Origin: a virus | Lineage: Duplodnaviria; Caudoviricetes | IMG/VR virus record: IMGVR_UViG_3300035670_000305 | Coordinates: 1-50,812 of that record | Direction: 5' to 3' (one strand) | DNA length: 50,812 nucleotides | Part shown: in pieces, positions 1 to 50,812 of the stretch | How positions within the stretch are numbered: the first letter of the stretch is position 1 | Layout of the letters: each line of letters starts with the position of its first letter | The notes under the pieces: model-generated | What the model was told of the DNA's origin: nothing | The model's input: only the letters and a program-made list of their open reading frames with translations | Database searches by the model: none | Position numbers and translations under genes: made by a program

Positions 1-287
1 AGAAGGGCAGCATAGCCGACTTTATGGCCAAGATGGCGCAGGCCGGTGCGACTGCCGCAAGTGCATCTGACGCGCGACTGAAGACCAATGTGGAAAAGGT
101 CGGCGTGTTGCCTGATGGCCTTGGCATTTACGAATGGGATTATCTGCCGATTGAAGGCCAGATTGCCGCATTCATGCCTGAAGGTCGCCAAACCGGCGTG
201 ATGGCGCATGAAGTTGCTGAATTGCGACCGTGGGCGCTTGGCCCGGTCATTGAAGGCTACGCAACCGTCGAATATGGGAGTCTGTAA
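1..287 (+). CDS. 3' part of gp7-like DNA ejection protein with C-terminal Peptidase_S74-type chaperone domain (5'-partial)
   Basis: SDARLKTNV motif; near-identical to C-terminus of 36284-37135; frame open to window start. Confidence 0.75.
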   Translation, partial: KGSIADFMAKMAQAGATAASASDARLKTNVEKVGVLPDGLGIYEWDYLPIEGQIAAFMPEGRQTGVMAHEVAELRPWALGPVIEGYATVEYGSL

Positions 288-929
288 ATGGCACTAGGTT
301 TCCAGCGGCAAGGCATCTTTGGCCGTCGCAATCCTATGGATATGCAGCCTCAATCGCAGGCAATGCCACAGGCTAACGCCATGCCCATAGGCGTCGAACA
401 AATCACCAAGAAGCCGGGCTTTTTCGGCAAGGATAGCGCGCTTTGGAAGGTGTTGGGAACGCTTGGCGATACGTTCAGTGACGGCCCGCCCATCTACACA
501 GAAAGCGTCCTACAGCAGCGCGATGCCGAAGAACGCGCCCGCATGGCGCAGCAGCAGCGTATGCAGAAGCGTGAGGACATGCAATGGGAATGGCAGAACA
601 AGCCGAAAGACGACAGCCCGAAAGACCAACTGACGCGCTTCATGGTTGCGGCAGGCATTGACCCGAACAGCCCCCGCGCTCGTGAATTGTATGCCCGCGC
701 CGTAGAAAACGAAGTCAACCCAATCCAAGCCGTGCCATTTACTGACGCGCAAGGAAATAGCGGGTTCCAGTATGTCCGCCCAAGCCAAATGCAGGGGACG
801 GCAGCGCCGACAAGCAAAGCCGAATATGACGCCTTGCCACCCGGCGCACAATATCGCGCACCAGATGGAAGCATCCGCACCAAAGGAGGCAGTGGCGGTA
901 ACGTCACTGGCGGGTTTCAACGCCCCTGA
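288..929 (+). CDS. Putative DNA ejection protein (P22 gp20 position)
   Basis: Synteny; Q/M-rich coiled segment; paralog of 37136-37765. Confidence 0.6.
   Translation: MALGFQRQGIFGRRNPMDMQPQSQAMPQANAMPIGVEQITKKPGFFGKDSALWKVLGTLGDTFSDGPPIYTESVLQQRDAEERARMAQQQRMQKREDMQWEWQNKPKDDSPKDQLTRFMVAAGIDPNSPRARELYARAVENEVNPIQAVPFTDAQGNSGFQYVRPSQMQGTAAPTSKAEYDALPPGAQYRAPDGSIRTKGGSGGNVTGGFQRP
885..918 (+). promoter_or_regulatory. GGAGG + GNRA-capped hairpin + GGG_TTT_C, candidate +1 frameshift signal
   Basis: 33 of 34 nt identical to 37724-37757; stem CAGTGGCG/CGTCACTG, loop GTAA. Confidence 0.6.
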
Positions 930-1233
930 TTTCAACCCAATCAACAGCCTTAAAGGTGCAGGCCTAACACCAACAAGCGGCTTCAGGACGCAGGCCCATC
1001 AAGAGGCTCTAATTCGCCAAGGCCTGACCACCACAAGGAACAGCGCCCACACGCGGGGCGATGCCCTAGACTTTGCCGTTCCCCAAGGAATGACAAAGGC
1101 GCAGGCAATTGAAATGGTTAAGCGTCAATATCCCGGCGCTCGTGCAATCCCGTCAAACGGCAACGCAATTCACGTAACCTTCCCCGGATGGGGCAAGGCT
1201 CCCGATGTAAGCAATTCACGCGGAAGGTATTAA
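892..1233 (+). CDS. Peptidase M15-family (D-Ala-D-Ala metallopeptidase fold) domain; start uncertain, may be expressed as a frameshift fusion
   Basis: TSGFRT, SAHxxGxAxD and HVTF motifs; paralog at 37731-38072; similarity to the paralog begins only at ~886. Confidence 0.7.
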   Translation: MAVTSLAGFNAPDFNPINSLKGAGLTPTSGFRTQAHQEALIRQGLTTTRNSAHTRGDALDFAVPQGMTKAQAIEMVKRQYPGARAIPSNGNAIHVTFPGWGKAPDVSNSRGRY

Positions 1234-1236
1234 TAG

Positions 1237-4086
1237 ATGCAAAACTGGTGGGAACAGGATAGCGTAGTTGAGCAAGGCGGCCAGCAGTCGAACACGCTTA
1301 TCACAAAGCGGGCAAACCCTATTGAACAGCAGGGCGCGGCGCTGAAAAACCAGCTAACGCAGGCGCAAATTCAAAAGACGCTTGATGATCTAAATAATGG
1401 CAACGAACCTAAATTGCCAACTGGCTATCGTTGGAAGCCTGACGGCACCGCAGAATTGATACCGGGGGTTGCTGCACCGGGAGCAGGCAATAAAGCAACC
1501 GCTGCACAGCGCACCGAGGCAATCCAAGGCTTTAACGATGCCGTGGCTTTGCGTAACATTGCCAAGCAACTTCGCGAGCGTTTTGAACAAGGGCCTGGTG
1601 CCACACAAGGCATTGCCGCACTTCAGGACTTTTTGCCTACCGCAGCCAATCGTGGCTTTGACACTGCCGCACAGCGCGCTCGCGGTTACGTCAAGCGCAG
1701 CCTTGGATTTACAGGCGGTGAGGGCAACACGGTCGCGGAAAGCACCACGCTTTACGATCCTTATCTGCCTTCAACGTCAGATTATGACAGTTCGATCCTT
1801 GATAAGATTGCGGCCCTTGAAGAACTGGCGGGCTTGGCAGAAGGCAAGGCAGTTGCGGTTCTTGGCGGCCGCCCTGACGCAAGCGGAAATGTTGTTCCTA
1901 TAACGCAGGATCAGGAAGCCCCAATGCTTGCCCCTGCTGGAAACACCCCCCCTGCTCCGCAAGGCCCTGACCGCAGCAATCCATTGCCCACCGGCCCTAG
2001 CTTTGGTGGCCCGCAAGGCGATCCTAGCGGCTTTGTTCCCTATGGCAGCACTACGCGCCGTGTGAACAATCCCGAATGGGCTGGCGTAAACGAAGCCGTC
2101 AAGGGCATGATTATTGCAGGCCAAACGCCTGATCAAATCCGTGCCTATCTCGGTCAGCGCGGCATCAACACCAATGTTGAAGGCTTGAACCAAGCGGCAG
2201 ACTATTTCCGCAAGACTGGCAAGCGTGACTTCCGCGTTAATGTGGATGATATTGAAGTTCCCATGTCGGGCTTTGAGCAATTCCGCAACAACGCCCCGCA
2301 GACTGCCGTAGGCGCAGGATTGACCACGGCGGCTAACGCTGCATCCTTTGGCATCCCGCAGGCGCTTGCACCGGAACAGATGCAATATATCCGCGACCAA
2401 AGCCCTGTTGCTTCCTTTGTGGGCGATGTGGCGGGTATCGTTGGCGCAACGTCAGGTATCGGCGCTGTTGGCAACTCGCTTGCACGCAGCCTTGCACCCC
2501 GCGCTTTGACTGGTGGCGGGCGTTTCGGCAATGCCGTTCGTTCGGTGGCCCCTGATGCGGCTTATGGCGCTGCTTATGGCGGCATTACTGAAGGCGACCC
2601 GCTGACCGGTGCTGCAACCGCTGCCGCTGGTTCTGGCGCTGGCCAGTTGCTTGGTAAGGGCATTCAGAAAGGCTTTCAGGGCGTTTCCGATCCTGCCGTG
2701 CAATATCTGACGGCTCGCGGCGTTCCGTTGTCCCTTGGCGAAACTTTGGGCAATAACAGCATTGTCGGACGCCAGATGCAACGCATGGAAAGCATCCCGA
2801 TTTTGGGTGACTTGATGAGCGCCCGTCGTGGCGAGGCAAGGGATGCAGTTTATCGCGGTGTTTTGGAAGACGCGGTGCAGCCCATCGGCGGCAGAATTGA
2901 CCCCGCAGACCCGCTTGCAAGCGCGCAGCAGGCCATTTCTGGCGCTTATGACAATGCCGTTGGCAATGTTACCGTTCCGTTTGATGCGCAGTATTTTGAC
3001 GAATTAGGCAATGTCCGCAATGCAGCTTCAACGCTTCCGCCCGACCTTAAGGGCAAGTTTGATGCAGCAATGGCAAGCCGTGTTGATCCTTTATTAGACG
3101 GAAACGGGGTGCGAATTTATCACGGCACAACGCCTGAAGCTGCACGTAATATTGAAACAAATGGCTTTGACCTTTCTAAATCAGCAGATGGGTCTGCGTG
3201 GTTTACAATCAACCCCAATATCGGCGAGGTTGCTGCCACTGGTAAAGGCGGGGTTGTCCAGCGAACAATTGACGAAAATCGCTTGAAACTGGGTGGCTGG
3301 AACGAATCAGATAAGTATTCAACTGACCAACTTTTACAACAAGGCTATGATGGGTTGAAATTTGTCGATGACGGGGCCGACACACATTACCAAATTTTCA
3401 ATCCTGAAAAACTAGTTCCAGCTAATCCTTTAATGACTGGTCAGCAATACCAACAGTCCATGCGCGGCCTTAGCGGTTACAAATCTGAAGCAACCAAGCC
3501 TGGATTTGAGCAAGACTATCGCGATGCCATCTCAATGGTTCAGGATGCGCTTAAAGGCCAGATGATGCGCGGTGGTGGCGATACGGTTGTAACCGGCCTT
3601 CGCAATGCAGACCAAGCCTATTCGATGCTCAAGCCGATCCAGAACGCGACAATAAGCGCAAGGGGAACGCCTACGCCAAAGCAGCTTCAAGCGGCATTCA
3701 CCACCAATACGAAGAAATTTGGCGGCGATGCAGCGGCGGCGCGTGGCGATAAAGTGCCTGATATTGTCCGCTATGCGGTGAACAATGCGCCAAACATCGG
3801 CAACAGCGGCACGGCGGATCGTCTTGCTGGAATTATGCCGTTTATCATGCCGACTGCACTTGGTGGCTCTGCTGTGGGCCTTGAAACCTTCACCGATAGC
3901 CCGTTCTTGACGGGTTCGCTTGCTACTTTGGCGGCCCTTTCCACACGAACCGGCCAAAAGGGAATGCAAACGGCGCTAGTTAAGCGGCCCGCCGCCGTCC
4001 GTCGCATCGGTGGCATCTTCGGGCGGCGGGAGACGCAAAAGGGGCTGGCTGGCATGGTAACAGCCCCCTTGCTCATCGAGCAGTAA
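1237..4086 (+). CDS. Large DNA ejection protein (gp16 position) with inserted ADP-ribosyltransferase-like domain
   Basis: 949 aa, Ala/Gly-rich, synteny; YHGT...GYDG...IFNP segment at ~3091-3432. Confidence 0.65.
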   Translation: MQNWWEQDSVVEQGGQQSNTLITKRANPIEQQGAALKNQLTQAQIQKTLDDLNNGNEPKLPTGYRWKPDGTAELIPGVAAPGAGNKATAAQRTEAIQGFNDAVALRNIAKQLRERFEQGPGATQGIAALQDFLPTAANRGFDTAAQRARGYVKRSLGFTGGEGNTVAESTTLYDPYLPSTSDYDSSILDKIAALEELAGLAEGKAVAVLGGRPDASGNVVPITQDQEAPMLAPAGNTPPAPQGPDRSNPLPTGPSFGGPQGDPSGFVPYGSTTRRVNNPEWAGVNEAVKGMIIAGQTPDQIRAYLGQRGINTNVEGLNQAADYFRKTGKRDFRVNVDDIEVPMSGFEQFRNNAPQTAVGAGLTTAANAASFGIPQALAPEQMQYIRDQSPVASFVGDVAGIVGATSGIGAVGNSLARSLAPRALTGGGRFGNAVRSVAPDAAYGAAYGGITEGDPLTGAATAAAGSGAGQLLGKGIQKGFQGVSDPAVQYLTARGVPLSLGETLGNNSIVGRQMQRMESIPILGDLMSARRGEARDAVYRGVLEDAVQPIGGRIDPADPLASAQQAISGAYDNAVGNVTVPFDAQYFDELGNVRNAASTLPPDLKGKFDAAMASRVDPLLDGNGVRIYHGTTPEAARNIETNGFDLSKSADGSAWFTINPNIGEVAATGKGGVVQRTIDENRLKLGGWNESDKYSTDQLLQQGYDGLKFVDDGADTHYQIFNPEKLVPANPLMTGQQYQQSMRGLSGYKSEATKPGFEQDYRDAISMVQDALKGQMMRGGGDTVVTGLRNADQAYSMLKPIQNATISARGTPTPKQLQAAFTTNTKKFGGDAAAARGDKVPDIVRYAVNNAPNIGNSGTADRLAGIMPFIMPTALGGSAVGLETFTDSPFLTGSLATLAALSTRTGQKGMQTALVKRPAAVRRIGGIFGRRETQKGLAGMVTAPLLIEQ

Positions 4087-4176
4087 TTTAGCTTTTCGGT
4101 GGTCGCGCCATTCGGCCCATGCGCCCCATGCAACGCCTATCAGGCCCTTTGCAAACATCGCGGCAAATAAATCCAT
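3976..4176 (-). CDS. Small antisense membrane protein, candidate superinfection exclusion factor
   Basis: MDLFAAMFAKGLIG matches MDYFLAFFAKGLIV at the equivalent site 40955-41050. Confidence 0.6.
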   Translation of the reverse strand: MDLFAAMFAKGLIGVAWGAWAEWRDHRKAKLLLDEQGGCYHASQPLLRLPPPEDATDATDGGGPLN

Positions 4177-4209
4177 AGCCGCTCAATAACACAAAATCGA
4201 AGCAACCCC

Positions 4210-4236
4210 AAGCCCTGCCTTTGGCGGGGTTTTTTC
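4210..4236 (+). terminator. Intrinsic terminator between ejection gene and tailspike
   Basis: GC hairpin AAGCCCTGCC-TTT-GGCGGGGTT plus T-run; conserved at 41084-41110. Confidence 0.7.
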
Positions 4237-4251
4237 GTTGAGGAAACGTGA

Positions 4252-5841
4252 ATGCCCATTTCTGATTACAGCACTTCAGCGGCGTCCAACACTTCGCTTG
4301 GCGGCATAGCTGTTGGCGAGAATATGGTTCGCAGCGATGTAAACAACGCCATTCGGCAGCTTATGGCCGACATTGCTGCCTACAAAACCGGCCTTGCCAG
4401 CATGAAAAGCGTGAAAGACCCGCCATATAATGCGGTGGGCGACGGCGTGACTGATGACACATCGGCAATTCAGGCGGCGATTAACGCAAATTCGCGCATT
4501 TTCTTCCCGCGTGGAAACTACAAAGTCAGCCAACTGGTTATCACCGATGCTTTCGGCAAAGAACTGATTGGCGAGGATCAGGAAACCTATATCCAAGGCG
4601 CAACTGCTGGAACGTCAATTATTCAGTTTGGCAAGCCAACTGGCGGCAGCGAAGTTGACCAAACCAAGCGCGCTCAATACTGCAAGGTTGCCAATCTGGC
4701 CATTTATGCAACGGCAGCTTACACTTATGGCATTGACTGCCAATGGCTAACAGACAGCTATTTTGAAAATGTAACGCTTTCTGGTGACTCGTTCATTGAA
4801 ACGGGAATGCGTTATGACTTCTCGTGGAATAACGACTTTTACCACTGCACCATTGCTGCTAAAAACGGCATTACCTTTGGCGCATTAAGCCCGAACCGCA
4901 CCACCTTCTTTGGCTTGCGTCTTGCGGGCGGCGCGCGCGGCGGCGTGGGCTTCAACGGCGCTGGCACGACCATCACGCTTGTTGGTGCTGACATTTCGGC
5001 ATTTGCAACAGGTGTTAAGTTCGACAATGGCGGCTTTGGCTTCTCGATTGTCGGAGGCTACTTTGAAAGCAACGGCGTAGACATTAGCCTTGGTGGCGGT
5101 GGCCTTAGAGGCGCTTCCATCACCAACAGCACCTTTCTTGCTGGAACCGGCTCTAACATCGCCATTCAGCAATCCGGCGCAAGTTCTGTTGAAGGCGTGA
5201 CTATTACCGGCAACGCTTTCCGTGACAAGGCGGATTGTGTCATTCTGACCAGCCTTACCTATGGATGGAACATTACCGGCAATGGCTACACGGGCGTAAC
5301 GCGGTTCATTACCGAGGGCGGATATTATCACAACATAGACGAACTTGACGGGCGTTATCAGCTTTATGCCGGGATGCTTGACTTGTCGGGTGTAACCGGC
5401 ACGAATGGAGGGCAGATCAAGTTTCCTGCATCGCCTAACCTGTCGGCAAATGCTTCCACGCTTGATGCTTATCTGGAAGGAACTTTCACCCCTGTTGTTG
5501 CAGGATCATCAACGGCGGGCGCTGGAACTTATTCAACGCAGGCGGGAACATATACCCGCATTGGTAACAGGGTGTTTTTTGACATCGCGCTGACGTGGTC
5601 GGCCCATACGGGAACAGGCAACTTACTTGTAACCGGCCTGCCTTTCACATCGGCAAACAGCGAGCCGGTGTCTGTTATCACCGCTTATGTTGATGGCATG
5701 ACCATCACGGGGGAAGCCCACTTTATTGTCAACCAAAACGCAACCAATGCACAGGTTCAATCGGTCAACAACGGAACGGCGGCTTCGCTTGCCCTCGATA
5801 CGGCGGCAACCTTGCGCGTTACCGGCAGCTATCGGGTGTGA
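4252..5841 (+). CDS. Tailspike / receptor-binding protein with beta-helix (pectate lyase 3-like) domain
   Basis: AVGDGVTDDTSAIQAAIN motif, beta-helix-like repeats, C-terminal EGTFTP/YTRIGNRV; first ~42 aa shared with 41125-42489. Confidence 0.8.
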   Translation: MPISDYSTSAASNTSLGGIAVGENMVRSDVNNAIRQLMADIAAYKTGLASMKSVKDPPYNAVGDGVTDDTSAIQAAINANSRIFFPRGNYKVSQLVITDAFGKELIGEDQETYIQGATAGTSIIQFGKPTGGSEVDQTKRAQYCKVANLAIYATAAYTYGIDCQWLTDSYFENVTLSGDSFIETGMRYDFSWNNDFYHCTIAAKNGITFGALSPNRTTFFGLRLAGGARGGVGFNGAGTTITLVGADISAFATGVKFDNGGFGFSIVGGYFESNGVDISLGGGGLRGASITNSTFLAGTGSNIAIQQSGASSVEGVTITGNAFRDKADCVILTSLTYGWNITGNGYTGVTRFITEGGYYHNIDELDGRYQLYAGMLDLSGVTGTNGGQIKFPASPNLSANASTLDAYLEGTFTPVVAGSSTAGAGTYSTQAGTYTRIGNRVFFDIALTWSAHTGTGNLLVTGLPFTSANSEPVSVITAYVDGMTITGEAHFIVNQNATNAQVQSVNNGTAASLALDTAATLRVTGSYRV

Positions 5842-5843
5842 CC

Positions 5844-6044
5844 ATGAGGCCGCATCACATTCTTGACCATCTGGGCGATGGCGCAAAGCATCTATTGGAC
5901 ACAACTGCGGCATTTGTCGCCTTGGGGGCGCTGGTGAAGTTACTGCCGTCTATTGCTTCATTCCTGACGATTATATGGATGCTGCTCCGAATTTACGACT
6001 GGATAGAAGCCCGATGGCAGGGCCGCACGCCTTCAGGGGATTAG
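5844..6044 (+). CDS. Small membrane protein, holin-like
   Basis: Hydrophobic helices; near-identical to 42489-42689. Confidence 0.55.
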   Translation: MRPHHILDHLGDGAKHLLDTTAAFVALGALVKLLPSIASFLTIIWMLLRIYDWIEARWQGRTPSGD

Positions 6045-6139
6045 CCTTTGCGGCTGCCGTCCTGATGATGTGGCACCAGCCAAACTTCACGCTTTTTCTG
6101 TTTCTGGCGTTCGTTTTCGGGCGCGCAAGCAAGGGGTAG
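6014..6139 (+). CDS. 41-aa membrane peptide MAGPHAFRGLAFAAAVLMMWHQPNFTLFLFLAFVFGRASKG (not in ORF track)
   Basis: Same start, stop and length at 42659-42784 with conservative substitutions. Confidence 0.7.
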   Translation: MAGPHAFRGLAFAAAVLMMWHQPNFTLFLFLAFVFGRASKG

Positions 6140-6141
6140 TT

Positions 6142-7116
6142 ATGCCTGCCAATGAAAAGGTTACACGCGAACAATTTGCCGCCTTATGGGAACGGCACGG
6201 ATCGGCAAGGATAATTGCCCAACATCTTGGAATTGATATTTCCAATGTCCACCAGCGGCGTCGGCGTATGGAAAAAGAGGGTTACACCTTCGCCACAAGG
6301 CCAGCGCCGGGATATGAAAAGCACACACCGATTTTAGATACTGGCTGGACGTTCCCCCGCGAAATCCAGCACGAAATTCAAGACGGCTGCGTCATTGTTT
6401 CCAGTGACCACCATTATTGGCCTGACATTGTAACCACGGCGCACATTGCCCTGTTGAATGTTTGCAAGGCCCTAAAGCCCAAAGCCAAAATCTTGAACGG
6501 CGATATTTTTGACGGGGTGTCAGTGTCCCGCCACCCGCCTTTCGGTTGGTCTAGGCGTCCATCTGTTCGCGAAGAACTGGAAGCCTGTCAGGAACGGGTT
6601 GCCGAGATTGAAGCGGTATTGCCCAAGGGCTGCCAACGGTTGTGGAGCATCGGCAACCACGACATCCGCTTTGAGCGCGTTCTAGCGCAAAACTCCCCCC
6701 AATATGAAGGGCTGCCGGGATGGCGGCTAGAAGACCATTTCCACGGTTGGAATTTTGCTTGGTCGCATTTGTTCAATGCTGATGGCGTCCACCCTGTGAT
6801 GGTCAAGCACAAGCATGCTGGCGGCGTCCATGCGGGCTATAACAACACCATGAAGGGCGGGGTTACGATTGTAACCGGCCATACGCACCTTTTGGAAGTC
6901 AAGCCTTGGGGTGATTACCGTGGAAGGCGCTACGGCGTCCAGACAGGCACGATCACGGCTCTGGACGGCCCACAGACCGAATATCAGGAAAATGCGCCTC
7001 CTACGGCCTGTCCGGGCTTTGTGGTGCTGACATTCAAAGACGGTGACTTGTTGCCGCCCGAACTTTGCGAGGTTCGCGGTGACAAAGCCTTTTTCAGAAA
7101 TGAGCAGGTGGCATGA
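6142..7116 (+). CDS. Calcineurin-like metallophosphoesterase with N-terminal HTH-like segment
   Basis: SDHH, NGDIFD, GNHD, GHTH motifs; start reassigned to ATG 6142 after AAGGGG. Confidence 0.8.
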   Translation: MPANEKVTREQFAALWERHGSARIIAQHLGIDISNVHQRRRRMEKEGYTFATRPAPGYEKHTPILDTGWTFPREIQHEIQDGCVIVSSDHHYWPDIVTTAHIALLNVCKALKPKAKILNGDIFDGVSVSRHPPFGWSRRPSVREELEACQERVAEIEAVLPKGCQRLWSIGNHDIRFERVLAQNSPQYEGLPGWRLEDHFHGWNFAWSHLFNADGVHPVMVKHKHAGGVHAGYNNTMKGGVTIVTGHTHLLEVKPWGDYRGRRYGVQTGTITALDGPQTEYQENAPPTACPGFVVLTFKDGDLLPPELCEVRGDKAFFRNEQVA

Positions 7117-7169
7117 ACGAAGCTGTTTTCTTTTCAAACGTCCGTGCGGGCATCCTAGGGCCTAAGTAA
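7113..7169 (+). pseudogene. 18-codon remnant of the endolysin 5' end (MNEAVFFSNVRAGILGPK)
   Basis: Aligns to N-terminus of 7712-8323 (VFFSAVRSGLLGPK); ATGA-coupled to upstream gene. Confidence 0.75.
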
Positions 7170-7662
7170 CGTGCCGCCAAAGCCGACCAGATTTTATGCG
7201 GCAATAAGTGGATACGGCGATGCCGTATTCTGGTGCGGCAATCGTGCTGCTTCGTTGGTCAGCTTTTATAGCGCGAACAATATCTGGGTTCAATTTTGCG
7301 TTGACGTTCTTTTCGCCAAATTGAACTGTGCCGTGATTAATCGCGTCTGCCGCATTAGATTTTGGGTCGCCCCAATAAAGATTCTCTGGCGTGTTGTTAA
7401 GCGGGTTGCCGTCCTTGTGGCAGGCCATCGCTGTTGGCTCAGGCGGACAACCAATAAACGCTTCGGCAACAAGGCGATGCACCGACGCAGATTTAATCTT
7501 GCCTCCGCTGCAAATAGACACTTGCGCCCTGCCGTTTCGCTTAATGCTTTGAACCAGAACCCGCATCCGTCTTCCGCAACGGTCTGGAGTGGTTCTTTTT
7601 ATCCTCCCGAGATTGGACGCGGAATATTCCGGAGCGCTCGGGATAATTTTCCAAATTTCCAT
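7162..7662 (-). CDS. NUMOD4-HNH homing endonuclease with C-terminal HTH
   Basis: EIWKII/YSASNLGRIK (NUMOD4), VHRLVAEAF...HKDGNPLNN..NL (HNH_3), AKLN...WRHV tail. Confidence 0.9.
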   Translation of the reverse strand: MEIWKIIPSAPEYSASNLGRIKRTTPDRCGRRMRVLVQSIKRNGRAQVSICSGGKIKSASVHRLVAEAFIGCPPEPTAMACHKDGNPLNNTPENLYWGDPKSNAADAINHGTVQFGEKNVNAKLNPDIVRAIKADQRSSTIAAPEYGIAVSTYCRIKSGRLWRHVT

Positions 7663-7668
7663 TCTTGC

Positions 7669-7697
7669 AACATGACACGAAACGTCATGGATGTCAA
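7669..7697 (-). promoter_or_regulatory. Promoter for HNH gene with palindrome in the spacer
   Basis: TTGACA (7697-7692), 17 bp, CATGTT; inverted repeat CATGAC-N7-GTCATG at 7671-7689. Confidence 0.55.
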
Positions 7698-7711
7698 CGC
7701 TGGGGGTCTAT

Positions 7712-8323
7712 ATGTCATTCAATATTAGCGTATTTTTTTCCGCCGTCCGCAGCGGGCTTTTGGGGCCAAAGCTAGATGAGGGGGAGGTAAATGGCTGTGA
7801 AGCCATACTTGAAGCGATGGCGGGAATGCCAGTCTCTTGGGCCGCGTATGCCCTTGGAACAGCTTACCATGAAACAGCGCACACCATGCAGCCTATTAAG
7901 GAATATGGCGGGCCGAAATATTTTACCCGCATGTATGACATAACCGGCGCGCGGCCCACGATGGCCAAAAAGATGGGCAACACAACGCCAGGGGACGGGC
8001 CGAAATATTGCGGGCGCGGTTACGTCCAGCTTACTTGGCGCGTAAATTATGCCCTTGCCGGTGATAAGCTGCGTGTTGATTTGGTGAACGATCCAGACTT
8101 GGCAATGAATAAAGACATTGCCGCAAGCATCATGCGGGAGGGCATGAAGGCGGGCTGGTTCACTGGCAAGAAACTGGCGGACTATCTGCCAAACGGCACA
8201 GCAACGCTTGCCCAATTCAAAGCGGCGCGCCGGATCATAAATGGCACGGACCGCGCAGAACTTATCGCAAGCTACGCGGTCCAATTTCAGGAAGCACTTG
8301 TTGCAGCGGAGTGGGGCAAATGA
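7712..8323 (+). CDS. Endolysin, glycoside hydrolase family 19-like
   Basis: AYHET, YCGRGYVQLTW..NY, ARRIING motifs. Confidence 0.85.
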   Translation: MSFNISVFFSAVRSGLLGPKLDEGEVNGCEAILEAMAGMPVSWAAYALGTAYHETAHTMQPIKEYGGPKYFTRMYDITGARPTMAKKMGNTTPGDGPKYCGRGYVQLTWRVNYALAGDKLRVDLVNDPDLAMNKDIAASIMREGMKAGWFTGKKLADYLPNGTATLAQFKAARRIINGTDRAELIASYAVQFQEALVAAEWGK

Positions 8324-8568
8324 GCGCCGAAATCATCACGCTGTTTGAAACGAACTGCGCCGACATTCCATCAATGCTGCGCGGCACGGCTGACAACATC
8401 GAAGCGGAAACCGATGAGCATGTTCGCACGGAAAGCATCATCTGCGTTCAAATCCATGAAAACGGCGATCTGCAAGTTTACGGATGGGGCCGCACCGATA
8501 CGCACCAGTGCATAGCCAATCTTGAAATTGCCAAGCACCAGCTAATCCAAGGGATTTATGATGTTTGA
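8320..8568 (+). CDS. Conserved hypothetical protein in lysis cassette
   Basis: Paralog of 44522-44770. Confidence 0.7.
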   Translation: MSAEIITLFETNCADIPSMLRGTADNIEAETDEHVRTESIICVQIHENGDLQVYGWGRTDTHQCIANLEIAKHQLIQGIYDV

Positions 8569-8824
8569 CCTGACAACACCAGACGGGCGCAGGGCTGCCG
8601 CCTTTGCCGCCATATTGGGTGGCTGTTTTACAATGACCGTCTTTGCAGCCTTTGGCGTGTATATCGTTCGCAAGGACGCTGGCTTGTCGTTCTGGCTGGC
8701 CTTGGCTGCCCATGCTCAAATTACGCTTGGCCTGTCTGCCTTTACCGCTCTCTTTGTGAAGCGGTCTATTTCCGTTGGCAAAGATGGCGTGACCATTGAA
8801 GACAAGCAGAAGGGCGACAAATGA
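8558..8824 (+). CDS. Putative holin (2 TM)
   Basis: Two hydrophobic helices, charged C-terminus, between endolysin and spanin. Confidence 0.55.
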   Translation: MMFDLTTPDGRRAAAFAAILGGCFTMTVFAAFGVYIVRKDAGLSFWLALAAHAQITLGLSAFTALFVKRSISVGKDGVTIEDKQKGDK

Positions 8825-9327
8825 TAGCCCTAATCGCAAACTATAAGCGCATCATATACGGCACGGCCTTAGCCCTGCTTGGCACGTTGCTACTGGTGCA
8901 GACAGCCCGGATAGAGGGCTTCCTTTTCTGGGATGGCCTGAAGGCTGAAAACACCGCCCTTCGCGAAACCGTGGCAAGCATCAAAGCGGCACAGGAGCAG
9001 GCAACCAAACTAGCCATTGCCGAAAAGAAGCGCATTGAACAGGACAACGAAAGGAAGGCACAAGATGCCCGCGAACTGGAAAAGAAACTGCGTGTTGACT
9101 ATGACCGCCGCCTTGCTGGCTGGCTGCGCGCACAAGCTGGAAGTAACACCGGCAACGCCAATCTGTCCAAAACCGGCGAAGCCACCAGCGGAATTGATGG
9201 AGAAGGTCGATCTGCCTTCGTTCCTGAAGGATACGTTCTAACGCCTATTCGGGATTTGGAGTTGAGCGCACAGGCTTTTGCGAAGCTAGAGGCTTGGCAG
9301 GCTTGGGGGCGTTCGTTGTCTGAATAA
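8821..9327 (+). CDS. Rz: i-spanin (Rz-like)
   Basis: N-terminal TM plus coiled coil; embedded lipoprotein gene. Confidence 0.75.
   Translation: MIALIANYKRIIYGTALALLGTLLLVQTARIEGFLFWDGLKAENTALRETVASIKAAQEQATKLAIAEKKRIEQDNERKAQDARELEKKLRVDYDRRLAGWLRAQAGSNTGNANLSKTGEATSGIDGEGRSAFVPEGYVLTPIRDLELSAQAFAKLEAWQAWGRSLSE
9065..9241 (+). CDS. Rz1: Embedded o-spanin lipoprotein (Rz1-like)
   Basis: LLAGC lipobox, Pro-rich, nested in +1 frame; conserved at 45441-45623. Confidence 0.8.
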   Translation: MPANWKRNCVLTMTAALLAGCAHKLEVTPATPICPKPAKPPAELMEKVDLPSFLKDTF

Positions 9328-9496
9328 GCAACTCAACAGCAACTTGCACGGGGCCGGGAATGTCACCGGTAAAGTCATCGCTTTCCCATTTGCTGATTGA
9401 TTGCCAGCCCCAATTGCCCATACGCAAAACCTTGGCCATCTCCTTTTGAGAGAGGCCAAGGGCTTTGCGGGCGGTGCGGAAGTCAGCGGGGGTCAT
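9245..9496 (-). CDS. XRE-type HTH regulator
   Basis: MTPADFRTARKALGLSQKEMAKVL...SKWE; paralog 48830-49057. Confidence 0.8.
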   Translation of the reverse strand: MTPADFRTARKALGLSQKEMAKVLRMGNWGWQSISKWESDDFTGDIPGPVQVAVELLIQTTNAPKPAKPLASQKPVRSTPNPE

Positions 9497-9782
9497 TGGC
9501 GTCCTTTTGTTTTTTCCAATTCTCAAACTCCGCAAATGCGCCTTCTAAATCAGCCCTGCACGAACTGCACTCATTGCCCGAACCTTCGGGAACTATAGCG
9601 CCACAGTAGCAACACCATTGTGGGGAGACGGCAGCGCAAAACCTGCGCGCCCTCTGTAATGTTTTTGCATCATCGCCAGTTGAAAATATTAACGCGACTA
9701 AACGGCCCTTGTCGGTTTTGACCAAAACGTCACCGTTGCACGGCCCTTCTCGATCAAGGTCAAAAGTCCAAGGCGCGCTCAT
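9483..9782 (-). CDS. Hypothetical protein with CxxC...CxxC zinc ribbon
   Basis: CCYC and CSSC; TGATG-coupled to upstream gene. Confidence 0.6.
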   Translation of the reverse strand: MSAPWTFDLDREGPCNGDVLVKTDKGRLVALIFSTGDDAKTLQRARRFCAAVSPQWCCYCGAIVPEGSGNECSSCRADLEGAFAEFENWKKQKDANDPR

Positions 9783-9901
9783 CAGAACGCAACCTTTGCT
9801 TTGGCTACGGGCAACCAGCGCAAAGCGCGAGGCGACCAATAGAAAAACTTGCCGTTTGATTTTTTTGCTTGGTAGGTCTTGCCGTTAATGGTGGCGGTCA
9901 T
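9782..9901 (-). CDS. 39-aa basic peptide MTATINGKTYQAKK...
   Basis: AGGAG RBS; first gene after a TTGACA promoter; identical at 49343-49462. Confidence 0.7.
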   Translation of the reverse strand: MTATINGKTYQAKKSNGKFFYWSPRALRWLPVAKAKVAF

Positions 9902-9944
9902 CTTACTTTCTCCTGCTAAGGCGGGGTCAATCCCCATAAACAGA

Positions 9945-9987
9945 CAGGTAAATGATTCCGCATTGCATGTCAACAATAAACGGAATC
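9945..9987 (-). promoter_or_regulatory. Cassette promoter with inverted repeat
   Basis: TTGACA at 9973-9968, flanked by GATTCCG (9954-9960) and CGGAATC (9981-9987). Confidence 0.55.
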
Positions 9988-9997
9988 TTTTTCCGCA

Positions 9998-11002
9998 TTA
10001 ATTCGCTTCCCATTTCCCCATCGCCCGCTTTGCCGACTTGCGCTGGTTATGCTTGCGCGAATAATGCTCAATCATCCGCAATGACTGGCCAGTGATGGCT
10101 TTGACTTCCTGTATTGAGCAGCCTGCCTCTAGCAGCGTTCCAACGGCGTTCTTGCGTAGCCCGTGGGGTTTATAGCCCTTTGTCCATTTCATGATCCGCA
10201 TCCGCAGCGCCTCGGCTGTTAGCGGCTTGCCATTGGCTTGGCATAGGATGGTGGTTAAGCCCTTTGGATATTCGGCAAGGATTGCTTCCAGCTTGCTATG
10301 GATTGGCAGCCAAAGTTCCGGCGTTCGCTTGTGGGGCGGAACGTATATTTCCCCATCCTTGATGTCTTGCCAGCGCATCCGCACGACGGCCCCAATCCGC
10401 TGGCCTGTGTAATAAAGCAAGGCGACGGGCAAACGCAGTTCAGTCTTTAGCGCCGCCTCAATCAAGGCTTCTGGCCAAGGTTCATGCTCAGCCGCTTCGT
10501 GGTCAATCCGCATGTCTTTTGTCGGATCAAAGTCAGGTGGCAGCTTGTCGTTTTCGCGGCCATATCGAAACAGCGTTCTAAGCACGGCAAGCTGCATCTT
10601 TTGTGCGCCATAGCCTTGTTGCTCTAACAGTTCGCGAATATCGGGGCGGGTGATCTTTGTGACTGGCCAGCTACCGCGCTGCAAGTCGGTAAATTCATCA
10701 AGCAGCTTGTTTAGATATATGACATAGGTGTCTTGCGTGGATTGTGACCGCTTCTTGAAACTGTCGCTAGTCTGATAAGCCTTCACCAGTTCGGCAACGG
10801 TGTAAATTCGTTCGCGATTGTTGCGCTTGGTCTTGATTGCCAGATAGGCCGCAAACTTCGTTCCAAATTCCGGCGAACGCGGATCGGGCAAAGGGCGCAG
10901 CAATTGCTTGCCTTTGTGAAACTCGCCTGTCTTGAAATAAGCGTAACGCTTACCCTTGGCAGTTACGAATTTTATATGCTCTGCAAACGGCCCTTTTGCC
11001 AT
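9998..11002 (-). CDS. int: Tyrosine integrase
   Basis: YTGQR, HGLR, TGQS and IEHY catalytic motifs. Confidence 0.92.
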   Translation of the reverse strand: MAKGPFAEHIKFVTAKGKRYAYFKTGEFHKGKQLLRPLPDPRSPEFGTKFAAYLAIKTKRNNRERIYTVAELVKAYQTSDSFKKRSQSTQDTYVIYLNKLLDEFTDLQRGSWPVTKITRPDIRELLEQQGYGAQKMQLAVLRTLFRYGRENDKLPPDFDPTKDMRIDHEAAEHEPWPEALIEAALKTELRLPVALLYYTGQRIGAVVRMRWQDIKDGEIYVPPHKRTPELWLPIHSKLEAILAEYPKGLTTILCQANGKPLTAEALRMRIMKWTKGYKPHGLRKNAVGTLLEAGCSIQEVKAITGQSLRMIEHYSRKHNQRKSAKRAMGKWEAN

Positions 11003-11181
11003 ACGTCCTCCGGGGCGTCAAAAATGCGTTCAATGTCCGTCATCCGCCAGCGTTCCTTGTCATTCAATAGAACAGGCTGCGGCAGTTCACCGCTTGCCAC
11101 CGCTTTAAGAAACTCGGCTTGCGTCATATCGCAATAAGCGGCTGCTGTGCTTAGTTTCATAAGGGAAGGCCAGTGTTTCAT
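10972..11181 (-). CDS. Excisionase-like winged HTH protein
   Basis: AAAYC...GELPQP...RW; directly upstream of integrase. Confidence 0.7.
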   Translation of the reverse strand: MKHWPSLMKLSTAAAYCDMTQAEFLKAVASGELPQPVLLNDKERWRMTDIERIFDAPEDVWQKGRLQSI

Positions 11182-11375
11182 TTGGGCGGCTCCGGTAGGG
11201 GCATCCAGTGGCTAGGCACAATGCCAACCGGAGACGTAAACGAGAGTTCAATCCAGCCCCGATCCTCCAAGTGCCAGCCCACTACAATTCCGGACGCAGT
11301 TGCGTGTTGGCAGCGGGCAAAAAGCAGAACTGGCCATCCATCCTTGGGCGCTGTGTCTATTGGCTGCCAAGTCAT
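11178..11375 (-). CDS. DUF551-like phage protein
   Basis: WQPIDTAPKDG...SHWMPLPEPP. Confidence 0.8.
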   Translation of the reverse strand: MTWQPIDTAPKDGWPVLLFARCQHATASGIVVGWHLEDRGWIELSFTSPVGIVPSHWMPLPEPPK

Positions 11376-11453
11376 TTGAACAATCTCCATTTCTTGCGTT
11401 CCATCGGCATAATGTTGGCAGGGAGAGCCGAAACTCTCCCCGTCAATGTGGAT

Positions 11454-11672
11454 TTACGCTGCATCGAGCAGGGCAAGCGGTTCAAAGGTTTCAACGCGCA
11501 TCTGCATGGCGACGGCTTCCAGCTTCATCGTGTCGATGATTTGCTTGGTGACGTATGCTCGCGCCCGTGCGTCTGCGTTCCGCAATTCTCCCGACCGCAG
11601 TTTTTGCAAGTCGTCCAGAAGCATCCGGCGAATTGACACGGTTGAGGTTACTTCGTTTTGCACTAGCTTCAT
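11454..11672 (-). CDS. Hypothetical protein
   Basis: Protein-like helical sequence in the leftward operon. Confidence 0.55.
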   Translation of the reverse strand: MKLVQNEVTSTVSIRRMLLDDLQKLRSGELRNADARARAYVTKQIIDTMKLEAVAMQMRVETFEPLALLDAA

Positions 11673-12267
11673 CTTTTTGCCTTTCTGCAATAGCCGACTT
11701 TAATTCTTTCCATAAAGCGGCGTCGGCTTCCGCTTTTGAAACTTTGTAATTCGCAAGGTGGCGCATCATCGAAACGCAATCGGTGCAAACCATTGTTCCT
11801 TCGTTCCTCACTAACCGCTTGCTTGTGTAATCCAGCACTCGTGAACAGCGGTCGCACTTTGGCGGCAAGTCTCGGCAGATTTGGAAAATGTGGTATTTTT
11901 CCAACGCTAAGTAAGTAAGAAGGCGCTCGCCCGACCACTTGCAAACATAGTCCCCACTGTCGGTTTGGCGCGTTTGCCATGAAAGCCCGTTATGCGCGTT
12001 AAACAGCCTATCGTGCCTGCAATCTAAATCTGATTGCTTTGCTCCTATTCCCTGTGGGCGCACGGTTAAAATTCCATATTCCTGCGCTTCTTTTATAAGC
12101 CATTGGCGTATTTGTGCGGCGCTGTATTGCCGCAAAAGATAGGGAAACTCCGGCCCAAGCCCAACAGCTTGCTCTACGCATAGCTTTTTGAATGCCAAAG
12201 CCTTCGTGACTAGGTTTCGCGTTCCCATTGGGTTAGCCCCGACCGAAGCTCGTAAGGGCCGAGACAA
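11491..12267 (-). CDS. Hypothetical protein with CxxC pairs; start and C-terminal overlap uncertain
   Basis: CDRC...CTDC; long ORF on the operon strand. Confidence 0.45.
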   Translation of the reverse strand: MSRPLRASVGANPMGTRNLVTKALAFKKLCVEQAVGLGPEFPYLLRQYSAAQIRQWLIKEAQEYGILTVRPQGIGAKQSDLDCRHDRLFNAHNGLSWQTRQTDSGDYVCKWSGERLLTYLALEKYHIFQICRDLPPKCDRCSRVLDYTSKRLVRNEGTMVCTDCVSMMRHLANYKVSKAEADAALWKELKSAIAERQKDEASAKRSNLNRVNSPDASGRLAKTAVGRIAERRRTGASIRHQANHRHDEAGSRRHADAR

Positions 12268-12400
12268 CTTGTTTGGCTCGGTTCACAAGGGCGGGAGATT
12301 GCTCCATCGGCATAATAGGGCCAGGAACCCGTTGCACATATTGATAGCCTTGGCGATATTGCCAGTTATCTTGACCGCGTGTTTCAATCCTTGCGCTCAT
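12233..12400 (-). CDS. 55-aa hypothetical protein MSARIETRGQDNWQY... (not in ORF track)
   Basis: Hand-translated; fills the gap downstream of ninB. Confidence 0.4.
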   Translation of the reverse strand: MSARIETRGQDNWQYRQGYQYVQRVPGPIMPMEQSPALVNRAKQVVSALTSFGRG

Positions 12401-12454
12401 AAAAACTACACGGCGCTTCTTAAGCTAGTCCCGTGTCTCCTTGGGGGTTAGAAG

Positions 12455-12832
12455 CTACTCGCTCCATCTGACGCCATGCCGGTCGCCATACGAAGCTATG
12501 AAATCAATCAGGTCGCGCATTTCAGCCACCTTCAGGCGCGATGATGAAAAGCCGACAGGAAACGGGTTGCCGCCCTCGATGCCGTTCAAGAACTGCACTT
12601 CATGGCCGCAGGCGTTCATAAACAGCGCCTTCCACATTTCCGGCGTATGGGTGCGGCCTTCAGGCTTGGAGCGCGACACATCGGACAACATGGCCCAAAG
12701 CTTGTCGTTTTGTTCCAGTGACCGCCGCGCCTCGGATATACGCACCACGGCGTTATCGGGGGCTTTGTTTATCAATTCCTTGGCAAGCCACCTTTGGTAG
12801 TTGCCGGTTAGCCTAACGGTCTGCGCCATCAC
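12455..12832 (-). CDS. ninB: NinB/Orf-like recombination protein
   Basis: RSLEQNDKLWAML, WKALF, SSSRL...EMRDLIDFI. Confidence 0.85.
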   Translation of the reverse strand: MMAQTVRLTGNYQRWLAKELINKAPDNAVVRISEARRSLEQNDKLWAMLSDVSRSKPEGRTHTPEMWKALFMNACGHEVQFLNGIEGGNPFPVGFSSSRLKVAEMRDLIDFIASYGDRHGVRWSE

Positions 12833-13157
12833 GCGCCCTTTCCAATTCGATTCGTTTTGGACTGGCCTTCACAAAAGCCCGCGCCAGTTCCTTCATGTCT
12901 ATTTGATGCTTTTCCTCAAACGAGGCTTCGCCAATGCGGTGCTGTTCACTGTGGCAATCGCTGCAAAGGCTGATTGTCCACATATCCCCCGGCTTAAGCC
13001 CCATGCCGCCGTTCGTTCCCGTCCTGACATGAGCGACTTCTATGCGGTCATAGCTGCCACAGGCGCAGCAGGCGTGGGAGCGAACGAACTTGCAATGCGC
13101 TGGCGATACGAACCGCTTGGCGCGCTTTGCTGCTTGGGGCTTGCGTGGGGGAAGCAT
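12813..13157 (-). CDS. DUF968-like putative HNH nuclease
   Basis: CCAC, AHVR, GMGLKPGD, LCSDCH..QH. Confidence 0.8.
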   Translation of the reverse strand: MLPPRKPQAAKRAKRFVSPAHCKFVRSHACCACGSYDRIEVAHVRTGTNGGMGLKPGDMWTISLCSDCHSEQHRIGEASFEEKHQIDMKELARAFVKASPKRIELERARDGADR

Positions 13158-13621
13158 TAAAAAACGCGGCCCTCAAAGCGCATGTCGGCAGACGCAAAAG
13201 GAACGTCCTGATCCAAGTCATCGGCAAAGCCGCTGCTTTGGTAATTTGCCTGCTGCTGCGCCCCTGTATCGCTGCCAGCGCCCTTTGCGTCTCCAAGCAT
13301 TGTCAGCTTGTCGATGTGCACTTCTGTTGAATAGCGATCCGCGCCGCTTTGGTCTTGCCATTTGCGGGTGCGAAACTCACCGACAACGGCAATCTGCGAA
13401 CCTTTCCGCAAATAGCGCTCAATGACGCCAACAAGCCCATCTTGGCCAGCCACAAGGCTCACCCATTCGGTGCGCTCTTTGCGTTCGCCTGTGTTGCGGT
13501 CTTTCCATTGAGAGCCGACCGCAAGCCGCATGTTGGCAATGCGCCCGCCGTTCTGGAATGACTTAATTTCAGGGTCCGCGCCAAGGCGTCCGGTGAATGT
13601 GCATTGGTTTATATCTGACAT
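13157..13621 (-). CDS. ssb: Single-stranded DNA-binding protein
   Basis: GRLGADPE, ERTEW, RTRKWQDQ, acidic DVPF near the C-terminus. Confidence 0.95.
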   Translation of the reverse strand: MSDINQCTFTGRLGADPEIKSFQNGGRIANMRLAVGSQWKDRNTGERKERTEWVSLVAGQDGLVGVIERYLRKGSQIAVVGEFRTRKWQDQSGADRYSTEVHIDKLTMLGDAKGAGSDTGAQQQANYQSSGFADDLDQDVPFASADMRFEGRVF

Positions 13622-14241
13622 TATGCTGCCTTCCTGTAGCGTTCGGTTAGGTCGGCAACGGTTGCGTCAACCTCTGCCAAAAATTCGGTCACGTGCGCGG
13701 ATATGTCCGCGAGCATTTCTTCGTCGCGTTCAACGCGGGTGATGTGCATCTGCATTTCATCGGGCAGGCGCGGGTCAAAGCTGACAAAGTCGCACCATTG
13801 CGTTCCAGTGCAGGCCATCTGCCATTGCATTTGCTTGATGTATTTGCCGTCAATGCCAGCGCCGCGTAGGGTTGCTATGTGCGTTGCTGAATTCGGGCAT
13901 TTTATCTCAATAAGCCCGTCAGTGCCGATAAGCCCGTCTGGTGACGCGCCCGACATGGCAATTTCGGGATGGTCAAAAAAGCCGCACTCAATAACCCCGT
14001 TTCCGGTTTCAAGTTCATACATGGCGCGGGCTTGCGCTTCCGTATCAATCCCCCATTGCATCGCAGCATTGGTGAAACTGTCGGCAGGACGTCCGGTTAG
14101 CCGTTCGCTGACAAGTTGCGCGGCATAGTTAGCCCGGTCGGCGCCCCATCCTGTTTTGGTGCGCGCCATCACCTTGTAAATCGCGCTGGCAGTCACCTTG
14201 CCACAACGGGCAAGGAACCAGTCATCAGTTCGTTGTTCCAT
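13621..14241 (-). CDS. Lambda exonuclease / YqaJ-family nuclease
   Basis: R.GKVTAS, AMQWG..E, ASPDG, EIKCP, QMQWQM. Confidence 0.9.
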   Translation of the reverse strand: MEQRTDDWFLARCGKVTASAIYKVMARTKTGWGADRANYAAQLVSERLTGRPADSFTNAAMQWGIDTEAQARAMYELETGNGVIECGFFDHPEIAMSGASPDGLIGTDGLIEIKCPNSATHIATLRGAGIDGKYIKQMQWQMACTGTQWCDFVSFDPRLPDEMQMHITRVERDEEMLADISAHVTEFLAEVDATVADLTERYRKAA

Positions 14242-14821
14242 TCTTCTTCTCCAATTTCCGTTCAAGCTGCGCCCGCAAGCGCGGGAAGTCTGCCGCAGCA
14301 AGTTCTTTCAGTGCTTCGACTTTGTAGGCTTTGCAGATGCCTTGAATGTCAGCGCCGGTCGTTTCGATTAGCGCCTGAAGCACTCCGAATTGCGTTTGGT
14401 CGATTGTTGCGCTATCATTGGCAGGCGGACGCTGGCTAACCGTGCTACTGCTTTGTCCAGCGTCCGCCCCTTTGCTATCCTGCTGGTGAATAGCGTTCTG
14501 CACTTCGTTGGCAGATGCAAATTCAGTGCCGCCAAATCCAAAGGCTGCCAGTGCGCGACCAATGGCGCTGGTTTCGCAATTCTCAAGCGCGCTGGTGCGG
14601 TTAATCTGTGACGAAGTGCGATATTCCTCTGCATGGCCTGTCGCCACAATGCGGCCCGTTTCGTCGGCAATCTGCGCTTGCATCACGACGCATTCCTGGT
14701 CGCGAACCACAACCGATGTTGTCAGCGCATAGTTCGGGCAAGCGTCGCGGAACTTCGACACGCGCAAGGCTACAGTGTGATATTCCTTGCCTCGAATATT
14801 GGTGATGCCTGTGTCAGTCAT
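14225..14821 (-). CDS. Putative single-strand annealing protein
   Basis: ENCETSAIGRALA motif; next to exonuclease and SSB. Confidence 0.65.
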   Translation of the reverse strand: MTDTGITNIRGKEYHTVALRVSKFRDACPNYALTTSVVVRDQECVVMQAQIADETGRIVATGHAEEYRTSSQINRTSALENCETSAIGRALAAFGFGGTEFASANEVQNAIHQQDSKGADAGQSSSTVSQRPPANDSATIDQTQFGVLQALIETTGADIQGICKAYKVEALKELAAADFPRLRAQLERKLEKKNGTTN

Positions 14822-15092
14822 TTGCTAAATCCTCGTGTGTTTCATCAAACCATTCGCAGAACTCTTGCTGTGTGAATCCATCGGCCTGTTCGAGTGCATC
14901 AAAAGCCTCGTCGGTGACGTAGGGGCGGAAAGTGCTTTGCAGGACGCGCACTTGCTGGCTGAAACCACCTGTCATTTCGGCGCTCCTGCCAGCACCAGCA
15001 CGAGTGGGAAAAGCACAACTGCCAAGCCCTCTAGTGCGGGTGTCTTTAGTGTCTTAATTGCCTCACGGCCTTCACGAGCGCGGTTGAGTAGC

Positions 15093-15335
15093 TTAAGCAT
15101 CGCGCTTGCTCCTTTCGGCTATCATGGCGTCGGCTATTTCGCCCGCCCGCTTTGCTATTGCGGAGGCCTCGCCTTTCGGTGCGTGATCTGCTATGAATTG
15201 CGAAGCGCAAATCCCCTGCAAAGCCGCTGCTGCAAAATAGTCTCGGAGCGTCATGCCGCCTTCATGGATAAGGCGCATATTTCCTTCTGCATCCATCCAC
15301 TCATTGCCCTGTGGAAAAGCTAGAATATCAGTCAT
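15093..15335 (-). CDS. Small phage protein (GMTLRDYFAA family)
   Basis: AFP...GMTLRDYFAAAALQG...IADAMIAER. Confidence 0.75.
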   Translation of the reverse strand: MTDILAFPQGNEWMDAEGNMRLIHEGGMTLRDYFAAAALQGICASQFIADHAPKGEASAIAKRAGEIADAMIAERSKRDA

Positions 15336-15358
15336 CGCGCTTGCTCCTTTCGGCTATC
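15098..15358. repeat. 26-bp direct repeat at gene junctions (15098-15123 and 15333-15358)
   Basis: CATCGCGCTTGCTCCTTTCGGCTATC twice; contains AGGAG RBS and ATG on the minus strand. Confidence 0.9.
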
Positions 15359-15549
15359 CTTGTGACTTGGCCTTCGTAGAAACGGGCTGCGGTATATTTC
15401 TCTCCGCAGCGGTCGCATTCTAATCTGACGCATAAGTGTTCGGAGCCAATGCCATCGCGTCCGCAAGAGACAACATCGCCATATAGCCCATCACCCCACC
15501 AACCCCGCCGCCGAGTGTGGCCAAACATTTTGCATAGCCACTTCATCAC
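15328..15549 (-). CDS. Hypothetical protein
   Basis: WLCKMFGH...CDRC; bracketed by junction repeats. Confidence 0.6.
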   Translation of the reverse strand: MMKWLCKMFGHTRRRGWWGDGLYGDVVSCGRDGIGSEHLCVRLECDRCGEKYTAARFYEGQVTRIAERSKRDD

Positions 15550-15971
15550 TGCTCTCCCTTCATCTGTTCAAAGCGGGTGCGAATAAGATCGATTGCGGAG
15601 CGATCTGTCGCAGTCACATGGCCGTCTCGCACTAACCCTGCATAGCTCGGCTCGCCTCGCGCCTCCCAAATGTCCGCCCACAGTTCCGTTGCCCAATCTT
15701 TTTCAGGAGCAAGCGTTATGCCGTGCTTGGCCAGTTCTTCGGCGGGGAGCCTACGGATTACATGAAGCGCAGCATCTACCTGCCATTCGTAGGGCTTTGC
15801 ATCGTCATTCGGGCTGTTGAGTGCTTCGCTGCTTTCACCAACGGCTTCAGCCGGAACAAGGTAGGCTCGACCTACCCACCAATAGGGCTCGTCACCATTG
15901 CCCTTCATCCCCTCACGCCAATTGGGCGGAGCATGGCCATCATGTTCGGGTTTCCAGATTGCGTAGGTCAT
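15546..15971 (-). CDS. Hypothetical protein
   Basis: ATGA-coupled in the leftward operon. Confidence 0.55.
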   Translation of the reverse strand: MTYAIWKPEHDGHAPPNWREGMKGNGDEPYWWVGRAYLVPAEAVGESSEALNSPNDDAKPYEWQVDAALHVIRRLPAEELAKHGITLAPEKDWATELWADIWEARGEPSYAGLVRDGHVTATDRSAIDLIRTRFEQMKGEQ

Positions 15972-16336
15972 TTGCTTGCCTCCAGCTTGGCGATGGCGCT
16001 GGCCAATCCGTCGCGCGCACCCTCGACGCTTGGAATGTATGGGTGAACCTCAAGGTCTGCGCTGTTTATCGTGCCCAAAAACCCGCAATAGCGCGCAAGC
16101 ATTTCGTGGGCGTCCCGCGCAGCCTCCACCAGTTCAGTAATCACGCTGTTAGGGGTGCGGGTGTTCCATGCGGTGATGGCTTCGGCTTCGGTGCCGCAAA
16201 CAGGGCCATTTGCAGCGCAACTCTCGCACTCAACAAAACGTCCGTTAATGGTTTCGCCTGTCGGGTCGGTTGAGTAGCTAAGGCTAACGCCTGCGGACTG
16301 GCAAAACGGGCACGGTTTCAGCTTATCCATTGTCAT
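15968..16336 (-). CDS. Lar-family restriction alleviation protein
   Basis: LKPCPFC...CESC...AITAWNTR. Confidence 0.8.
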   Translation of the reverse strand: MTMDKLKPCPFCQSAGVSLSYSTDPTGETINGRFVECESCAANGPVCGTEAEAITAWNTRTPNSVITELVEAARDAHEMLARYCGFLGTINSADLEVHPYIPSVEGARDGLASAIAKLEASK

Positions 16337-16683
16337 GCGCGGAACCCCTGCGGCCAGCCAATCGCGGCGCGGTAGTCAAACTCCACATCGCTCATGGAAT
16401 AGTCATCTTCGGTGATGGGATAGCCTTCTTCGTCAACACCCATGTCATCACAGGTGTCTTTGAAGGTCTGACAGATACCGTCATTTTCCGGCACGGCGTC
16501 GGCTAGTGCTTTCCAGAAGCCTAGCCAAACATCATCGCTCGGTGAGGCATAACGAAGCGTGATAACGTCAATACGTTCCAGCTTGGCATTGCGGGTGCGT
16601 TCGGCAGCGCGATACTTGACAATAGCGTCAAGCGCGGTGGCTGCTTCGGTGTATAGGCGGTCAATCTCGGTCATTGTCTGCAC
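16333..16683 (-). CDS. First gene of the leftward early operon, unknown function
   Basis: Follows pL-like promoter and AAGGAG RBS. Confidence 0.65.
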   Translation of the reverse strand: MQTMTEIDRLYTEAATALDAIVKYRAAERTRNAKLERIDVITLRYASPSDDVWLGFWKALADAVPENDGICQTFKDTCDDMGVDEEGYPITEDDYSMSDVEFDYRAAIGWPQGFRA

Positions 16684-16698
16684 TCCTTATGGAATGCA

Positions 16699-16750
16699 GG
16701 TATCACATATTGTGATTAGGCGGTCAAGCTATAAAATCACGAATTGTGAT
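16699..16750 (-). promoter_or_regulatory. pL/OL-like promoter with two ATCAC-N5-GTGAT operators
   Basis: Palindromes 16702-16716 and 16736-16750; TTGACC-17-GATACC on the minus strand. Confidence 0.8.
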
Positions 16751-16786
16751 TATTTTTTATAACCGCAGTTCTATGCGCCCGACTCG

Positions 16787-17113
16787 TTAGCCATTTGTGC
16801 CGTCCCTAACAAGCGCGTGCGCTATGTCGGAAAGCTGGCGTTTCTGCCGCGCGCTGGCGTTCACCCATATATCTATGATGTCGCTATCCAGCGTGTTTGG
16901 ATCGTGGTCTAGCAGCATTCCAGGCGTTGTTTCGAGCGCAGGGGCTAATTTCCTTAGCCACTTAGCTGACAAGCCTCGTTCGCCACTTTCCAAGTAAGCG
17001 ATCATGTGTTGCGTGGTGCCGACCCGCTTTGCGAGTTCAAGCTGTGATAGGTGGCGGAATGCCCTCCACTCTTTAAGGAAGTTCGGCCCGCCGTTTTTAT
17101 CTGTGTCTTCCAT
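16787..17113 (-). CDS. CI-like XRE repressor, no S24 peptidase domain
   Basis: LKEWR...LSQLELAKRVG...YLESGER; divergent from cro-like gene; start uncertain. Confidence 0.85.
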   Translation of the reverse strand: MEDTDKNGGPNFLKEWRAFRHLSQLELAKRVGTTQHMIAYLESGERGLSAKWLRKLAPALETTPGMLLDHDPNTLDSDIIDIWVNASARQKRQLSDIAHALVRDGTNG

Positions 17114-17148
17114 GTCGTGATATTGCCACAGGGGCAAATCCAACGCGC

Positions 17149-17202
17149 CACCCAGATTGTGATAAATTACCTCTTGCATTGGCAATCACAATCTGTGATA
17201 TA
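17149..17202 (+). promoter_or_regulatory. pR/OR-like promoter and operators
   Basis: ATCACAATCTGTGAT 17185-17199, partial site ending 17163; TTGCAT-17-GATATA. Confidence 0.75.
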
Positions 17203-17209
17203 GGGGTTC

Positions 17210-17395
17210 ATGGATGAACAACTCATAACAGATTTGGGAGGCCCAACGGCGGTGGCGCGGGAATTAGACCAGCGACCAAACACGGTGGGCAATTGGAAAC
17301 TTCGGGGCATTCCTTGGAAGTTTCGCCACAGAATAGCAGCCCTTGCCGAGCAAAAAGGGCTGACTGTTCCCGCTGCCTTTTTGGAGGCGCGATAA
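17210..17395 (+). CDS. Cro-like protein
   Basis: LGGPTAVAREL...VGNWKLRGIP. Confidence 0.85.
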   Translation: MDEQLITDLGGPTAVARELDQRPNTVGNWKLRGIPWKFRHRIAALAEQKGLTVPAAFLEAR

Positions 17396-17451
17396 TGACT
17401 TTCGCCACCGGCTCCGAAACGCATCTCTCCACTCAAGCCGGTGGAACACTT

Positions 17452-17490
17452 GTGGCGGGGAAGGGGGCATTTTTCCCCGCCACTTCTTTC
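17452..17490 (+). terminator. tR1-like hairpin
   Basis: GTGGCGGGGAA...TTCCCCGCCAC followed by TTCTTT. Confidence 0.55.
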
Positions 17491-17518
17491 ATTCATCGTC
17501 ATTTCCATGAGGCCCACA

Positions 17519-17983
17519 ATGGCTGACTTGTTCAACCCTGTCGTTCCGAAAAATTCGGTTGTGACTGAATCCGCGTTCCATAGCCTTATTGTCGCTGGCC
17601 TTGCCCGCGTGGCTGCAAAGATAGGGCGCGGCAACCTTGCAGACCGCATGGGCCGCACAACCCGCGCACTGGATAAAGTGTTTGCCGGTTCAACCCCTGA
17701 TGCAAAGGCGCTGTTCGACGCGCTGAAGGCTGACGCAACCGTCCTTGACGAATTAGCGGCGGCTTATGGCTTCCAGCTTGTCCCTATCGGTGACGCTGCC
17801 GAACCCGACCTTAGCTTGGCTGCTGGCCTTTGTGACGGCGCAAGCGAACTGATGAAAGCAAATACAGACGGCAACCGCGATCATCGGGAAACCATGAAGG
17901 TTGCCGAAATCCTGCGTCCGCACATCGGCCCTGCAATGGCCATCGTTCGTCAAGCGGACAAAATCAGAGGAGTAGCCGCATGA
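17519..17983 (+). CDS. CII-like regulator (by position)
   Basis: After cro; HTH-like LADRMGRTTRALDK. Confidence 0.5.
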   Translation: MADLFNPVVPKNSVVTESAFHSLIVAGLARVAAKIGRGNLADRMGRTTRALDKVFAGSTPDAKALFDALKADATVLDELAAAYGFQLVPIGDAAEPDLSLAAGLCDGASELMKANTDGNRDHRETMKVAEILRPHIGPAMAIVRQADKIRGVAA

Positions 17984-18336
17984 TTGATTTTCTGACCATA
18001 GCAATACCCTCAGGCGCTTTTGCCTTGGGATATATCGCAGCCAATTGGGCAAGTGCATCTGCAATTGAGGCCGCACAGCAAGAGGCTGACGATGCCTTTC
18101 AAGAATACGTCAAGGCTGACAAGCTGGCACAGCGCAACTGGGATCGTTTCACGGATGCCTGCAAGGAATGCAATGTAATCGAAGAAGAACTGGTTGACTG
18201 CCAAGCCAGCAACCAACGCCTAGCCGATGCTTTGGCAGCTAAAACGGCTCGATTAGAGCGCATCGCAGAAAAGTTTGAAGGCCAGCAAAGCGGCACTGCT
18301 CAACTGGCTGTCCGCATGGCGCGTGGAGACGCTTAA
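17980..18336 (+). CDS. Hypothetical protein, N-terminal TM and coiled coil
   Basis: ATGA-coupled, AGGAG RBS. Confidence 0.6.
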   Translation: MIDFLTIAIPSGAFALGYIAANWASASAIEAAQQEADDAFQEYVKADKLAQRNWDRFTDACKECNVIEEELVDCQASNQRLADALAAKTARLERIAEKFEGQQSGTAQLAVRMARGDA

Positions 18337-18338
18337 CC

Positions 18339-18491
18339 ATGCTGGGGGGGCTAATAGCAAACGTCAAGCTATCCTTGACACTTCGCCGCCGCCGCAAGGT
18401 TCGCATAATCGAAGGCGAACGCATCCGGCAGGGTAAACGCGCCGCACAGCTTCGCGCATGGGCAAATGACCCGCTGCGGAGGGCGGCATGA
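18339..18491 (+). CDS. 50-aa basic hypothetical protein (not in ORF track)
   Basis: GGAG RBS; fills gap; ATGA overlap with the next gene. Confidence 0.5.
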   Translation: MLGGLIANVKLSLTLRRRRKVRIIEGERIRQGKRAAQLRAWANDPLRRAA

Positions 18492-18826
18492 GCATCTACG
18501 AAAGCCCGTCAACGCCCGCCGCGCTAGGCCGCTATCTTGTTACATACATATCAGATGATAGCGCCATTATCGCGCACATAAAGCACCGCTTTGGCGTTCA
18601 ATACGACAAGGCTGATATTGCCAAGTTTCGCAAGGAAATGCCGCGCAAATACATGCAAGGCCAAGGCCAGCCAAGCAAATGGGATTGCAGACACGACCCC
18701 GACATGCGCGGCGCAAAGCCAAAAGTTATCGGCAATCTAGCCGCCGCAATCCGAAAGCACCATCCAAAGATTGTTGCTTGTTTGGAAGCGCAACACGTTG
18801 CCAAGTACGGGAAGCCCGCACGGTGA
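18488..18826 (+). CDS. Hypothetical protein
   Basis: GGAGG RBS, operon context. Confidence 0.6.
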   Translation: MSIYESPSTPAALGRYLVTYISDDSAIIAHIKHRFGVQYDKADIAKFRKEMPRKYMQGQGQPSKWDCRHDPDMRGAKPKVIGNLAAAIRKHHPKIVACLEAQHVAKYGKPAR

Positions 18827-19104
18827 CGCCTTCAGACCAGATTGGCCTGATAGCCATGCGCTACGGCGTAACCCGGCATGACGTATTGAGCCGCCGCCGC
18901 GATGCTAAAGTCGTTCGCGCCCGCCATCATTGCTACTGGCATTTTAGGGAACGTGGCAACAGTTACCCGGCAATCGCTCGCATCATGCGCCGCAAAGACC
19001 ACACCACAATCATGCACGGCTGCCAGATGCACATGGAACGCAATGGCATTTCAGGAAGCGGTAATTTGCCGAAGCTGGCTGGCTATTCGGAGGGCTTGGC
19101 ATGA
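18823..19104 (+). CDS. DnaA C-terminal-like HTH protein
   Basis: SRRR...ARH, SYPAIARI..RKDHTTIMHG. Confidence 0.8.
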   Translation: MTPSDQIGLIAMRYGVTRHDVLSRRRDAKVVRARHHCYWHFRERGNSYPAIARIMRRKDHTTIMHGCQMHMERNGISGSGNLPKLAGYSEGLA

Positions 19105-19448
19105 TTATCGAGTTGCCCTGGCCACCCGCCAAACTATCTCGCAACGGCTCCCAAGGCGATTACAGGGGCAAGGCTGAAGCCGCCTGCCAATATCGCTCTG
19201 ATTGCTATTACAGCGCCCTGAACGCGCTCAAGGGTTACACCGTAAGCGAAGACGGCCCTGTCATGCTGGATATGACATATTGTGCGCCTGACAATCGCCG
19301 CCGTGACTTGGACAATCTGCTTGCCATGACAAAGCAGGGCATTGACGCAATCGCGCAACTGCTTGGCGTGGATGATTACCGCTTTGAATACACGATCCGC
19401 CGTGGGGACACCGTCAAGGGCGGAAAGGTTGTGGTGCAAATCCTATGA
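19101..19448 (+). CDS. rusA: RusA-family Holliday junction resolvase
   Basis: LPWPP, PDNRRRDLDNL..K..DAI, GVDD. Confidence 0.85.
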   Translation: MIIELPWPPAKLSRNGSQGDYRGKAEAACQYRSDCYYSALNALKGYTVSEDGPVMLDMTYCAPDNRRRDLDNLLAMTKQGIDAIAQLLGVDDYRFEYTIRRGDTVKGGKVVVQIL

Positions 19449-19993
19449 ACCTAACCGCAGCAGCCTTGCGCCTTATGGCAGAAAAGGGGCTTACCCTTAC
19501 GGACGTTGCAGAGATTGTGGCAGCCAATGAAACTAAGGCTGACCCAACCGCTGCCGAGCGCCAGCGCCGTTGCCGCGCAAACAAGAAGGCTGATGCGTCA
19601 CACCGTGACGTCACGCGTGACCCCCCTATAGATAATAATCATACCCCCAGTAATTCCCCTTCGGAAGCTAAAGCTTCCTTAGCCCCCAAGGGCAAAGCAA
19701 CCCGCTTGCCTGCTGATTGGCAGCCTGATCCCCTTACTGGCGAAACTGAGGCGATGGTTTCCGCTTGGTCGGTGGGGATGCTGGAACGGGAGTTGTCCAA
19801 GTTCCGGGATTACTGGGCCGGGGCGTCTGGACGCAGGGCCTCAAAGCACGACTGGAACGCAGCCTTCCGCAACTGGCTGAGAAACGCAAACGAATGGGCA
19901 CCGAAAAATGGCACAGCAAATCGGACAAGCAGCGGTGACCGCCGTAGCAGCCTTGCAAGAGCAATCGACGAAGGCATCGAGTTTCTTGGCTGA
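19445..19993 (+). CDS. Replication initiator with DnaT-like C-terminal domain
   Basis: AERQRRCR, TRLPADWQP, FRDYW, DWNAAFRNW. Confidence 0.7.
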   Translation: MNLTAAALRLMAEKGLTLTDVAEIVAANETKADPTAAERQRRCRANKKADASHRDVTRDPPIDNNHTPSNSPSEAKASLAPKGKATRLPADWQPDPLTGETEAMVSAWSVGMLERELSKFRDYWAGASGRRASKHDWNAAFRNWLRNANEWAPKNGTANRTSSGDRRSSLARAIDEGIEFLG

Positions 19994-20360
19994 CGAGGTG
20001 GAGCGCAAAAAGCACTTCCTGCAAACATTCCGCCGCTGGGAAGCCTTGTTCAAGCGGGCTGACCGTGGGGACGTTCAAGCTGAGAAGTGGCTTATTGCTG
20101 ATTACTTCAAATCGCTTGGTCACCTGTCGCCTGAAGGGCTGGAAGCCTTGACCGACGAGTTAAAGGCGCGCTGCACGTTTTTTCCGTCAATCAAGGAATG
20201 CTTAGAAATCACCAACCCCAAGCGATTTGACTATTCCAGCCCGTTCTATGCGCTGCGCCACCTAGGCGGCGACAACAAGATGCTGGCAGCCCCTGAAAAG
20301 CAAAACACCCGCTTGTTAGGCCAAATACGCACCGAACGTCTGGAAGCGGATGAAGCATAG
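19986..20360 (+). CDS. Putative replication accessory protein; TTG start uncertain
   Basis: CTFFPSIKE motif; follows the initiator. Confidence 0.5.
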   Translation: MADEVERKKHFLQTFRRWEALFKRADRGDVQAEKWLIADYFKSLGHLSPEGLEALTDELKARCTFFPSIKECLEITNPKRFDYSSPFYALRHLGGDNKMLAAPEKQNTRLLGQIRTERLEADEA

Positions 20361-20504
20361 CTTCCCCCTAACTCAATTCATCATCGACTGCATGAAAGCC
20401 GACACAATGAAACTTCGCAAAATGAACATTGAGACAACGGCAGCCCATCGAAAGCTGAAGCCAGAGTTTGTTCGCTGGTATCGCGATGCGGAGTTGGCGC
20501 GGCG

Positions 20505-20753
20505 ATGATTGACGATCCCGAAAGCAACGGCAGCCATCCAGGCGCATGGGCAAGAATGCTTCGCCACAACTGGCGGGATGTTCGGTCTTACACCGACAAG
20601 GAATTGCACAGCGACTTCATCCTAGACCGCATCATGCTTGATTATGACTGCAAGACACGCGGCGAGGCGCGGGACATCATCGGCGCAGAAGTCAGGCGGC
20701 GCACTCAAACTAACGGCTACGGAAGCAACTTTAAGGGGATAGGGCATGGCTAA
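20505..20753 (+). CDS. Hypothetical protein
   Basis: ATGA-coupled. Confidence 0.5.
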   Translation: MIDDPESNGSHPGAWARMLRHNWRDVRSYTDKELHSDFILDRIMLDYDCKTRGEARDIIGAEVRRRTQTNGYGSNFKGIGHG

Positions 20754-21291
20754 GGGCGGACGCAGCAAAAAAGACAAGAAGCGCGAAAAGCAGGAAAAGG
20801 CCGCCAACGACGAGGCGCGGATTATCCCGACTAGTGAGCGCGCAGCACGGCAAGAAACGCAACGCATGGGCATGGCAACCCGTCTAGTGCCTGTTATCGA
20901 CACAATGCTAAAGCGCGATCAGATAACCCCGCAAGAGCATTTGCTTTTGTCCTACTATCGAAGCCAAGCCTTACTGGCAGACCGCAGCGAGGTAAAAAGC
21001 TGCTTGGACTTCAGCGTCAAGGGTGGTGACATGGGGCCGCCTGCTGCCATCACAAGCGCAATACTGGAAACGGCGCGCATCGAGCGGGATTTGGGCAGCC
21101 TTCGCCAGCTTGCCCGCGCAATCGCTGTTGAAGACAAGACGCTAACCCAATGGTGCATTGACCAATACGGATGCAGGGAGCGCTATGACGGTAACGGCAA
21201 GTTTATTGCGCTGGTGCCTGTTAACGAAGTGAAGGCCATGCAGATGGCAAAGATGGAATTGCGTATGGCTGCAAGGAGGATCGTGCGGTGA
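20746..21291 (+). CDS. Putative late-gene regulator (Q position)
   Basis: Last large early gene before a promoter-terminator unit; function inferred from position only. Confidence 0.45.
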   Translation: MAKGGRSKKDKKREKQEKAANDEARIIPTSERAARQETQRMGMATRLVPVIDTMLKRDQITPQEHLLLSYYRSQALLADRSEVKSCLDFSVKGGDMGPPAAITSAILETARIERDLGSLRQLARAIAVEDKTLTQWCIDQYGCRERYDGNGKFIALVPVNEVKAMQMAKMELRMAARRIVR

Positions 21292-21488
21292 GGACGGCTT
21301 ATTGGCGCGAAGATGACGAATTGGTCTTCTTAATTTCGCACAACGTCAATGGCGCAATTTTTGCGCGGTCTGGTTCTGTTTGCGGGGAAGGTATAAAGCC
21401 ATCTGTTGTTCGCGCTGCGGTGGCAAGCCTGAAGGGGCAGATACAAAACGACATGGAGCGCGTTGCGGGCTTGACTTTGCAAAAGTAA
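21288..21488 (+). CDS. Hypothetical protein
   Basis: AAGGAGG RBS, GTGA overlap. Confidence 0.5.
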   Translation: MRTAYWREDDELVFLISHNVNGAIFARSGSVCGEGIKPSVVRAAVASLKGQIQNDMERVAGLTLQK

Positions 21489-21499
21489 TCGTCTATGCG
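21471..21499 (+). promoter_or_regulatory. Putative late promoter
   Basis: TTGACT-17-TATGCG followed by a terminator, resembling pR'/tR'. Confidence 0.5.
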
Positions 21500-21540
21500 A
21501 ACTGTTAATTGTTTCGTATTGCGTCTAACGCAGACAAGAT

Positions 21541-21576
21541 AGCCCGTCAGGCTCCCCGTGCTTGGCGGGTTTTTCT
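21541..21576 (+). terminator. Intrinsic terminator in the late leader
   Basis: AGCCCGTCAGGC...GCTTGGCGGGTT plus T-run. Confidence 0.7.
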
Positions 21577-21669
21577 ATAAGTCCTTCGGGACTTCCCCCG
21601 TCCCTCCGGCGAACCGTCACTAAAGCTATGATAGCAAGAGCGTCCGGCAAGCGGACGGGGGTTAACTTC

Positions 21670-21765
21670 ATGCTGCAATTCATACTTGGTGCGCTGTTTG
21701 GCTTTATCGCCACGGCGGCTTTTATCGTGCTTGCAGCTTATTCAATTTGGAAGCGAGGTAGCTGA
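21670..21765 (+). CDS. 31-aa single-TM peptide
   Basis: MLQFILGALFGFIATAAFIVLAAYSIWKRGS; TGATG-coupled downstream. Confidence 0.45.
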   Translation: MLQFILGALFGFIATAAFIVLAAYSIWKRGS

Positions 21766-21896
21766 TGGCAGACCTTGAAGGCCAACTTGGCGAATTGCGC
21801 ATGACAATTGAGATTGTCCGCAAGGAAACTGGCAAAACCGAAACTGTGGAATTGATCGGCACGCCTGTTGCTGAAGAACAAGAGGATTCGGACTAA
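21765..21896 (+). CDS. 43-aa protein MADLEGQLGELRMTIEIVRKETG... (not in ORF track)
   Basis: GAGGT RBS; coupled on both sides. Confidence 0.65.
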   Translation: MADLEGQLGELRMTIEIVRKETGKTETVELIGTPVAEEQEDSD

Positions 21897-22285
21897 TGGC
21901 TGTTACCCATAGCACTGCGGCGCGCAACGCAGCTACCGATGCTGTTACCGCACTTTTGGGCACTAGCCCGCGTCTGGTGTTTCGCACATCGGGCACGGTT
22001 GGTGCGCCTGGCACGGCTGTTGCTACCCTGACCATGTCGTCAACCGGCTTTGCTGCGGCATCGTCTGGAACCGCAACGGCAAACTCGATCACCAGCGACA
22101 CCAACGCAACGGGCAACGCTTCGGCGGTTGCAACGGCTACAATTCAGACCAGTGGCGGCACGGTTGTTATTCACTGCGCTGTTGCGGCATCGGCATCTGA
22201 CATCAACATGACCAACGGGCTTACCGTCAACGCTGGCGACACTGTAAGCTGTTCGTCGCTGACCTATACGGCCCTTAGCGCATAA
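21896..22285 (+). CDS. Probable virion structural protein, Ala/Thr/Ser-rich
   Basis: STAARNAA N-terminus, beta-rich composition, strong codon bias. Confidence 0.6.
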   Translation: MAVTHSTAARNAATDAVTALLGTSPRLVFRTSGTVGAPGTAVATLTMSSTGFAAASSGTATANSITSDTNATGNASAVATATIQTSGGTVVIHCAVAASASDINMTNGLTVNAGDTVSCSSLTYTALSA

Positions 22286-22296
22286 GGCTTTAAGAC

Positions 22297-23739
22297 ATGC
22301 CTATCACCTTTGTTGGTAGTCATGTCGGCACGCACGCTGCCACAAGCGCACAGACAATTGCGTTTTCAAACCTTCGCAACGAAAGCAACGTTCAACCAAC
22401 GCTTCAGCAGGGCGACCTTGTGCTGGTGGCGGTTGAGAACGCAACTAACAACGTCAACAGGACGGAAGCGCAGCTAACCCCAACAGGCTACACGGCGCTG
22501 CATACCGATGATTATCGGGATGACAGCAACGACAGTAACTTTCTTGTCAGCCGCAAGTTCATGGGTTCAACCCCTGACACTTCGGTTGATATTCCGGCAT
22601 CGGCTGCCACCACAGCGGGCGTTGCCTATGCAATTTATGTGTTTCGCGGTGTCAACCAAGTTGAGCCGATGGACGCAACGCCTGTTCCAACGGGCGCAAT
22701 CAATACGGGCGTTGCCAATGCGGCGGCGATTGTTCCAGTTACGCAAGGCGCGTGGATTGTTGTTTTTGGCGGTGCGGCGGTTGCTGCGGGTGCGGTGTTT
22801 ACCAATCCGGCGGGCATGTCCACCACGACAAACCACTTTCGCAGCGCAACGATTACAACAACCACCAACGACGCAAACATTGGCGGCGCAATATTCACTG
22901 GCTGGACTAGCGGCAGCTATGATCCGGCAGCATTTGGCGGTTCAACGTCAACTAATACAGGTTCATGGTCTGCGGTAACGCTGGCGCTAAGGCCGGTAGT
23001 TGACCACACAACAACAGGCGCGCTGCCTGGCGTAAGTTCATCCATTGCGGGATCGGCAAATCGCACAAGCCCTGTTGTCAGCCATTCGACGGATGGCGCA
23101 CTAACGGGCCAAGGTTCAACGGTTGTCGGGTCAGCAACAAGATTCAGAGCATTTGCAACCAGCGGGGTTCTGACTGGCCAAGGCCCGACGCTTTCGGGTT
23201 CGGCAGCACGGTTCAGGGCTTTTGCCACATCGGGCGCACTAACGGGGCAGGGTTCAACTGTTGCGGGCAGTGCCGACAGATCGGCATCGACGGTAACGCA
23301 CGCAACAACGGGCAGCCTTACTGGGCAAGGTTCAAGCGTTGCGGGTTCTGCGGCAAGGGAACGCATACACGCTTCAACCGGCGTTCTGACAGCCCAAGGC
23401 GCACAGATAACGGGGATTAGCCTTCGTTACCGCCTATTTGACACATCGGGCGCGCTGGAAGGCCAAGGATCGACGGTTGAGGGTTCGGCCAGCCTAACGC
23501 GCTTGCCAGTGTCGCACGGCACAACTGGCGTGCTTGCTGGACAGGGTTCGTTAATTACTGGCGCTACTTCAAAAGTAGGGTATTCAATAGTTATTCCGCC
23601 TGAAGGCACATGGAGCGCACAAACCCCTGAACCTTCATCATGGGATGCACAAACACCAACAACTGAAAACTGGACAACCGAAACACCGGCAAGCGGCACA
23701 TGGACACCCATGACGCCGCCATCTGGTTCTTGGACCTAA
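22297..23739 (+). CDS. Probable virion surface protein with internal repeats
   Basis: Repeated G.LTGQGS.V.GSA.R units and C-terminal 10-aa W...TP repeats. Confidence 0.6.
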   Translation: MPITFVGSHVGTHAATSAQTIAFSNLRNESNVQPTLQQGDLVLVAVENATNNVNRTEAQLTPTGYTALHTDDYRDDSNDSNFLVSRKFMGSTPDTSVDIPASAATTAGVAYAIYVFRGVNQVEPMDATPVPTGAINTGVANAAAIVPVTQGAWIVVFGGAAVAAGAVFTNPAGMSTTTNHFRSATITTTTNDANIGGAIFTGWTSGSYDPAAFGGSTSTNTGSWSAVTLALRPVVDHTTTGALPGVSSSIAGSANRTSPVVSHSTDGALTGQGSTVVGSATRFRAFATSGVLTGQGPTLSGSAARFRAFATSGALTGQGSTVAGSADRSASTVTHATTGSLTGQGSSVAGSAARERIHASTGVLTAQGAQITGISLRYRLFDTSGALEGQGSTVEGSASLTRLPVSHGTTGVLAGQGSLITGATSKVGYSIVIPPEGTWSAQTPEPSSWDAQTPTTENWTTETPASGTWTPMTPPSGSWT

Positions 23740-23777
23740 GACCGCCCACTCGCAAGAGAGCGGAAAAGCGAGGGTTT

Positions 23778-24065
23778 ATGAGTGACGAGCCTAAAATAGG
23801 CCCGAATAGGGGTAACGCAGGCAAGGGGCGTCCTAAAGGAAGCCTCAACAAGTCCACGCAGATTGCTAAGGATGCAATAGCGCAGGCTGCCGAGGAATTG
23901 GGTGGTTCGCAGCGCCTTGTGGATTGGGCAAAGGAAGACCCAAAGAACGAACATTCGTTCTGGACTAACATTTATCCGAAGCTGCTGCCGCTTCAGGTCA
24001 ATGCAAGCCATGACGGCACTGTAATTGCCCAAGTGGTGTTTCGGGGCTTGAATGAGAACGGTTGA
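23778..24065 (+). CDS. Terminase small subunit (putative)
   Basis: GKGRPKGSLNK, FW..YPKLLP; directly before terL. Confidence 0.7.
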   Translation: MSDEPKIGPNRGNAGKGRPKGSLNKSTQIAKDAIAQAAEELGGSQRLVDWAKEDPKNEHSFWTNIYPKLLPLQVNASHDGTVIAQVVFRGLNENG

Positions 24066-25320
24066 ATTAGTCTCGCCTTACGAGGTTCGAGAACAATTCC
24101 TGCCGCTTCACAAGCGTCAAACCCGTTGGGCCATTGCTGTTGCGCATCGCCGTGCGGGTAAAACGGTTGCCGACATCAATGAACTGATAATGGGTGCAAC
24201 AAAGTGCAAACTGCCTAACCCGCGCTTTGCCTATGTCGCACCACAGTTGAATCAGGCCAAAGACATTGCTTGGACTTACCTGAAGGAATACACGGCTTTT
24301 CTCAGCCCAAAGATAAACGAAAGCGAATTGTGGGTTGAACTGCCGGGCGGTGCACGCATCCGCATTTACGGCGCAGATAATCCCGATCGGTTGCGTGGTA
24401 TCTATCTGGACGGGGTAGTGCTTGATGAGTTTGGGGATATGGACCCGACCATCTGGACACAGGTTTTGCGCCCGGCGTTGTCTGACCGCAAAGGCTGGGC
24501 AATCTTTATTGGAACGCCAAAAGGCAAGAACACCTTTTACAAGCTATGGGTTGAAGCCGAAGGGGATGAAGACTGGACGCGCATAATGTTGCGTGCGTCC
24601 GAGACTGGCTTGCTTGATGCAAAAGAATTGGCCGACGCTCGCAAGATGATGTCGGACGATGAATATGCTCAGGAATATGAATGTTCGTTCGATGCTGCCG
24701 TTCGCGGGGCATATTATGCCAAGGAGCTTAACGAGGCCGAGGCAAGCGAACCAAAGCGGATCACATCTGTTCCGCATGATCCAAGGCTATTGACGCACAC
24801 CGCATGGGATTTGGGTGTTGCGGATAGCACTGTGGTTTGGTTTATCCAGACTGTAGGCCGCGAAACACGCTTCATTGACTGTCTGAAGGGTGAAGGCGTC
24901 GGCTTGGATTGGTATGTTGCCCAGCTTCAACAACGGGGCTGGTTATACGGCAATCACTATTTGCCGCACGATGTCGAGGTTCGGGAACTAGGGACGGGCA
25001 AGAGCCGCAAGGAAGTTCTTGAGGGGCTAGGCCTCAACAATATCAGGGTTGTTCCTAATATCCCGATTGCTGACGGCATACAGGCTTTGCGCATGTTGTT
25101 GCCGACTTGCTGGTTTGATGCCGGCAAGTGCAAGGAGGGTGTGGAGGCCCTTCGCATGTATCGCCGTGAATGGGATGACAAACGGCAGGAATTTAGAACG
25201 CATCCGCTGCATGACTGGACAAGCCATTATGCGGACGCAGCAAGGTATTTCGCAGTAGGCCATCAGGAGGTAAGCGCATCGCGACCGATCATCACGGGCC
25301 TTCGCAGGGGCATCGTATGA
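24052..25320 (+). CDS. terL: Terminase large subunit
   Basis: HRRAGKT Walker A, VVLDE Walker B, GTPKG, WDLG, HYADA. Confidence 0.95.
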   Translation: MRTVELVSPYEVREQFLPLHKRQTRWAIAVAHRRAGKTVADINELIMGATKCKLPNPRFAYVAPQLNQAKDIAWTYLKEYTAFLSPKINESELWVELPGGARIRIYGADNPDRLRGIYLDGVVLDEFGDMDPTIWTQVLRPALSDRKGWAIFIGTPKGKNTFYKLWVEAEGDEDWTRIMLRASETGLLDAKELADARKMMSDDEYAQEYECSFDAAVRGAYYAKELNEAEASEPKRITSVPHDPRLLTHTAWDLGVADSTVVWFIQTVGRETRFIDCLKGEGVGLDWYVAQLQQRGWLYGNHYLPHDVEVRELGTGKSRKEVLEGLGLNNIRVVPNIPIADGIQALRMLLPTCWFDAGKCKEGVEALRMYRREWDDKRQEFRTHPLHDWTSHYADAARYFAVGHQEVSASRPIITGLRRGIV

Positions 25321-26159
25321 GTTTACGCGACACTTACCTAGACTGGCCGCATGAGATCAGTTTGGAGACGTTTGCCAAGTGCAACGCGTCTTGCACATTC
25401 TGTCCATACACAACACTGGAACGCATCGGCACAAAGATGCCGGACGAACTGATAGACAAGATTATCGATGAACTGAAAGACCATCCGTGGCCGTTCATGT
25501 TCTCGCCGTTTAAGGTCAATGAGCCGTTTCTGGACAAGCGGCTTATCGCGATATGCGAAAAGGTAAATCGCGAACTGCCCCGCGCTCATTTGCGGATATT
25601 CTCCAACGGTTCGGCATTGACTGAAAAGCATATTGACGGGGTGAACGGGTTAGAGCGAGTAGTTCATATGTGGATCAGCCTGAATGACCACAGGCCCGAT
25701 GAATATAAACAACTGATGGGATTGGACTTCGAACGGACATGCAAGAATCTGGACTTGCTACATGAGAAGGTCGCGGCGGGAACTTTCCGCTGGGATGTTG
25801 TCGTATCGCGTGTTCGGGAAGCGTTCATACCGTCCGAAACAGACAACGCCTTTGCCGCCTACGTTAACCGACGCTGGCCCTTGTTTAAAGTCCACCTTAT
25901 CAAGCGAGATGGATGGATAGGCTACACCGAGCCGAATGACGCTGTAGTGCCTGACGCGCCTTGCGGGCGTTGGTTTGAATTGTCGATTTGCGCTGATGGC
26001 AAGGTTAGCTTGTGCTGCATGGACGGCACGGGTGAACATGCGATTGGCGATATTAACAACGGGGTATTTGAGACTTACAACGCGCCACACTGGCGGGAGC
26101 GTAGGCTTAAGATGCTATCACGGCATCAAGTGTCCCCGTGCAATGGGTGCACATACTGA
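25317..26159 (+). CDS. Radical SAM protein with SPASM/twitch domain
   Basis: CNASCTFC; C-terminal C...ADGKVSLCC.D...IGDI...CNGC. Confidence 0.9.
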   Translation: MSLRDTYLDWPHEISLETFAKCNASCTFCPYTTLERIGTKMPDELIDKIIDELKDHPWPFMFSPFKVNEPFLDKRLIAICEKVNRELPRAHLRIFSNGSALTEKHIDGVNGLERVVHMWISLNDHRPDEYKQLMGLDFERTCKNLDLLHEKVAAGTFRWDVVVSRVREAFIPSETDNAFAAYVNRRWPLFKVHLIKRDGWIGYTEPNDAVVPDAPCGRWFELSICADGKVSLCCMDGTGEHAIGDINNGVFETYNAPHWRERRLKMLSRHQVSPCNGCTY

Positions 26160-26332
26160 TGCGAAAAGATTATTCAAAGATGAGCGACGCCGAATTGTGG
26201 GCGGAAATGGATAAAGAGCAGGCAGAGACATCTGCGCGTGACAAGCGTTTGCGTCGGTCTGGCGCGCATGAAATGGCGACTGCCCACGCGGAGTTTTTTC
26301 AGCGCGAAGTGTTTAGAGCGTTCAATGCGTGA
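26159..26332 (+). CDS. 57-aa hypothetical protein
   Basis: TGATG-coupled to the radical SAM gene. Confidence 0.5.
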   Translation: MRKDYSKMSDAELWAEMDKEQAETSARDKRLRRSGAHEMATAHAEFFQREVFRAFNA

Positions 26333-26537
26333 ACTGTTTATTGGCATGGAAGCTGCTGTTGTTGAAGACGGGCCGATCGTGATTGACTGGTTGCACAACA
26401 CAGTAACAAATCTGACGCCGCTAGAAAAAGCAGTGACGCCGCCAAAGTTATGGCAGCAAGCTTTAACTTATGCGGCACACAAAAAGCGTCGAGAACGCCA
26501 AATTGATTTTGCATGGAGTTACTTAGGCCATGCGTGA
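26325..26537 (+). CDS. 70-aa hypothetical protein starting MRELFIG
   Basis: Overlap-coupled; 5' end duplicates that of the next gene. Confidence 0.5.
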   Translation: MRELFIGMEAAVVEDGPIVIDWLHNTVTNLTPLEKAVTPPKLWQQALTYAAHKKRRERQIDFAWSYLGHA

Positions 26538-27051
26538 ACTTCTCATTGGCTGCGGAAACAGCCGCCGCAAGAAACTGACATTCGATGATAACCTGTCATG
26601 GGATGAACTGGTAACAATCGACCACGATCCGAACTGCGGGGCGGACATTGTTCATGACTTGGACGTTACCCCGTGGCCTGTGGATGGCGACCAGTTTGAC
26701 GGCGTTCATGCATACGAGGTTCTTGAGCATCTAGGCCAGCAGGGCGATTTTAAAGCGTTCTTCCGACACTTTGGCGAGATTTACCGGGTATTGAAGGATC
26801 AGGGCATTCTATACGCAACCGTCCCTGCATGGGATGATGTGTGGGCATGGGCTGACCCGTCGCATACCCGCGTGATTGCGCCTGAGACTTTGGTTTTCTT
26901 GGATCAGACTGAATATGTCAAACAGGTTGGCGTGACGCCAATGACTGACTTCCGCTGGCTGTGGAAGGGCGACTTTGAGGCCATCGCCTGCGAACGCAAG
27001 AGCGGCCACTACTGGATTGCACTGAAGGCACATAAGCCCGCACGCGTATAA
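26530..27051 (+). CDS. Class I SAM-dependent methyltransferase
   Basis: LLIGCG, D...ADIVHDL, EVLEHL, EIYRVLK..G, DPSH. Confidence 0.85.
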   Translation: MRELLIGCGNSRRKKLTFDDNLSWDELVTIDHDPNCGADIVHDLDVTPWPVDGDQFDGVHAYEVLEHLGQQGDFKAFFRHFGEIYRVLKDQGILYATVPAWDDVWAWADPSHTRVIAPETLVFLDQTEYVKQVGVTPMTDFRWLWKGDFEAIACERKSGHYWIALKAHKPARV

Positions 27052-27063
27052 GGAAATCTTTAT

Positions 27064-29151
27064 ATGATTGAACAAGACGCGCTGACCGCTGTGGATTCAG
27101 CGGCGGGCAACGCTATGGAAGAAGGCGAACTTGCCGCGCTGTGCCAGCAATTTGAAGCGCAATCCGTTGGTGAGGAATGGGACGAGATTGCCAGCCAGCA
27201 GGAAAAGGCAATCAATTACTACTATCGCCGCCCGTTCGGTGATGAGGTAGCCGGACAAAGCCAAGTTGTTGACGGCACGGTTGGTATCGTAATTGATAAC
27301 GCAATGGCTGCGGTGTTGAAGCCGTTTGTCAGTGCCGAAGATACGGTTTCGTTTAGCCCGCGTGGGCCGGAAGATGTTGAGCAGGCCGAGCAGGCAACGG
27401 AATATGTCAACTACGTCATTAACTGTGACAACCCCGGCTTTCTGATCTTTCATAACTGGTTCAAGGACGCGCTGCTTACCAAGATTGGCGTTATCAAGGT
27501 ATGGTGGGAGGACACGTCTTATCCCGAAGAGGCCCTGACCGACGCGCTAGGCGTATTGCAAGCCCGTGAAGCGCCGGATTACTATGGCGAACAGGATAAT
27601 GGTGACGGAACCTTTAGCGTTTCGCGCATTGTGGCTGACGGACGGGTTAAAATCGAGGTTATTCCGCCTGAAGAATATAAAATCAGCCCTTATGCCCGCA
27701 CCATCAAGGACGCGGTGTATCAATGCCATGCGCCGTCAAACGTAACCCGTTCTGACTTGCTGGAAATGGGCTTTGACCCTGACATAGTGGACACGCTGGC
27801 CGCTTATTCGGGTGAAGGCAAAGAGGCTGGCCGCGAGGAAGCGCGCTATCAAGATGAACGCTATGGGGCGGCAGACCGCCAGCTTGGCACGCCGCACCGT
27901 TCACAGGAAATCATCCCGCTAAAGGATGAATATATCCGCGTGGACTTTGATGGTGACGGGATTGCCGAACTGCGCCGCGTAATGCGGGTTGGCGATACGA
28001 TCCTGTTGAATGAGGAGGTCGAAGAACCGCCTTTTGCCGTTCTTTGCCCCGTTCCTATGCCGCACAAGGTTATCGGCCTGTCGTTGGCTGACCAGGTAGT
28101 TGACTTGCAGCGCATTGCGTCGGTGTTGTGGCGGCAGATGTTAGATAACTTGTATAAGGCCAACAATCCGCGCCCGCACATCCCGATGGGGGCCGAGCGT
28201 GCTGATGGTTCAACCGCTGACAGCCTGATGGACAACGCCCCTGGCGCAGCGGTGCTAGAGGGTTCGGTTCCGATCCGTTACGAATCCGTCCCGTTCGTGG
28301 CTGACAAGTCATTTATGATGATGGAACTGTTGCAACAGCAGCAGGAAGAACGGTCAGGAATTAGCCGTGCAGGGCAGGGGCTAGACACCAACGCCTTGAA
28401 GAAGGCTGGCCAGATGACGGCAACAGAAGTTGCGCAGATTATGTCCGGCAAGAATGCCCGCGCTGAAATGATTGCGCGCATCTTTGCTGAAACGGGCGTT
28501 AGCGACCTGTTCAAACTGGTGTTGAAGCTACTGGTTCGCCACCAACCCAAGGCACGCATGATCCGTTTGCGCAACCAATGGGTTGAGATGAACCCGCGCA
28601 TGTGGAATCCCGAAATGGATTTGACCATTAACGTGGGCCTAGGAATGGGTGAGCGTTCCGAACAAATCATGCAGGCCGATGCCATCTTGCAGACGATGGC
28701 TGAACTGGCGCAATCGCCTTACGCATCGCTGGTTAGCGCCGAAAACGTCTATAACGCCGTCAAGCGCAAATACCACGCTGCGGGCATCAAGTCGGTTGAT
28801 GAATATATCAGCGAACCGCAAGAAGCCCCTGAGCAGGAACAGCCTAGCCCTGAGCAGATGAAGGTTGAAGGTGAACTTCAGATGCAGGCTGCCAAGTTGC
28901 AAGGTGAACAGCAGATGCAAGCGGCTAAACTGGATGCGGCCCGCGAAGAAATGCTGATGAAGCAGCAACTGGCCCGCGAACAGGCTGAATTTGAAGCGCA
29001 ACTGGCCCGTGAAAAGGCCGCGCTTGAGATTGAACTGGCCCGCGAGAAAATGGCGATGGAGGCCGAACTTGCCCGCGAACGTGCGGCACTTGACGCCACG
29101 GCTAAAGTTGAAATCAGCAAGAACCGTCCAGGCGGGGATTTAGCTGAATGA
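27064..29151 (+). CDS. Portal protein (P22-like, long C-terminal coiled coil)
   Basis: 695 aa; F.PRGPED.E.AEQ.T, FKDALL.K.G, TATEV. Confidence 0.9.
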   Translation: MIEQDALTAVDSAAGNAMEEGELAALCQQFEAQSVGEEWDEIASQQEKAINYYYRRPFGDEVAGQSQVVDGTVGIVIDNAMAAVLKPFVSAEDTVSFSPRGPEDVEQAEQATEYVNYVINCDNPGFLIFHNWFKDALLTKIGVIKVWWEDTSYPEEALTDALGVLQAREAPDYYGEQDNGDGTFSVSRIVADGRVKIEVIPPEEYKISPYARTIKDAVYQCHAPSNVTRSDLLEMGFDPDIVDTLAAYSGEGKEAGREEARYQDERYGAADRQLGTPHRSQEIIPLKDEYIRVDFDGDGIAELRRVMRVGDTILLNEEVEEPPFAVLCPVPMPHKVIGLSLADQVVDLQRIASVLWRQMLDNLYKANNPRPHIPMGAERADGSTADSLMDNAPGAAVLEGSVPIRYESVPFVADKSFMMMELLQQQQEERSGISRAGQGLDTNALKKAGQMTATEVAQIMSGKNARAEMIARIFAETGVSDLFKLVLKLLVRHQPKARMIRLRNQWVEMNPRMWNPEMDLTINVGLGMGERSEQIMQADAILQTMAELAQSPYASLVSAENVYNAVKRKYHAAGIKSVDEYISEPQEAPEQEQPSPEQMKVEGELQMQAAKLQGEQQMQAAKLDAAREEMLMKQQLAREQAEFEAQLAREKAALEIELAREKMAMEAELARERAALDATAKVEISKNRPGGDLAE

Positions 29152-29369
29152 ACCTGTTTGACCGACGCGCAAGGGGTGTCCGCGCCCGTCTTGCCTTGGA
29201 AGACAGTGTTTTAGGCGAAGCATTTAAAGAAGTTGAGCAAGACATTCACAACGCATGGGCCGCTGCCAAGATGCAGCGCACACGCGAACGGTTGCACGCG
29301 GAATTGACCGCGCTGGATCGAGTGAAACGCAAGTTAGCGGAAATGGCGCAACACGCACCCCGCGACTGA
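29148..29369 (+). CDS. Small head-module protein
   Basis: Between portal and scaffold. Confidence 0.6.
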   Translation: MNLFDRRARGVRARLALEDSVLGEAFKEVEQDIHNAWAAAKMQRTRERLHAELTALDRVKRKLAEMAQHAPRD

Positions 29370-29394
29370 CCCGACCACAATCTAAGGACATGAC

Positions 29395-30447
29395 ATGAGT
29401 GACACTGCCCAGCCAGCAATGGCAGCAGACCCGAACGTGCAACTTGAGAACGCAGCCAACGCATTCAAGGCTGCGCTTGGACAGGACACACAGCCCCGTG
29501 ATGAGCAGGGGCGCTTCGCTTCCGCACAGCCAGAAGAAGAAGATTTAGCCGAACCGGAACCGCAAGGGGAAGTTGAGGCTGAAGACGATGCCGAAATTGA
29601 AGCTGATGCCGAGGCAGCCGATGAGGCCCAGCCAGAGCCAGCCAAAATGCCGACATCGTGGAGCAAAGAAGACGCCGACTTGTGGGAGTCGCTGCCAGCA
29701 GAAGCGCAAGGCAAGATAGCCGAACGCGAAGCACAGCGCGAACAAGCGGTTAATCAAAAGTTCCAAGAAGCCGCCAATGTCAGGAAGGAAACAGAAGCCC
29801 AACTGGCGGAGGCAAATGCCAACCGTGATGCTTACAAACAGGCAATTGATGAGGTTCTAAGCCTTGTCCAGCCTGTCAAGCCTGACCCGCGTGCTTATGG
29901 AGCGGGAACAGGAAATTACAACCGTGAGGCTTACGATCTGGCTGTTGTCGAATATGAGCAACAGTCTGCAATCGTCCAGCAACTTCAGCAGCAGCGGCAA
30001 GCATTAGCCGCCCAGCAGGCCGAAGAAGCTAACCGCGCATATCAGGCAGAAATTGCAGCCATTGAGGAAGTGGCCCGTCCACGCTTTATGGCTGACGTTC
30101 CCGAACTTGCTGACGCTCAAAAGGCCCCGCAAGTGCTGTCCGATATTGTCCAATATGCACTTGAGCAGGGCATTCCGTCATCTGTGTTCGAGGCTGATAA
30201 CCTTAGCGCAGTGACATCTGCCGAAATGCATATGGCGTGGAAGGCGATGCAATATGACCGCATCAAAAGCGCACAAGGCAAGGTGAAGGAAACCCCTGCA
30301 CCAAAGCCCGCGCAGCCAGCAGTCAAGCCCGGTGTAACCATTCCACGTTCCGCATCCAAGGCCACGGCAATGCGCAAGGCATCCGACAGGTTGGCAACCG
30401 AAGGCAGCGTCGAAGCAGGCGCAGCCGTCTGGAAACAATTCTTGTAG
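29395..30447 (+). CDS. Capsid scaffolding protein
   Basis: Acidic N-terminus, RDEQGRF, P.SW, coiled coil; precedes capsid. Confidence 0.8.
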   Translation: MSDTAQPAMAADPNVQLENAANAFKAALGQDTQPRDEQGRFASAQPEEEDLAEPEPQGEVEAEDDAEIEADAEAADEAQPEPAKMPTSWSKEDADLWESLPAEAQGKIAEREAQREQAVNQKFQEAANVRKETEAQLAEANANRDAYKQAIDEVLSLVQPVKPDPRAYGAGTGNYNREAYDLAVVEYEQQSAIVQQLQQQRQALAAQQAEEANRAYQAEIAAIEEVARPRFMADVPELADAQKAPQVLSDIVQYALEQGIPSSVFEADNLSAVTSAEMHMAWKAMQYDRIKSAQGKVKETPAPKPAQPAVKPGVTIPRSASKATAMRKASDRLATEGSVEAGAAVWKQFL

Positions 30448-30457
30448 GATTTTTGAA

Positions 30458-31408
30458 ATGGTTAAAGTTACTTCCGCAATGGCCACGTATGACGTGACCA
30501 CCAACCGCGAAGACCTCGCAGATCAGGTTTATCGCATCAACCCGTCTGACACCCCGTTCATGACCGCTGTGCCCCGCGTAAAGGCAACTGCGGTTCTGCA
30601 CGAATGGTCAACTCAGGCGCTTTCGAGCATCAACACGACCAACGCACGCCTTGAAGGTGATGCGCTGACCCGTGCATCCTCGACTGCACCTGCACGCCGT
30701 CAGAACCACTGCCAGATTTCAAGCCGCGATGCGACCGTTACCGGCACGCAGCGTGCAACCAATCCGGCAGGCATCGATGACATGATGGCTTACCAGATGT
30801 CGCTCAAGAGCCTTGAGCTTCGCCGCGACATGGAATCCATCCTGTTGGGTAACACCGGCCAGAACGCTGGTAGCACCACCACGGCACGCACCCTGCGTTC
30901 GTTCAACGCATGGCTGTCGGGCAATGGTTCGCGTGGCACGGGCGGTGCAGACTCGACTGCGGCAACCGCAGCAGCAACCGATGCGACCACTGGTTCGATC
31001 CGCACCTTTACCGAAGATATGCTGAAGGACGCTGTTCTTGACGCATTCACCGATGGCGGTGAACCGAACCTCGTTCTGGTTGGCCCGTTCAACAAGCAGA
31101 AGTTCTCGACCTTCACCGGTCGTTCAACTTCGCAGGTTGTCGTGCGTCAGGACGTTGTAGACGGCGCTGCCGAACTTTACCGTTCGGACTTCGGCGTGCT
31201 GAAGGTTGTTCCCAACCGTTCGCAGCGTGACCGCGATGCGTTCATTGTGGACACCACCAAGGTTGCGGTTGCTGGCCTGCGTATGTTTGAACCGCAGGAA
31301 CTGGGCCGCGTTGGTGACGCAATCACGAGGGATATAATCTCCGAATATACGCTCGAGATGAGACACCCTGATGCTCACGCAGGCGTTTTCGACCTTACGA
31401 CCTCGTAA
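30458..31408 (+). CDS. Major capsid protein (DUF5309/SU10-like)
   Basis: NREDL.D, P.DTPF, HEW, EG.D, N..QI, ELRRDME, SDFG, EYTLE. Confidence 0.9.
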   Translation: MVKVTSAMATYDVTTNREDLADQVYRINPSDTPFMTAVPRVKATAVLHEWSTQALSSINTTNARLEGDALTRASSTAPARRQNHCQISSRDATVTGTQRATNPAGIDDMMAYQMSLKSLELRRDMESILLGNTGQNAGSTTTARTLRSFNAWLSGNGSRGTGGADSTAATAAATDATTGSIRTFTEDMLKDAVLDAFTDGGEPNLVLVGPFNKQKFSTFTGRSTSQVVVRQDVVDGAAELYRSDFGVLKVVPNRSQRDRDAFIVDTTKVAVAGLRMFEPQELGRVGDAITRDIISEYTLEMRHPDAHAGVFDLTTS

Positions 31409-31421
31409 CACGCTTGAAATG

Positions 31422-31451
31422 GAGGGGGAGGGTTTCGGCTCTCCCCCTTTT
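31422..31451 (+). terminator. Terminator after the capsid gene
   Basis: AGGGGGAGGG-TTTCGG-CTCTCCCCCT plus T-run. Confidence 0.75.
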
Positions 31452-31464
31452 CATAGGGGGCTGC

Positions 31465-31761
31465 ATGTCCAAAAAAGCACTTCTTGAACTGATTGGCAAC
31501 GAACGCCGAGCAGTCATCTACCATGAGGAAGACGGCAAAACGCGCATTGAGCACCGTCAAGACCTCGATCCGGTTATTAAGGCCGCCAAAATCCTGTCCG
31601 AACGGAAGCCGAGCAAGGATTTTACAAGGGTTGCACTCATTCCCAAGTCCACGCTGGACAAGGCCCTTATTGAGGGCTGGTTCCACGATGAGGACGCTTG
31701 GCGAAAATGGGCAAACGACCCTGCAAATGAAGTCTTCCGCACAACGAAAGGCACTATTTGA
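31465..31761 (+). CDS. Conserved post-capsid phage protein
   Basis: QD.DP.I, VA.IP, W.NDP.N..FRT. Confidence 0.65.
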   Translation: MSKKALLELIGNERRAVIYHEEDGKTRIEHRQDLDPVIKAAKILSERKPSKDFTRVALIPKSTLDKALIEGWFHDEDAWRKWANDPANEVFRTTKGTI

Positions 31762-32594
31762 TGCCATCCCTTAAAATTGCCGTCTGTATCCCCACTTACG
31801 GCGACCCTGAGGTTTTGTTCATGCAAAGCCTCTTGATGATGTCCAAGCACTTTTACGAAGCCAAGCTGACCAATTCGGACGGTGAAGACTACGACAAAGA
31901 ATTGGAATATTTCATCGTATCAAGTTCGATGTTGACCGAAAGTCGCCATCGCCTTGTTGCCGAAGCCCTGAATTGGGGCGCTGACTACATGCTATGGTGC
32001 GATGCCGACCATTCATTTCCCGCCGATGCGCTTTGCCGATTGTGGGCAAGGAATGTCCAGGTAGTCGGCGCGAACTATGCACGGCGCTGCAAACCAACGG
32101 CTCCAACGGCTGCAAAGATTGTCACAACCGATGACGGGCAGGATCATAAAAACCTAGTCTATACGACTATGGAAAAGGCACATGACAATGTCCTTGAGGA
32201 AGTCTCGCACCTTGGGTTCGGGCTGTGCCTTGTCCGCATGGACGTATTTGACCAGTTGCAATTGAAGGCAGAGGAAGAAGGCAAAGATACCTTCCTGCCG
32301 CTGTTCATGTTTACGCCTACGGACAATTACAAAGGCATGATTGGGGAAGATGTCTATTTCTTCCGCAAGCTACGGGACGCAGGCGTCAAGGTTTACTGCG
32401 ATCACGGCGTTAGCTGGCAAGTCGGCCACATTATGAAAACCCAAGTCACCAATGCTCATGCCGTAGTGCAAGAGGAAAAGTGGCTGGAACAGTCTGGCAA
32501 GCTGCGCGCCAAATACAACAAGCGGATTGAGGAACTAGAGGCTGGAAAAACGCCTGAGCCTTTGACCCGTGACGAAATCGAAGGGGTGGATTGA
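31758..32594 (+). CDS. GT-A fold (family 2-like) glycosyltransferase
   Basis: IAVCIP, R..L...AL..GADYMLWCDAD, GFG..L, GEDVYF, GH. Confidence 0.8.
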   Translation: MMPSLKIAVCIPTYGDPEVLFMQSLLMMSKHFYEAKLTNSDGEDYDKELEYFIVSSSMLTESRHRLVAEALNWGADYMLWCDADHSFPADALCRLWARNVQVVGANYARRCKPTAPTAAKIVTTDDGQDHKNLVYTTMEKAHDNVLEEVSHLGFGLCLVRMDVFDQLQLKAEEEGKDTFLPLFMFTPTDNYKGMIGEDVYFFRKLRDAGVKVYCDHGVSWQVGHIMKTQVTNAHAVVQEEKWLEQSGKLRAKYNKRIEELEAGKTPEPLTRDEIEGVD

Positions 32595-33223
32595 TGTCGG
32601 AAGATCCGGGAACTTGGACAGAACTGAAGGCGTCTTTGGCCGAATGGCTAAACCGTTCTGACCTGACGGCCAAAATCCCGGAACTGATTGCGCTTGCCGA
32701 ACGCAAGTTTAACCGCATCATTGTCACGCCGGAACGCGAGGCCACGGTTACATCGACCGTTTCAAGCGAAACCTTGGCCTTGCCTTCTGACTTCTGGCAA
32801 TTGCGGTCAATCCATCTGACAACCGATCCACGCCAGCCATTGACGCAAGTTTCGCCTATGGTGCTGCGTTCGGAATATGCTGACCAAACGACTGGCGAGC
32901 CCCGCGTGTTTGCGATTGAGAACGGAGCCTTCATCTTTGGCCCTGCACCTGATGCAAGTTACACACTTAATATCACTTACATAAAGACCATTCCGCCATT
33001 GAACGCATCAACCGCGTCAAACTGGCTGCTGGAAAAACACCCCGATATTTACCTTTACGGCTCTTTGTTGGCTGCTGAAGCCTATTTGTGGAACGATGCA
33101 CGCCTGCCGGTATGGAAGGACGCGCTTGACGAGGCCATTGCCGAATTGGCTGACGCTGGCAACCGTTACCGCATGTCAGGCCCGATGCGGCTTCGCAGCC
33201 CTGTTGTTGGGTGGGGTATATGA
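32591..33223 (+). CDS. Head-tail adaptor protein
   Basis: LNRSDLT..IP..I.LAE, LPSDF, P.PD..Y, NWLL...PD.YLYG. Confidence 0.8.
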   Translation: MMSEDPGTWTELKASLAEWLNRSDLTAKIPELIALAERKFNRIIVTPEREATVTSTVSSETLALPSDFWQLRSIHLTTDPRQPLTQVSPMVLRSEYADQTTGEPRVFAIENGAFIFGPAPDASYTLNITYIKTIPPLNASTASNWLLEKHPDIYLYGSLLAAEAYLWNDARLPVWKDALDEAIAELADAGNRYRMSGPMRLRSPVVGWGI

Positions 33224-34644
33224 TTTTTGGAGAGTTCGCGCCCGATAAGGCGAAATCGAACAATCCAGACATATTGACCGAATGTGAAGGCGTGTTCCCG
33301 CTTGAGGATGGTTATCGGCCCGTAGGGCAATTTACAAAGCTATATGATGCGATGCCATCCGATCCAAGGGGCGGGGCTACGTTCACAAGCCCTGAAGGTC
33401 TAAGCTATATTGTCGCTGGAACGAATACCACGCTGTATAAGGCTTATTCGGGAGCATGGACGGCAATTGGAACGGGTTATAGCCTGTTAGGTGAAGGCCG
33501 CTGGCGCTTTGCCCAATTTGGCGGCTTGGCAGTGGCGACAAACGGCACTGACCCGATGGTCAAGATTGACCTGACTGCTGACAGTGTTTCTGAATTGGGT
33601 GGAAGCCCGCCAAAGTTTGAAACTTTGGCTGTTGTAAAGGACTTCCTCGTTGGCGGCATCCGCAACGGCAAGGTTACGCATTTGGGTTGGTCGGGCATCA
33701 ATGACGCCGAATGGTGGACGAGCGGACAGCGACAGTCTGATAGGCAGATTTTGCCCGATGGAGGCCGAATTAACGGCATTTTGTCGGGTGAATATGGGGT
33801 TATCCTTCAAAGGAACTGCATTCGCCGCATGGATTATGTCGGCGGCAACATCATCTTTGAATTTAACGTAGTTTCCAACAATGTCGGATGCGTTACCACT
33901 CACTCGGTTGCCCAGTGGGGCCGGTTAGCTTTCTTCCTGTCTGACAACGGCTGGATGATGTGGGATGGTCAACAACCCATTCCCATCGGTGAGGAGAAAA
34001 TAGACCGCACCTTTAGCGATCTTTACGGGCAAGACGACTGGACGCGTATGTCCACGGCAATTGACCCTGTGAACCGCATTTTCATCGTGTCGATGGATGA
34101 TAAGGTTTGGATGTATCATTGGGGCTTCCAGAGGTGGGCAACCATTCCCTTGGCATCCTCAGTCGTGTTTTCAGGCGTCACAAAAGCAATCTCGGTGGAT
34201 GAGGATTATCCGCCTGACATGACGGATGACACCGACATTGACGGCGCTGGACTGCCTAGCTTTGACGATCCGGTCTTCAAGGGCGGCGCACCGCTTCTTT
34301 ACGTATTCAATTCGTCTGATGAACTTGGCGAATTTTCAGGAACGCCGATGGCTGCAAAGTTCACGGGGACTGATTTGGAGTTGTTCAGGGGGCAACGGGC
34401 CTGCTTGCGTATGGCGCGACCGGATACGGACGCAGCAGCAGGTCTTACCCTAACGCTGTTGGGGAAGCAGCGCCTTGGGGACGCCGGAAGTTCGACGGCC
34501 TTTAACAGCCTGACGACTTCCGGCGATATGCCGCTTAGGTTTTCAGCAAGGTTTGTGCGGCCCACGTTCCAAATCGCAGCAGCGACGACTTGGACTTATG
34601 CCAAGGGAATTAACTTTGTTGGTGAACCGGGGGCTGGCCGATGA
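33220..34644 (+). CDS. Tail nozzle / packaged-DNA stabilisation protein (gp10-like)
   Basis: FGEFAPD, WRFAQFG, WSGIND, GC, IG.EKID; synteny. Confidence 0.75.
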   Translation: MIFGEFAPDKAKSNNPDILTECEGVFPLEDGYRPVGQFTKLYDAMPSDPRGGATFTSPEGLSYIVAGTNTTLYKAYSGAWTAIGTGYSLLGEGRWRFAQFGGLAVATNGTDPMVKIDLTADSVSELGGSPPKFETLAVVKDFLVGGIRNGKVTHLGWSGINDAEWWTSGQRQSDRQILPDGGRINGILSGEYGVILQRNCIRRMDYVGGNIIFEFNVVSNNVGCVTTHSVAQWGRLAFFLSDNGWMMWDGQQPIPIGEEKIDRTFSDLYGQDDWTRMSTAIDPVNRIFIVSMDDKVWMYHWGFQRWATIPLASSVVFSGVTKAISVDEDYPPDMTDDTDIDGAGLPSFDDPVFKGGAPLLYVFNSSDELGEFSGTPMAAKFTGTDLELFRGQRACLRMARPDTDAAAGLTLTLLGKQRLGDAGSSTAFNSLTTSGDMPLRFSARFVRPTFQIAAATTWTYAKGINFVGEPGAGR

Positions 34645-35441
34645 CCATATTTACCCCGCGCCCTCAATGGGTAATTGATTTAATCAATGAACTTGCTGGT
34701 GACGCTGGTGGCGTTTGGGGTTCAATTACCGGAACGCTTTCTGCTCAAACTGATTTGCAAACCGCGCTCAACAGCAAGCTTGATGACAGTCAAGCAACCG
34801 CTTTTGGCTTGTCGTTGCTTGGCGACGTGAACGCGACAGCCGCACGTTCCACGCTGGGCTTGGGGACTGTTGCAACGCTTGCTTCTGATGCCGACACAAC
34901 ATTAGCCGCAGACAGCGACACTAAAATAGCAACGCAAAAGGCTGTGAAGGCTTATGTCGATGCCAACGCAGGTGGCTTTTCCAAAGGCTCAAGCCTTCCT
35001 GTTTCCCCTTCTTCCGGCGATCTTCATTTTCACACGACTGAAGCCGAATTTATTCAATATGACGGAACCCGCTGGCTTTCTGTTACAAAATACAATCTAA
35101 TTTTTGATGGCCAAACGGGCTTGAACGTAAGCGCGATTTTGGGGCGTCTTCCGCATCCCTGTTACGGGACTTACGACATCTATTTGACCCGTGCGTCTTG
35201 GTATGGCGTTGTAAACACAGCGGGCAACTGGACGATGAACCTTTATAAATATGAAGGCGCTACGCCAACACTCATAATAGGCGAGACTATTTCATCAACA
35301 ACCCGCGTTGCTGTTACGGAAGCTATAAACCAGACAGTTACGTCTGCATTTGAAGGATTGGAAGTTGAAGTTGCGGAAAATAGCGGAACCGCAACATTTA
35401 CAGGCGGTGCAATTATAGAATATCGAAAGATATTTACATGA
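34641..35441 (+). CDS. Short fibre-like protein
   Basis: WGSITGTLSAQTDLQTAL, ARSTLGLG, ATQKAVKAYVD fibre motifs. Confidence 0.6.
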   Translation: MTIFTPRPQWVIDLINELAGDAGGVWGSITGTLSAQTDLQTALNSKLDDSQATAFGLSLLGDVNATAARSTLGLGTVATLASDADTTLAADSDTKIATQKAVKAYVDANAGGFSKGSSLPVSPSSGDLHFHTTEAEFIQYDGTRWLSVTKYNLIFDGQTGLNVSAILGRLPHPCYGTYDIYLTRASWYGVVNTAGNWTMNLYKYEGATPTLIIGETISSTTRVAVTEAINQTVTSAFEGLEVEVAENSGTATFTGGAIIEYRKIFT

Positions 35442-35914
35442 CAACCGCCGTTTACGTGTTCATTTGCACTAAGACGACATACGAATTTGAAATTCCCCCG
35501 CAAGATTTGGATATGCCGCGCTTTGTGCGGAGGGTTAGAAACGCTTTTGCAGCGCAGCGTGGTGGGGTGCTTTACGCTGGCGATCTCAAGTTAAGGCCCA
35601 ATACAAACGCGATTGCAAACCATCTGCTTTGCGATGGATCGACATTGAACATTGCAGATTTTCCGCAGCTATTTGAAGCCTTGGGAACTGAATTTGGCGG
35701 TGATGGGATAGCGACCTTTGCACTGCCTGATTACCATGACGATGTTTTGGCAATCCCGCCGCTGACAACAACGCAGGAAGTGCAGCCGGGTGGCACTGTT
35801 TCGACAGGCGGAACGGTAACGGAACCGACCGAGCCGGGGCAGGTTGGCGGCTCTACAGGCGGTAACGTGCCTTCAGGTGGCCGCCCGCAAATTGTTGGTG
35901 AATTTGAAGTATGA
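35438..35914 (+). CDS. Tail collar domain protein
   Basis: LLCDGS...FPQLF..LG..FGGDG..TFALPD. Confidence 0.8.
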   Translation: MTTAVYVFICTKTTYEFEIPPQDLDMPRFVRRVRNAFAAQRGGVLYAGDLKLRPNTNAIANHLLCDGSTLNIADFPQLFEALGTEFGGDGIATFALPDYHDDVLAIPPLTTTQEVQPGGTVSTGGTVTEPTEPGQVGGSTGGNVPSGGRPQIVGEFEV

Positions 35915-36291
35915 CTTTCGGCTATGTCCCGTCACCAGCGGCGGGACAGTGGCAGAAGGCTTTGGGCTATTTGAAGCCAGCCCTCGCACGGGGCGGTTAC
36001 ACTTGGGAAGAATGCGCCAAGCTGATTGATAGCGGACACGCTCAACTATGGATGAGTGATGAGGCTGCGCTGGTTAGCCGCCGCGATGGCGACACATTGG
36101 AGCTTTGGCTTTGTGGTGGGCGCGTTGTGAATGCGTCTGACAAATATCTGGCGGTCATTGAACGGGCCGCAAAAGAATCCGGCATGAAGTGGATGAGAGT
36201 AACGGGCCGCAAGGGATGGGAGCGCCATCTTAAGCGGTTCGGTTGGGTGCGTGTTGGTGAGGATTTGATGAAGGACATTGCAAATGGGTAA
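35911..36291 (+). CDS. GNAT-like virion assembly protein
   Basis: WLCGG, GRKGWER.L; precedes the ejection genes. Confidence 0.55.
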   Translation: MTFGYVPSPAAGQWQKALGYLKPALARGGYTWEECAKLIDSGHAQLWMSDEAALVSRRDGDTLELWLCGGRVVNASDKYLAVIERAAKESGMKWMRVTGRKGWERHLKRFGWVRVGEDLMKDIANG

Positions 36292-37135
36292 GACGAAGAC
36301 TGTTCAAAAGAACGACCCGTGGGCACCAGCCCAGCCATATATCTTGAAGGGGCTTCAACAGTCGGGCGAAGTCTTTGACCAGCAGCAGCCGACGCTTAAC
36401 AAATATTCCGGTATGCAGATGGACACCTATGGCCGCGTTGCGCCTGGGGCCGAAGCTGGAATCATGGGCGCGCAAGGCCTTGTCAATGACACGCTTGCTG
36501 GTCGTTATTTGAACGGCAACCCGTATCTTGACGGAATGCTGAACCGCACCCGCGATAGCGTCTCGGATCGTGTCAACAGCAACTTCTCGCTGGCTGGCCG
36601 TTACGGCTCGGATTACCACACTGGCGAACTAACCCGCCAGCTTGCCGACGCTGAAAACCAGATGCGCTTCCAAAACTACGCAATGGAGCGCGGCTATCAG
36701 AACGACGCTGTAGGCCAAGCCCAGCAGCTTATGGGCGGCAGCCAAGGCCTGCTTAACAATGCCGCTGAATTGCCTTGGATCGGCGTTGGTGCATTGAATG
36801 GCAACGTCCGCAACGCATCGGGGGGTTATGGCACGACCACCACCACGCAAAAGCAGGACATTGGCGGTTTGCTTGCACAGGCAGCAGGCACGGGCCTTGG
36901 CGCTTATGCTGGATCAGATGCGCGCTTGAAAACCAATGTTGAGAAAGTTGGCGAACTGCCTGACGGCCTTGGCATTTACGAATGGGATTATCTGCCGATT
37001 GAAGGCCAGATTGCCGATTACATGCCTGCCGGACGCCAGCGCGGCGTGATGGCTGATGAAGTGGCTGAACTGCGTCCGTGGGCGCTTGGGCCTGTCATCG
37101 AAGGCTATGCAACCGTAAACTATGGAGCGTTGTAA
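36284..37135 (+). CDS. gp7-like DNA ejection protein with C-terminal Peptidase_S74-type domain
   Basis: MGK..T, PW.PAQPY, GNPYL, AGRYGS, SDARLKTNV. Confidence 0.75.
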   Translation: MGKTKTVQKNDPWAPAQPYILKGLQQSGEVFDQQQPTLNKYSGMQMDTYGRVAPGAEAGIMGAQGLVNDTLAGRYLNGNPYLDGMLNRTRDSVSDRVNSNFSLAGRYGSDYHTGELTRQLADAENQMRFQNYAMERGYQNDAVGQAQQLMGGSQGLLNNAAELPWIGVGALNGNVRNASGGYGTTTTTQKQDIGGLLAQAAGTGLGAYAGSDARLKTNVEKVGELPDGLGIYEWDYLPIEGQIADYMPAGRQRGVMADEVAELRPWALGPVIEGYATVNYGAL

Positions 37136-37765
37136 ATGGCACTAGGCTTCCGAACTGGCGGCATGTTTGGCCGCAAGCCATCATACGAACGCCAGCCTTG
37201 GGACACCCCTGGCATTGGCGACGGCTTCAATCAGCGCATGGCTGAAATGGGCGATGTCAATCCTTCTGCAATGCCCATTGGTGTTGAGCAGATGACCCAA
37301 AAGCAAAGCTTTTTTCAGCGACCCGGCGTGAAAACGGCTGCGGGTATTTTGGGTGACACGTTACTAACGCTTGGCGGCGGTAAACCCATGTATGCGCCCA
37401 TGATGCACGAACGGCGGATGCAGGAAGAAGATGCACGCTTACGTCAACAACTTGCCCAGCAGCAGCGTATGCAGGCGCGTGAAGACTTGCGCTGGAAATG
37501 GGCCAATGAGCCGAAGGATAACAAGCCCGATCAGCTTACTGAATGGATGATAAGCGCAGGAATTGACCCAAGAAGCGAACAAGGCCGCGATGTGTATCGC
37601 AAGGCAGTGGAAAACAAAGTCAATCCACCCGTCTGGCGACAAGGGCCTGATGGTAATTTTTACCGTGTGGATACTCCGCAGGGCGGCTTGCCGACCTTTA
37701 CTGATGACGACTGGAACAAGGCGGGAGGCAGTGGCGGCAACGTCACTGGCGGGTTTCGGCGCTGA
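37136..37765 (+). CDS. Putative DNA ejection protein (gp20 position)
   Basis: Paralog of 288-929. Confidence 0.6.
   Translation: MALGFRTGGMFGRKPSYERQPWDTPGIGDGFNQRMAEMGDVNPSAMPIGVEQMTQKQSFFQRPGVKTAAGILGDTLLTLGGGKPMYAPMMHERRMQEEDARLRQQLAQQQRMQAREDLRWKWANEPKDNKPDQLTEWMISAGIDPRSEQGRDVYRKAVENKVNPPVWRQGPDGNFYRVDTPQGGLPTFTDDDWNKAGGSGGNVTGGFRR
37724..37757 (+). promoter_or_regulatory. GGAGG + GNRA hairpin + GGG_TTT_C, second copy
   Basis: Loop GCAA is the only difference from 885-918. Confidence 0.6.
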
Positions 37766-38072
37766 CTTTAACCCAATCCCCGCGCTTCAAAAAGCAGGCT
37801 TTACGCCAACAAGTGGCTTTAGGACTGAAAAGCACCAAGCGGCACTTTTTGCGCAAGGTTTAACGCCAACAAAAGGCGGGGCGCATGTTCGCGGCGACGG
37901 TTTGGATTTTGCCGTCCCGCAAGGAATGTCCAAGGACGCAGCAATCGAAATGGTCAAGCGCCAATACCCTGGCGCAAAAGTCATCAAGTCCAATGGCAAC
38001 GCAATTCACATCACTTTCCCCGGATGGGGCAAGGCTCCTGATATAAGCAATTCTCGCGGAAGGTATCGCTAA
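37731..38072 (+). CDS. Peptidase M15-family domain; start uncertain
   Basis: TSGFRT, GAHxxGxGxD, HITF. Confidence 0.7.
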   Translation: MAATSLAGFGADFNPIPALQKAGFTPTSGFRTEKHQAALFAQGLTPTKGGAHVRGDGLDFAVPQGMSKDAAIEMVKRQYPGAKVIKSNGNAIHITFPGWGKAPDISNSRGRYR

Positions 38073-40996
38073 TGGCCGAACGTCGCATTATTAATGGTTA
38101 CATTGTTGAGCGCCAAGCTGATGGGCGGCTTGTGACTATCGGCCCCGCAAATGGCCCTGCGCCGCAAATGCCTGCTAATCCGACTTTCCCCTATGAAGGG
38201 CCAAAGGCGCAAGCAGACTTGACCGGCAAGTCTTTGGATAATCAAATCACGCAAGCAACTTTGCCCGCCGCTATTGCCAAGGCGCAGGCTGACGCTCGTA
38301 AGGCTGAGGCGGATGCTGCCGTTGCTGAGGCAGCGGCGCAAGAGCAAAAGAACAAAACTAACAAAAAGCAATCGGCAAATGCAAATCGTGCGGAGCAGAT
38401 TAAGGGGCTGCTAAAAGTAATCAAGGATGCGCGCGCAAAGGCTGATGACTTTCTTGCAGTTGGCAAGTTTTCAGGCAATGCCGCCGAATACCCTGTAGTC
38501 GGCAACTTTTTGGGCCAAAATCGCGCAACCCTTGAAGGGTTAACCGATTCAATCATGGGCGACTTGATCCAGCAGCAAGTTGCAAAGATGGCAGAAGTCA
38601 ATCAGGGCGGCGTTTCCAGTTTGGCAAGCACTCCCGAAGAAGCGCGCCGTATGGCGGCCTCAATTGCAAATCTTTCCCTTGACCAAGATTTGCCAACATT
38701 CTTGAACGGTTTGCAGCGCGCCGAAGATTACTATAAGCGCCTTGGCGCTGAAGCAGGCTTAAGCCAACAGGAAATTTCGTTGGCGCTCGGCAAAAAGTCC
38801 GAAGCACTAGAAGCGCGTATGCCTGAAATGACTGGCGGCTTGCCGACTGGCACTGATATTCAGTTTAACTACGCCAAGCCAGATGGCGGATTTGACCGCG
38901 CAGCATGGCTGCAAGCAAATTTCGGAATTAACCCCGATCAGGAGGCCAAAATAACCGCATTTATGCGGGCCAATCGCGGCAATCCTAACTTCACCTATGA
39001 CAACCTTCGCAACTTTTACCAGTCTGTTGGCGCACCTCCGCCAGAGCGCAATGACGCAACAATTGAAGCAATCCGCCAAGGAAATGCCAACGTCACCGGC
39101 TACGATAGTTCCCTTGCCGAGCAGCTTTACAACATGGCGCTGGAAAAGCGCGTTGCCGAACGCGACACTACTGGCGGGGCCATTGATACCGTAGGACGCA
39201 CTGCCGCAAATGCCTTCTTTGGCCTTGGCGACCGCGCTGCCGCCATATTCGGGCCAGATGACTACGCAACCAACCTTGCGGCGCAGCGTTTTGAAACGGA
39301 TGCGGCCCGCCAAGCCAATCCAATTGCAGCATTTGGTGGCGACGTTGCTGGCCTGCTTGCAGGAACTTACACAACGGGTGCACTTGCTCAAAATGCCGCA
39401 TTGCGCTTTGCCCCTAACTGGGCGCGGCAAGGGGCTTGGGGTAGCAGCATCCCGCGCAACCTTGCCAACGACACAATCTATGCAACCACCTTGGCGCTTG
39501 CGAACGATCAAAACCCTTACACGGCGGGTGCAACTGCACTTGCGGGTAGTGGAGCGGGGCAAGTTCTTGGCGCGCCACTAGGCAAGGCAACTGCAAACGC
39601 TATTCAGTCATCACCTCGCGCCATGAGCCTTGTTAACGCAATCCCTGGCATGGGTGGCGGGCGTGCAACGCTGCCCAAACTGTCAACGGCTGACCGCCTT
39701 ATGGTCGAGGCCGTTGGGGATCGTGGGCCGCAAGTGCTGGGTAATCTGCAAAACGCAGCGCAATTGGGTATTCCGATGTCTCTTGCGGACGCCGACCAAG
39801 GCTTAACTGCGCTTGGCGGGGCTGTAGTGCGCCGTTCGCCAGAGGCGCGCAAGATTGCAGCCGATGCCTTTGAGCCCCGCGCTATGGGTCAATATGACCG
39901 TTTTGTGGGCGCTGTTGAGCGCGACTTTGGCCCCGTGGCCAATATTCCGCAACGCAGCGAAGATTTGTTGCAGCAAGCCCGCACACAATCCCGCCCGCTT
40001 TATCAGCCCCTTGAACAAATGCCTCCGCGCACCTCGCCTGCATTGGATGAAATGCTCAATACAAATGCAGGGCAAACCGCCATGCGAAATGCAACGCAAA
40101 TTGCGGACGCACAGCGCGCACCGGCAGGCTCATTGACCATTGGAACCGACGTTGCAGGCAATCCGATTTTTACCGCAACGCCAAACTTCCAAACGCTCAA
40201 TTATGTCAAGCAGGGCTTTGACCGCTCTTATGAAACCTTGAAGCGTGCTGGCGATCCTCTGGCCAGTTCAATTAATGGATTACGCAAAGATTACGTTTCC
40301 GAAATGGATAGGCTTTATCCGGGCTATGATGCTGCCCGTGCCGCTTATGCTGGCCCGATAGCCGAGCGCGAAGTGTTCCAGCAGGGCGTTGACGCTCGTA
40401 AAATGACGCCGGATGCAATGGGATTTGCGCTTAAAAATATGCCGCCTGCTCGCGTGGAGCAATTCCGCTTGGGCCGCATTTCTGACATGGTTGACCAAGC
40501 TGGAAAGGTTCGCTTTGAAGGCAACCCCTGGACTAATGTTGTGGGTTCACCCGCCGAACAGCAGCGCCTATCCATGCTGTTCCCTGAGCAGTCGCAAAAC
40601 TTCATCCGCCAATATCAATTAGAGCGCGATTTGGCCAAGTCACAAAACCAAATCCTTGGCGGAAGTCCGACTGCGGAGCGCATGCTGCAAGACCAAGCCT
40701 TCCAAGGCAATATTGCAAGCGATCTGGCGTTTGATGCTGTGACAACAGGCGCGCCACTAAAAAGCAGCGTTAATGTGCTTGGGCGCTTTAGCAAAGATGA
40801 ATTGGGCCGCATCGGCGCGGAAAAGAAGGCTAACGAACTTGCCCCAATTATCTTTGATACCGACGCAGCAATGGCTGCCGAACTGTTTCGCAAGGCAAAG
40901 AAAGCCAAAAAGGCTCGCGGCATATTTGGGCGGCGCGGTGCGCCCGCTGGGGCTTCAGTTGTTTCTGCGCCGATTATGGCGAGTGGCAATGAATGA
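38072..40996 (+). CDS. Large DNA ejection protein (gp16 position)
   Basis: 974 aa, Ala/Gly-rich, Y.AARAAYAG, GGSPTA; synteny. Confidence 0.65.
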   Translation: MAERRIINGYIVERQADGRLVTIGPANGPAPQMPANPTFPYEGPKAQADLTGKSLDNQITQATLPAAIAKAQADARKAEADAAVAEAAAQEQKNKTNKKQSANANRAEQIKGLLKVIKDARAKADDFLAVGKFSGNAAEYPVVGNFLGQNRATLEGLTDSIMGDLIQQQVAKMAEVNQGGVSSLASTPEEARRMAASIANLSLDQDLPTFLNGLQRAEDYYKRLGAEAGLSQQEISLALGKKSEALEARMPEMTGGLPTGTDIQFNYAKPDGGFDRAAWLQANFGINPDQEAKITAFMRANRGNPNFTYDNLRNFYQSVGAPPPERNDATIEAIRQGNANVTGYDSSLAEQLYNMALEKRVAERDTTGGAIDTVGRTAANAFFGLGDRAAAIFGPDDYATNLAAQRFETDAARQANPIAAFGGDVAGLLAGTYTTGALAQNAALRFAPNWARQGAWGSSIPRNLANDTIYATTLALANDQNPYTAGATALAGSGAGQVLGAPLGKATANAIQSSPRAMSLVNAIPGMGGGRATLPKLSTADRLMVEAVGDRGPQVLGNLQNAAQLGIPMSLADADQGLTALGGAVVRRSPEARKIAADAFEPRAMGQYDRFVGAVERDFGPVANIPQRSEDLLQQARTQSRPLYQPLEQMPPRTSPALDEMLNTNAGQTAMRNATQIADAQRAPAGSLTIGTDVAGNPIFTATPNFQTLNYVKQGFDRSYETLKRAGDPLASSINGLRKDYVSEMDRLYPGYDAARAAYAGPIAEREVFQQGVDARKMTPDAMGFALKNMPPARVEQFRLGRISDMVDQAGKVRFEGNPWTNVVGSPAEQQRLSMLFPEQSQNFIRQYQLERDLAKSQNQILGGSPTAERMLQDQAFQGNIASDLAFDAVTTGAPLKSSVNVLGRFSKDELGRIGAEKKANELAPIIFDTDAAMAAELFRKAKKAKKARGIFGRRGAPAGASVVSAPIMASGNE

Positions 40997-41050
40997 AACA
41001 ATTGCGGCCACAATAAGCCCTTTGGCGAAAAACGCTAAAAAGTAATCCAT
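40955..41050 (-). CDS. 31-aa antisense membrane peptide MDYFLAFFAKGLIVAAIVSFIATRHNRRRNN (not in ORF track)
   Basis: Homologous to 3976-4176; one TM and a basic tail. Confidence 0.6.
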   Translation of the reverse strand: MDYFLAFFAKGLIVAAIVSFIATRHNRRRNN

Positions 41051-41083
41051 CCGCATTGAATAACACAAAAACCTGACCAGCCC

Positions 41084-41110
41084 AAGCCCTGCTTTTGCGG
41101 GGCTTTTTCG
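41084..41110 (+). terminator. Intrinsic terminator before the tail fibre gene
   Basis: AAGCCCTGC-TTTT-GCGGGGCTT plus T-run. Confidence 0.7.
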
Positions 41111-41124
41111 TTTGAGGAAACGCA

Positions 41125-42489
41125 ATGGCCATTACTGACTATAATTCTTCAGCAGCTTCCAACACGACGCTAGGAACAATCCCTGTTGGCCCCGGCATGG
41201 AGCGCGAAAAGGTAAACGACGCTTTCCAGCAATTGATGGCTGATATTGCTGGGGGCGTTGTCGCAAACGATGGCGGAGCTAATGCCGTTTCCCGCACTGC
41301 ACAGGACAAAATGCGCGAAGTCGTCTCGGCAAAGGACAAGGGCGCAACCACGGCTTCAACCAACGCGGCCAACAAGACAGCCGTTCAAAAGATCATAACC
41401 GACTTCAGCACGGCGCTAACGGGTTATGGCTTCATAAACTCTGACATTGACTATGGTTATGTAACAACCAACGCTTCAACATGGCCTGATTTTTCCAGCG
41501 CCAACGGTGATTTTTGTCTCATAGATAGCTCTATTGGCGATGCGGACGGCGTAGGCAACAAGTGCGGCGCGCAGCTTCGCTTTTGGATGTTTACCAAGCA
41601 GACCACGCCAACTCCCGGCATTCACGATGGGAACACGATGTGGCTTCGCGGTGCATGGCATCCAGGCTGGATTGTCTCAAACGACGCGCAACTGGCTGCT
41701 GTGGGCGATCCGTCCCGCACCTCTTCGGACAATCGCCGTGCATCCTATTATATGGCTATCGACGGTGAAACGTCTTGGCGCTTGGGGCAGGGCAGCGCCT
41801 TGGGTGCGGGCCTTACTGATGAGGAACTGGCAAACTTCACTATTGAAATGGTGGCGCGCACTTCCGGCGATACACTAGCAACATATATCCCGCTAGTTAT
41901 TGAACGCAAAACGGGCAACTGGTCGATTGGCGGCGGCACGAATAGCCCTGAAACGTCTTACGACTTCACCAGCATAACAACTGGTTTTTATCAGGCCAAG
42001 TTTGCAAACCCGTTCAGCACGACTTGCACGGTGCTTTTGCGTAACTCCACAGGCTTGGCGGATGATGTAAGGCTCCGAAATGTCGCGGGCGCTTTCGATG
42101 TATACATTGAAGGCCAAGGTTCAGCGTTTACTGTCAGCAAGACCACGCGGGCGCTAAAGACCAATACCGCGCTTGTCCAAAATCGGCGCTCTTACGCGCA
42201 AGCCGCAACTATAACGGTCGATGCAAGTTTGGGCAATCTGCACAGCATTGGGGTTACAACCAACGCGGCAATCGCAATGGCAGCGCCCACAGGGCCTGCG
42301 GATGGTCAGCGGATGACTATCAAAATCAGCAACCAAAGCGGTGGCGCAATGGGGGCTATTACTTGGGATTCCGTGTTTAAAATGGCGACATGGACTAACC
42401 CCGCCAGCGGCTTCGAAAAGGCAATCGACTTTTGGTATGACGGCGCGAATTGGCGTCAAATCGGAACCCCTGTGGACGTGCCCAACTAA
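41125..42489 (+). CDS. Tail fibre / receptor-binding protein
   Basis: N-terminal anchor shared with 4252-5841; AVSRTAQDKMREVVSAKD; C-terminal F.YDG.NW. Confidence 0.75.
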   Translation: MAITDYNSSAASNTTLGTIPVGPGMEREKVNDAFQQLMADIAGGVVANDGGANAVSRTAQDKMREVVSAKDKGATTASTNAANKTAVQKIITDFSTALTGYGFINSDIDYGYVTTNASTWPDFSSANGDFCLIDSSIGDADGVGNKCGAQLRFWMFTKQTTPTPGIHDGNTMWLRGAWHPGWIVSNDAQLAAVGDPSRTSSDNRRASYYMAIDGETSWRLGQGSALGAGLTDEELANFTIEMVARTSGDTLATYIPLVIERKTGNWSIGGGTNSPETSYDFTSITTGFYQAKFANPFSTTCTVLLRNSTGLADDVRLRNVAGAFDVYIEGQGSAFTVSKTTRALKTNTALVQNRRSYAQAATITVDASLGNLHSIGVTTNAAIAMAAPTGPADGQRMTIKISNQSGGAMGAITWDSVFKMATWTNPASGFEKAIDFWYDGANWRQIGTPVDVPN

Positions 42490-42689
42490 TGCGCCCGCAC
42501 CACATTCTTGACCACTTGGGAGATGGGGCAAAGCACCTGCTAGACGCGGGTGCTGCCTTTTTGGCGTTGGGGGCGCTTGTGAAGCTACTGCCATCAATAG
42601 CATCCTTTTTGACAATCATCTGGATGCTGCTGCGAATTTACGACTGGATTGAGGCCAGATGGCAGGGCCGCAAACCTTCCGAGGACTAG
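42489..42689 (+). CDS. Small membrane protein, holin-like
   Basis: Paralog of 5844-6044. Confidence 0.55.
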   Translation: MRPHHILDHLGDGAKHLLDAGAAFLALGALVKLLPSIASFLTIIWMLLRIYDWIEARWQGRKPSED

Positions 42690-42784
42690 CCCTAGGGGCT
42701 GCCGCGTTCCTCATGTGGTTTCAGCCAAACATCACGCTTTTTCTGTTTCTGGCGTTCCTATTGGGGCGCGCAAGCAAGGGGTAG
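42659..42784 (+). CDS. 41-aa membrane peptide MAGPQTFRGLALGAAAFLMWFQPNITLFLFLAFLLGRASKG (not in ORF track)
   Basis: Paralog of 6014-6139. Confidence 0.7.
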   Translation: MAGPQTFRGLALGAAAFLMWFQPNITLFLFLAFLLGRASKG

Positions 42785-42786
42785 TT

Positions 42787-44019
42787 ATGCCTTATGTCGA
42801 TCCTAAACTCTACGACTATTGCGACACCGAGAAGCAAAGGGAAACGCTAAGATTATTAGACGAACTCGGCAGCGGGAAACTTGTTGCCGAGGCAATGGGA
42901 ACGCACCGTTCGCTCCCGCAAAAAACACTGAAGCTACTTAAAGAAAAAGCTGCGCGGCGGGGCTACGCGCCTGAAGCCAGCATCAACCATCCGATTGCGG
43001 AAGGCTTCACGCTCAAAGGCTATTCGCATTTCACCCAAACAGCCGATGGCCGCCCGATCTGGATTAAGGCCGAAGCCCTGCGCCAGCAATGGGCTAGCGC
43101 CATTGTCGAGGCGATTGAGAACAGGCCCGAACGGCAGCTAGACATTCCCCCGCCGCGTCCCGTCACCTTTGATGGCCATGATATTATCCCGTGGCTGAAT
43201 ATCGGAGATGCCCACATCGGGATGTTAGCGCATCACGATGAAGTCGGGGCTAACTTTGACTTGAAAATCGCGAAGGCGGAAATTCTGCAAGCCGCTTTCG
43301 ATCTAATCGACATGGCCCCCGATTGCGAACGCATGGTCATTAACGACCTAGGCGATGGCACTCACTACGAAAACATGAAGGGCATGACCGAGCGCAGCGG
43401 CCACCAGCTAGACTTTGACAGCCGCTTTCCCAAAATGATTGATGCCTATTTGGACATTATGGAAAGCATCATCGAGAAGGCCCTTCGCAAGGCTGAAACG
43501 GTTGATGTAATCATAAACCAAGGCAACCATAGCGAGACGAACGACTATTGGGCAGCGCGCTATTTCAGGCGTCTATATGCAAGGCTTGGCAACAACCGCG
43601 TTCACGTTCTCCAGAATGAAAGCCCGTTCATTGCCTACCGCATGGGCAAGACGCTGGTGTTGGTGCATCACGGCCATAAGGTAAAGCCAGAGCGCCTGCG
43701 CGAAATCCTGTCAACCGACTTTGCGCTTGACTGGGGCGAAACAACATTTCGCTACATTGATGGCGGGCATATCCATCACTTTAGCGCCAAGGAACTAGCG
43801 GGCGCTGAATGGTGCAGCTTCAACAATCTCGCGCCGATGGACAAACATGCCCATGACGGTGGCTGGCGCTCCAAGCAGGCCATGACGCTGGTTTTGCGCT
43901 CTCGCTCCTATGGCGATGTCGGACGCTACAAAATGCCGATTGAGAAGGTCTGGGATCGCATCTCGGCAAAGAACCCCGAACACTACGTTCCCGAACCACG
44001 AAGGGCGTTTGCAGCATGA
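42787..44019 (+). CDS. Metallophosphoesterase-fold protein
   Basis: GDAHIG, LGD..H, GNHS, HHGH, GHIHH. Confidence 0.8.
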   Translation: MPYVDPKLYDYCDTEKQRETLRLLDELGSGKLVAEAMGTHRSLPQKTLKLLKEKAARRGYAPEASINHPIAEGFTLKGYSHFTQTADGRPIWIKAEALRQQWASAIVEAIENRPERQLDIPPPRPVTFDGHDIIPWLNIGDAHIGMLAHHDEVGANFDLKIAKAEILQAAFDLIDMAPDCERMVINDLGDGTHYENMKGMTERSGHQLDFDSRFPKMIDAYLDIMESIIEKALRKAETVDVIINQGNHSETNDYWAARYFRRLYARLGNNRVHVLQNESPFIAYRMGKTLVLVHHGHKVKPERLREILSTDFALDWGETTFRYIDGGHIHHFSAKELAGAEWCSFNNLAPMDKHAHDGGWRSKQAMTLVLRSRSYGDVGRYKMPIEKVWDRISAKNPEHYVPEPRRAFAA

Positions 44020-44525
44020 ACAACAACTTTGAACATTGCCTTGACCTAGTGCTAGTCCACGAGGGCGGCTATGTGAACCATCCGAAAGACCCCGGAGGCG
44101 CTACCAACAGGGGCGTTACGCAAGCGGTTTACGACGCCTATCGCAAAACGCGGGGCAGGGGCGCGCAATCGGTCAAGTTCATCACCGATGATGAAGTCAA
44201 GGCAATCTATAAGTTCCAGTATTGGGACAGGGTGCAAGCTGATCTGTTGCCTGCTGGCCTTGACTATGCCGTGTTTGACTTTGCCGTCAATTCAGGAGTG
44301 GGCAGGGCGTCCAAGTATCTCCAGGCGGTGCTAGGCGTGGCACAGGACGGCGTTATAGGCGCAAAGACGCTGGCAGCTATCCAATCCCCCCGCAACACGA
44401 TTAACGCGCTGTGTGACCGCCGTATGGCTTTCCTGCGTAATCTGCGAACGTTCCTTACATTCGGCAAGGGCTGGACGCGCCGCGTTCAAGATGTGCGCGC
44501 TCATGCTTTGGAGATGGCATCGTGA
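44016..44525 (+). CDS. Endolysin, glycoside hydrolase family 108
   Basis: HEGGYVNHPKDPGGATNRGVT, FDFAVNSG, FGKGW.RR. Confidence 0.92.
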   Translation: MNNNFEHCLDLVLVHEGGYVNHPKDPGGATNRGVTQAVYDAYRKTRGRGAQSVKFITDDEVKAIYKFQYWDRVQADLLPAGLDYAVFDFAVNSGVGRASKYLQAVLGVAQDGVIGAKTLAAIQSPRNTINALCDRRMAFLRNLRTFLTFGKGWTRRVQDVRAHALEMAS

Positions 44526-44770
44526 CCGCTGACATTATCACCCTATACCATGCCAATTGTGCGGATATTCCCGCAATGCTTCGTCACGCGGCTGACAATG
44601 TGGAAGTTGAAACGGACGACCATGACCGCACCGTGTCAATGGTCTGCCTTCAGGTGCATGAAAGCGGCGACATTCAGGTGTTTGGTTGGGGTCAAACCGA
44701 TACCCGCGATTGCATAGCCACGCTTGCCATAGCCCAGCACCAGCTAATTCAAGGAGCGTTTGGCGAATGA
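44522..44770 (+). CDS. Conserved hypothetical protein in lysis cassette
   Basis: Paralog of 8320-8568. Confidence 0.7.
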   Translation: MTADIITLYHANCADIPAMLRHAADNVEVETDDHDRTVSMVCLQVHESGDIQVFGWGQTDTRDCIATLAIAQHQLIQGAFGE

Positions 44771-45054
44771 AGTGGACGCACGATGAAGGCCGCAACTGGC
44801 TATATGCAATCATCTGGCCTTTAGGCGGCGTTGCATCGGGCTTTATCCTGATATGGATGATTACCCTTATCCGTTGGGATTGGCCAGCAGGAACGGAAGA
44901 ACAGCGCCTGACGATCCTTGGCAACATTGCCTATGGATTGGTGGGCATGATGGCCTTGGTTAGCCTTGGGTTGACCATGCGTAATGCTATCAGGAACCTA
45001 AAGCTAAAGGCAGGCGGTGTGTCGGCTGAAGCGCAGGCGAGTGATGAAAAGTGA
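44767..45054 (+). CDS. Putative holin (2 TM)
   Basis: Two hydrophobic helices; same slot as 8558-8824. Confidence 0.55.
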   Translation: MKWTHDEGRNWLYAIIWPLGGVASGFILIWMITLIRWDWPAGTEEQRLTILGNIAYGLVGMMALVSLGLTMRNAIRNLKLKAGGVSAEAQASDEK

Positions 45055-45196
45055 CGCGGGTTAGTTTTTTTCCAGCCAACTTAGTTCTCCTTTTTCGCCC
45101 GCTGCTTGGAAAACCATCTCTTTGCTGTTGCGGTCCTGCTTCCTCAAAGAGTCCGTGTCTATCCACGACGCTCACGCCACGCCTAGGACATAGCAC

Positions 45197-45700
45197 ATGA
45201 TAGCCCTAATCGCAAACTGGAAACGCATCCTCTACGGCACTGCCTTAGCCCTGCTCGGCACGTTGTTGCTTGTGCAAACGGCAAGGATCGAAGGCGCGTT
45301 GTTCTGGAAAGGCCTGAAGGCAGAAAACACCGAACTACGCGAAACACTGGCCAAGGTTGAGCAAGCGCAAAAGCTAGCAACCAAACTGGCCAAAGAGGAA
45401 AAAGCCCGCATTGAAGCGGAGAATGAAAGGAAAGCGAACGATGCTCGCGAACTGGAAAAGAAGCTGCGTTCTGATTATGATGCCCGCCTTTCTCGCTGGC
45501 TGCAAAACAATCGTCGTTCAACCGGACAAGCCAATCTGCCCGAAACCGGCAGCCCCGCCCAAGGAACTGCTGGAGAAAGTGGACTTGCCCAGCTTCCTGA
45601 AGAATACGCAATCGTTCCGGTAAACGATTTGCAGTTGTCGGCAGAGGCTTTTGCTAAATTGGAGGCCTTGCAAAATTGGGCAAAATCAGTTATAGAATAG
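45197..45700 (+). CDS. Rz: i-spanin (Rz-like)
   Basis: Paralog of 8821-9327. Confidence 0.75.
   Translation: MIALIANWKRILYGTALALLGTLLLVQTARIEGALFWKGLKAENTELRETLAKVEQAQKLATKLAKEEKARIEAENERKANDARELEKKLRSDYDARLSRWLQNNRRSTGQANLPETGSPAQGTAGESGLAQLPEEYAIVPVNDLQLSAEAFAKLEALQNWAKSVIE
45441..45623 (+). CDS. Rz1: Embedded o-spanin lipoprotein (Rz1-like)
   Basis: FLAGC lipobox; PICPKP and EKVDLPSFLK shared with 9065-9241. Confidence 0.8.
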   Translation: MLANWKRSCVLIMMPAFLAGCKTIVVQPDKPICPKPAAPPKELLEKVDLPSFLKNTQSFR

Positions 45701-45718
45701 CGGCGCGGAGAGGGGTGG

Positions 45719-45925
45719 CTAGTTCCAACGCCTGACTGGTCTAATTGCAATGCCCGCCGATATAGGCACGGCCCGCGCAAGCCTTCGCCAAATTGGAAGC
45801 TTGGCAGGCTTGGTATCGGTCTCTGGTTGCAGAATAGGAAAGCCCTCTTTGGTCATATAGGCGACGGTTCCCTGCATCCCGATAACGGGCGTGATTGCGG
45901 CCTTGTCTTGCTCGGATTCACTCAT
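45719..45925 (-). CDS. Hypothetical protein
   Basis: GGAGG RBS; last gene of the leftward run. Confidence 0.5.
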   Translation of the reverse strand: MSESEQDKAAITPVIGMQGTVAYMTKEGFPILQPETDTKPAKLPIWRRLARAVPISAGIAIRPVRRWN

Positions 45926-46097
45926 CGTTCGCCTCCTCCCGATTAGCCAACACCAACCGTTCTGCATCTGGCAGCCATCTTGTTACGATGGTTCCCTTAT
46001 CATAAGCACCCTTCAATATAGCGCGTTCTACAACAACGCCAGGCTGCATATTCTCAACCGCAAGTTCGCGGGCTTTCAGGATTATGGCGTCAGTCAT
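45918..46097 (-). CDS. Hypothetical protein
   Basis: Paralog of 49550-49744 (WLP.AER.VLA.R.EANDE). Confidence 0.65.
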   Translation of the reverse strand: MTDAIILKARELAVENMQPGVVVERAILKGAYDKGTIVTRWLPDAERLVLANREEANDE

Positions 46098-46354
46098 GGC
46101 TTGCTCTCCTGATAATACCAACGGGCGTATTCTTCACACCAGCTTGCACTCGGATTGGCGACCGGCTCTGGCGGTGAACCAAAGCGCAGCTTGTCGCTTT
46201 CCAGCAGCCTATCTCTCTCGGCCTTTGCTGCTTCTATGCGGTGGGTGGCGAGCATTTTACAAATGGCATCGTATGCGGTTTTTCCTCCCGCAGAAATAAA
46301 TGTCATGGGCGCTTTGGCGGCAGCTTCGCGATCCGCTTCTGTCACTTCAACCAT
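46094..46354 (-). CDS. Hypothetical protein (VTEADREAAA family)
   Basis: Coupled small gene. Confidence 0.6.
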   Translation of the reverse strand: MVEVTEADREAAAKAPMTFISAGGKTAYDAICKMLATHRIEAAKAERDRLLESDKLRFGSPPEPVANPSASWCEEYARWYYQESKP

Positions 46355-46598
46355 TGCCTGATCCTTCCAGTGCTTGTTTTGCCTGTATCAACCAAGAGTT
46401 CACGTTTGGGTATTTTGCCAGCGGCCCCATAACGTCGATGCACTCACGCAAAGCAGCTTCCAGCGCCTCGATGCGTGTTGCTTGGGCTTCGATTGTGCTG
46501 AAAAGGTCGGGTCCGTATGTCTGCGCCCACCAAAGTTTGGAGACGCGCAAATTATCCCAATCAGACCGCGCCCGCTCAACCAGTGTCTTATCGTCCAT
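46347..46598 (-). CDS. Hypothetical coiled-coil protein
   Basis: 44-bp segment 46447-46490 identical to 50354-50397. Confidence 0.6.
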   Translation of the reverse strand: MDDKTLVERARSDWDNLRVSKLWWAQTYGPDLFSTIEAQATRIEALEAALRECIDVMGPLAKYPNVNSWLIQAKQALEGSGNG

Positions 46599-46833
46599 CG
46601 CTATTCTCCTGCTGACGGGGGCGGAATATCCACAAAGGATTGTTCTCGCCGTGCTTGGCCGACTGGCAGCTTGGACTGGTCATATCCAAACCTTCGCTGG
46701 GCCTTTCCTTTTGGAAGGTGGAAACCAGACACAGAGCAACGTCTGCGCCTTGGTTGAACCCTGAGCGATATGATACGAGGGCGGTGGCTAATATGGCCGC
46801 CACAATTCCGGCTGCGATTATGATATTACGCAT
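46588..46833 (-). CDS. Hypothetical protein with N-terminal TM
   Basis: Bracketed by 18-bp junction repeats. Confidence 0.6.
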   Translation of the reverse strand: MRNIIIAAGIVAAILATALVSYRSGFNQGADVALCLVSTFQKERPSEGLDMTSPSCQSAKHGENNPLWIFRPRQQENSDGR

Positions 46834-46990
46834 CGCTATTCTCCTGCTGGAATGCGCGGCGGTATTTCTTGACGGTTGCTAGTGTGCAGCCAATCTCCAG
46901 AGCAATACCCTCGTTGTCGCGCTCTGGCCGGTTCTTCATAATCCAGCGCAAATAGTTTTTGTCTGCTTTAAGCATCGCTATTCTCCTGCT
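46596..46990. repeat. 18-bp direct repeat x3 at gene junctions (46596, 46831, 46973)
   Basis: CATCGCTATTCTCCTGCT, i.e. AGCAGGAGAATAGCGATG on the minus strand. Confidence 0.9.
46826..46975 (-). CDS. 49-aa HTH-like protein MLKADKNY...
   Basis: IALEIGCTLATVKKYR; start set by the junction repeat. Confidence 0.55.
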   Translation of the reverse strand: MLKADKNYLRWIMKNRPERDNEGIALEIGCTLATVKKYRRAFQQENSDA

Positions 46991-47273
46991 TGCACTTGTC
47001 GAGCATGGCTTGCCAGACAGCGGCGACACTCTCGTCATCGGTCTGTTCGGGCAAGTGCCATCCCGCTGTCGCAATCATCCCCTCGCTCGGCGTTCGCAGA
47101 CGTTCGAACATTGTTGCTATTGCTGCGTCGGCAAGCTGTAAGTAAATCTGCTTGGTGTCTGGCCTGAATTGCCACCAGCCAATTACGTAACTGGCTTTTT
47201 CAATATCACACTCATAAATCGCCCGCGCAACAGCTTCTCGCAGTGTTTCTTTGTCCTGTGTTGGTTTAGTCAT
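46968..47273 (-). CDS. Hypothetical protein
   Basis: EAVARAIY...ADAAI...PSEGMI...WQAML. Confidence 0.65.
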   Translation of the reverse strand: MTKPTQDKETLREAVARAIYECDIEKASYVIGWWQFRPDTKQIYLQLADAAIATMFERLRTPSEGMIATAGWHLPEQTDDESVAAVWQAMLDKCKQENSDA

Positions 47274-47566
47274 TGGATTACTCCTTGTGCGGATTGCCGT
47301 TTGCTCTGCACCATGCCAGCGCGGCCACTTTCTCGCGTTCCTCTGCCTGCCAATGCTCCACGCGGCCAGCTATGCGCCCAATCTTGGGTGTAATCACAAT
47401 CGAGATTGCGGCAAATCCAGCCATCGCAAGTCGCAATCAGTGGGCCGTGCGCACTATCCTGACAGGTGAATGGGTGCATCACGCCGGTTCGCTGATACTC
47501 GTTCAAGTTGTGGACTTGCTCTGGCGTGAAAGGTGCCTCTAATCGCTCAATCAGGTCACTGTGCAT
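47270..47566 (-). CDS. Hypothetical Cys/His protein
   Basis: HPFTC...GWIC...CDYTQDWAH. Confidence 0.6.
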   Translation of the reverse strand: MHSDLIERLEAPFTPEQVHNLNEYQRTGVMHPFTCQDSAHGPLIATCDGWICRNLDCDYTQDWAHSWPRGALAGRGTRESGRAGMVQSKRQSAQGVIQ

Positions 47567-47744
47567 TGTCTGTCTCCTTGATGTAATCGCCGCGCTCGAT
47601 GCACTTGCAGCTTGCCTCTAAAATCTTGGCTTGCTGCTGCCATTCAAGCCTGCTGGCTAGGCCGTAAGCTTCTACAGTGGACATTTGCTTCAAGCGCCGC
47701 GCCTCGCTCCGCAACCACGAAACAATAGCTTTTCTCTCTGTCAT
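47556..47744 (-). CDS. Hypothetical protein
   Basis: ERKAIVSWLR...IERGDY. Confidence 0.6.
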   Translation of the reverse strand: MTERKAIVSWLRSEARRLKQMSTVEAYGLASRLEWQQQAKILEASCKCIERGDYIKETDNAQ

Positions 47745-47956
47745 TGGTTGGCCTTTCCATGTTCTCCGTGATAACCTTCCGTGGCGGCAATGAATGCGCC
47801 CACAAAATCACCATAGCCCAAGCTGCAAAGCAGGCTGTTGGACGCCTGATCGAACGCCCTGTGCAGCGCGTCGCCGTTCAAGTTGCTGGTAAGTTGCTCG
47901 GCTAATGCCTTTGCCTCGTCGGGCGTTGGCGGGCATGTTTTCCAAGTGGTCAGCAT
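47741..47956 (-). CDS. Hypothetical protein MLTTWKTCPP...
   Basis: GGGAG RBS; ATGA-coupled downstream. Confidence 0.45.
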   Translation of the reverse strand: MLTTWKTCPPTPDEAKALAEQLTSNLNGDALHRAFDQASNSLLCSLGYGDFVGAFIAATEGYHGEHGKANQ

Positions 47957-48642
47957 AAGCCTTTCTCCCGCGCCAAGGATCGCCCAAAGCAACGTCCATT
48001 GCGCTGTCCCGCTTGTGACCGTTCTGCCCTAGTGATGTGCTGTCTGCGCTGGTGAAACGGATAGTCGCGGACAACCGCGACACCCCGCATCATGTGTATG
48101 TTGGGCCATTGGTTGCCGAAAAATGCCGCAACCTCATCCATCCGGCGATGATATGCCTCGCACCCCACCGCCTGTTCATCATCGGCAATCTTGCCTGTGC
48201 GTTCGTCAAACCGACCAACCCATCCGAAACAGACGCGCTCAAATCGTTCGCACAACCGCCCAAGGCGCTCAATGCTGCCGTCCATGTGCCACAATGGCGC
48301 GCCCCATTGGTCAAACGGCCAATCGTTCAACAAACCATCGTTAATCTGTGAAGGCGCTCCGGGGCTGTCTGGAATGACCGCCCACCGACCTTCAATTAGG
48401 CGCGGTTCCAGCCAAGCATAATAATCAGACCAGTCGCGATCCTCGGCCCATTCCTTGCCGCTACGCAGTGCCGCTTGCCAAAATGAATAAGCGCCGTTGT
48501 CATACATGATTTGCGGGCACAGGCGCTCGGCCAGCTCGACCTGATCAGGGCGATAATAGCTAATGCAGGCAGCGCGATTAGGCATCACTGCCTCAAAAGC
48601 TGCGTTCGGCGTTATTGGCGTGCCGTGATAGATGGTCGGCAT
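47808..48642 (-). CDS. YHGTP/DNGA(F/Y)S-family protein, putative TGT-like fold, frameshifted at ~48055
   Basis: YHGTPITP, DNGAYSFW, VIPD, PLWH, IHMMRG; expected SADST tail lies in another frame. Confidence 0.55.
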
Positions 48643-48833
48643 CAAATCACTCCCCAAAAGGCCAGCACAAAGGCCAAGCCGCGTATCTCATTTGCTATCA
48701 GAAGGATGATTGCGGTTTTCCCCGACATAGCGAGGCCCGCGCCACTGGCGGCTGTATTTTCCGCAAAATCGCGCAGAAATGGCAGAAATCCGCCAATCTT
48801 CGGTAAAGTCAAATTAACGAAAAGGCTAGTCAT
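48642..48833 (-). CDS. Small membrane protein
   Basis: Hydrophobic C-terminus; coupled on both sides. Confidence 0.5.
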   Translation of the reverse strand: MTSLFVNLTLPKIGGFLPFLRDFAENTAASGAGLAMSGKTAIILLIANEIRGLAFVLAFWGVI

Positions 48834-49057
48834 TGGGCGGCTTTCGGCTTTGAGTTTTCCAGTGTTTTCCTGTTCCCTTTGCGTTCCAGCATAAACTCCA
48901 CCGCCACTTGCACAGGGCCGGGAACGGTGTTGCCTTCGCTTTCCCATATCCGAATTGAACGATCCCCGTTCTTTTCAGACAGGCGCAAAACCTTGGCCAT
49001 CTCCTTTTGAGAGAGGCCAAGGGCTTTACGGGCGTTGCGGAAATCAGCGGGGGTCAT
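48830..49057 (-). CDS. XRE-type HTH regulator
   Basis: Paralog of 9245-9496 with a different recognition helix. Confidence 0.8.
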   Translation of the reverse strand: MTPADFRNARKALGLSQKEMAKVLRLSEKNGDRSIRIWESEGNTVPGPVQVAVEFMLERKGNRKTLENSKPKAAQ

Positions 49058-49343
49058 TGGCGTCCTTTTGTTTTTTCCAATTCTCAAACTCCGCAAATGC
49101 GCCTTCTAAATCAGCCCTGCACGAACTGCACTCATTGCCCGAACCTTCGGGAACTATAGCGCCACAGTAGCAACACCATTGTGGGGAGACGGCAGCGCAA
49201 AACCTGCGCGCCCTCTGTAATGTTTTTGCATCATCGCCAGTTGAAAATATTAACGCGACTAAACGGCCCTTGTCGGTTTTGACCAAAACGTCACCGTTGC
49301 ACGGCCCTTCTCGATCAAGGTCAAAAGTCCAAGGCGCGCTCAT
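49044..49343 (-). CDS. Zinc-ribbon hypothetical protein, identical to 9483-9782
   Basis: Within the repeat. Confidence 0.6.
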   Translation of the reverse strand: MSAPWTFDLDREGPCNGDVLVKTDKGRLVALIFSTGDDAKTLQRARRFCAAVSPQWCCYCGAIVPEGSGNECSSCRADLEGAFAEFENWKKQKDANDPR

Positions 49344-49462
49344 CAGAACGCAACCTTTGCTTTGGCTACGGGCAACCAGCGCAAAGCGCGAGGCGACCAA
49401 TAGAAAAACTTGCCGTTTGATTTTTTTGCTTGGTAGGTCTTGCCGTTAATGGTGGCGGTCAT
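49343..49462 (-). CDS. 39-aa basic peptide, identical to 9782-9901
   Basis: Within the repeat. Confidence 0.7.
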   Translation of the reverse strand: MTATINGKTYQAKKSNGKFFYWSPRALRWLPVAKAKVAF

Positions 49463-49505
49463 CTTACTTTCTCCTGCTAAGGCGGGGTCAACCCCCATAA
49501 CCATT

Positions 49506-49534
49506 CGTATAGGGAAGGCCCTATATGATGTCAA
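49506..49534 (-). promoter_or_regulatory. Cassette promoter with palindrome
   Basis: TTGACA 49534-49529, 17 bp, TATACG; TATAGGG-N4-CCCTATA at 49508-49525. Confidence 0.6.
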
Positions 49535-49549
49535 GCGGCAAATGTAAAA

Positions 49550-49744
49550 TTATTCGTCGTTAGCCTCCACCCGCCTAGCCAGAACAATCCTTTCAGCTTC
49601 TGGCAGCCAACTCCTGACAACAGAGCCGTTATCCCATTGGCCAGTCCTTATGGCTGTTTCAGGTGCTTCCCCCCATAGCTTGCTTGCAAGGGTTAGGTTT
49701 CGCTCTTCAATGAGGATTGCACGGTGCAGTTCATCGTCTGTCAT
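49550..49744 (-). CDS. Hypothetical protein
   Basis: Paralog of 45918-46097. Confidence 0.65.
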   Translation of the reverse strand: MTDDELHRAILIEERNLTLASKLWGEAPETAIRTGQWDNGSVVRSWLPEAERIVLARRVEANDE

Positions 49745-50001
49745 CACTGCTCCCCTTGCTTTAGTGCTGCGCGGGCTTCTCGTTTTATATCGCCTAGAGC
49801 GACAAGCATGTCTCCCTTCAAGCCGTGATGGGCGCACCTTTCCGCGTTTTTGGCAAATTGCTTTAGCCGCTCGTTCTCGGCGGTGAGGGTTTCGAGGCGG
49901 TCGGCGGCGAGTGTGATGGCATAGCCGTTGCGGCAGCTATTCTGGGCGACAGAACAAACATGCCCGTCCCGCAACCGCGCAATCAGTTCAGCATCATTCA
50001 T
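49744..50001 (-). CDS. Hypothetical protein
   Basis: ELIARLR...AADRLE.L.AENERL. Confidence 0.6.
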   Translation of the reverse strand: MNDAELIARLRDGHVCSVAQNSCRNGYAITLAADRLETLTAENERLKQFAKNAERCAHHGLKGDMLVALGDIKREARAALKQGEQ

Positions 50002-50275
50002 CGTTCTGTGTCCTTTCGATCTGGTCGAGCATGGCCTTGTTCATCAAAGAAACCATAAGCCGCGCTGGTGGACGAATATGGCTGTCTGGACCAAACACTG
50101 CTTGCTGCGCCTCAACAACTTCTTCTTTCCACGCCTGTTCACGGATGAAGGCAAAGGTTGCTGCTATTGCTGCTTTCGCGGCTGCATCTTCCCAAGGCGC
50201 AAGACAATCATAATCATGTCGCGCAAATTCAAGGCGTATGACTTCGCGCACGTCTGCAAGTAGCTTCTCGATCAT
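49994..50275 (-). CDS. Hypothetical protein
   Basis: AGGAG RBS; coupled. Confidence 0.55.
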   Translation of the reverse strand: MIEKLLADVREVIRLEFARHDYDCLAPWEDAAAKAAIAATFAFIREQAWKEEVVEAQQAVFGPDSHIRPPARLMVSLMNKAMLDQIERTQNDE

Positions 50276-50559
50276 GGCTTGCTCCTGTGGTTTTCAATCG
50301 CCTCCAAAACACGTTCGTTTCGCACTGCCTGTGTTTCGCCTTTGAAGCATCGCCGCAAAGCAGCTTCCAGCGCCTCGATGCGTGTTGCTTGGGCTTCAAT
50401 TGTGTCGGCTGCTTCTTTGATGGGCGAAAGCCGCCGCCACCAAAACGCACCTTTAATATCGGAGCGAGTGTCGCCAAACCATGAGCCTTCCATCGGCCCA
50501 TGCCCACGGATGAAGTTATCAAACTCCACCATGCGCTCAACAAGTGTATCACTGCTCAT
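50272..50559 (-). CDS. Hypothetical coiled-coil protein
   Basis: TLVER and TIEAQATRIEALEAALR shared with 46347-46598. Confidence 0.6.
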   Translation of the reverse strand: MSSDTLVERMVEFDNFIRGHGPMEGSWFGDTRSDIKGAFWWRRLSPIKEAADTIEAQATRIEALEAALRRCFKGETQAVRNERVLEAIENHRSKP

Positions 50560-50747
50560 TTGGCAGTCTCCCTTAACCACGATAAAAAATCTCCCAAGGC
50601 ATTTGCACACGCCCGTTGCTTTGCTTTTGTGGTGTTGCTTCCGTGTTGTGCATTGTCTGTCTCCAATACTTTGCGGACGGCTAGGCCGAGGACGGTAATC
50701 CTGCCGGTGATGCTGCACAGACCGAGATTGAACAGTGAGTGCTTCAT
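50556..50747 (-). CDS. Hypothetical protein
   Basis: ATGA-coupled; weak support. Confidence 0.35.
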   Translation of the reverse strand: MKHSLFNLGLCSITGRITVLGLAVRKVLETDNAQHGSNTTKAKQRACANALGDFLSWLRETAK

Positions 50748-50812
50748 GCGACCACCGTCTCGGTGTTGGGGCAGATGGTAGCCGTCGCATTTGTTGTTTG
50801 CTTTGGCTCGAA

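Follow-up and report, generated by a model that had tools for sequence, protein, structure and literature searches.

How is a small M15-type peptidase expressed when its ORF lies in the +1 frame behind a virion-module gene? The window, by which we mean the whole 50 812 nt stretch of viral DNA analysed here (Caudoviricetes; IMG/VR record IMGVR_UViG_3300035670_000305), poses this question in two copies, A and B (Table 1). The peptidase ORFs of both copies were in the +1 frame relative to the upstream gene, as the original prediction had stated, and were 77 % identical to each other. The prediction had also drawn attention to a shared 34-nt ending of the two upstream genes with a GNRA loop, and this was recovered in its exact layout. 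The string occurred twice in the window (885–918 and 37724–37757; expected 0 from 100 shuffles), and the sole difference between the copies was one loop base, giving GTAA in copy A and GCAA in copy B. The copy A hairpin comprises 8 bp, including one G-U pair, and is followed by GC, GGG, TTT (915–917) and C (918). RNAfold recovered this hairpin, with a modest z-score of −2.0 for the 71-nt context. Rfam covariance models gave no match at E≤1 across window positions 700–1300, and the window region had no DNA or protein match among GenBank phages. An intrinsic terminator was not reported at the cassette by the terminator scan; only three T residues are present, 5 nt past the stem. Our answer, held at a probability of roughly 0.85 on comparative sequence grounds, is that GGAGG–hairpin–TTT_Y is a programmed +1 ribosomal frameshift cassette. 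This reading, which was also that of the original prediction, is supported by stem covariation, the TTT_Y motif, the +1 frame, colinear fusions, missing starts and portability.

Table 1. Features of the two cassette copies in the window
Feature	Position	Strand	Details
Copy A, upstream 0-frame ORF	288..929	+	213 aa; virion-module protein of no known family; C-terminus GGSGGNVTGGFQRP
Copy A, internal Shine–Dalgarno (SD)-like GGAGG	885..889	+	Codons GGA GGC
Copy A, hairpin	890..909	+	Arms 890-897 and 902-909, GTAA loop 898-901; from folding and covariation
Copy A, proposed +1 slip site TTT_C	915..918	+	Phe210; tRNA-Phe proposed to move from UUU to UUC
Copy A, 0-frame stop TGA	927..929	+	3 codons past TTT
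Copy A, +1-frame M15-type peptidase part	916..1233	+	Predicted trans-frame product 314 aa
Copy B, upstream 0-frame ORF	37136..37765	+	209 aa
Copy B, internal SD-like GGAGG	37724..37728	+	
Copy B, hairpin	37729..37748	+	GCAA loop 37737-37740
Copy B, proposed slip site TTT_C	37754..37757	+	0-frame A-site codon CGG; stop TGA 37763-37765
Copy B, +1-frame M15-type peptidase part	37755..38072	+	Predicted fusion ~311 aa (counted from coordinates)

The upstream proteins of copies A and B were 50 % identical with divergent C-terminal thirds, and both ended in GGSGGNVTGGF plus two to three residues, in agreement with the divergent C-terminal regions and common ending noted beforehand. GG-x8/9-F formed the terminus of 95/106 upstream homologues. 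The initial description of this product as a DNA ejection protein fits the position of the gene, and we use it as a label based on gene position only; Pfam and PHROGs searches returned no family, PF16928 (Inj_translocase; P22-type ejection protein gp7) matched nothing in the record at E≤10, and a profile of the protein gave only chance-level matches against the PDB. On the question of a P22-type ejection protein, a language model provided a weak lead (0.84). Downstream, the copy A peptidase scored 23.8 bits with PF08291 (Peptidase_M15_3; cut-off 23.2), the copy B peptidase gave no match at E 0.01, and 36/60 members of the peptidase family matched at E≤0.01; a PDB sequence search with the peptidase returned no match. 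The zinc ligands of M15 peptidases are a His-x6-Asp pair and a distal His. This pattern was present in the family, with H53 nearly invariant and D60 and H94 invariant across the 60 sequences. Each window phage also carries its own endolysin gene besides the M15-type peptidase.

We examined 85 loci, from which 24 duplicates were removed to leave 61 unique loci, 59 of them split. The peptidase was in the +1 frame in 58/59 unique split loci, although such counts do not represent independent events because close relatives are numerous among the loci. Cassettes are also carried by two cultivable lysogens, Pelagerythrobacter marinus H32 (L085) and Sphingopyxis bauzanensis DSM 22271 (L225). The downstream ORF had been predicted to lie always in +1; the one exception, L025, had its peptidase in −1 and displayed C5 and G6 runs at the site. 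Retention of the slip site had likewise been anticipated, and TTT followed by a pyrimidine was found in-frame in 58/58 loci (C in 51, T in 7), against a background TTT use of 0.11–0.85 in the same genes. TTT_Y was also present in 102/102 cassettes of a wider set, of whose definition it forms part. The codon preceding TTT was variable (AAC, ACC, GGG, ACA or GGC), and the 0-frame stop lay 0–4 codons past TTT in the 58 loci, or 0–8 codons with the wider set included, whilst TTT_Y was fixed. A stop codon occupied the A site (TTT_TGA or TTT_TAA) in 7/58 loci, or six if L015 is anchored on its upstream TTT. The usual 0-frame A-site codon was CAA, a frequent codon in these phages, so stimulation by a hungry codon was ruled out for most loci.

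The elements upstream of the slip site were conserved in position and pairing. A GGA codon was present at the SD position in 57/58 loci (background GGA use 0.06–0.45), and GGAGG in 101/102 unique cassettes. Across these 102 cassettes the gap between SD and stem was 0–1 nt, the stem 7–10 bp and the gap between stem and TTT 4–5 nt, with 19 distinct strings forming the 5' arm. The distance from GGAGG to the slip codon was 25 or 28 nt, the 28-nt form having one more codon within its loop. The compensatory stem changes foreseen by the original prediction were found in both alignments: in alignment A7, 100 % of cells paired, double changes occurred at 7/8 stem pairs and 0/500 shuffles matched the score, and in alignment A8, 98.8 % of cells paired with double changes at 4/8 stem pairs. 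RNAalifold, applied from −44 to +75, found the cassette hairpin; the only other conserved pairing consisted of two invariant 2-bp pairs. The peptide from GG to F varied freely whilst base pairing was kept. As a negative control, a degenerate cassette pattern lacking the complementarity rule gave five matches in genomes, none with a strong hairpin of at least 7 bp by GGAGG or with the ORF arrangement.

Twelve natural single-ORF fusions of the upstream protein and the peptidase were identified. With TTTC read as F, the predicted product (junction in copy A ...GGSGGNVTGGF-NAPDFNPINSLK) aligned with fusion P0131 over residues 174–314 with no gap at the junction, and the alignment with P0126 began exactly at Phe210. 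In L115, the single in-frame fusion for which DNA was found, the stem had decayed to ~4 bp and TTT was followed by G, whilst GGAGG was retained at the same spacing despite the in-frame fusion. The peptides of in-frame P0126, P0146 and P0233 were compatible with a retained hairpin, as judged from protein rather than DNA, and the cassette elements may therefore have another purpose. In-frame fusion DNA was not found in metagenome contigs (queries A4 and A5) or genome contigs (query P0125); in viral contigs, the A4 query returned none and the P0131 query only L115.

The cassette was also portable. The window's own 34-mer sits before a different M15_3 peptidase, again in +1, and was joined to at least six upstream contexts and two peptidases in all. 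A freshwater variant of the cassette was followed by a domain in +1 in 64/64 unique loci, these domains being window-type M15 (37), other M15_3 types, an SGYRGP type and SLT transglycosylases, and the +1 placement was constant over five downstream domain classes. The SGYRGP-type domain showed no significant similarity to the peptidase profile in hhalign (E 0.13), and displayed only weak phrog_894 matches in PHROGs.

The peptidase might instead be a separate gene, with GGAGG as its ribosome-binding site and a start at GTG 892 or at another codon within or 3' of the hairpin, which would do no more than throttle or bridge initiation, as in a split ribosome-binding site. We consider this improbable, even though GGAGG is a perfect SD and gene callers and NCBI place starts here. 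Candidate starts are GTG 892 or its equivalent in both window copies and L005, and a GTG or ATG in or shortly 3' of the hairpin in some loci (L006, L010 and L011), whereas no start position was conserved across loci, and 14/58 loci (17/102 in the wider set) had no ATG, GTG or TTG in the +1 frame between its upstream stop and 36 nt beyond TTT. The freshwater group reads GAG GTC AGA CGG ... CGT CTG GCA ACT TTC in +1 from SD to Phe, a stretch with no canonical start. GTG 892 itself is, as originally described, only 2 nt past GGAGG and inside the stem, within its 5' arm. The accompanying claim that no usable ATG exists is a judgement rather than a plain fact because +1-frame ATGs lie further upstream of TTT (−50, −89 and −143 nt in copy A; −50 and −104 nt in copy B); it stands in so far as none of these is preceded by an SD sequence, by eye in both copies, and they are not conserved in position between loci. 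A separate gene would also leave the invariant in-frame TTT_Y, the constant +1 frame and the fusions joined at Phe unexplained. In the window's subgroup some independent initiation of the peptidase may nonetheless occur, because of the 5'-arm GTG and because NCBI annotates a 5'-arm GTG-type start in Pelagerythrobacter. Termination–reinitiation, whereby ribosomes would end at the nearby stop of the upstream ORF and restart, aided by the SD, in the peptidase frame, has a slimmer chance still: most loci have no start codon near the stop, the conserved peptidase sequence starts at Phe, upstream of the stop, and the stop shifts over 0–8 codons with TTT_Y fixed. The TGA-T-ATG of L006 and the 0–4 codons that separate the 0-frame stop from the beginning of the conserved peptidase region are the observations that would suit it.

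It is very improbable that the cassette is mainly a recombination linker or a peptide linker (GG-x8-F) between exchangeable modules, with the hairpin acting in mRNA stability or processing and the peptidase poorly expressed or reached by incidental slippage. The joining of one 34-mer to several upstream contexts and two peptidases, the terminal position of GG-x8/9-F in most upstream homologues, and the GGAGG and spacing kept by in-frame L115 would be expected of a linker, but the GG-to-F peptide is free to vary while pairing is kept, and the downstream domains retain invariant catalytic-type residues and are always in +1 over the five domain classes, unlike decaying or incidental ORFs. Least probable of all is recoding of another kind, by a −2 shift, hopping or transcriptional slippage. 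Whilst a −2 shift yields the same frame as +1, and L025 suggests that the site is convertible to −1 shifting (C_CCT_TTC), the run of three T residues is too short for polymerase slippage, and −2 re-pairing of tRNA-Phe on GGU, ACU or CCU is impossible in most variants.

For the preferred reading, a programmed +1 frameshift, we infer slippage itself, a push from the hairpin, anti-SD binding, and packaging of a fusion that cuts the wall during infection, which would combine as follows. Ribosomes on the upstream virion-module gene would meet the in-frame UUU plus pyrimidine, where in a fraction of cases peptidyl-tRNA-Phe (anticodon GAA) would slip forward by one base, so that its pairing with UUU (G-U wobble) gives way to pairing with UUC or UUU. 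Shifted ribosomes would read ~104 codons in the +1 frame, encoding the small M15-type cell-wall peptidase, whilst unshifted ribosomes would stop 0–4 codons later, giving two predicted products per phage, a short protein of 213 or 209 aa and a muralytic fusion of 314 or ~311 aa. The shift would most likely be promoted by two upstream elements at fixed geometry. GGAGG could pair with the 16S anti-SD, and the 7–10 bp hairpin, which is directly 3' of GGAGG and ends 4–5 nt before UUU, or 1–2 nt before the E-site codon, would push the ribosome forward by refolding behind it. The fusion would then be packaged in the particle and cut peptidoglycan during infection. A fuller scheme, which we put forward tentatively and at somewhat less than even odds, is that of a natural 'hairpin-bridged' SD, in which the refolding hairpin would loop out 19–24 nt to place an SD–anti-SD duplex and a helix behind the E site. 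Under this same tentative scheme the cassette would be the first natural upstream-hairpin +1 signal in bacteria, and a module exchanged by alpha- and gammaproteobacterial phages that attaches any one of several unrelated muralytic domains (M15 variants or SLT) to a virion protein in a defined, sub-stoichiometric proportion.

The proposal of UUU_C as a +1 slip site agrees with the description of UUU_Ynn as especially +1-prone in bacteria, for example in Yersinia YopN-TyeA (Atkins et al. 2016, PMC5009743); the influenza PA-X precedent originally offered for it is unneeded because UUU_Y is already a known bacterial +1 site. In the passages of that paper that treat bacterial UUU_Y sites, the shared features are a P-site UUU plus pyrimidine, tRNA-Phe moving one base forward, no requirement for an adjacent stop and the fusion of two adjacent ORFs, but no conserved SD plus hairpin stimulator is described there, whereas the phage cassette has a fixed geometry over ~100 loci. 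The other precedent invoked was the +1 shift of prfB (RF2), which, in the relevant part of PMC3711429, takes place at CUU_UGA_C, 3 nt downstream of an internal SD. The phage cassette is similar in having an internal SD-like sequence 5' of the +1 slip codon, and 7/58 loci share the A-site stop. It differs in that the slip codon is UUU rather than CUU, the A site is usually sense (CAA), there is no autoregulatory logic, and a hairpin intervenes between the slip codon and an SD located 25 or 28 nt 5' of it; neither CUU_UGA nor an SD 3 nt upstream was found in the cassette. The precedent holds for an internal SD upstream of the slip codon and fails on spacing, and the role of the SD cannot be transferred directly from prfB because the SD–slip distances are 25–28 nt vs 3 nt.

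Engineered hairpins provide a closer parallel for the upstream structure. In E. coli lysate, an upstream hairpin refolding near the E site stimulated +1 shifting; stable hairpins of this kind 5' of the slip site also attenuated −1 shifting and functionally mimicked the SD–anti-SD duplex on the 70S ribosome, in the portions of the study that describe it (Huang, Cho and Chang 2018, PMC6321510). Those elements, as described there, were synthetic, operated on CUUUGA without RF2 and had the hairpin in place of the SD, whereas the phage element is natural and combines SD and hairpin on UUU_Y. Among phages, PSA, A118 and A500 of Listeria undergo +1 shifts in structural genes, giving two products of which one is C-terminally extended; in the account of these phages in PMC5009743, the shift occurs on a proline codon adjacent to either a stop or a 3' pseudoknot and adds a non-enzymatic extension. 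In contrast, the window cassette has 5' stimulators and an enzyme as its extension.

Virion proteins with built-in muralytic domains, such as T7 gp16, are familiar. These and the in-frame relatives found here (P0123–P0134, P0146, P0233 and P0243–P0248) resemble the predicted fusion in placing a wall-cutting domain on a virion or ejection-module protein, apart from the lysis endolysin. They carry the enzyme on every copy, however, whereas with recoding at the cassette the enzyme would be optional and present at sub-stoichiometric levels. Bacteria and phages have few natural +1 frameshift signals, and little is understood of what stimulates them. The authors of PRFect, in the part of their paper concerned with forward shifts, state that these have no general motif (PMC10885494). 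The original prediction knew of no described SD–hairpin–slip arrangement, and our search of the main texts of openly licensed PMC papers and bioRxiv likewise found no description of the cassette; the natural SD–hairpin–UUU_Y layout and its use therefore appear to be undescribed.

The cassette combines small size and sharp definition with phylogenetic replication, and it comes with natural controls in the form of in-frame fusions, stem variants and the 25-nt and 28-nt forms. It therefore lends itself to testing how ribosomes may be driven forward by 5' structures and by pairing with the anti-SD. If the frameshift reading is true, phage and prophage annotations would be wrong for a whole class of small 'orphan' ORFs encoding peptidases and transglycosylases, which would in fact extend the virion gene before them at its C-terminal end. 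It would also suggest that phages tune the number of particle subunits that bear a wall-degrading enzyme.

The window, a 50.8-kb IMG/VR virus record, contains two related phage units, and the locus of interest is present in each. The units lie in tandem (1-11002 and 11003-50812) and the second is nearly whole, which may be real tandem prophages or may have been created by chimeric assembly; the window yielded no tRNA gene. At both loci, designated copies A and B, an upstream 0-frame ORF ends in a cassette comprising an SD-like GGAGG, a hairpin and an in-frame TTT_Y (Y being C or T), and a peptidase ORF follows in the +1 frame. The original prediction described this locus accurately, and its observation is confirmed: the 34-nt string GGAGG-CAGTGGCG-GYAA-CGTCACTG-GC-GGG-TTT-C occurs exactly twice in the window (885-918 and 37724-37757), against a chance expectation of none. 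The upstream proteins of the two copies share 50 % identity, with C-terminal thirds that are unrelated up to a common GGSGGNVTGGF, and the +1 ORFs share 77 %.

Coordinates of the two phage units and of the paired ORFs in the window
Feature	Position	Strand	Remarks
Right end of first phage unit	about 1-9.4 kb		
Upstream ORF, copy A	288..929		213 aa; then +1-frame ORF ending 1233
Endolysin gene, first unit	7691-8323		
Integrase gene	9998-11002	minus	
Head, tail and lysis gene region, second unit	about 24 to 45 kb		terminase, portal, scaffold, major head, tail and lysis genes
Upstream ORF, copy B	37136..37765		209 aa; then +1-frame ORF ending 38072
Endolysin gene, second unit	44016-44525		

Searching with a peptidase profile yielded 108 IMG/VR loci, the best 80 of which were kept together with three genome loci. 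We examined 85 junctions, and removal of 24 exact duplicates left 61 that were unique, namely 59 split loci and two distant ones with other architectures (L086 and L087). In this set, drawn from the best 80 of 108 IMG/VR loci and the genome loci, 58 of the 59 unique split loci had the peptidase shifted +1 from an upstream ORF of 190-360 aa, and the prediction that the downstream ORF is always in +1 holds but for one locus. An in-frame TTT was present at all 58, followed by C in 51 and T in 7. At these loci the 0-frame stop came 0-4 codons after TTT and a hairpin was predicted between GGAGG and TTT, at a GGAGG-to-TTT distance of 25 nt in 47 cases and 28 nt in nine; the remaining two were L040, which reads GGGGG, and L015, where the distance had been counted from a second TTT. 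The codon before TTT was variable (AAC 27, ACC 15, GGG 9, ACA 5, GGC 2). GGA was used at the SD codon in 57/58 loci (background share among Gly codons 0.06-0.45) and TTT in 58/58 (background 0.11-0.85), although the loci are phylogenetically clustered, so that these frequencies cannot be multiplied into probabilities. The single exception, L025 (2472-2520), has its peptidase in -1 and reads ...AAT CCC CCT TTC GGG GGG TAA, so that a C5/G6 hairpin encloses a C_CCT_TTC heptamer, with no standard cassette hairpin at the junction. The locus may represent a genuine -1 variant or a decayed gene, or a homopolymer error may mask an in-frame fusion.

The compensatory stem changes that had been predicted are present. 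In the group with a 4-nt loop (13 sequences, 11 distinct), pairing was retained in 100 % of 88 cells and both sides had changed in 7/8 pairs; 0/500 shuffles reached the covariation score, and slid registers fell to 15-66 % pairing. In the group with a 5-nt loop (35 sequences, 30 distinct), 98.8 % of cells pair, with double changes in 4/8 pairs. Base pairing persists although the encoded peptide varies freely (SGGNVTGG, TSGNAGGT, ASSNASGG, PAAPQPGG, QTATPSGN and others), and by this comparison the hairpin is selected as RNA. RNAalifold applied to -44..+75 found it unaided, the only further pairs being a 2-bp pairing some 50 nt downstream that was invariant or nearly invariant by group and without covariation. 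Across 102 unique cassettes, the stem measured 7-10 bp, with 19 distinct 5'-arm strings, 0-1 nt from the SD and 4-5 nt from TTT. The 28-nt form carries its extra codon in the loop, and the SD and TTT flanks are therefore fixed to the base of the helix and not by their mutual linear distance. By a terminator scan the cassette does not resemble an intrinsic terminator, and no Rfam family matched it.

Fused relatives of the split genes exist. A search for longer relatives found 14, of which two were split with an insert of ~100 aa after Phe and 12 were single ORFs, each leading from an N-terminal part of upstream type through GG-x8-F directly into the peptidase, as in P0126 (...AGGAGSNASGGF-RGTAINPISDL...). 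Reading copy A with a single step at the slip site (TTTC=F) gives a 314-aa product, residues 174-314 of which align to the natural fusion P0131 at 62 % identity, gapless at the junction; the P0126 alignment starts exactly at Phe210. Further fused representatives span 339-620 aa. The only fused gene read as DNA, L115 (=P0133), keeps GGAGG and the 25-nt spacing, with a stem down to about 4 bp and TTT followed by G; this single case fits a loosening of constraint after the two parts have been fused in frame. For P0126, P0146 and P0233, the peptide sequences would allow a stem to have been kept. In the in-frame relatives P0246, P0247 and P0248, the peptidase domain is internal and 'PPGxxYRAPDGSxR', which precedes the cassette in the window, lies at the extreme C-terminus, indicating a permuted module order. 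Two split-type peptidase ORFs, P0121 and P0122, begin at a hairpin-encoded MAATSLAGF and carry an extra ~100-aa domain (..DLFNRP..GSxSTVRSISIG..) that follows the slip-site Phe and precedes the peptidase.

The upstream protein had no Pfam or PHROG family, no PF16928 match and no relative in a PDB search, and calling it an 'ejection protein' is thus a guess based on where its gene lies, after tail genes and a Peptidase_S74 chaperone-domain gene and before that of a 949/974-aa protein. Among its homologues, 95/106 end in GG-x8/9-F plus 0-5 residues, irrespective of the preceding sequence. The genes before the upstream ORFs (3-287 and 36278-37135) encode a C-terminal Peptidase_S74 intramolecular-chaperone domain, more often seen on fibres and spikes, and match PHROGs 'DNA ejection protein' and 'virion structural protein'. 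The +1 protein of copy A matched Pfam Peptidase_M15_3 at threshold (23.8 bits, cut-off 23.2) and that of copy B did not in the same search; 36/60 family members matched at E<=0.01, and PHROG endolysin families were also matched. H53, D60 and H94 show little or no variation, which fits the clan's His-x6-Asp...His zinc site. The gene lies in the virion module and outside that for lysis, and both units have separate endolysin genes. Distant relatives of the domain (L086, from Qipengyuania citrea, and P0249-P0300) lie in frame at the N- or C-terminus of 840-1800-aa proteins, presumably large virion proteins.

The cassette is also found with other genes. In another IMG/VR contig (L119), the window's exact 34-mer closes an ORF of 311 aa, and the +1 ORF behind it encodes a different M15_3 peptidase (30.5 bits). 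A freshwater variant, searched as a DNA pattern, matched 104 stretches, with 80 loci listed and 64 unique. Among these listed matches, 64/64 unique loci had a long 0-frame ORF stopping <=8 codons from TTT and an 80-124-aa +1 ORF starting at Phe. The +1 product was the window-type peptidase in 37 of these 64, and elsewhere another M15_3 type (L134, L163, L180, L185, all above the Pfam cut-off), a 'TSGYRGP' type with weak phrog_894 matches, or an SLT lytic transglycosylase (L161, 27.1 bits; L165, 39 bits; cut-off 21.3). This variant also occurs in prophages of Sphingopyxis bauzanensis and a Cellvibrionaceae MAG. A degenerate pattern without a complementarity requirement gave five genome matches, none with a strong (>=7-bp) hairpin adjoining GGAGG or the cassette ORF arrangement. 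At least six upstream C-terminal contexts unrelated to one another (IRTKGG, LPPKGG, WEKVGG, WNKAGG, LRPLGG, SPMGG) and two different peptidases adjoin an identical GGSGGNVTGGF-coding variant, making the cassette a mosaic boundary (885-918 and 37724-37757 in the window, P0137-P0241, L119) and suggesting recombination at or in it.

The original 'no usable ATG' needs one qualification: ATGs that are not conserved lie 50-143 nt upstream in +1, none with an SD by eye. The only conserved candidate in the window is GTG 892, which lies within the stem, 2 nt from the SD. In the +1 frame, start codons occur at scattered places that vary with lineage; 14/58 loci (17/102) have no ATG, GTG or TTG from the frame's upstream stop to 36 nt past TTT, and a large freshwater group has no canonical start among the +1 codons from SD to Phe. 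As judged from these loci, the peptidase appears to lack an independent start.

The best-supported reading is that peptidyl-tRNA-Phe would shift +1 on UUU_Y, a site reported to be particularly liable to +1 slippage in bacteria, also in the absence of a stop (PMC5009743). A stop occupies the A site in 7/58 loci (six if L015 is anchored on its upstream TTT), and the A-site codon is usually CAA. Copy B has a second in-frame TTT_C without a cassette (37313-37316, codon 60 of its ORF), the tetranucleotide thus being tolerated elsewhere in the gene. Because of this site, and because CAA is a common codon, TTT_Y alone is unlikely to suffice. The 5' elements, GGAGG and hairpin, are candidate stimulators. 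Huang et al. (PMC6321510) showed that a stable hairpin refolding by the E site stimulates +1 shifting in E. coli lysate, mimicking an internal SD duplex. In the cassette, 1-2 nt lie between the hairpin and the E-site codon that follows. GGAGG may anchor or stack on the helix, may be drawn towards the slip site when the hairpin loops out, or may pause the ribosome. No description of the cassette was found in a search of open-access text, including passages of the PRFect and GeneTack papers. Supported by the comparison across loci, we put the probability of +1 frameshifting at roughly 85 %, and the cassette would represent a new variety of programmed +1 frameshifting. Such frameshifting would have wide consequences for annotation.
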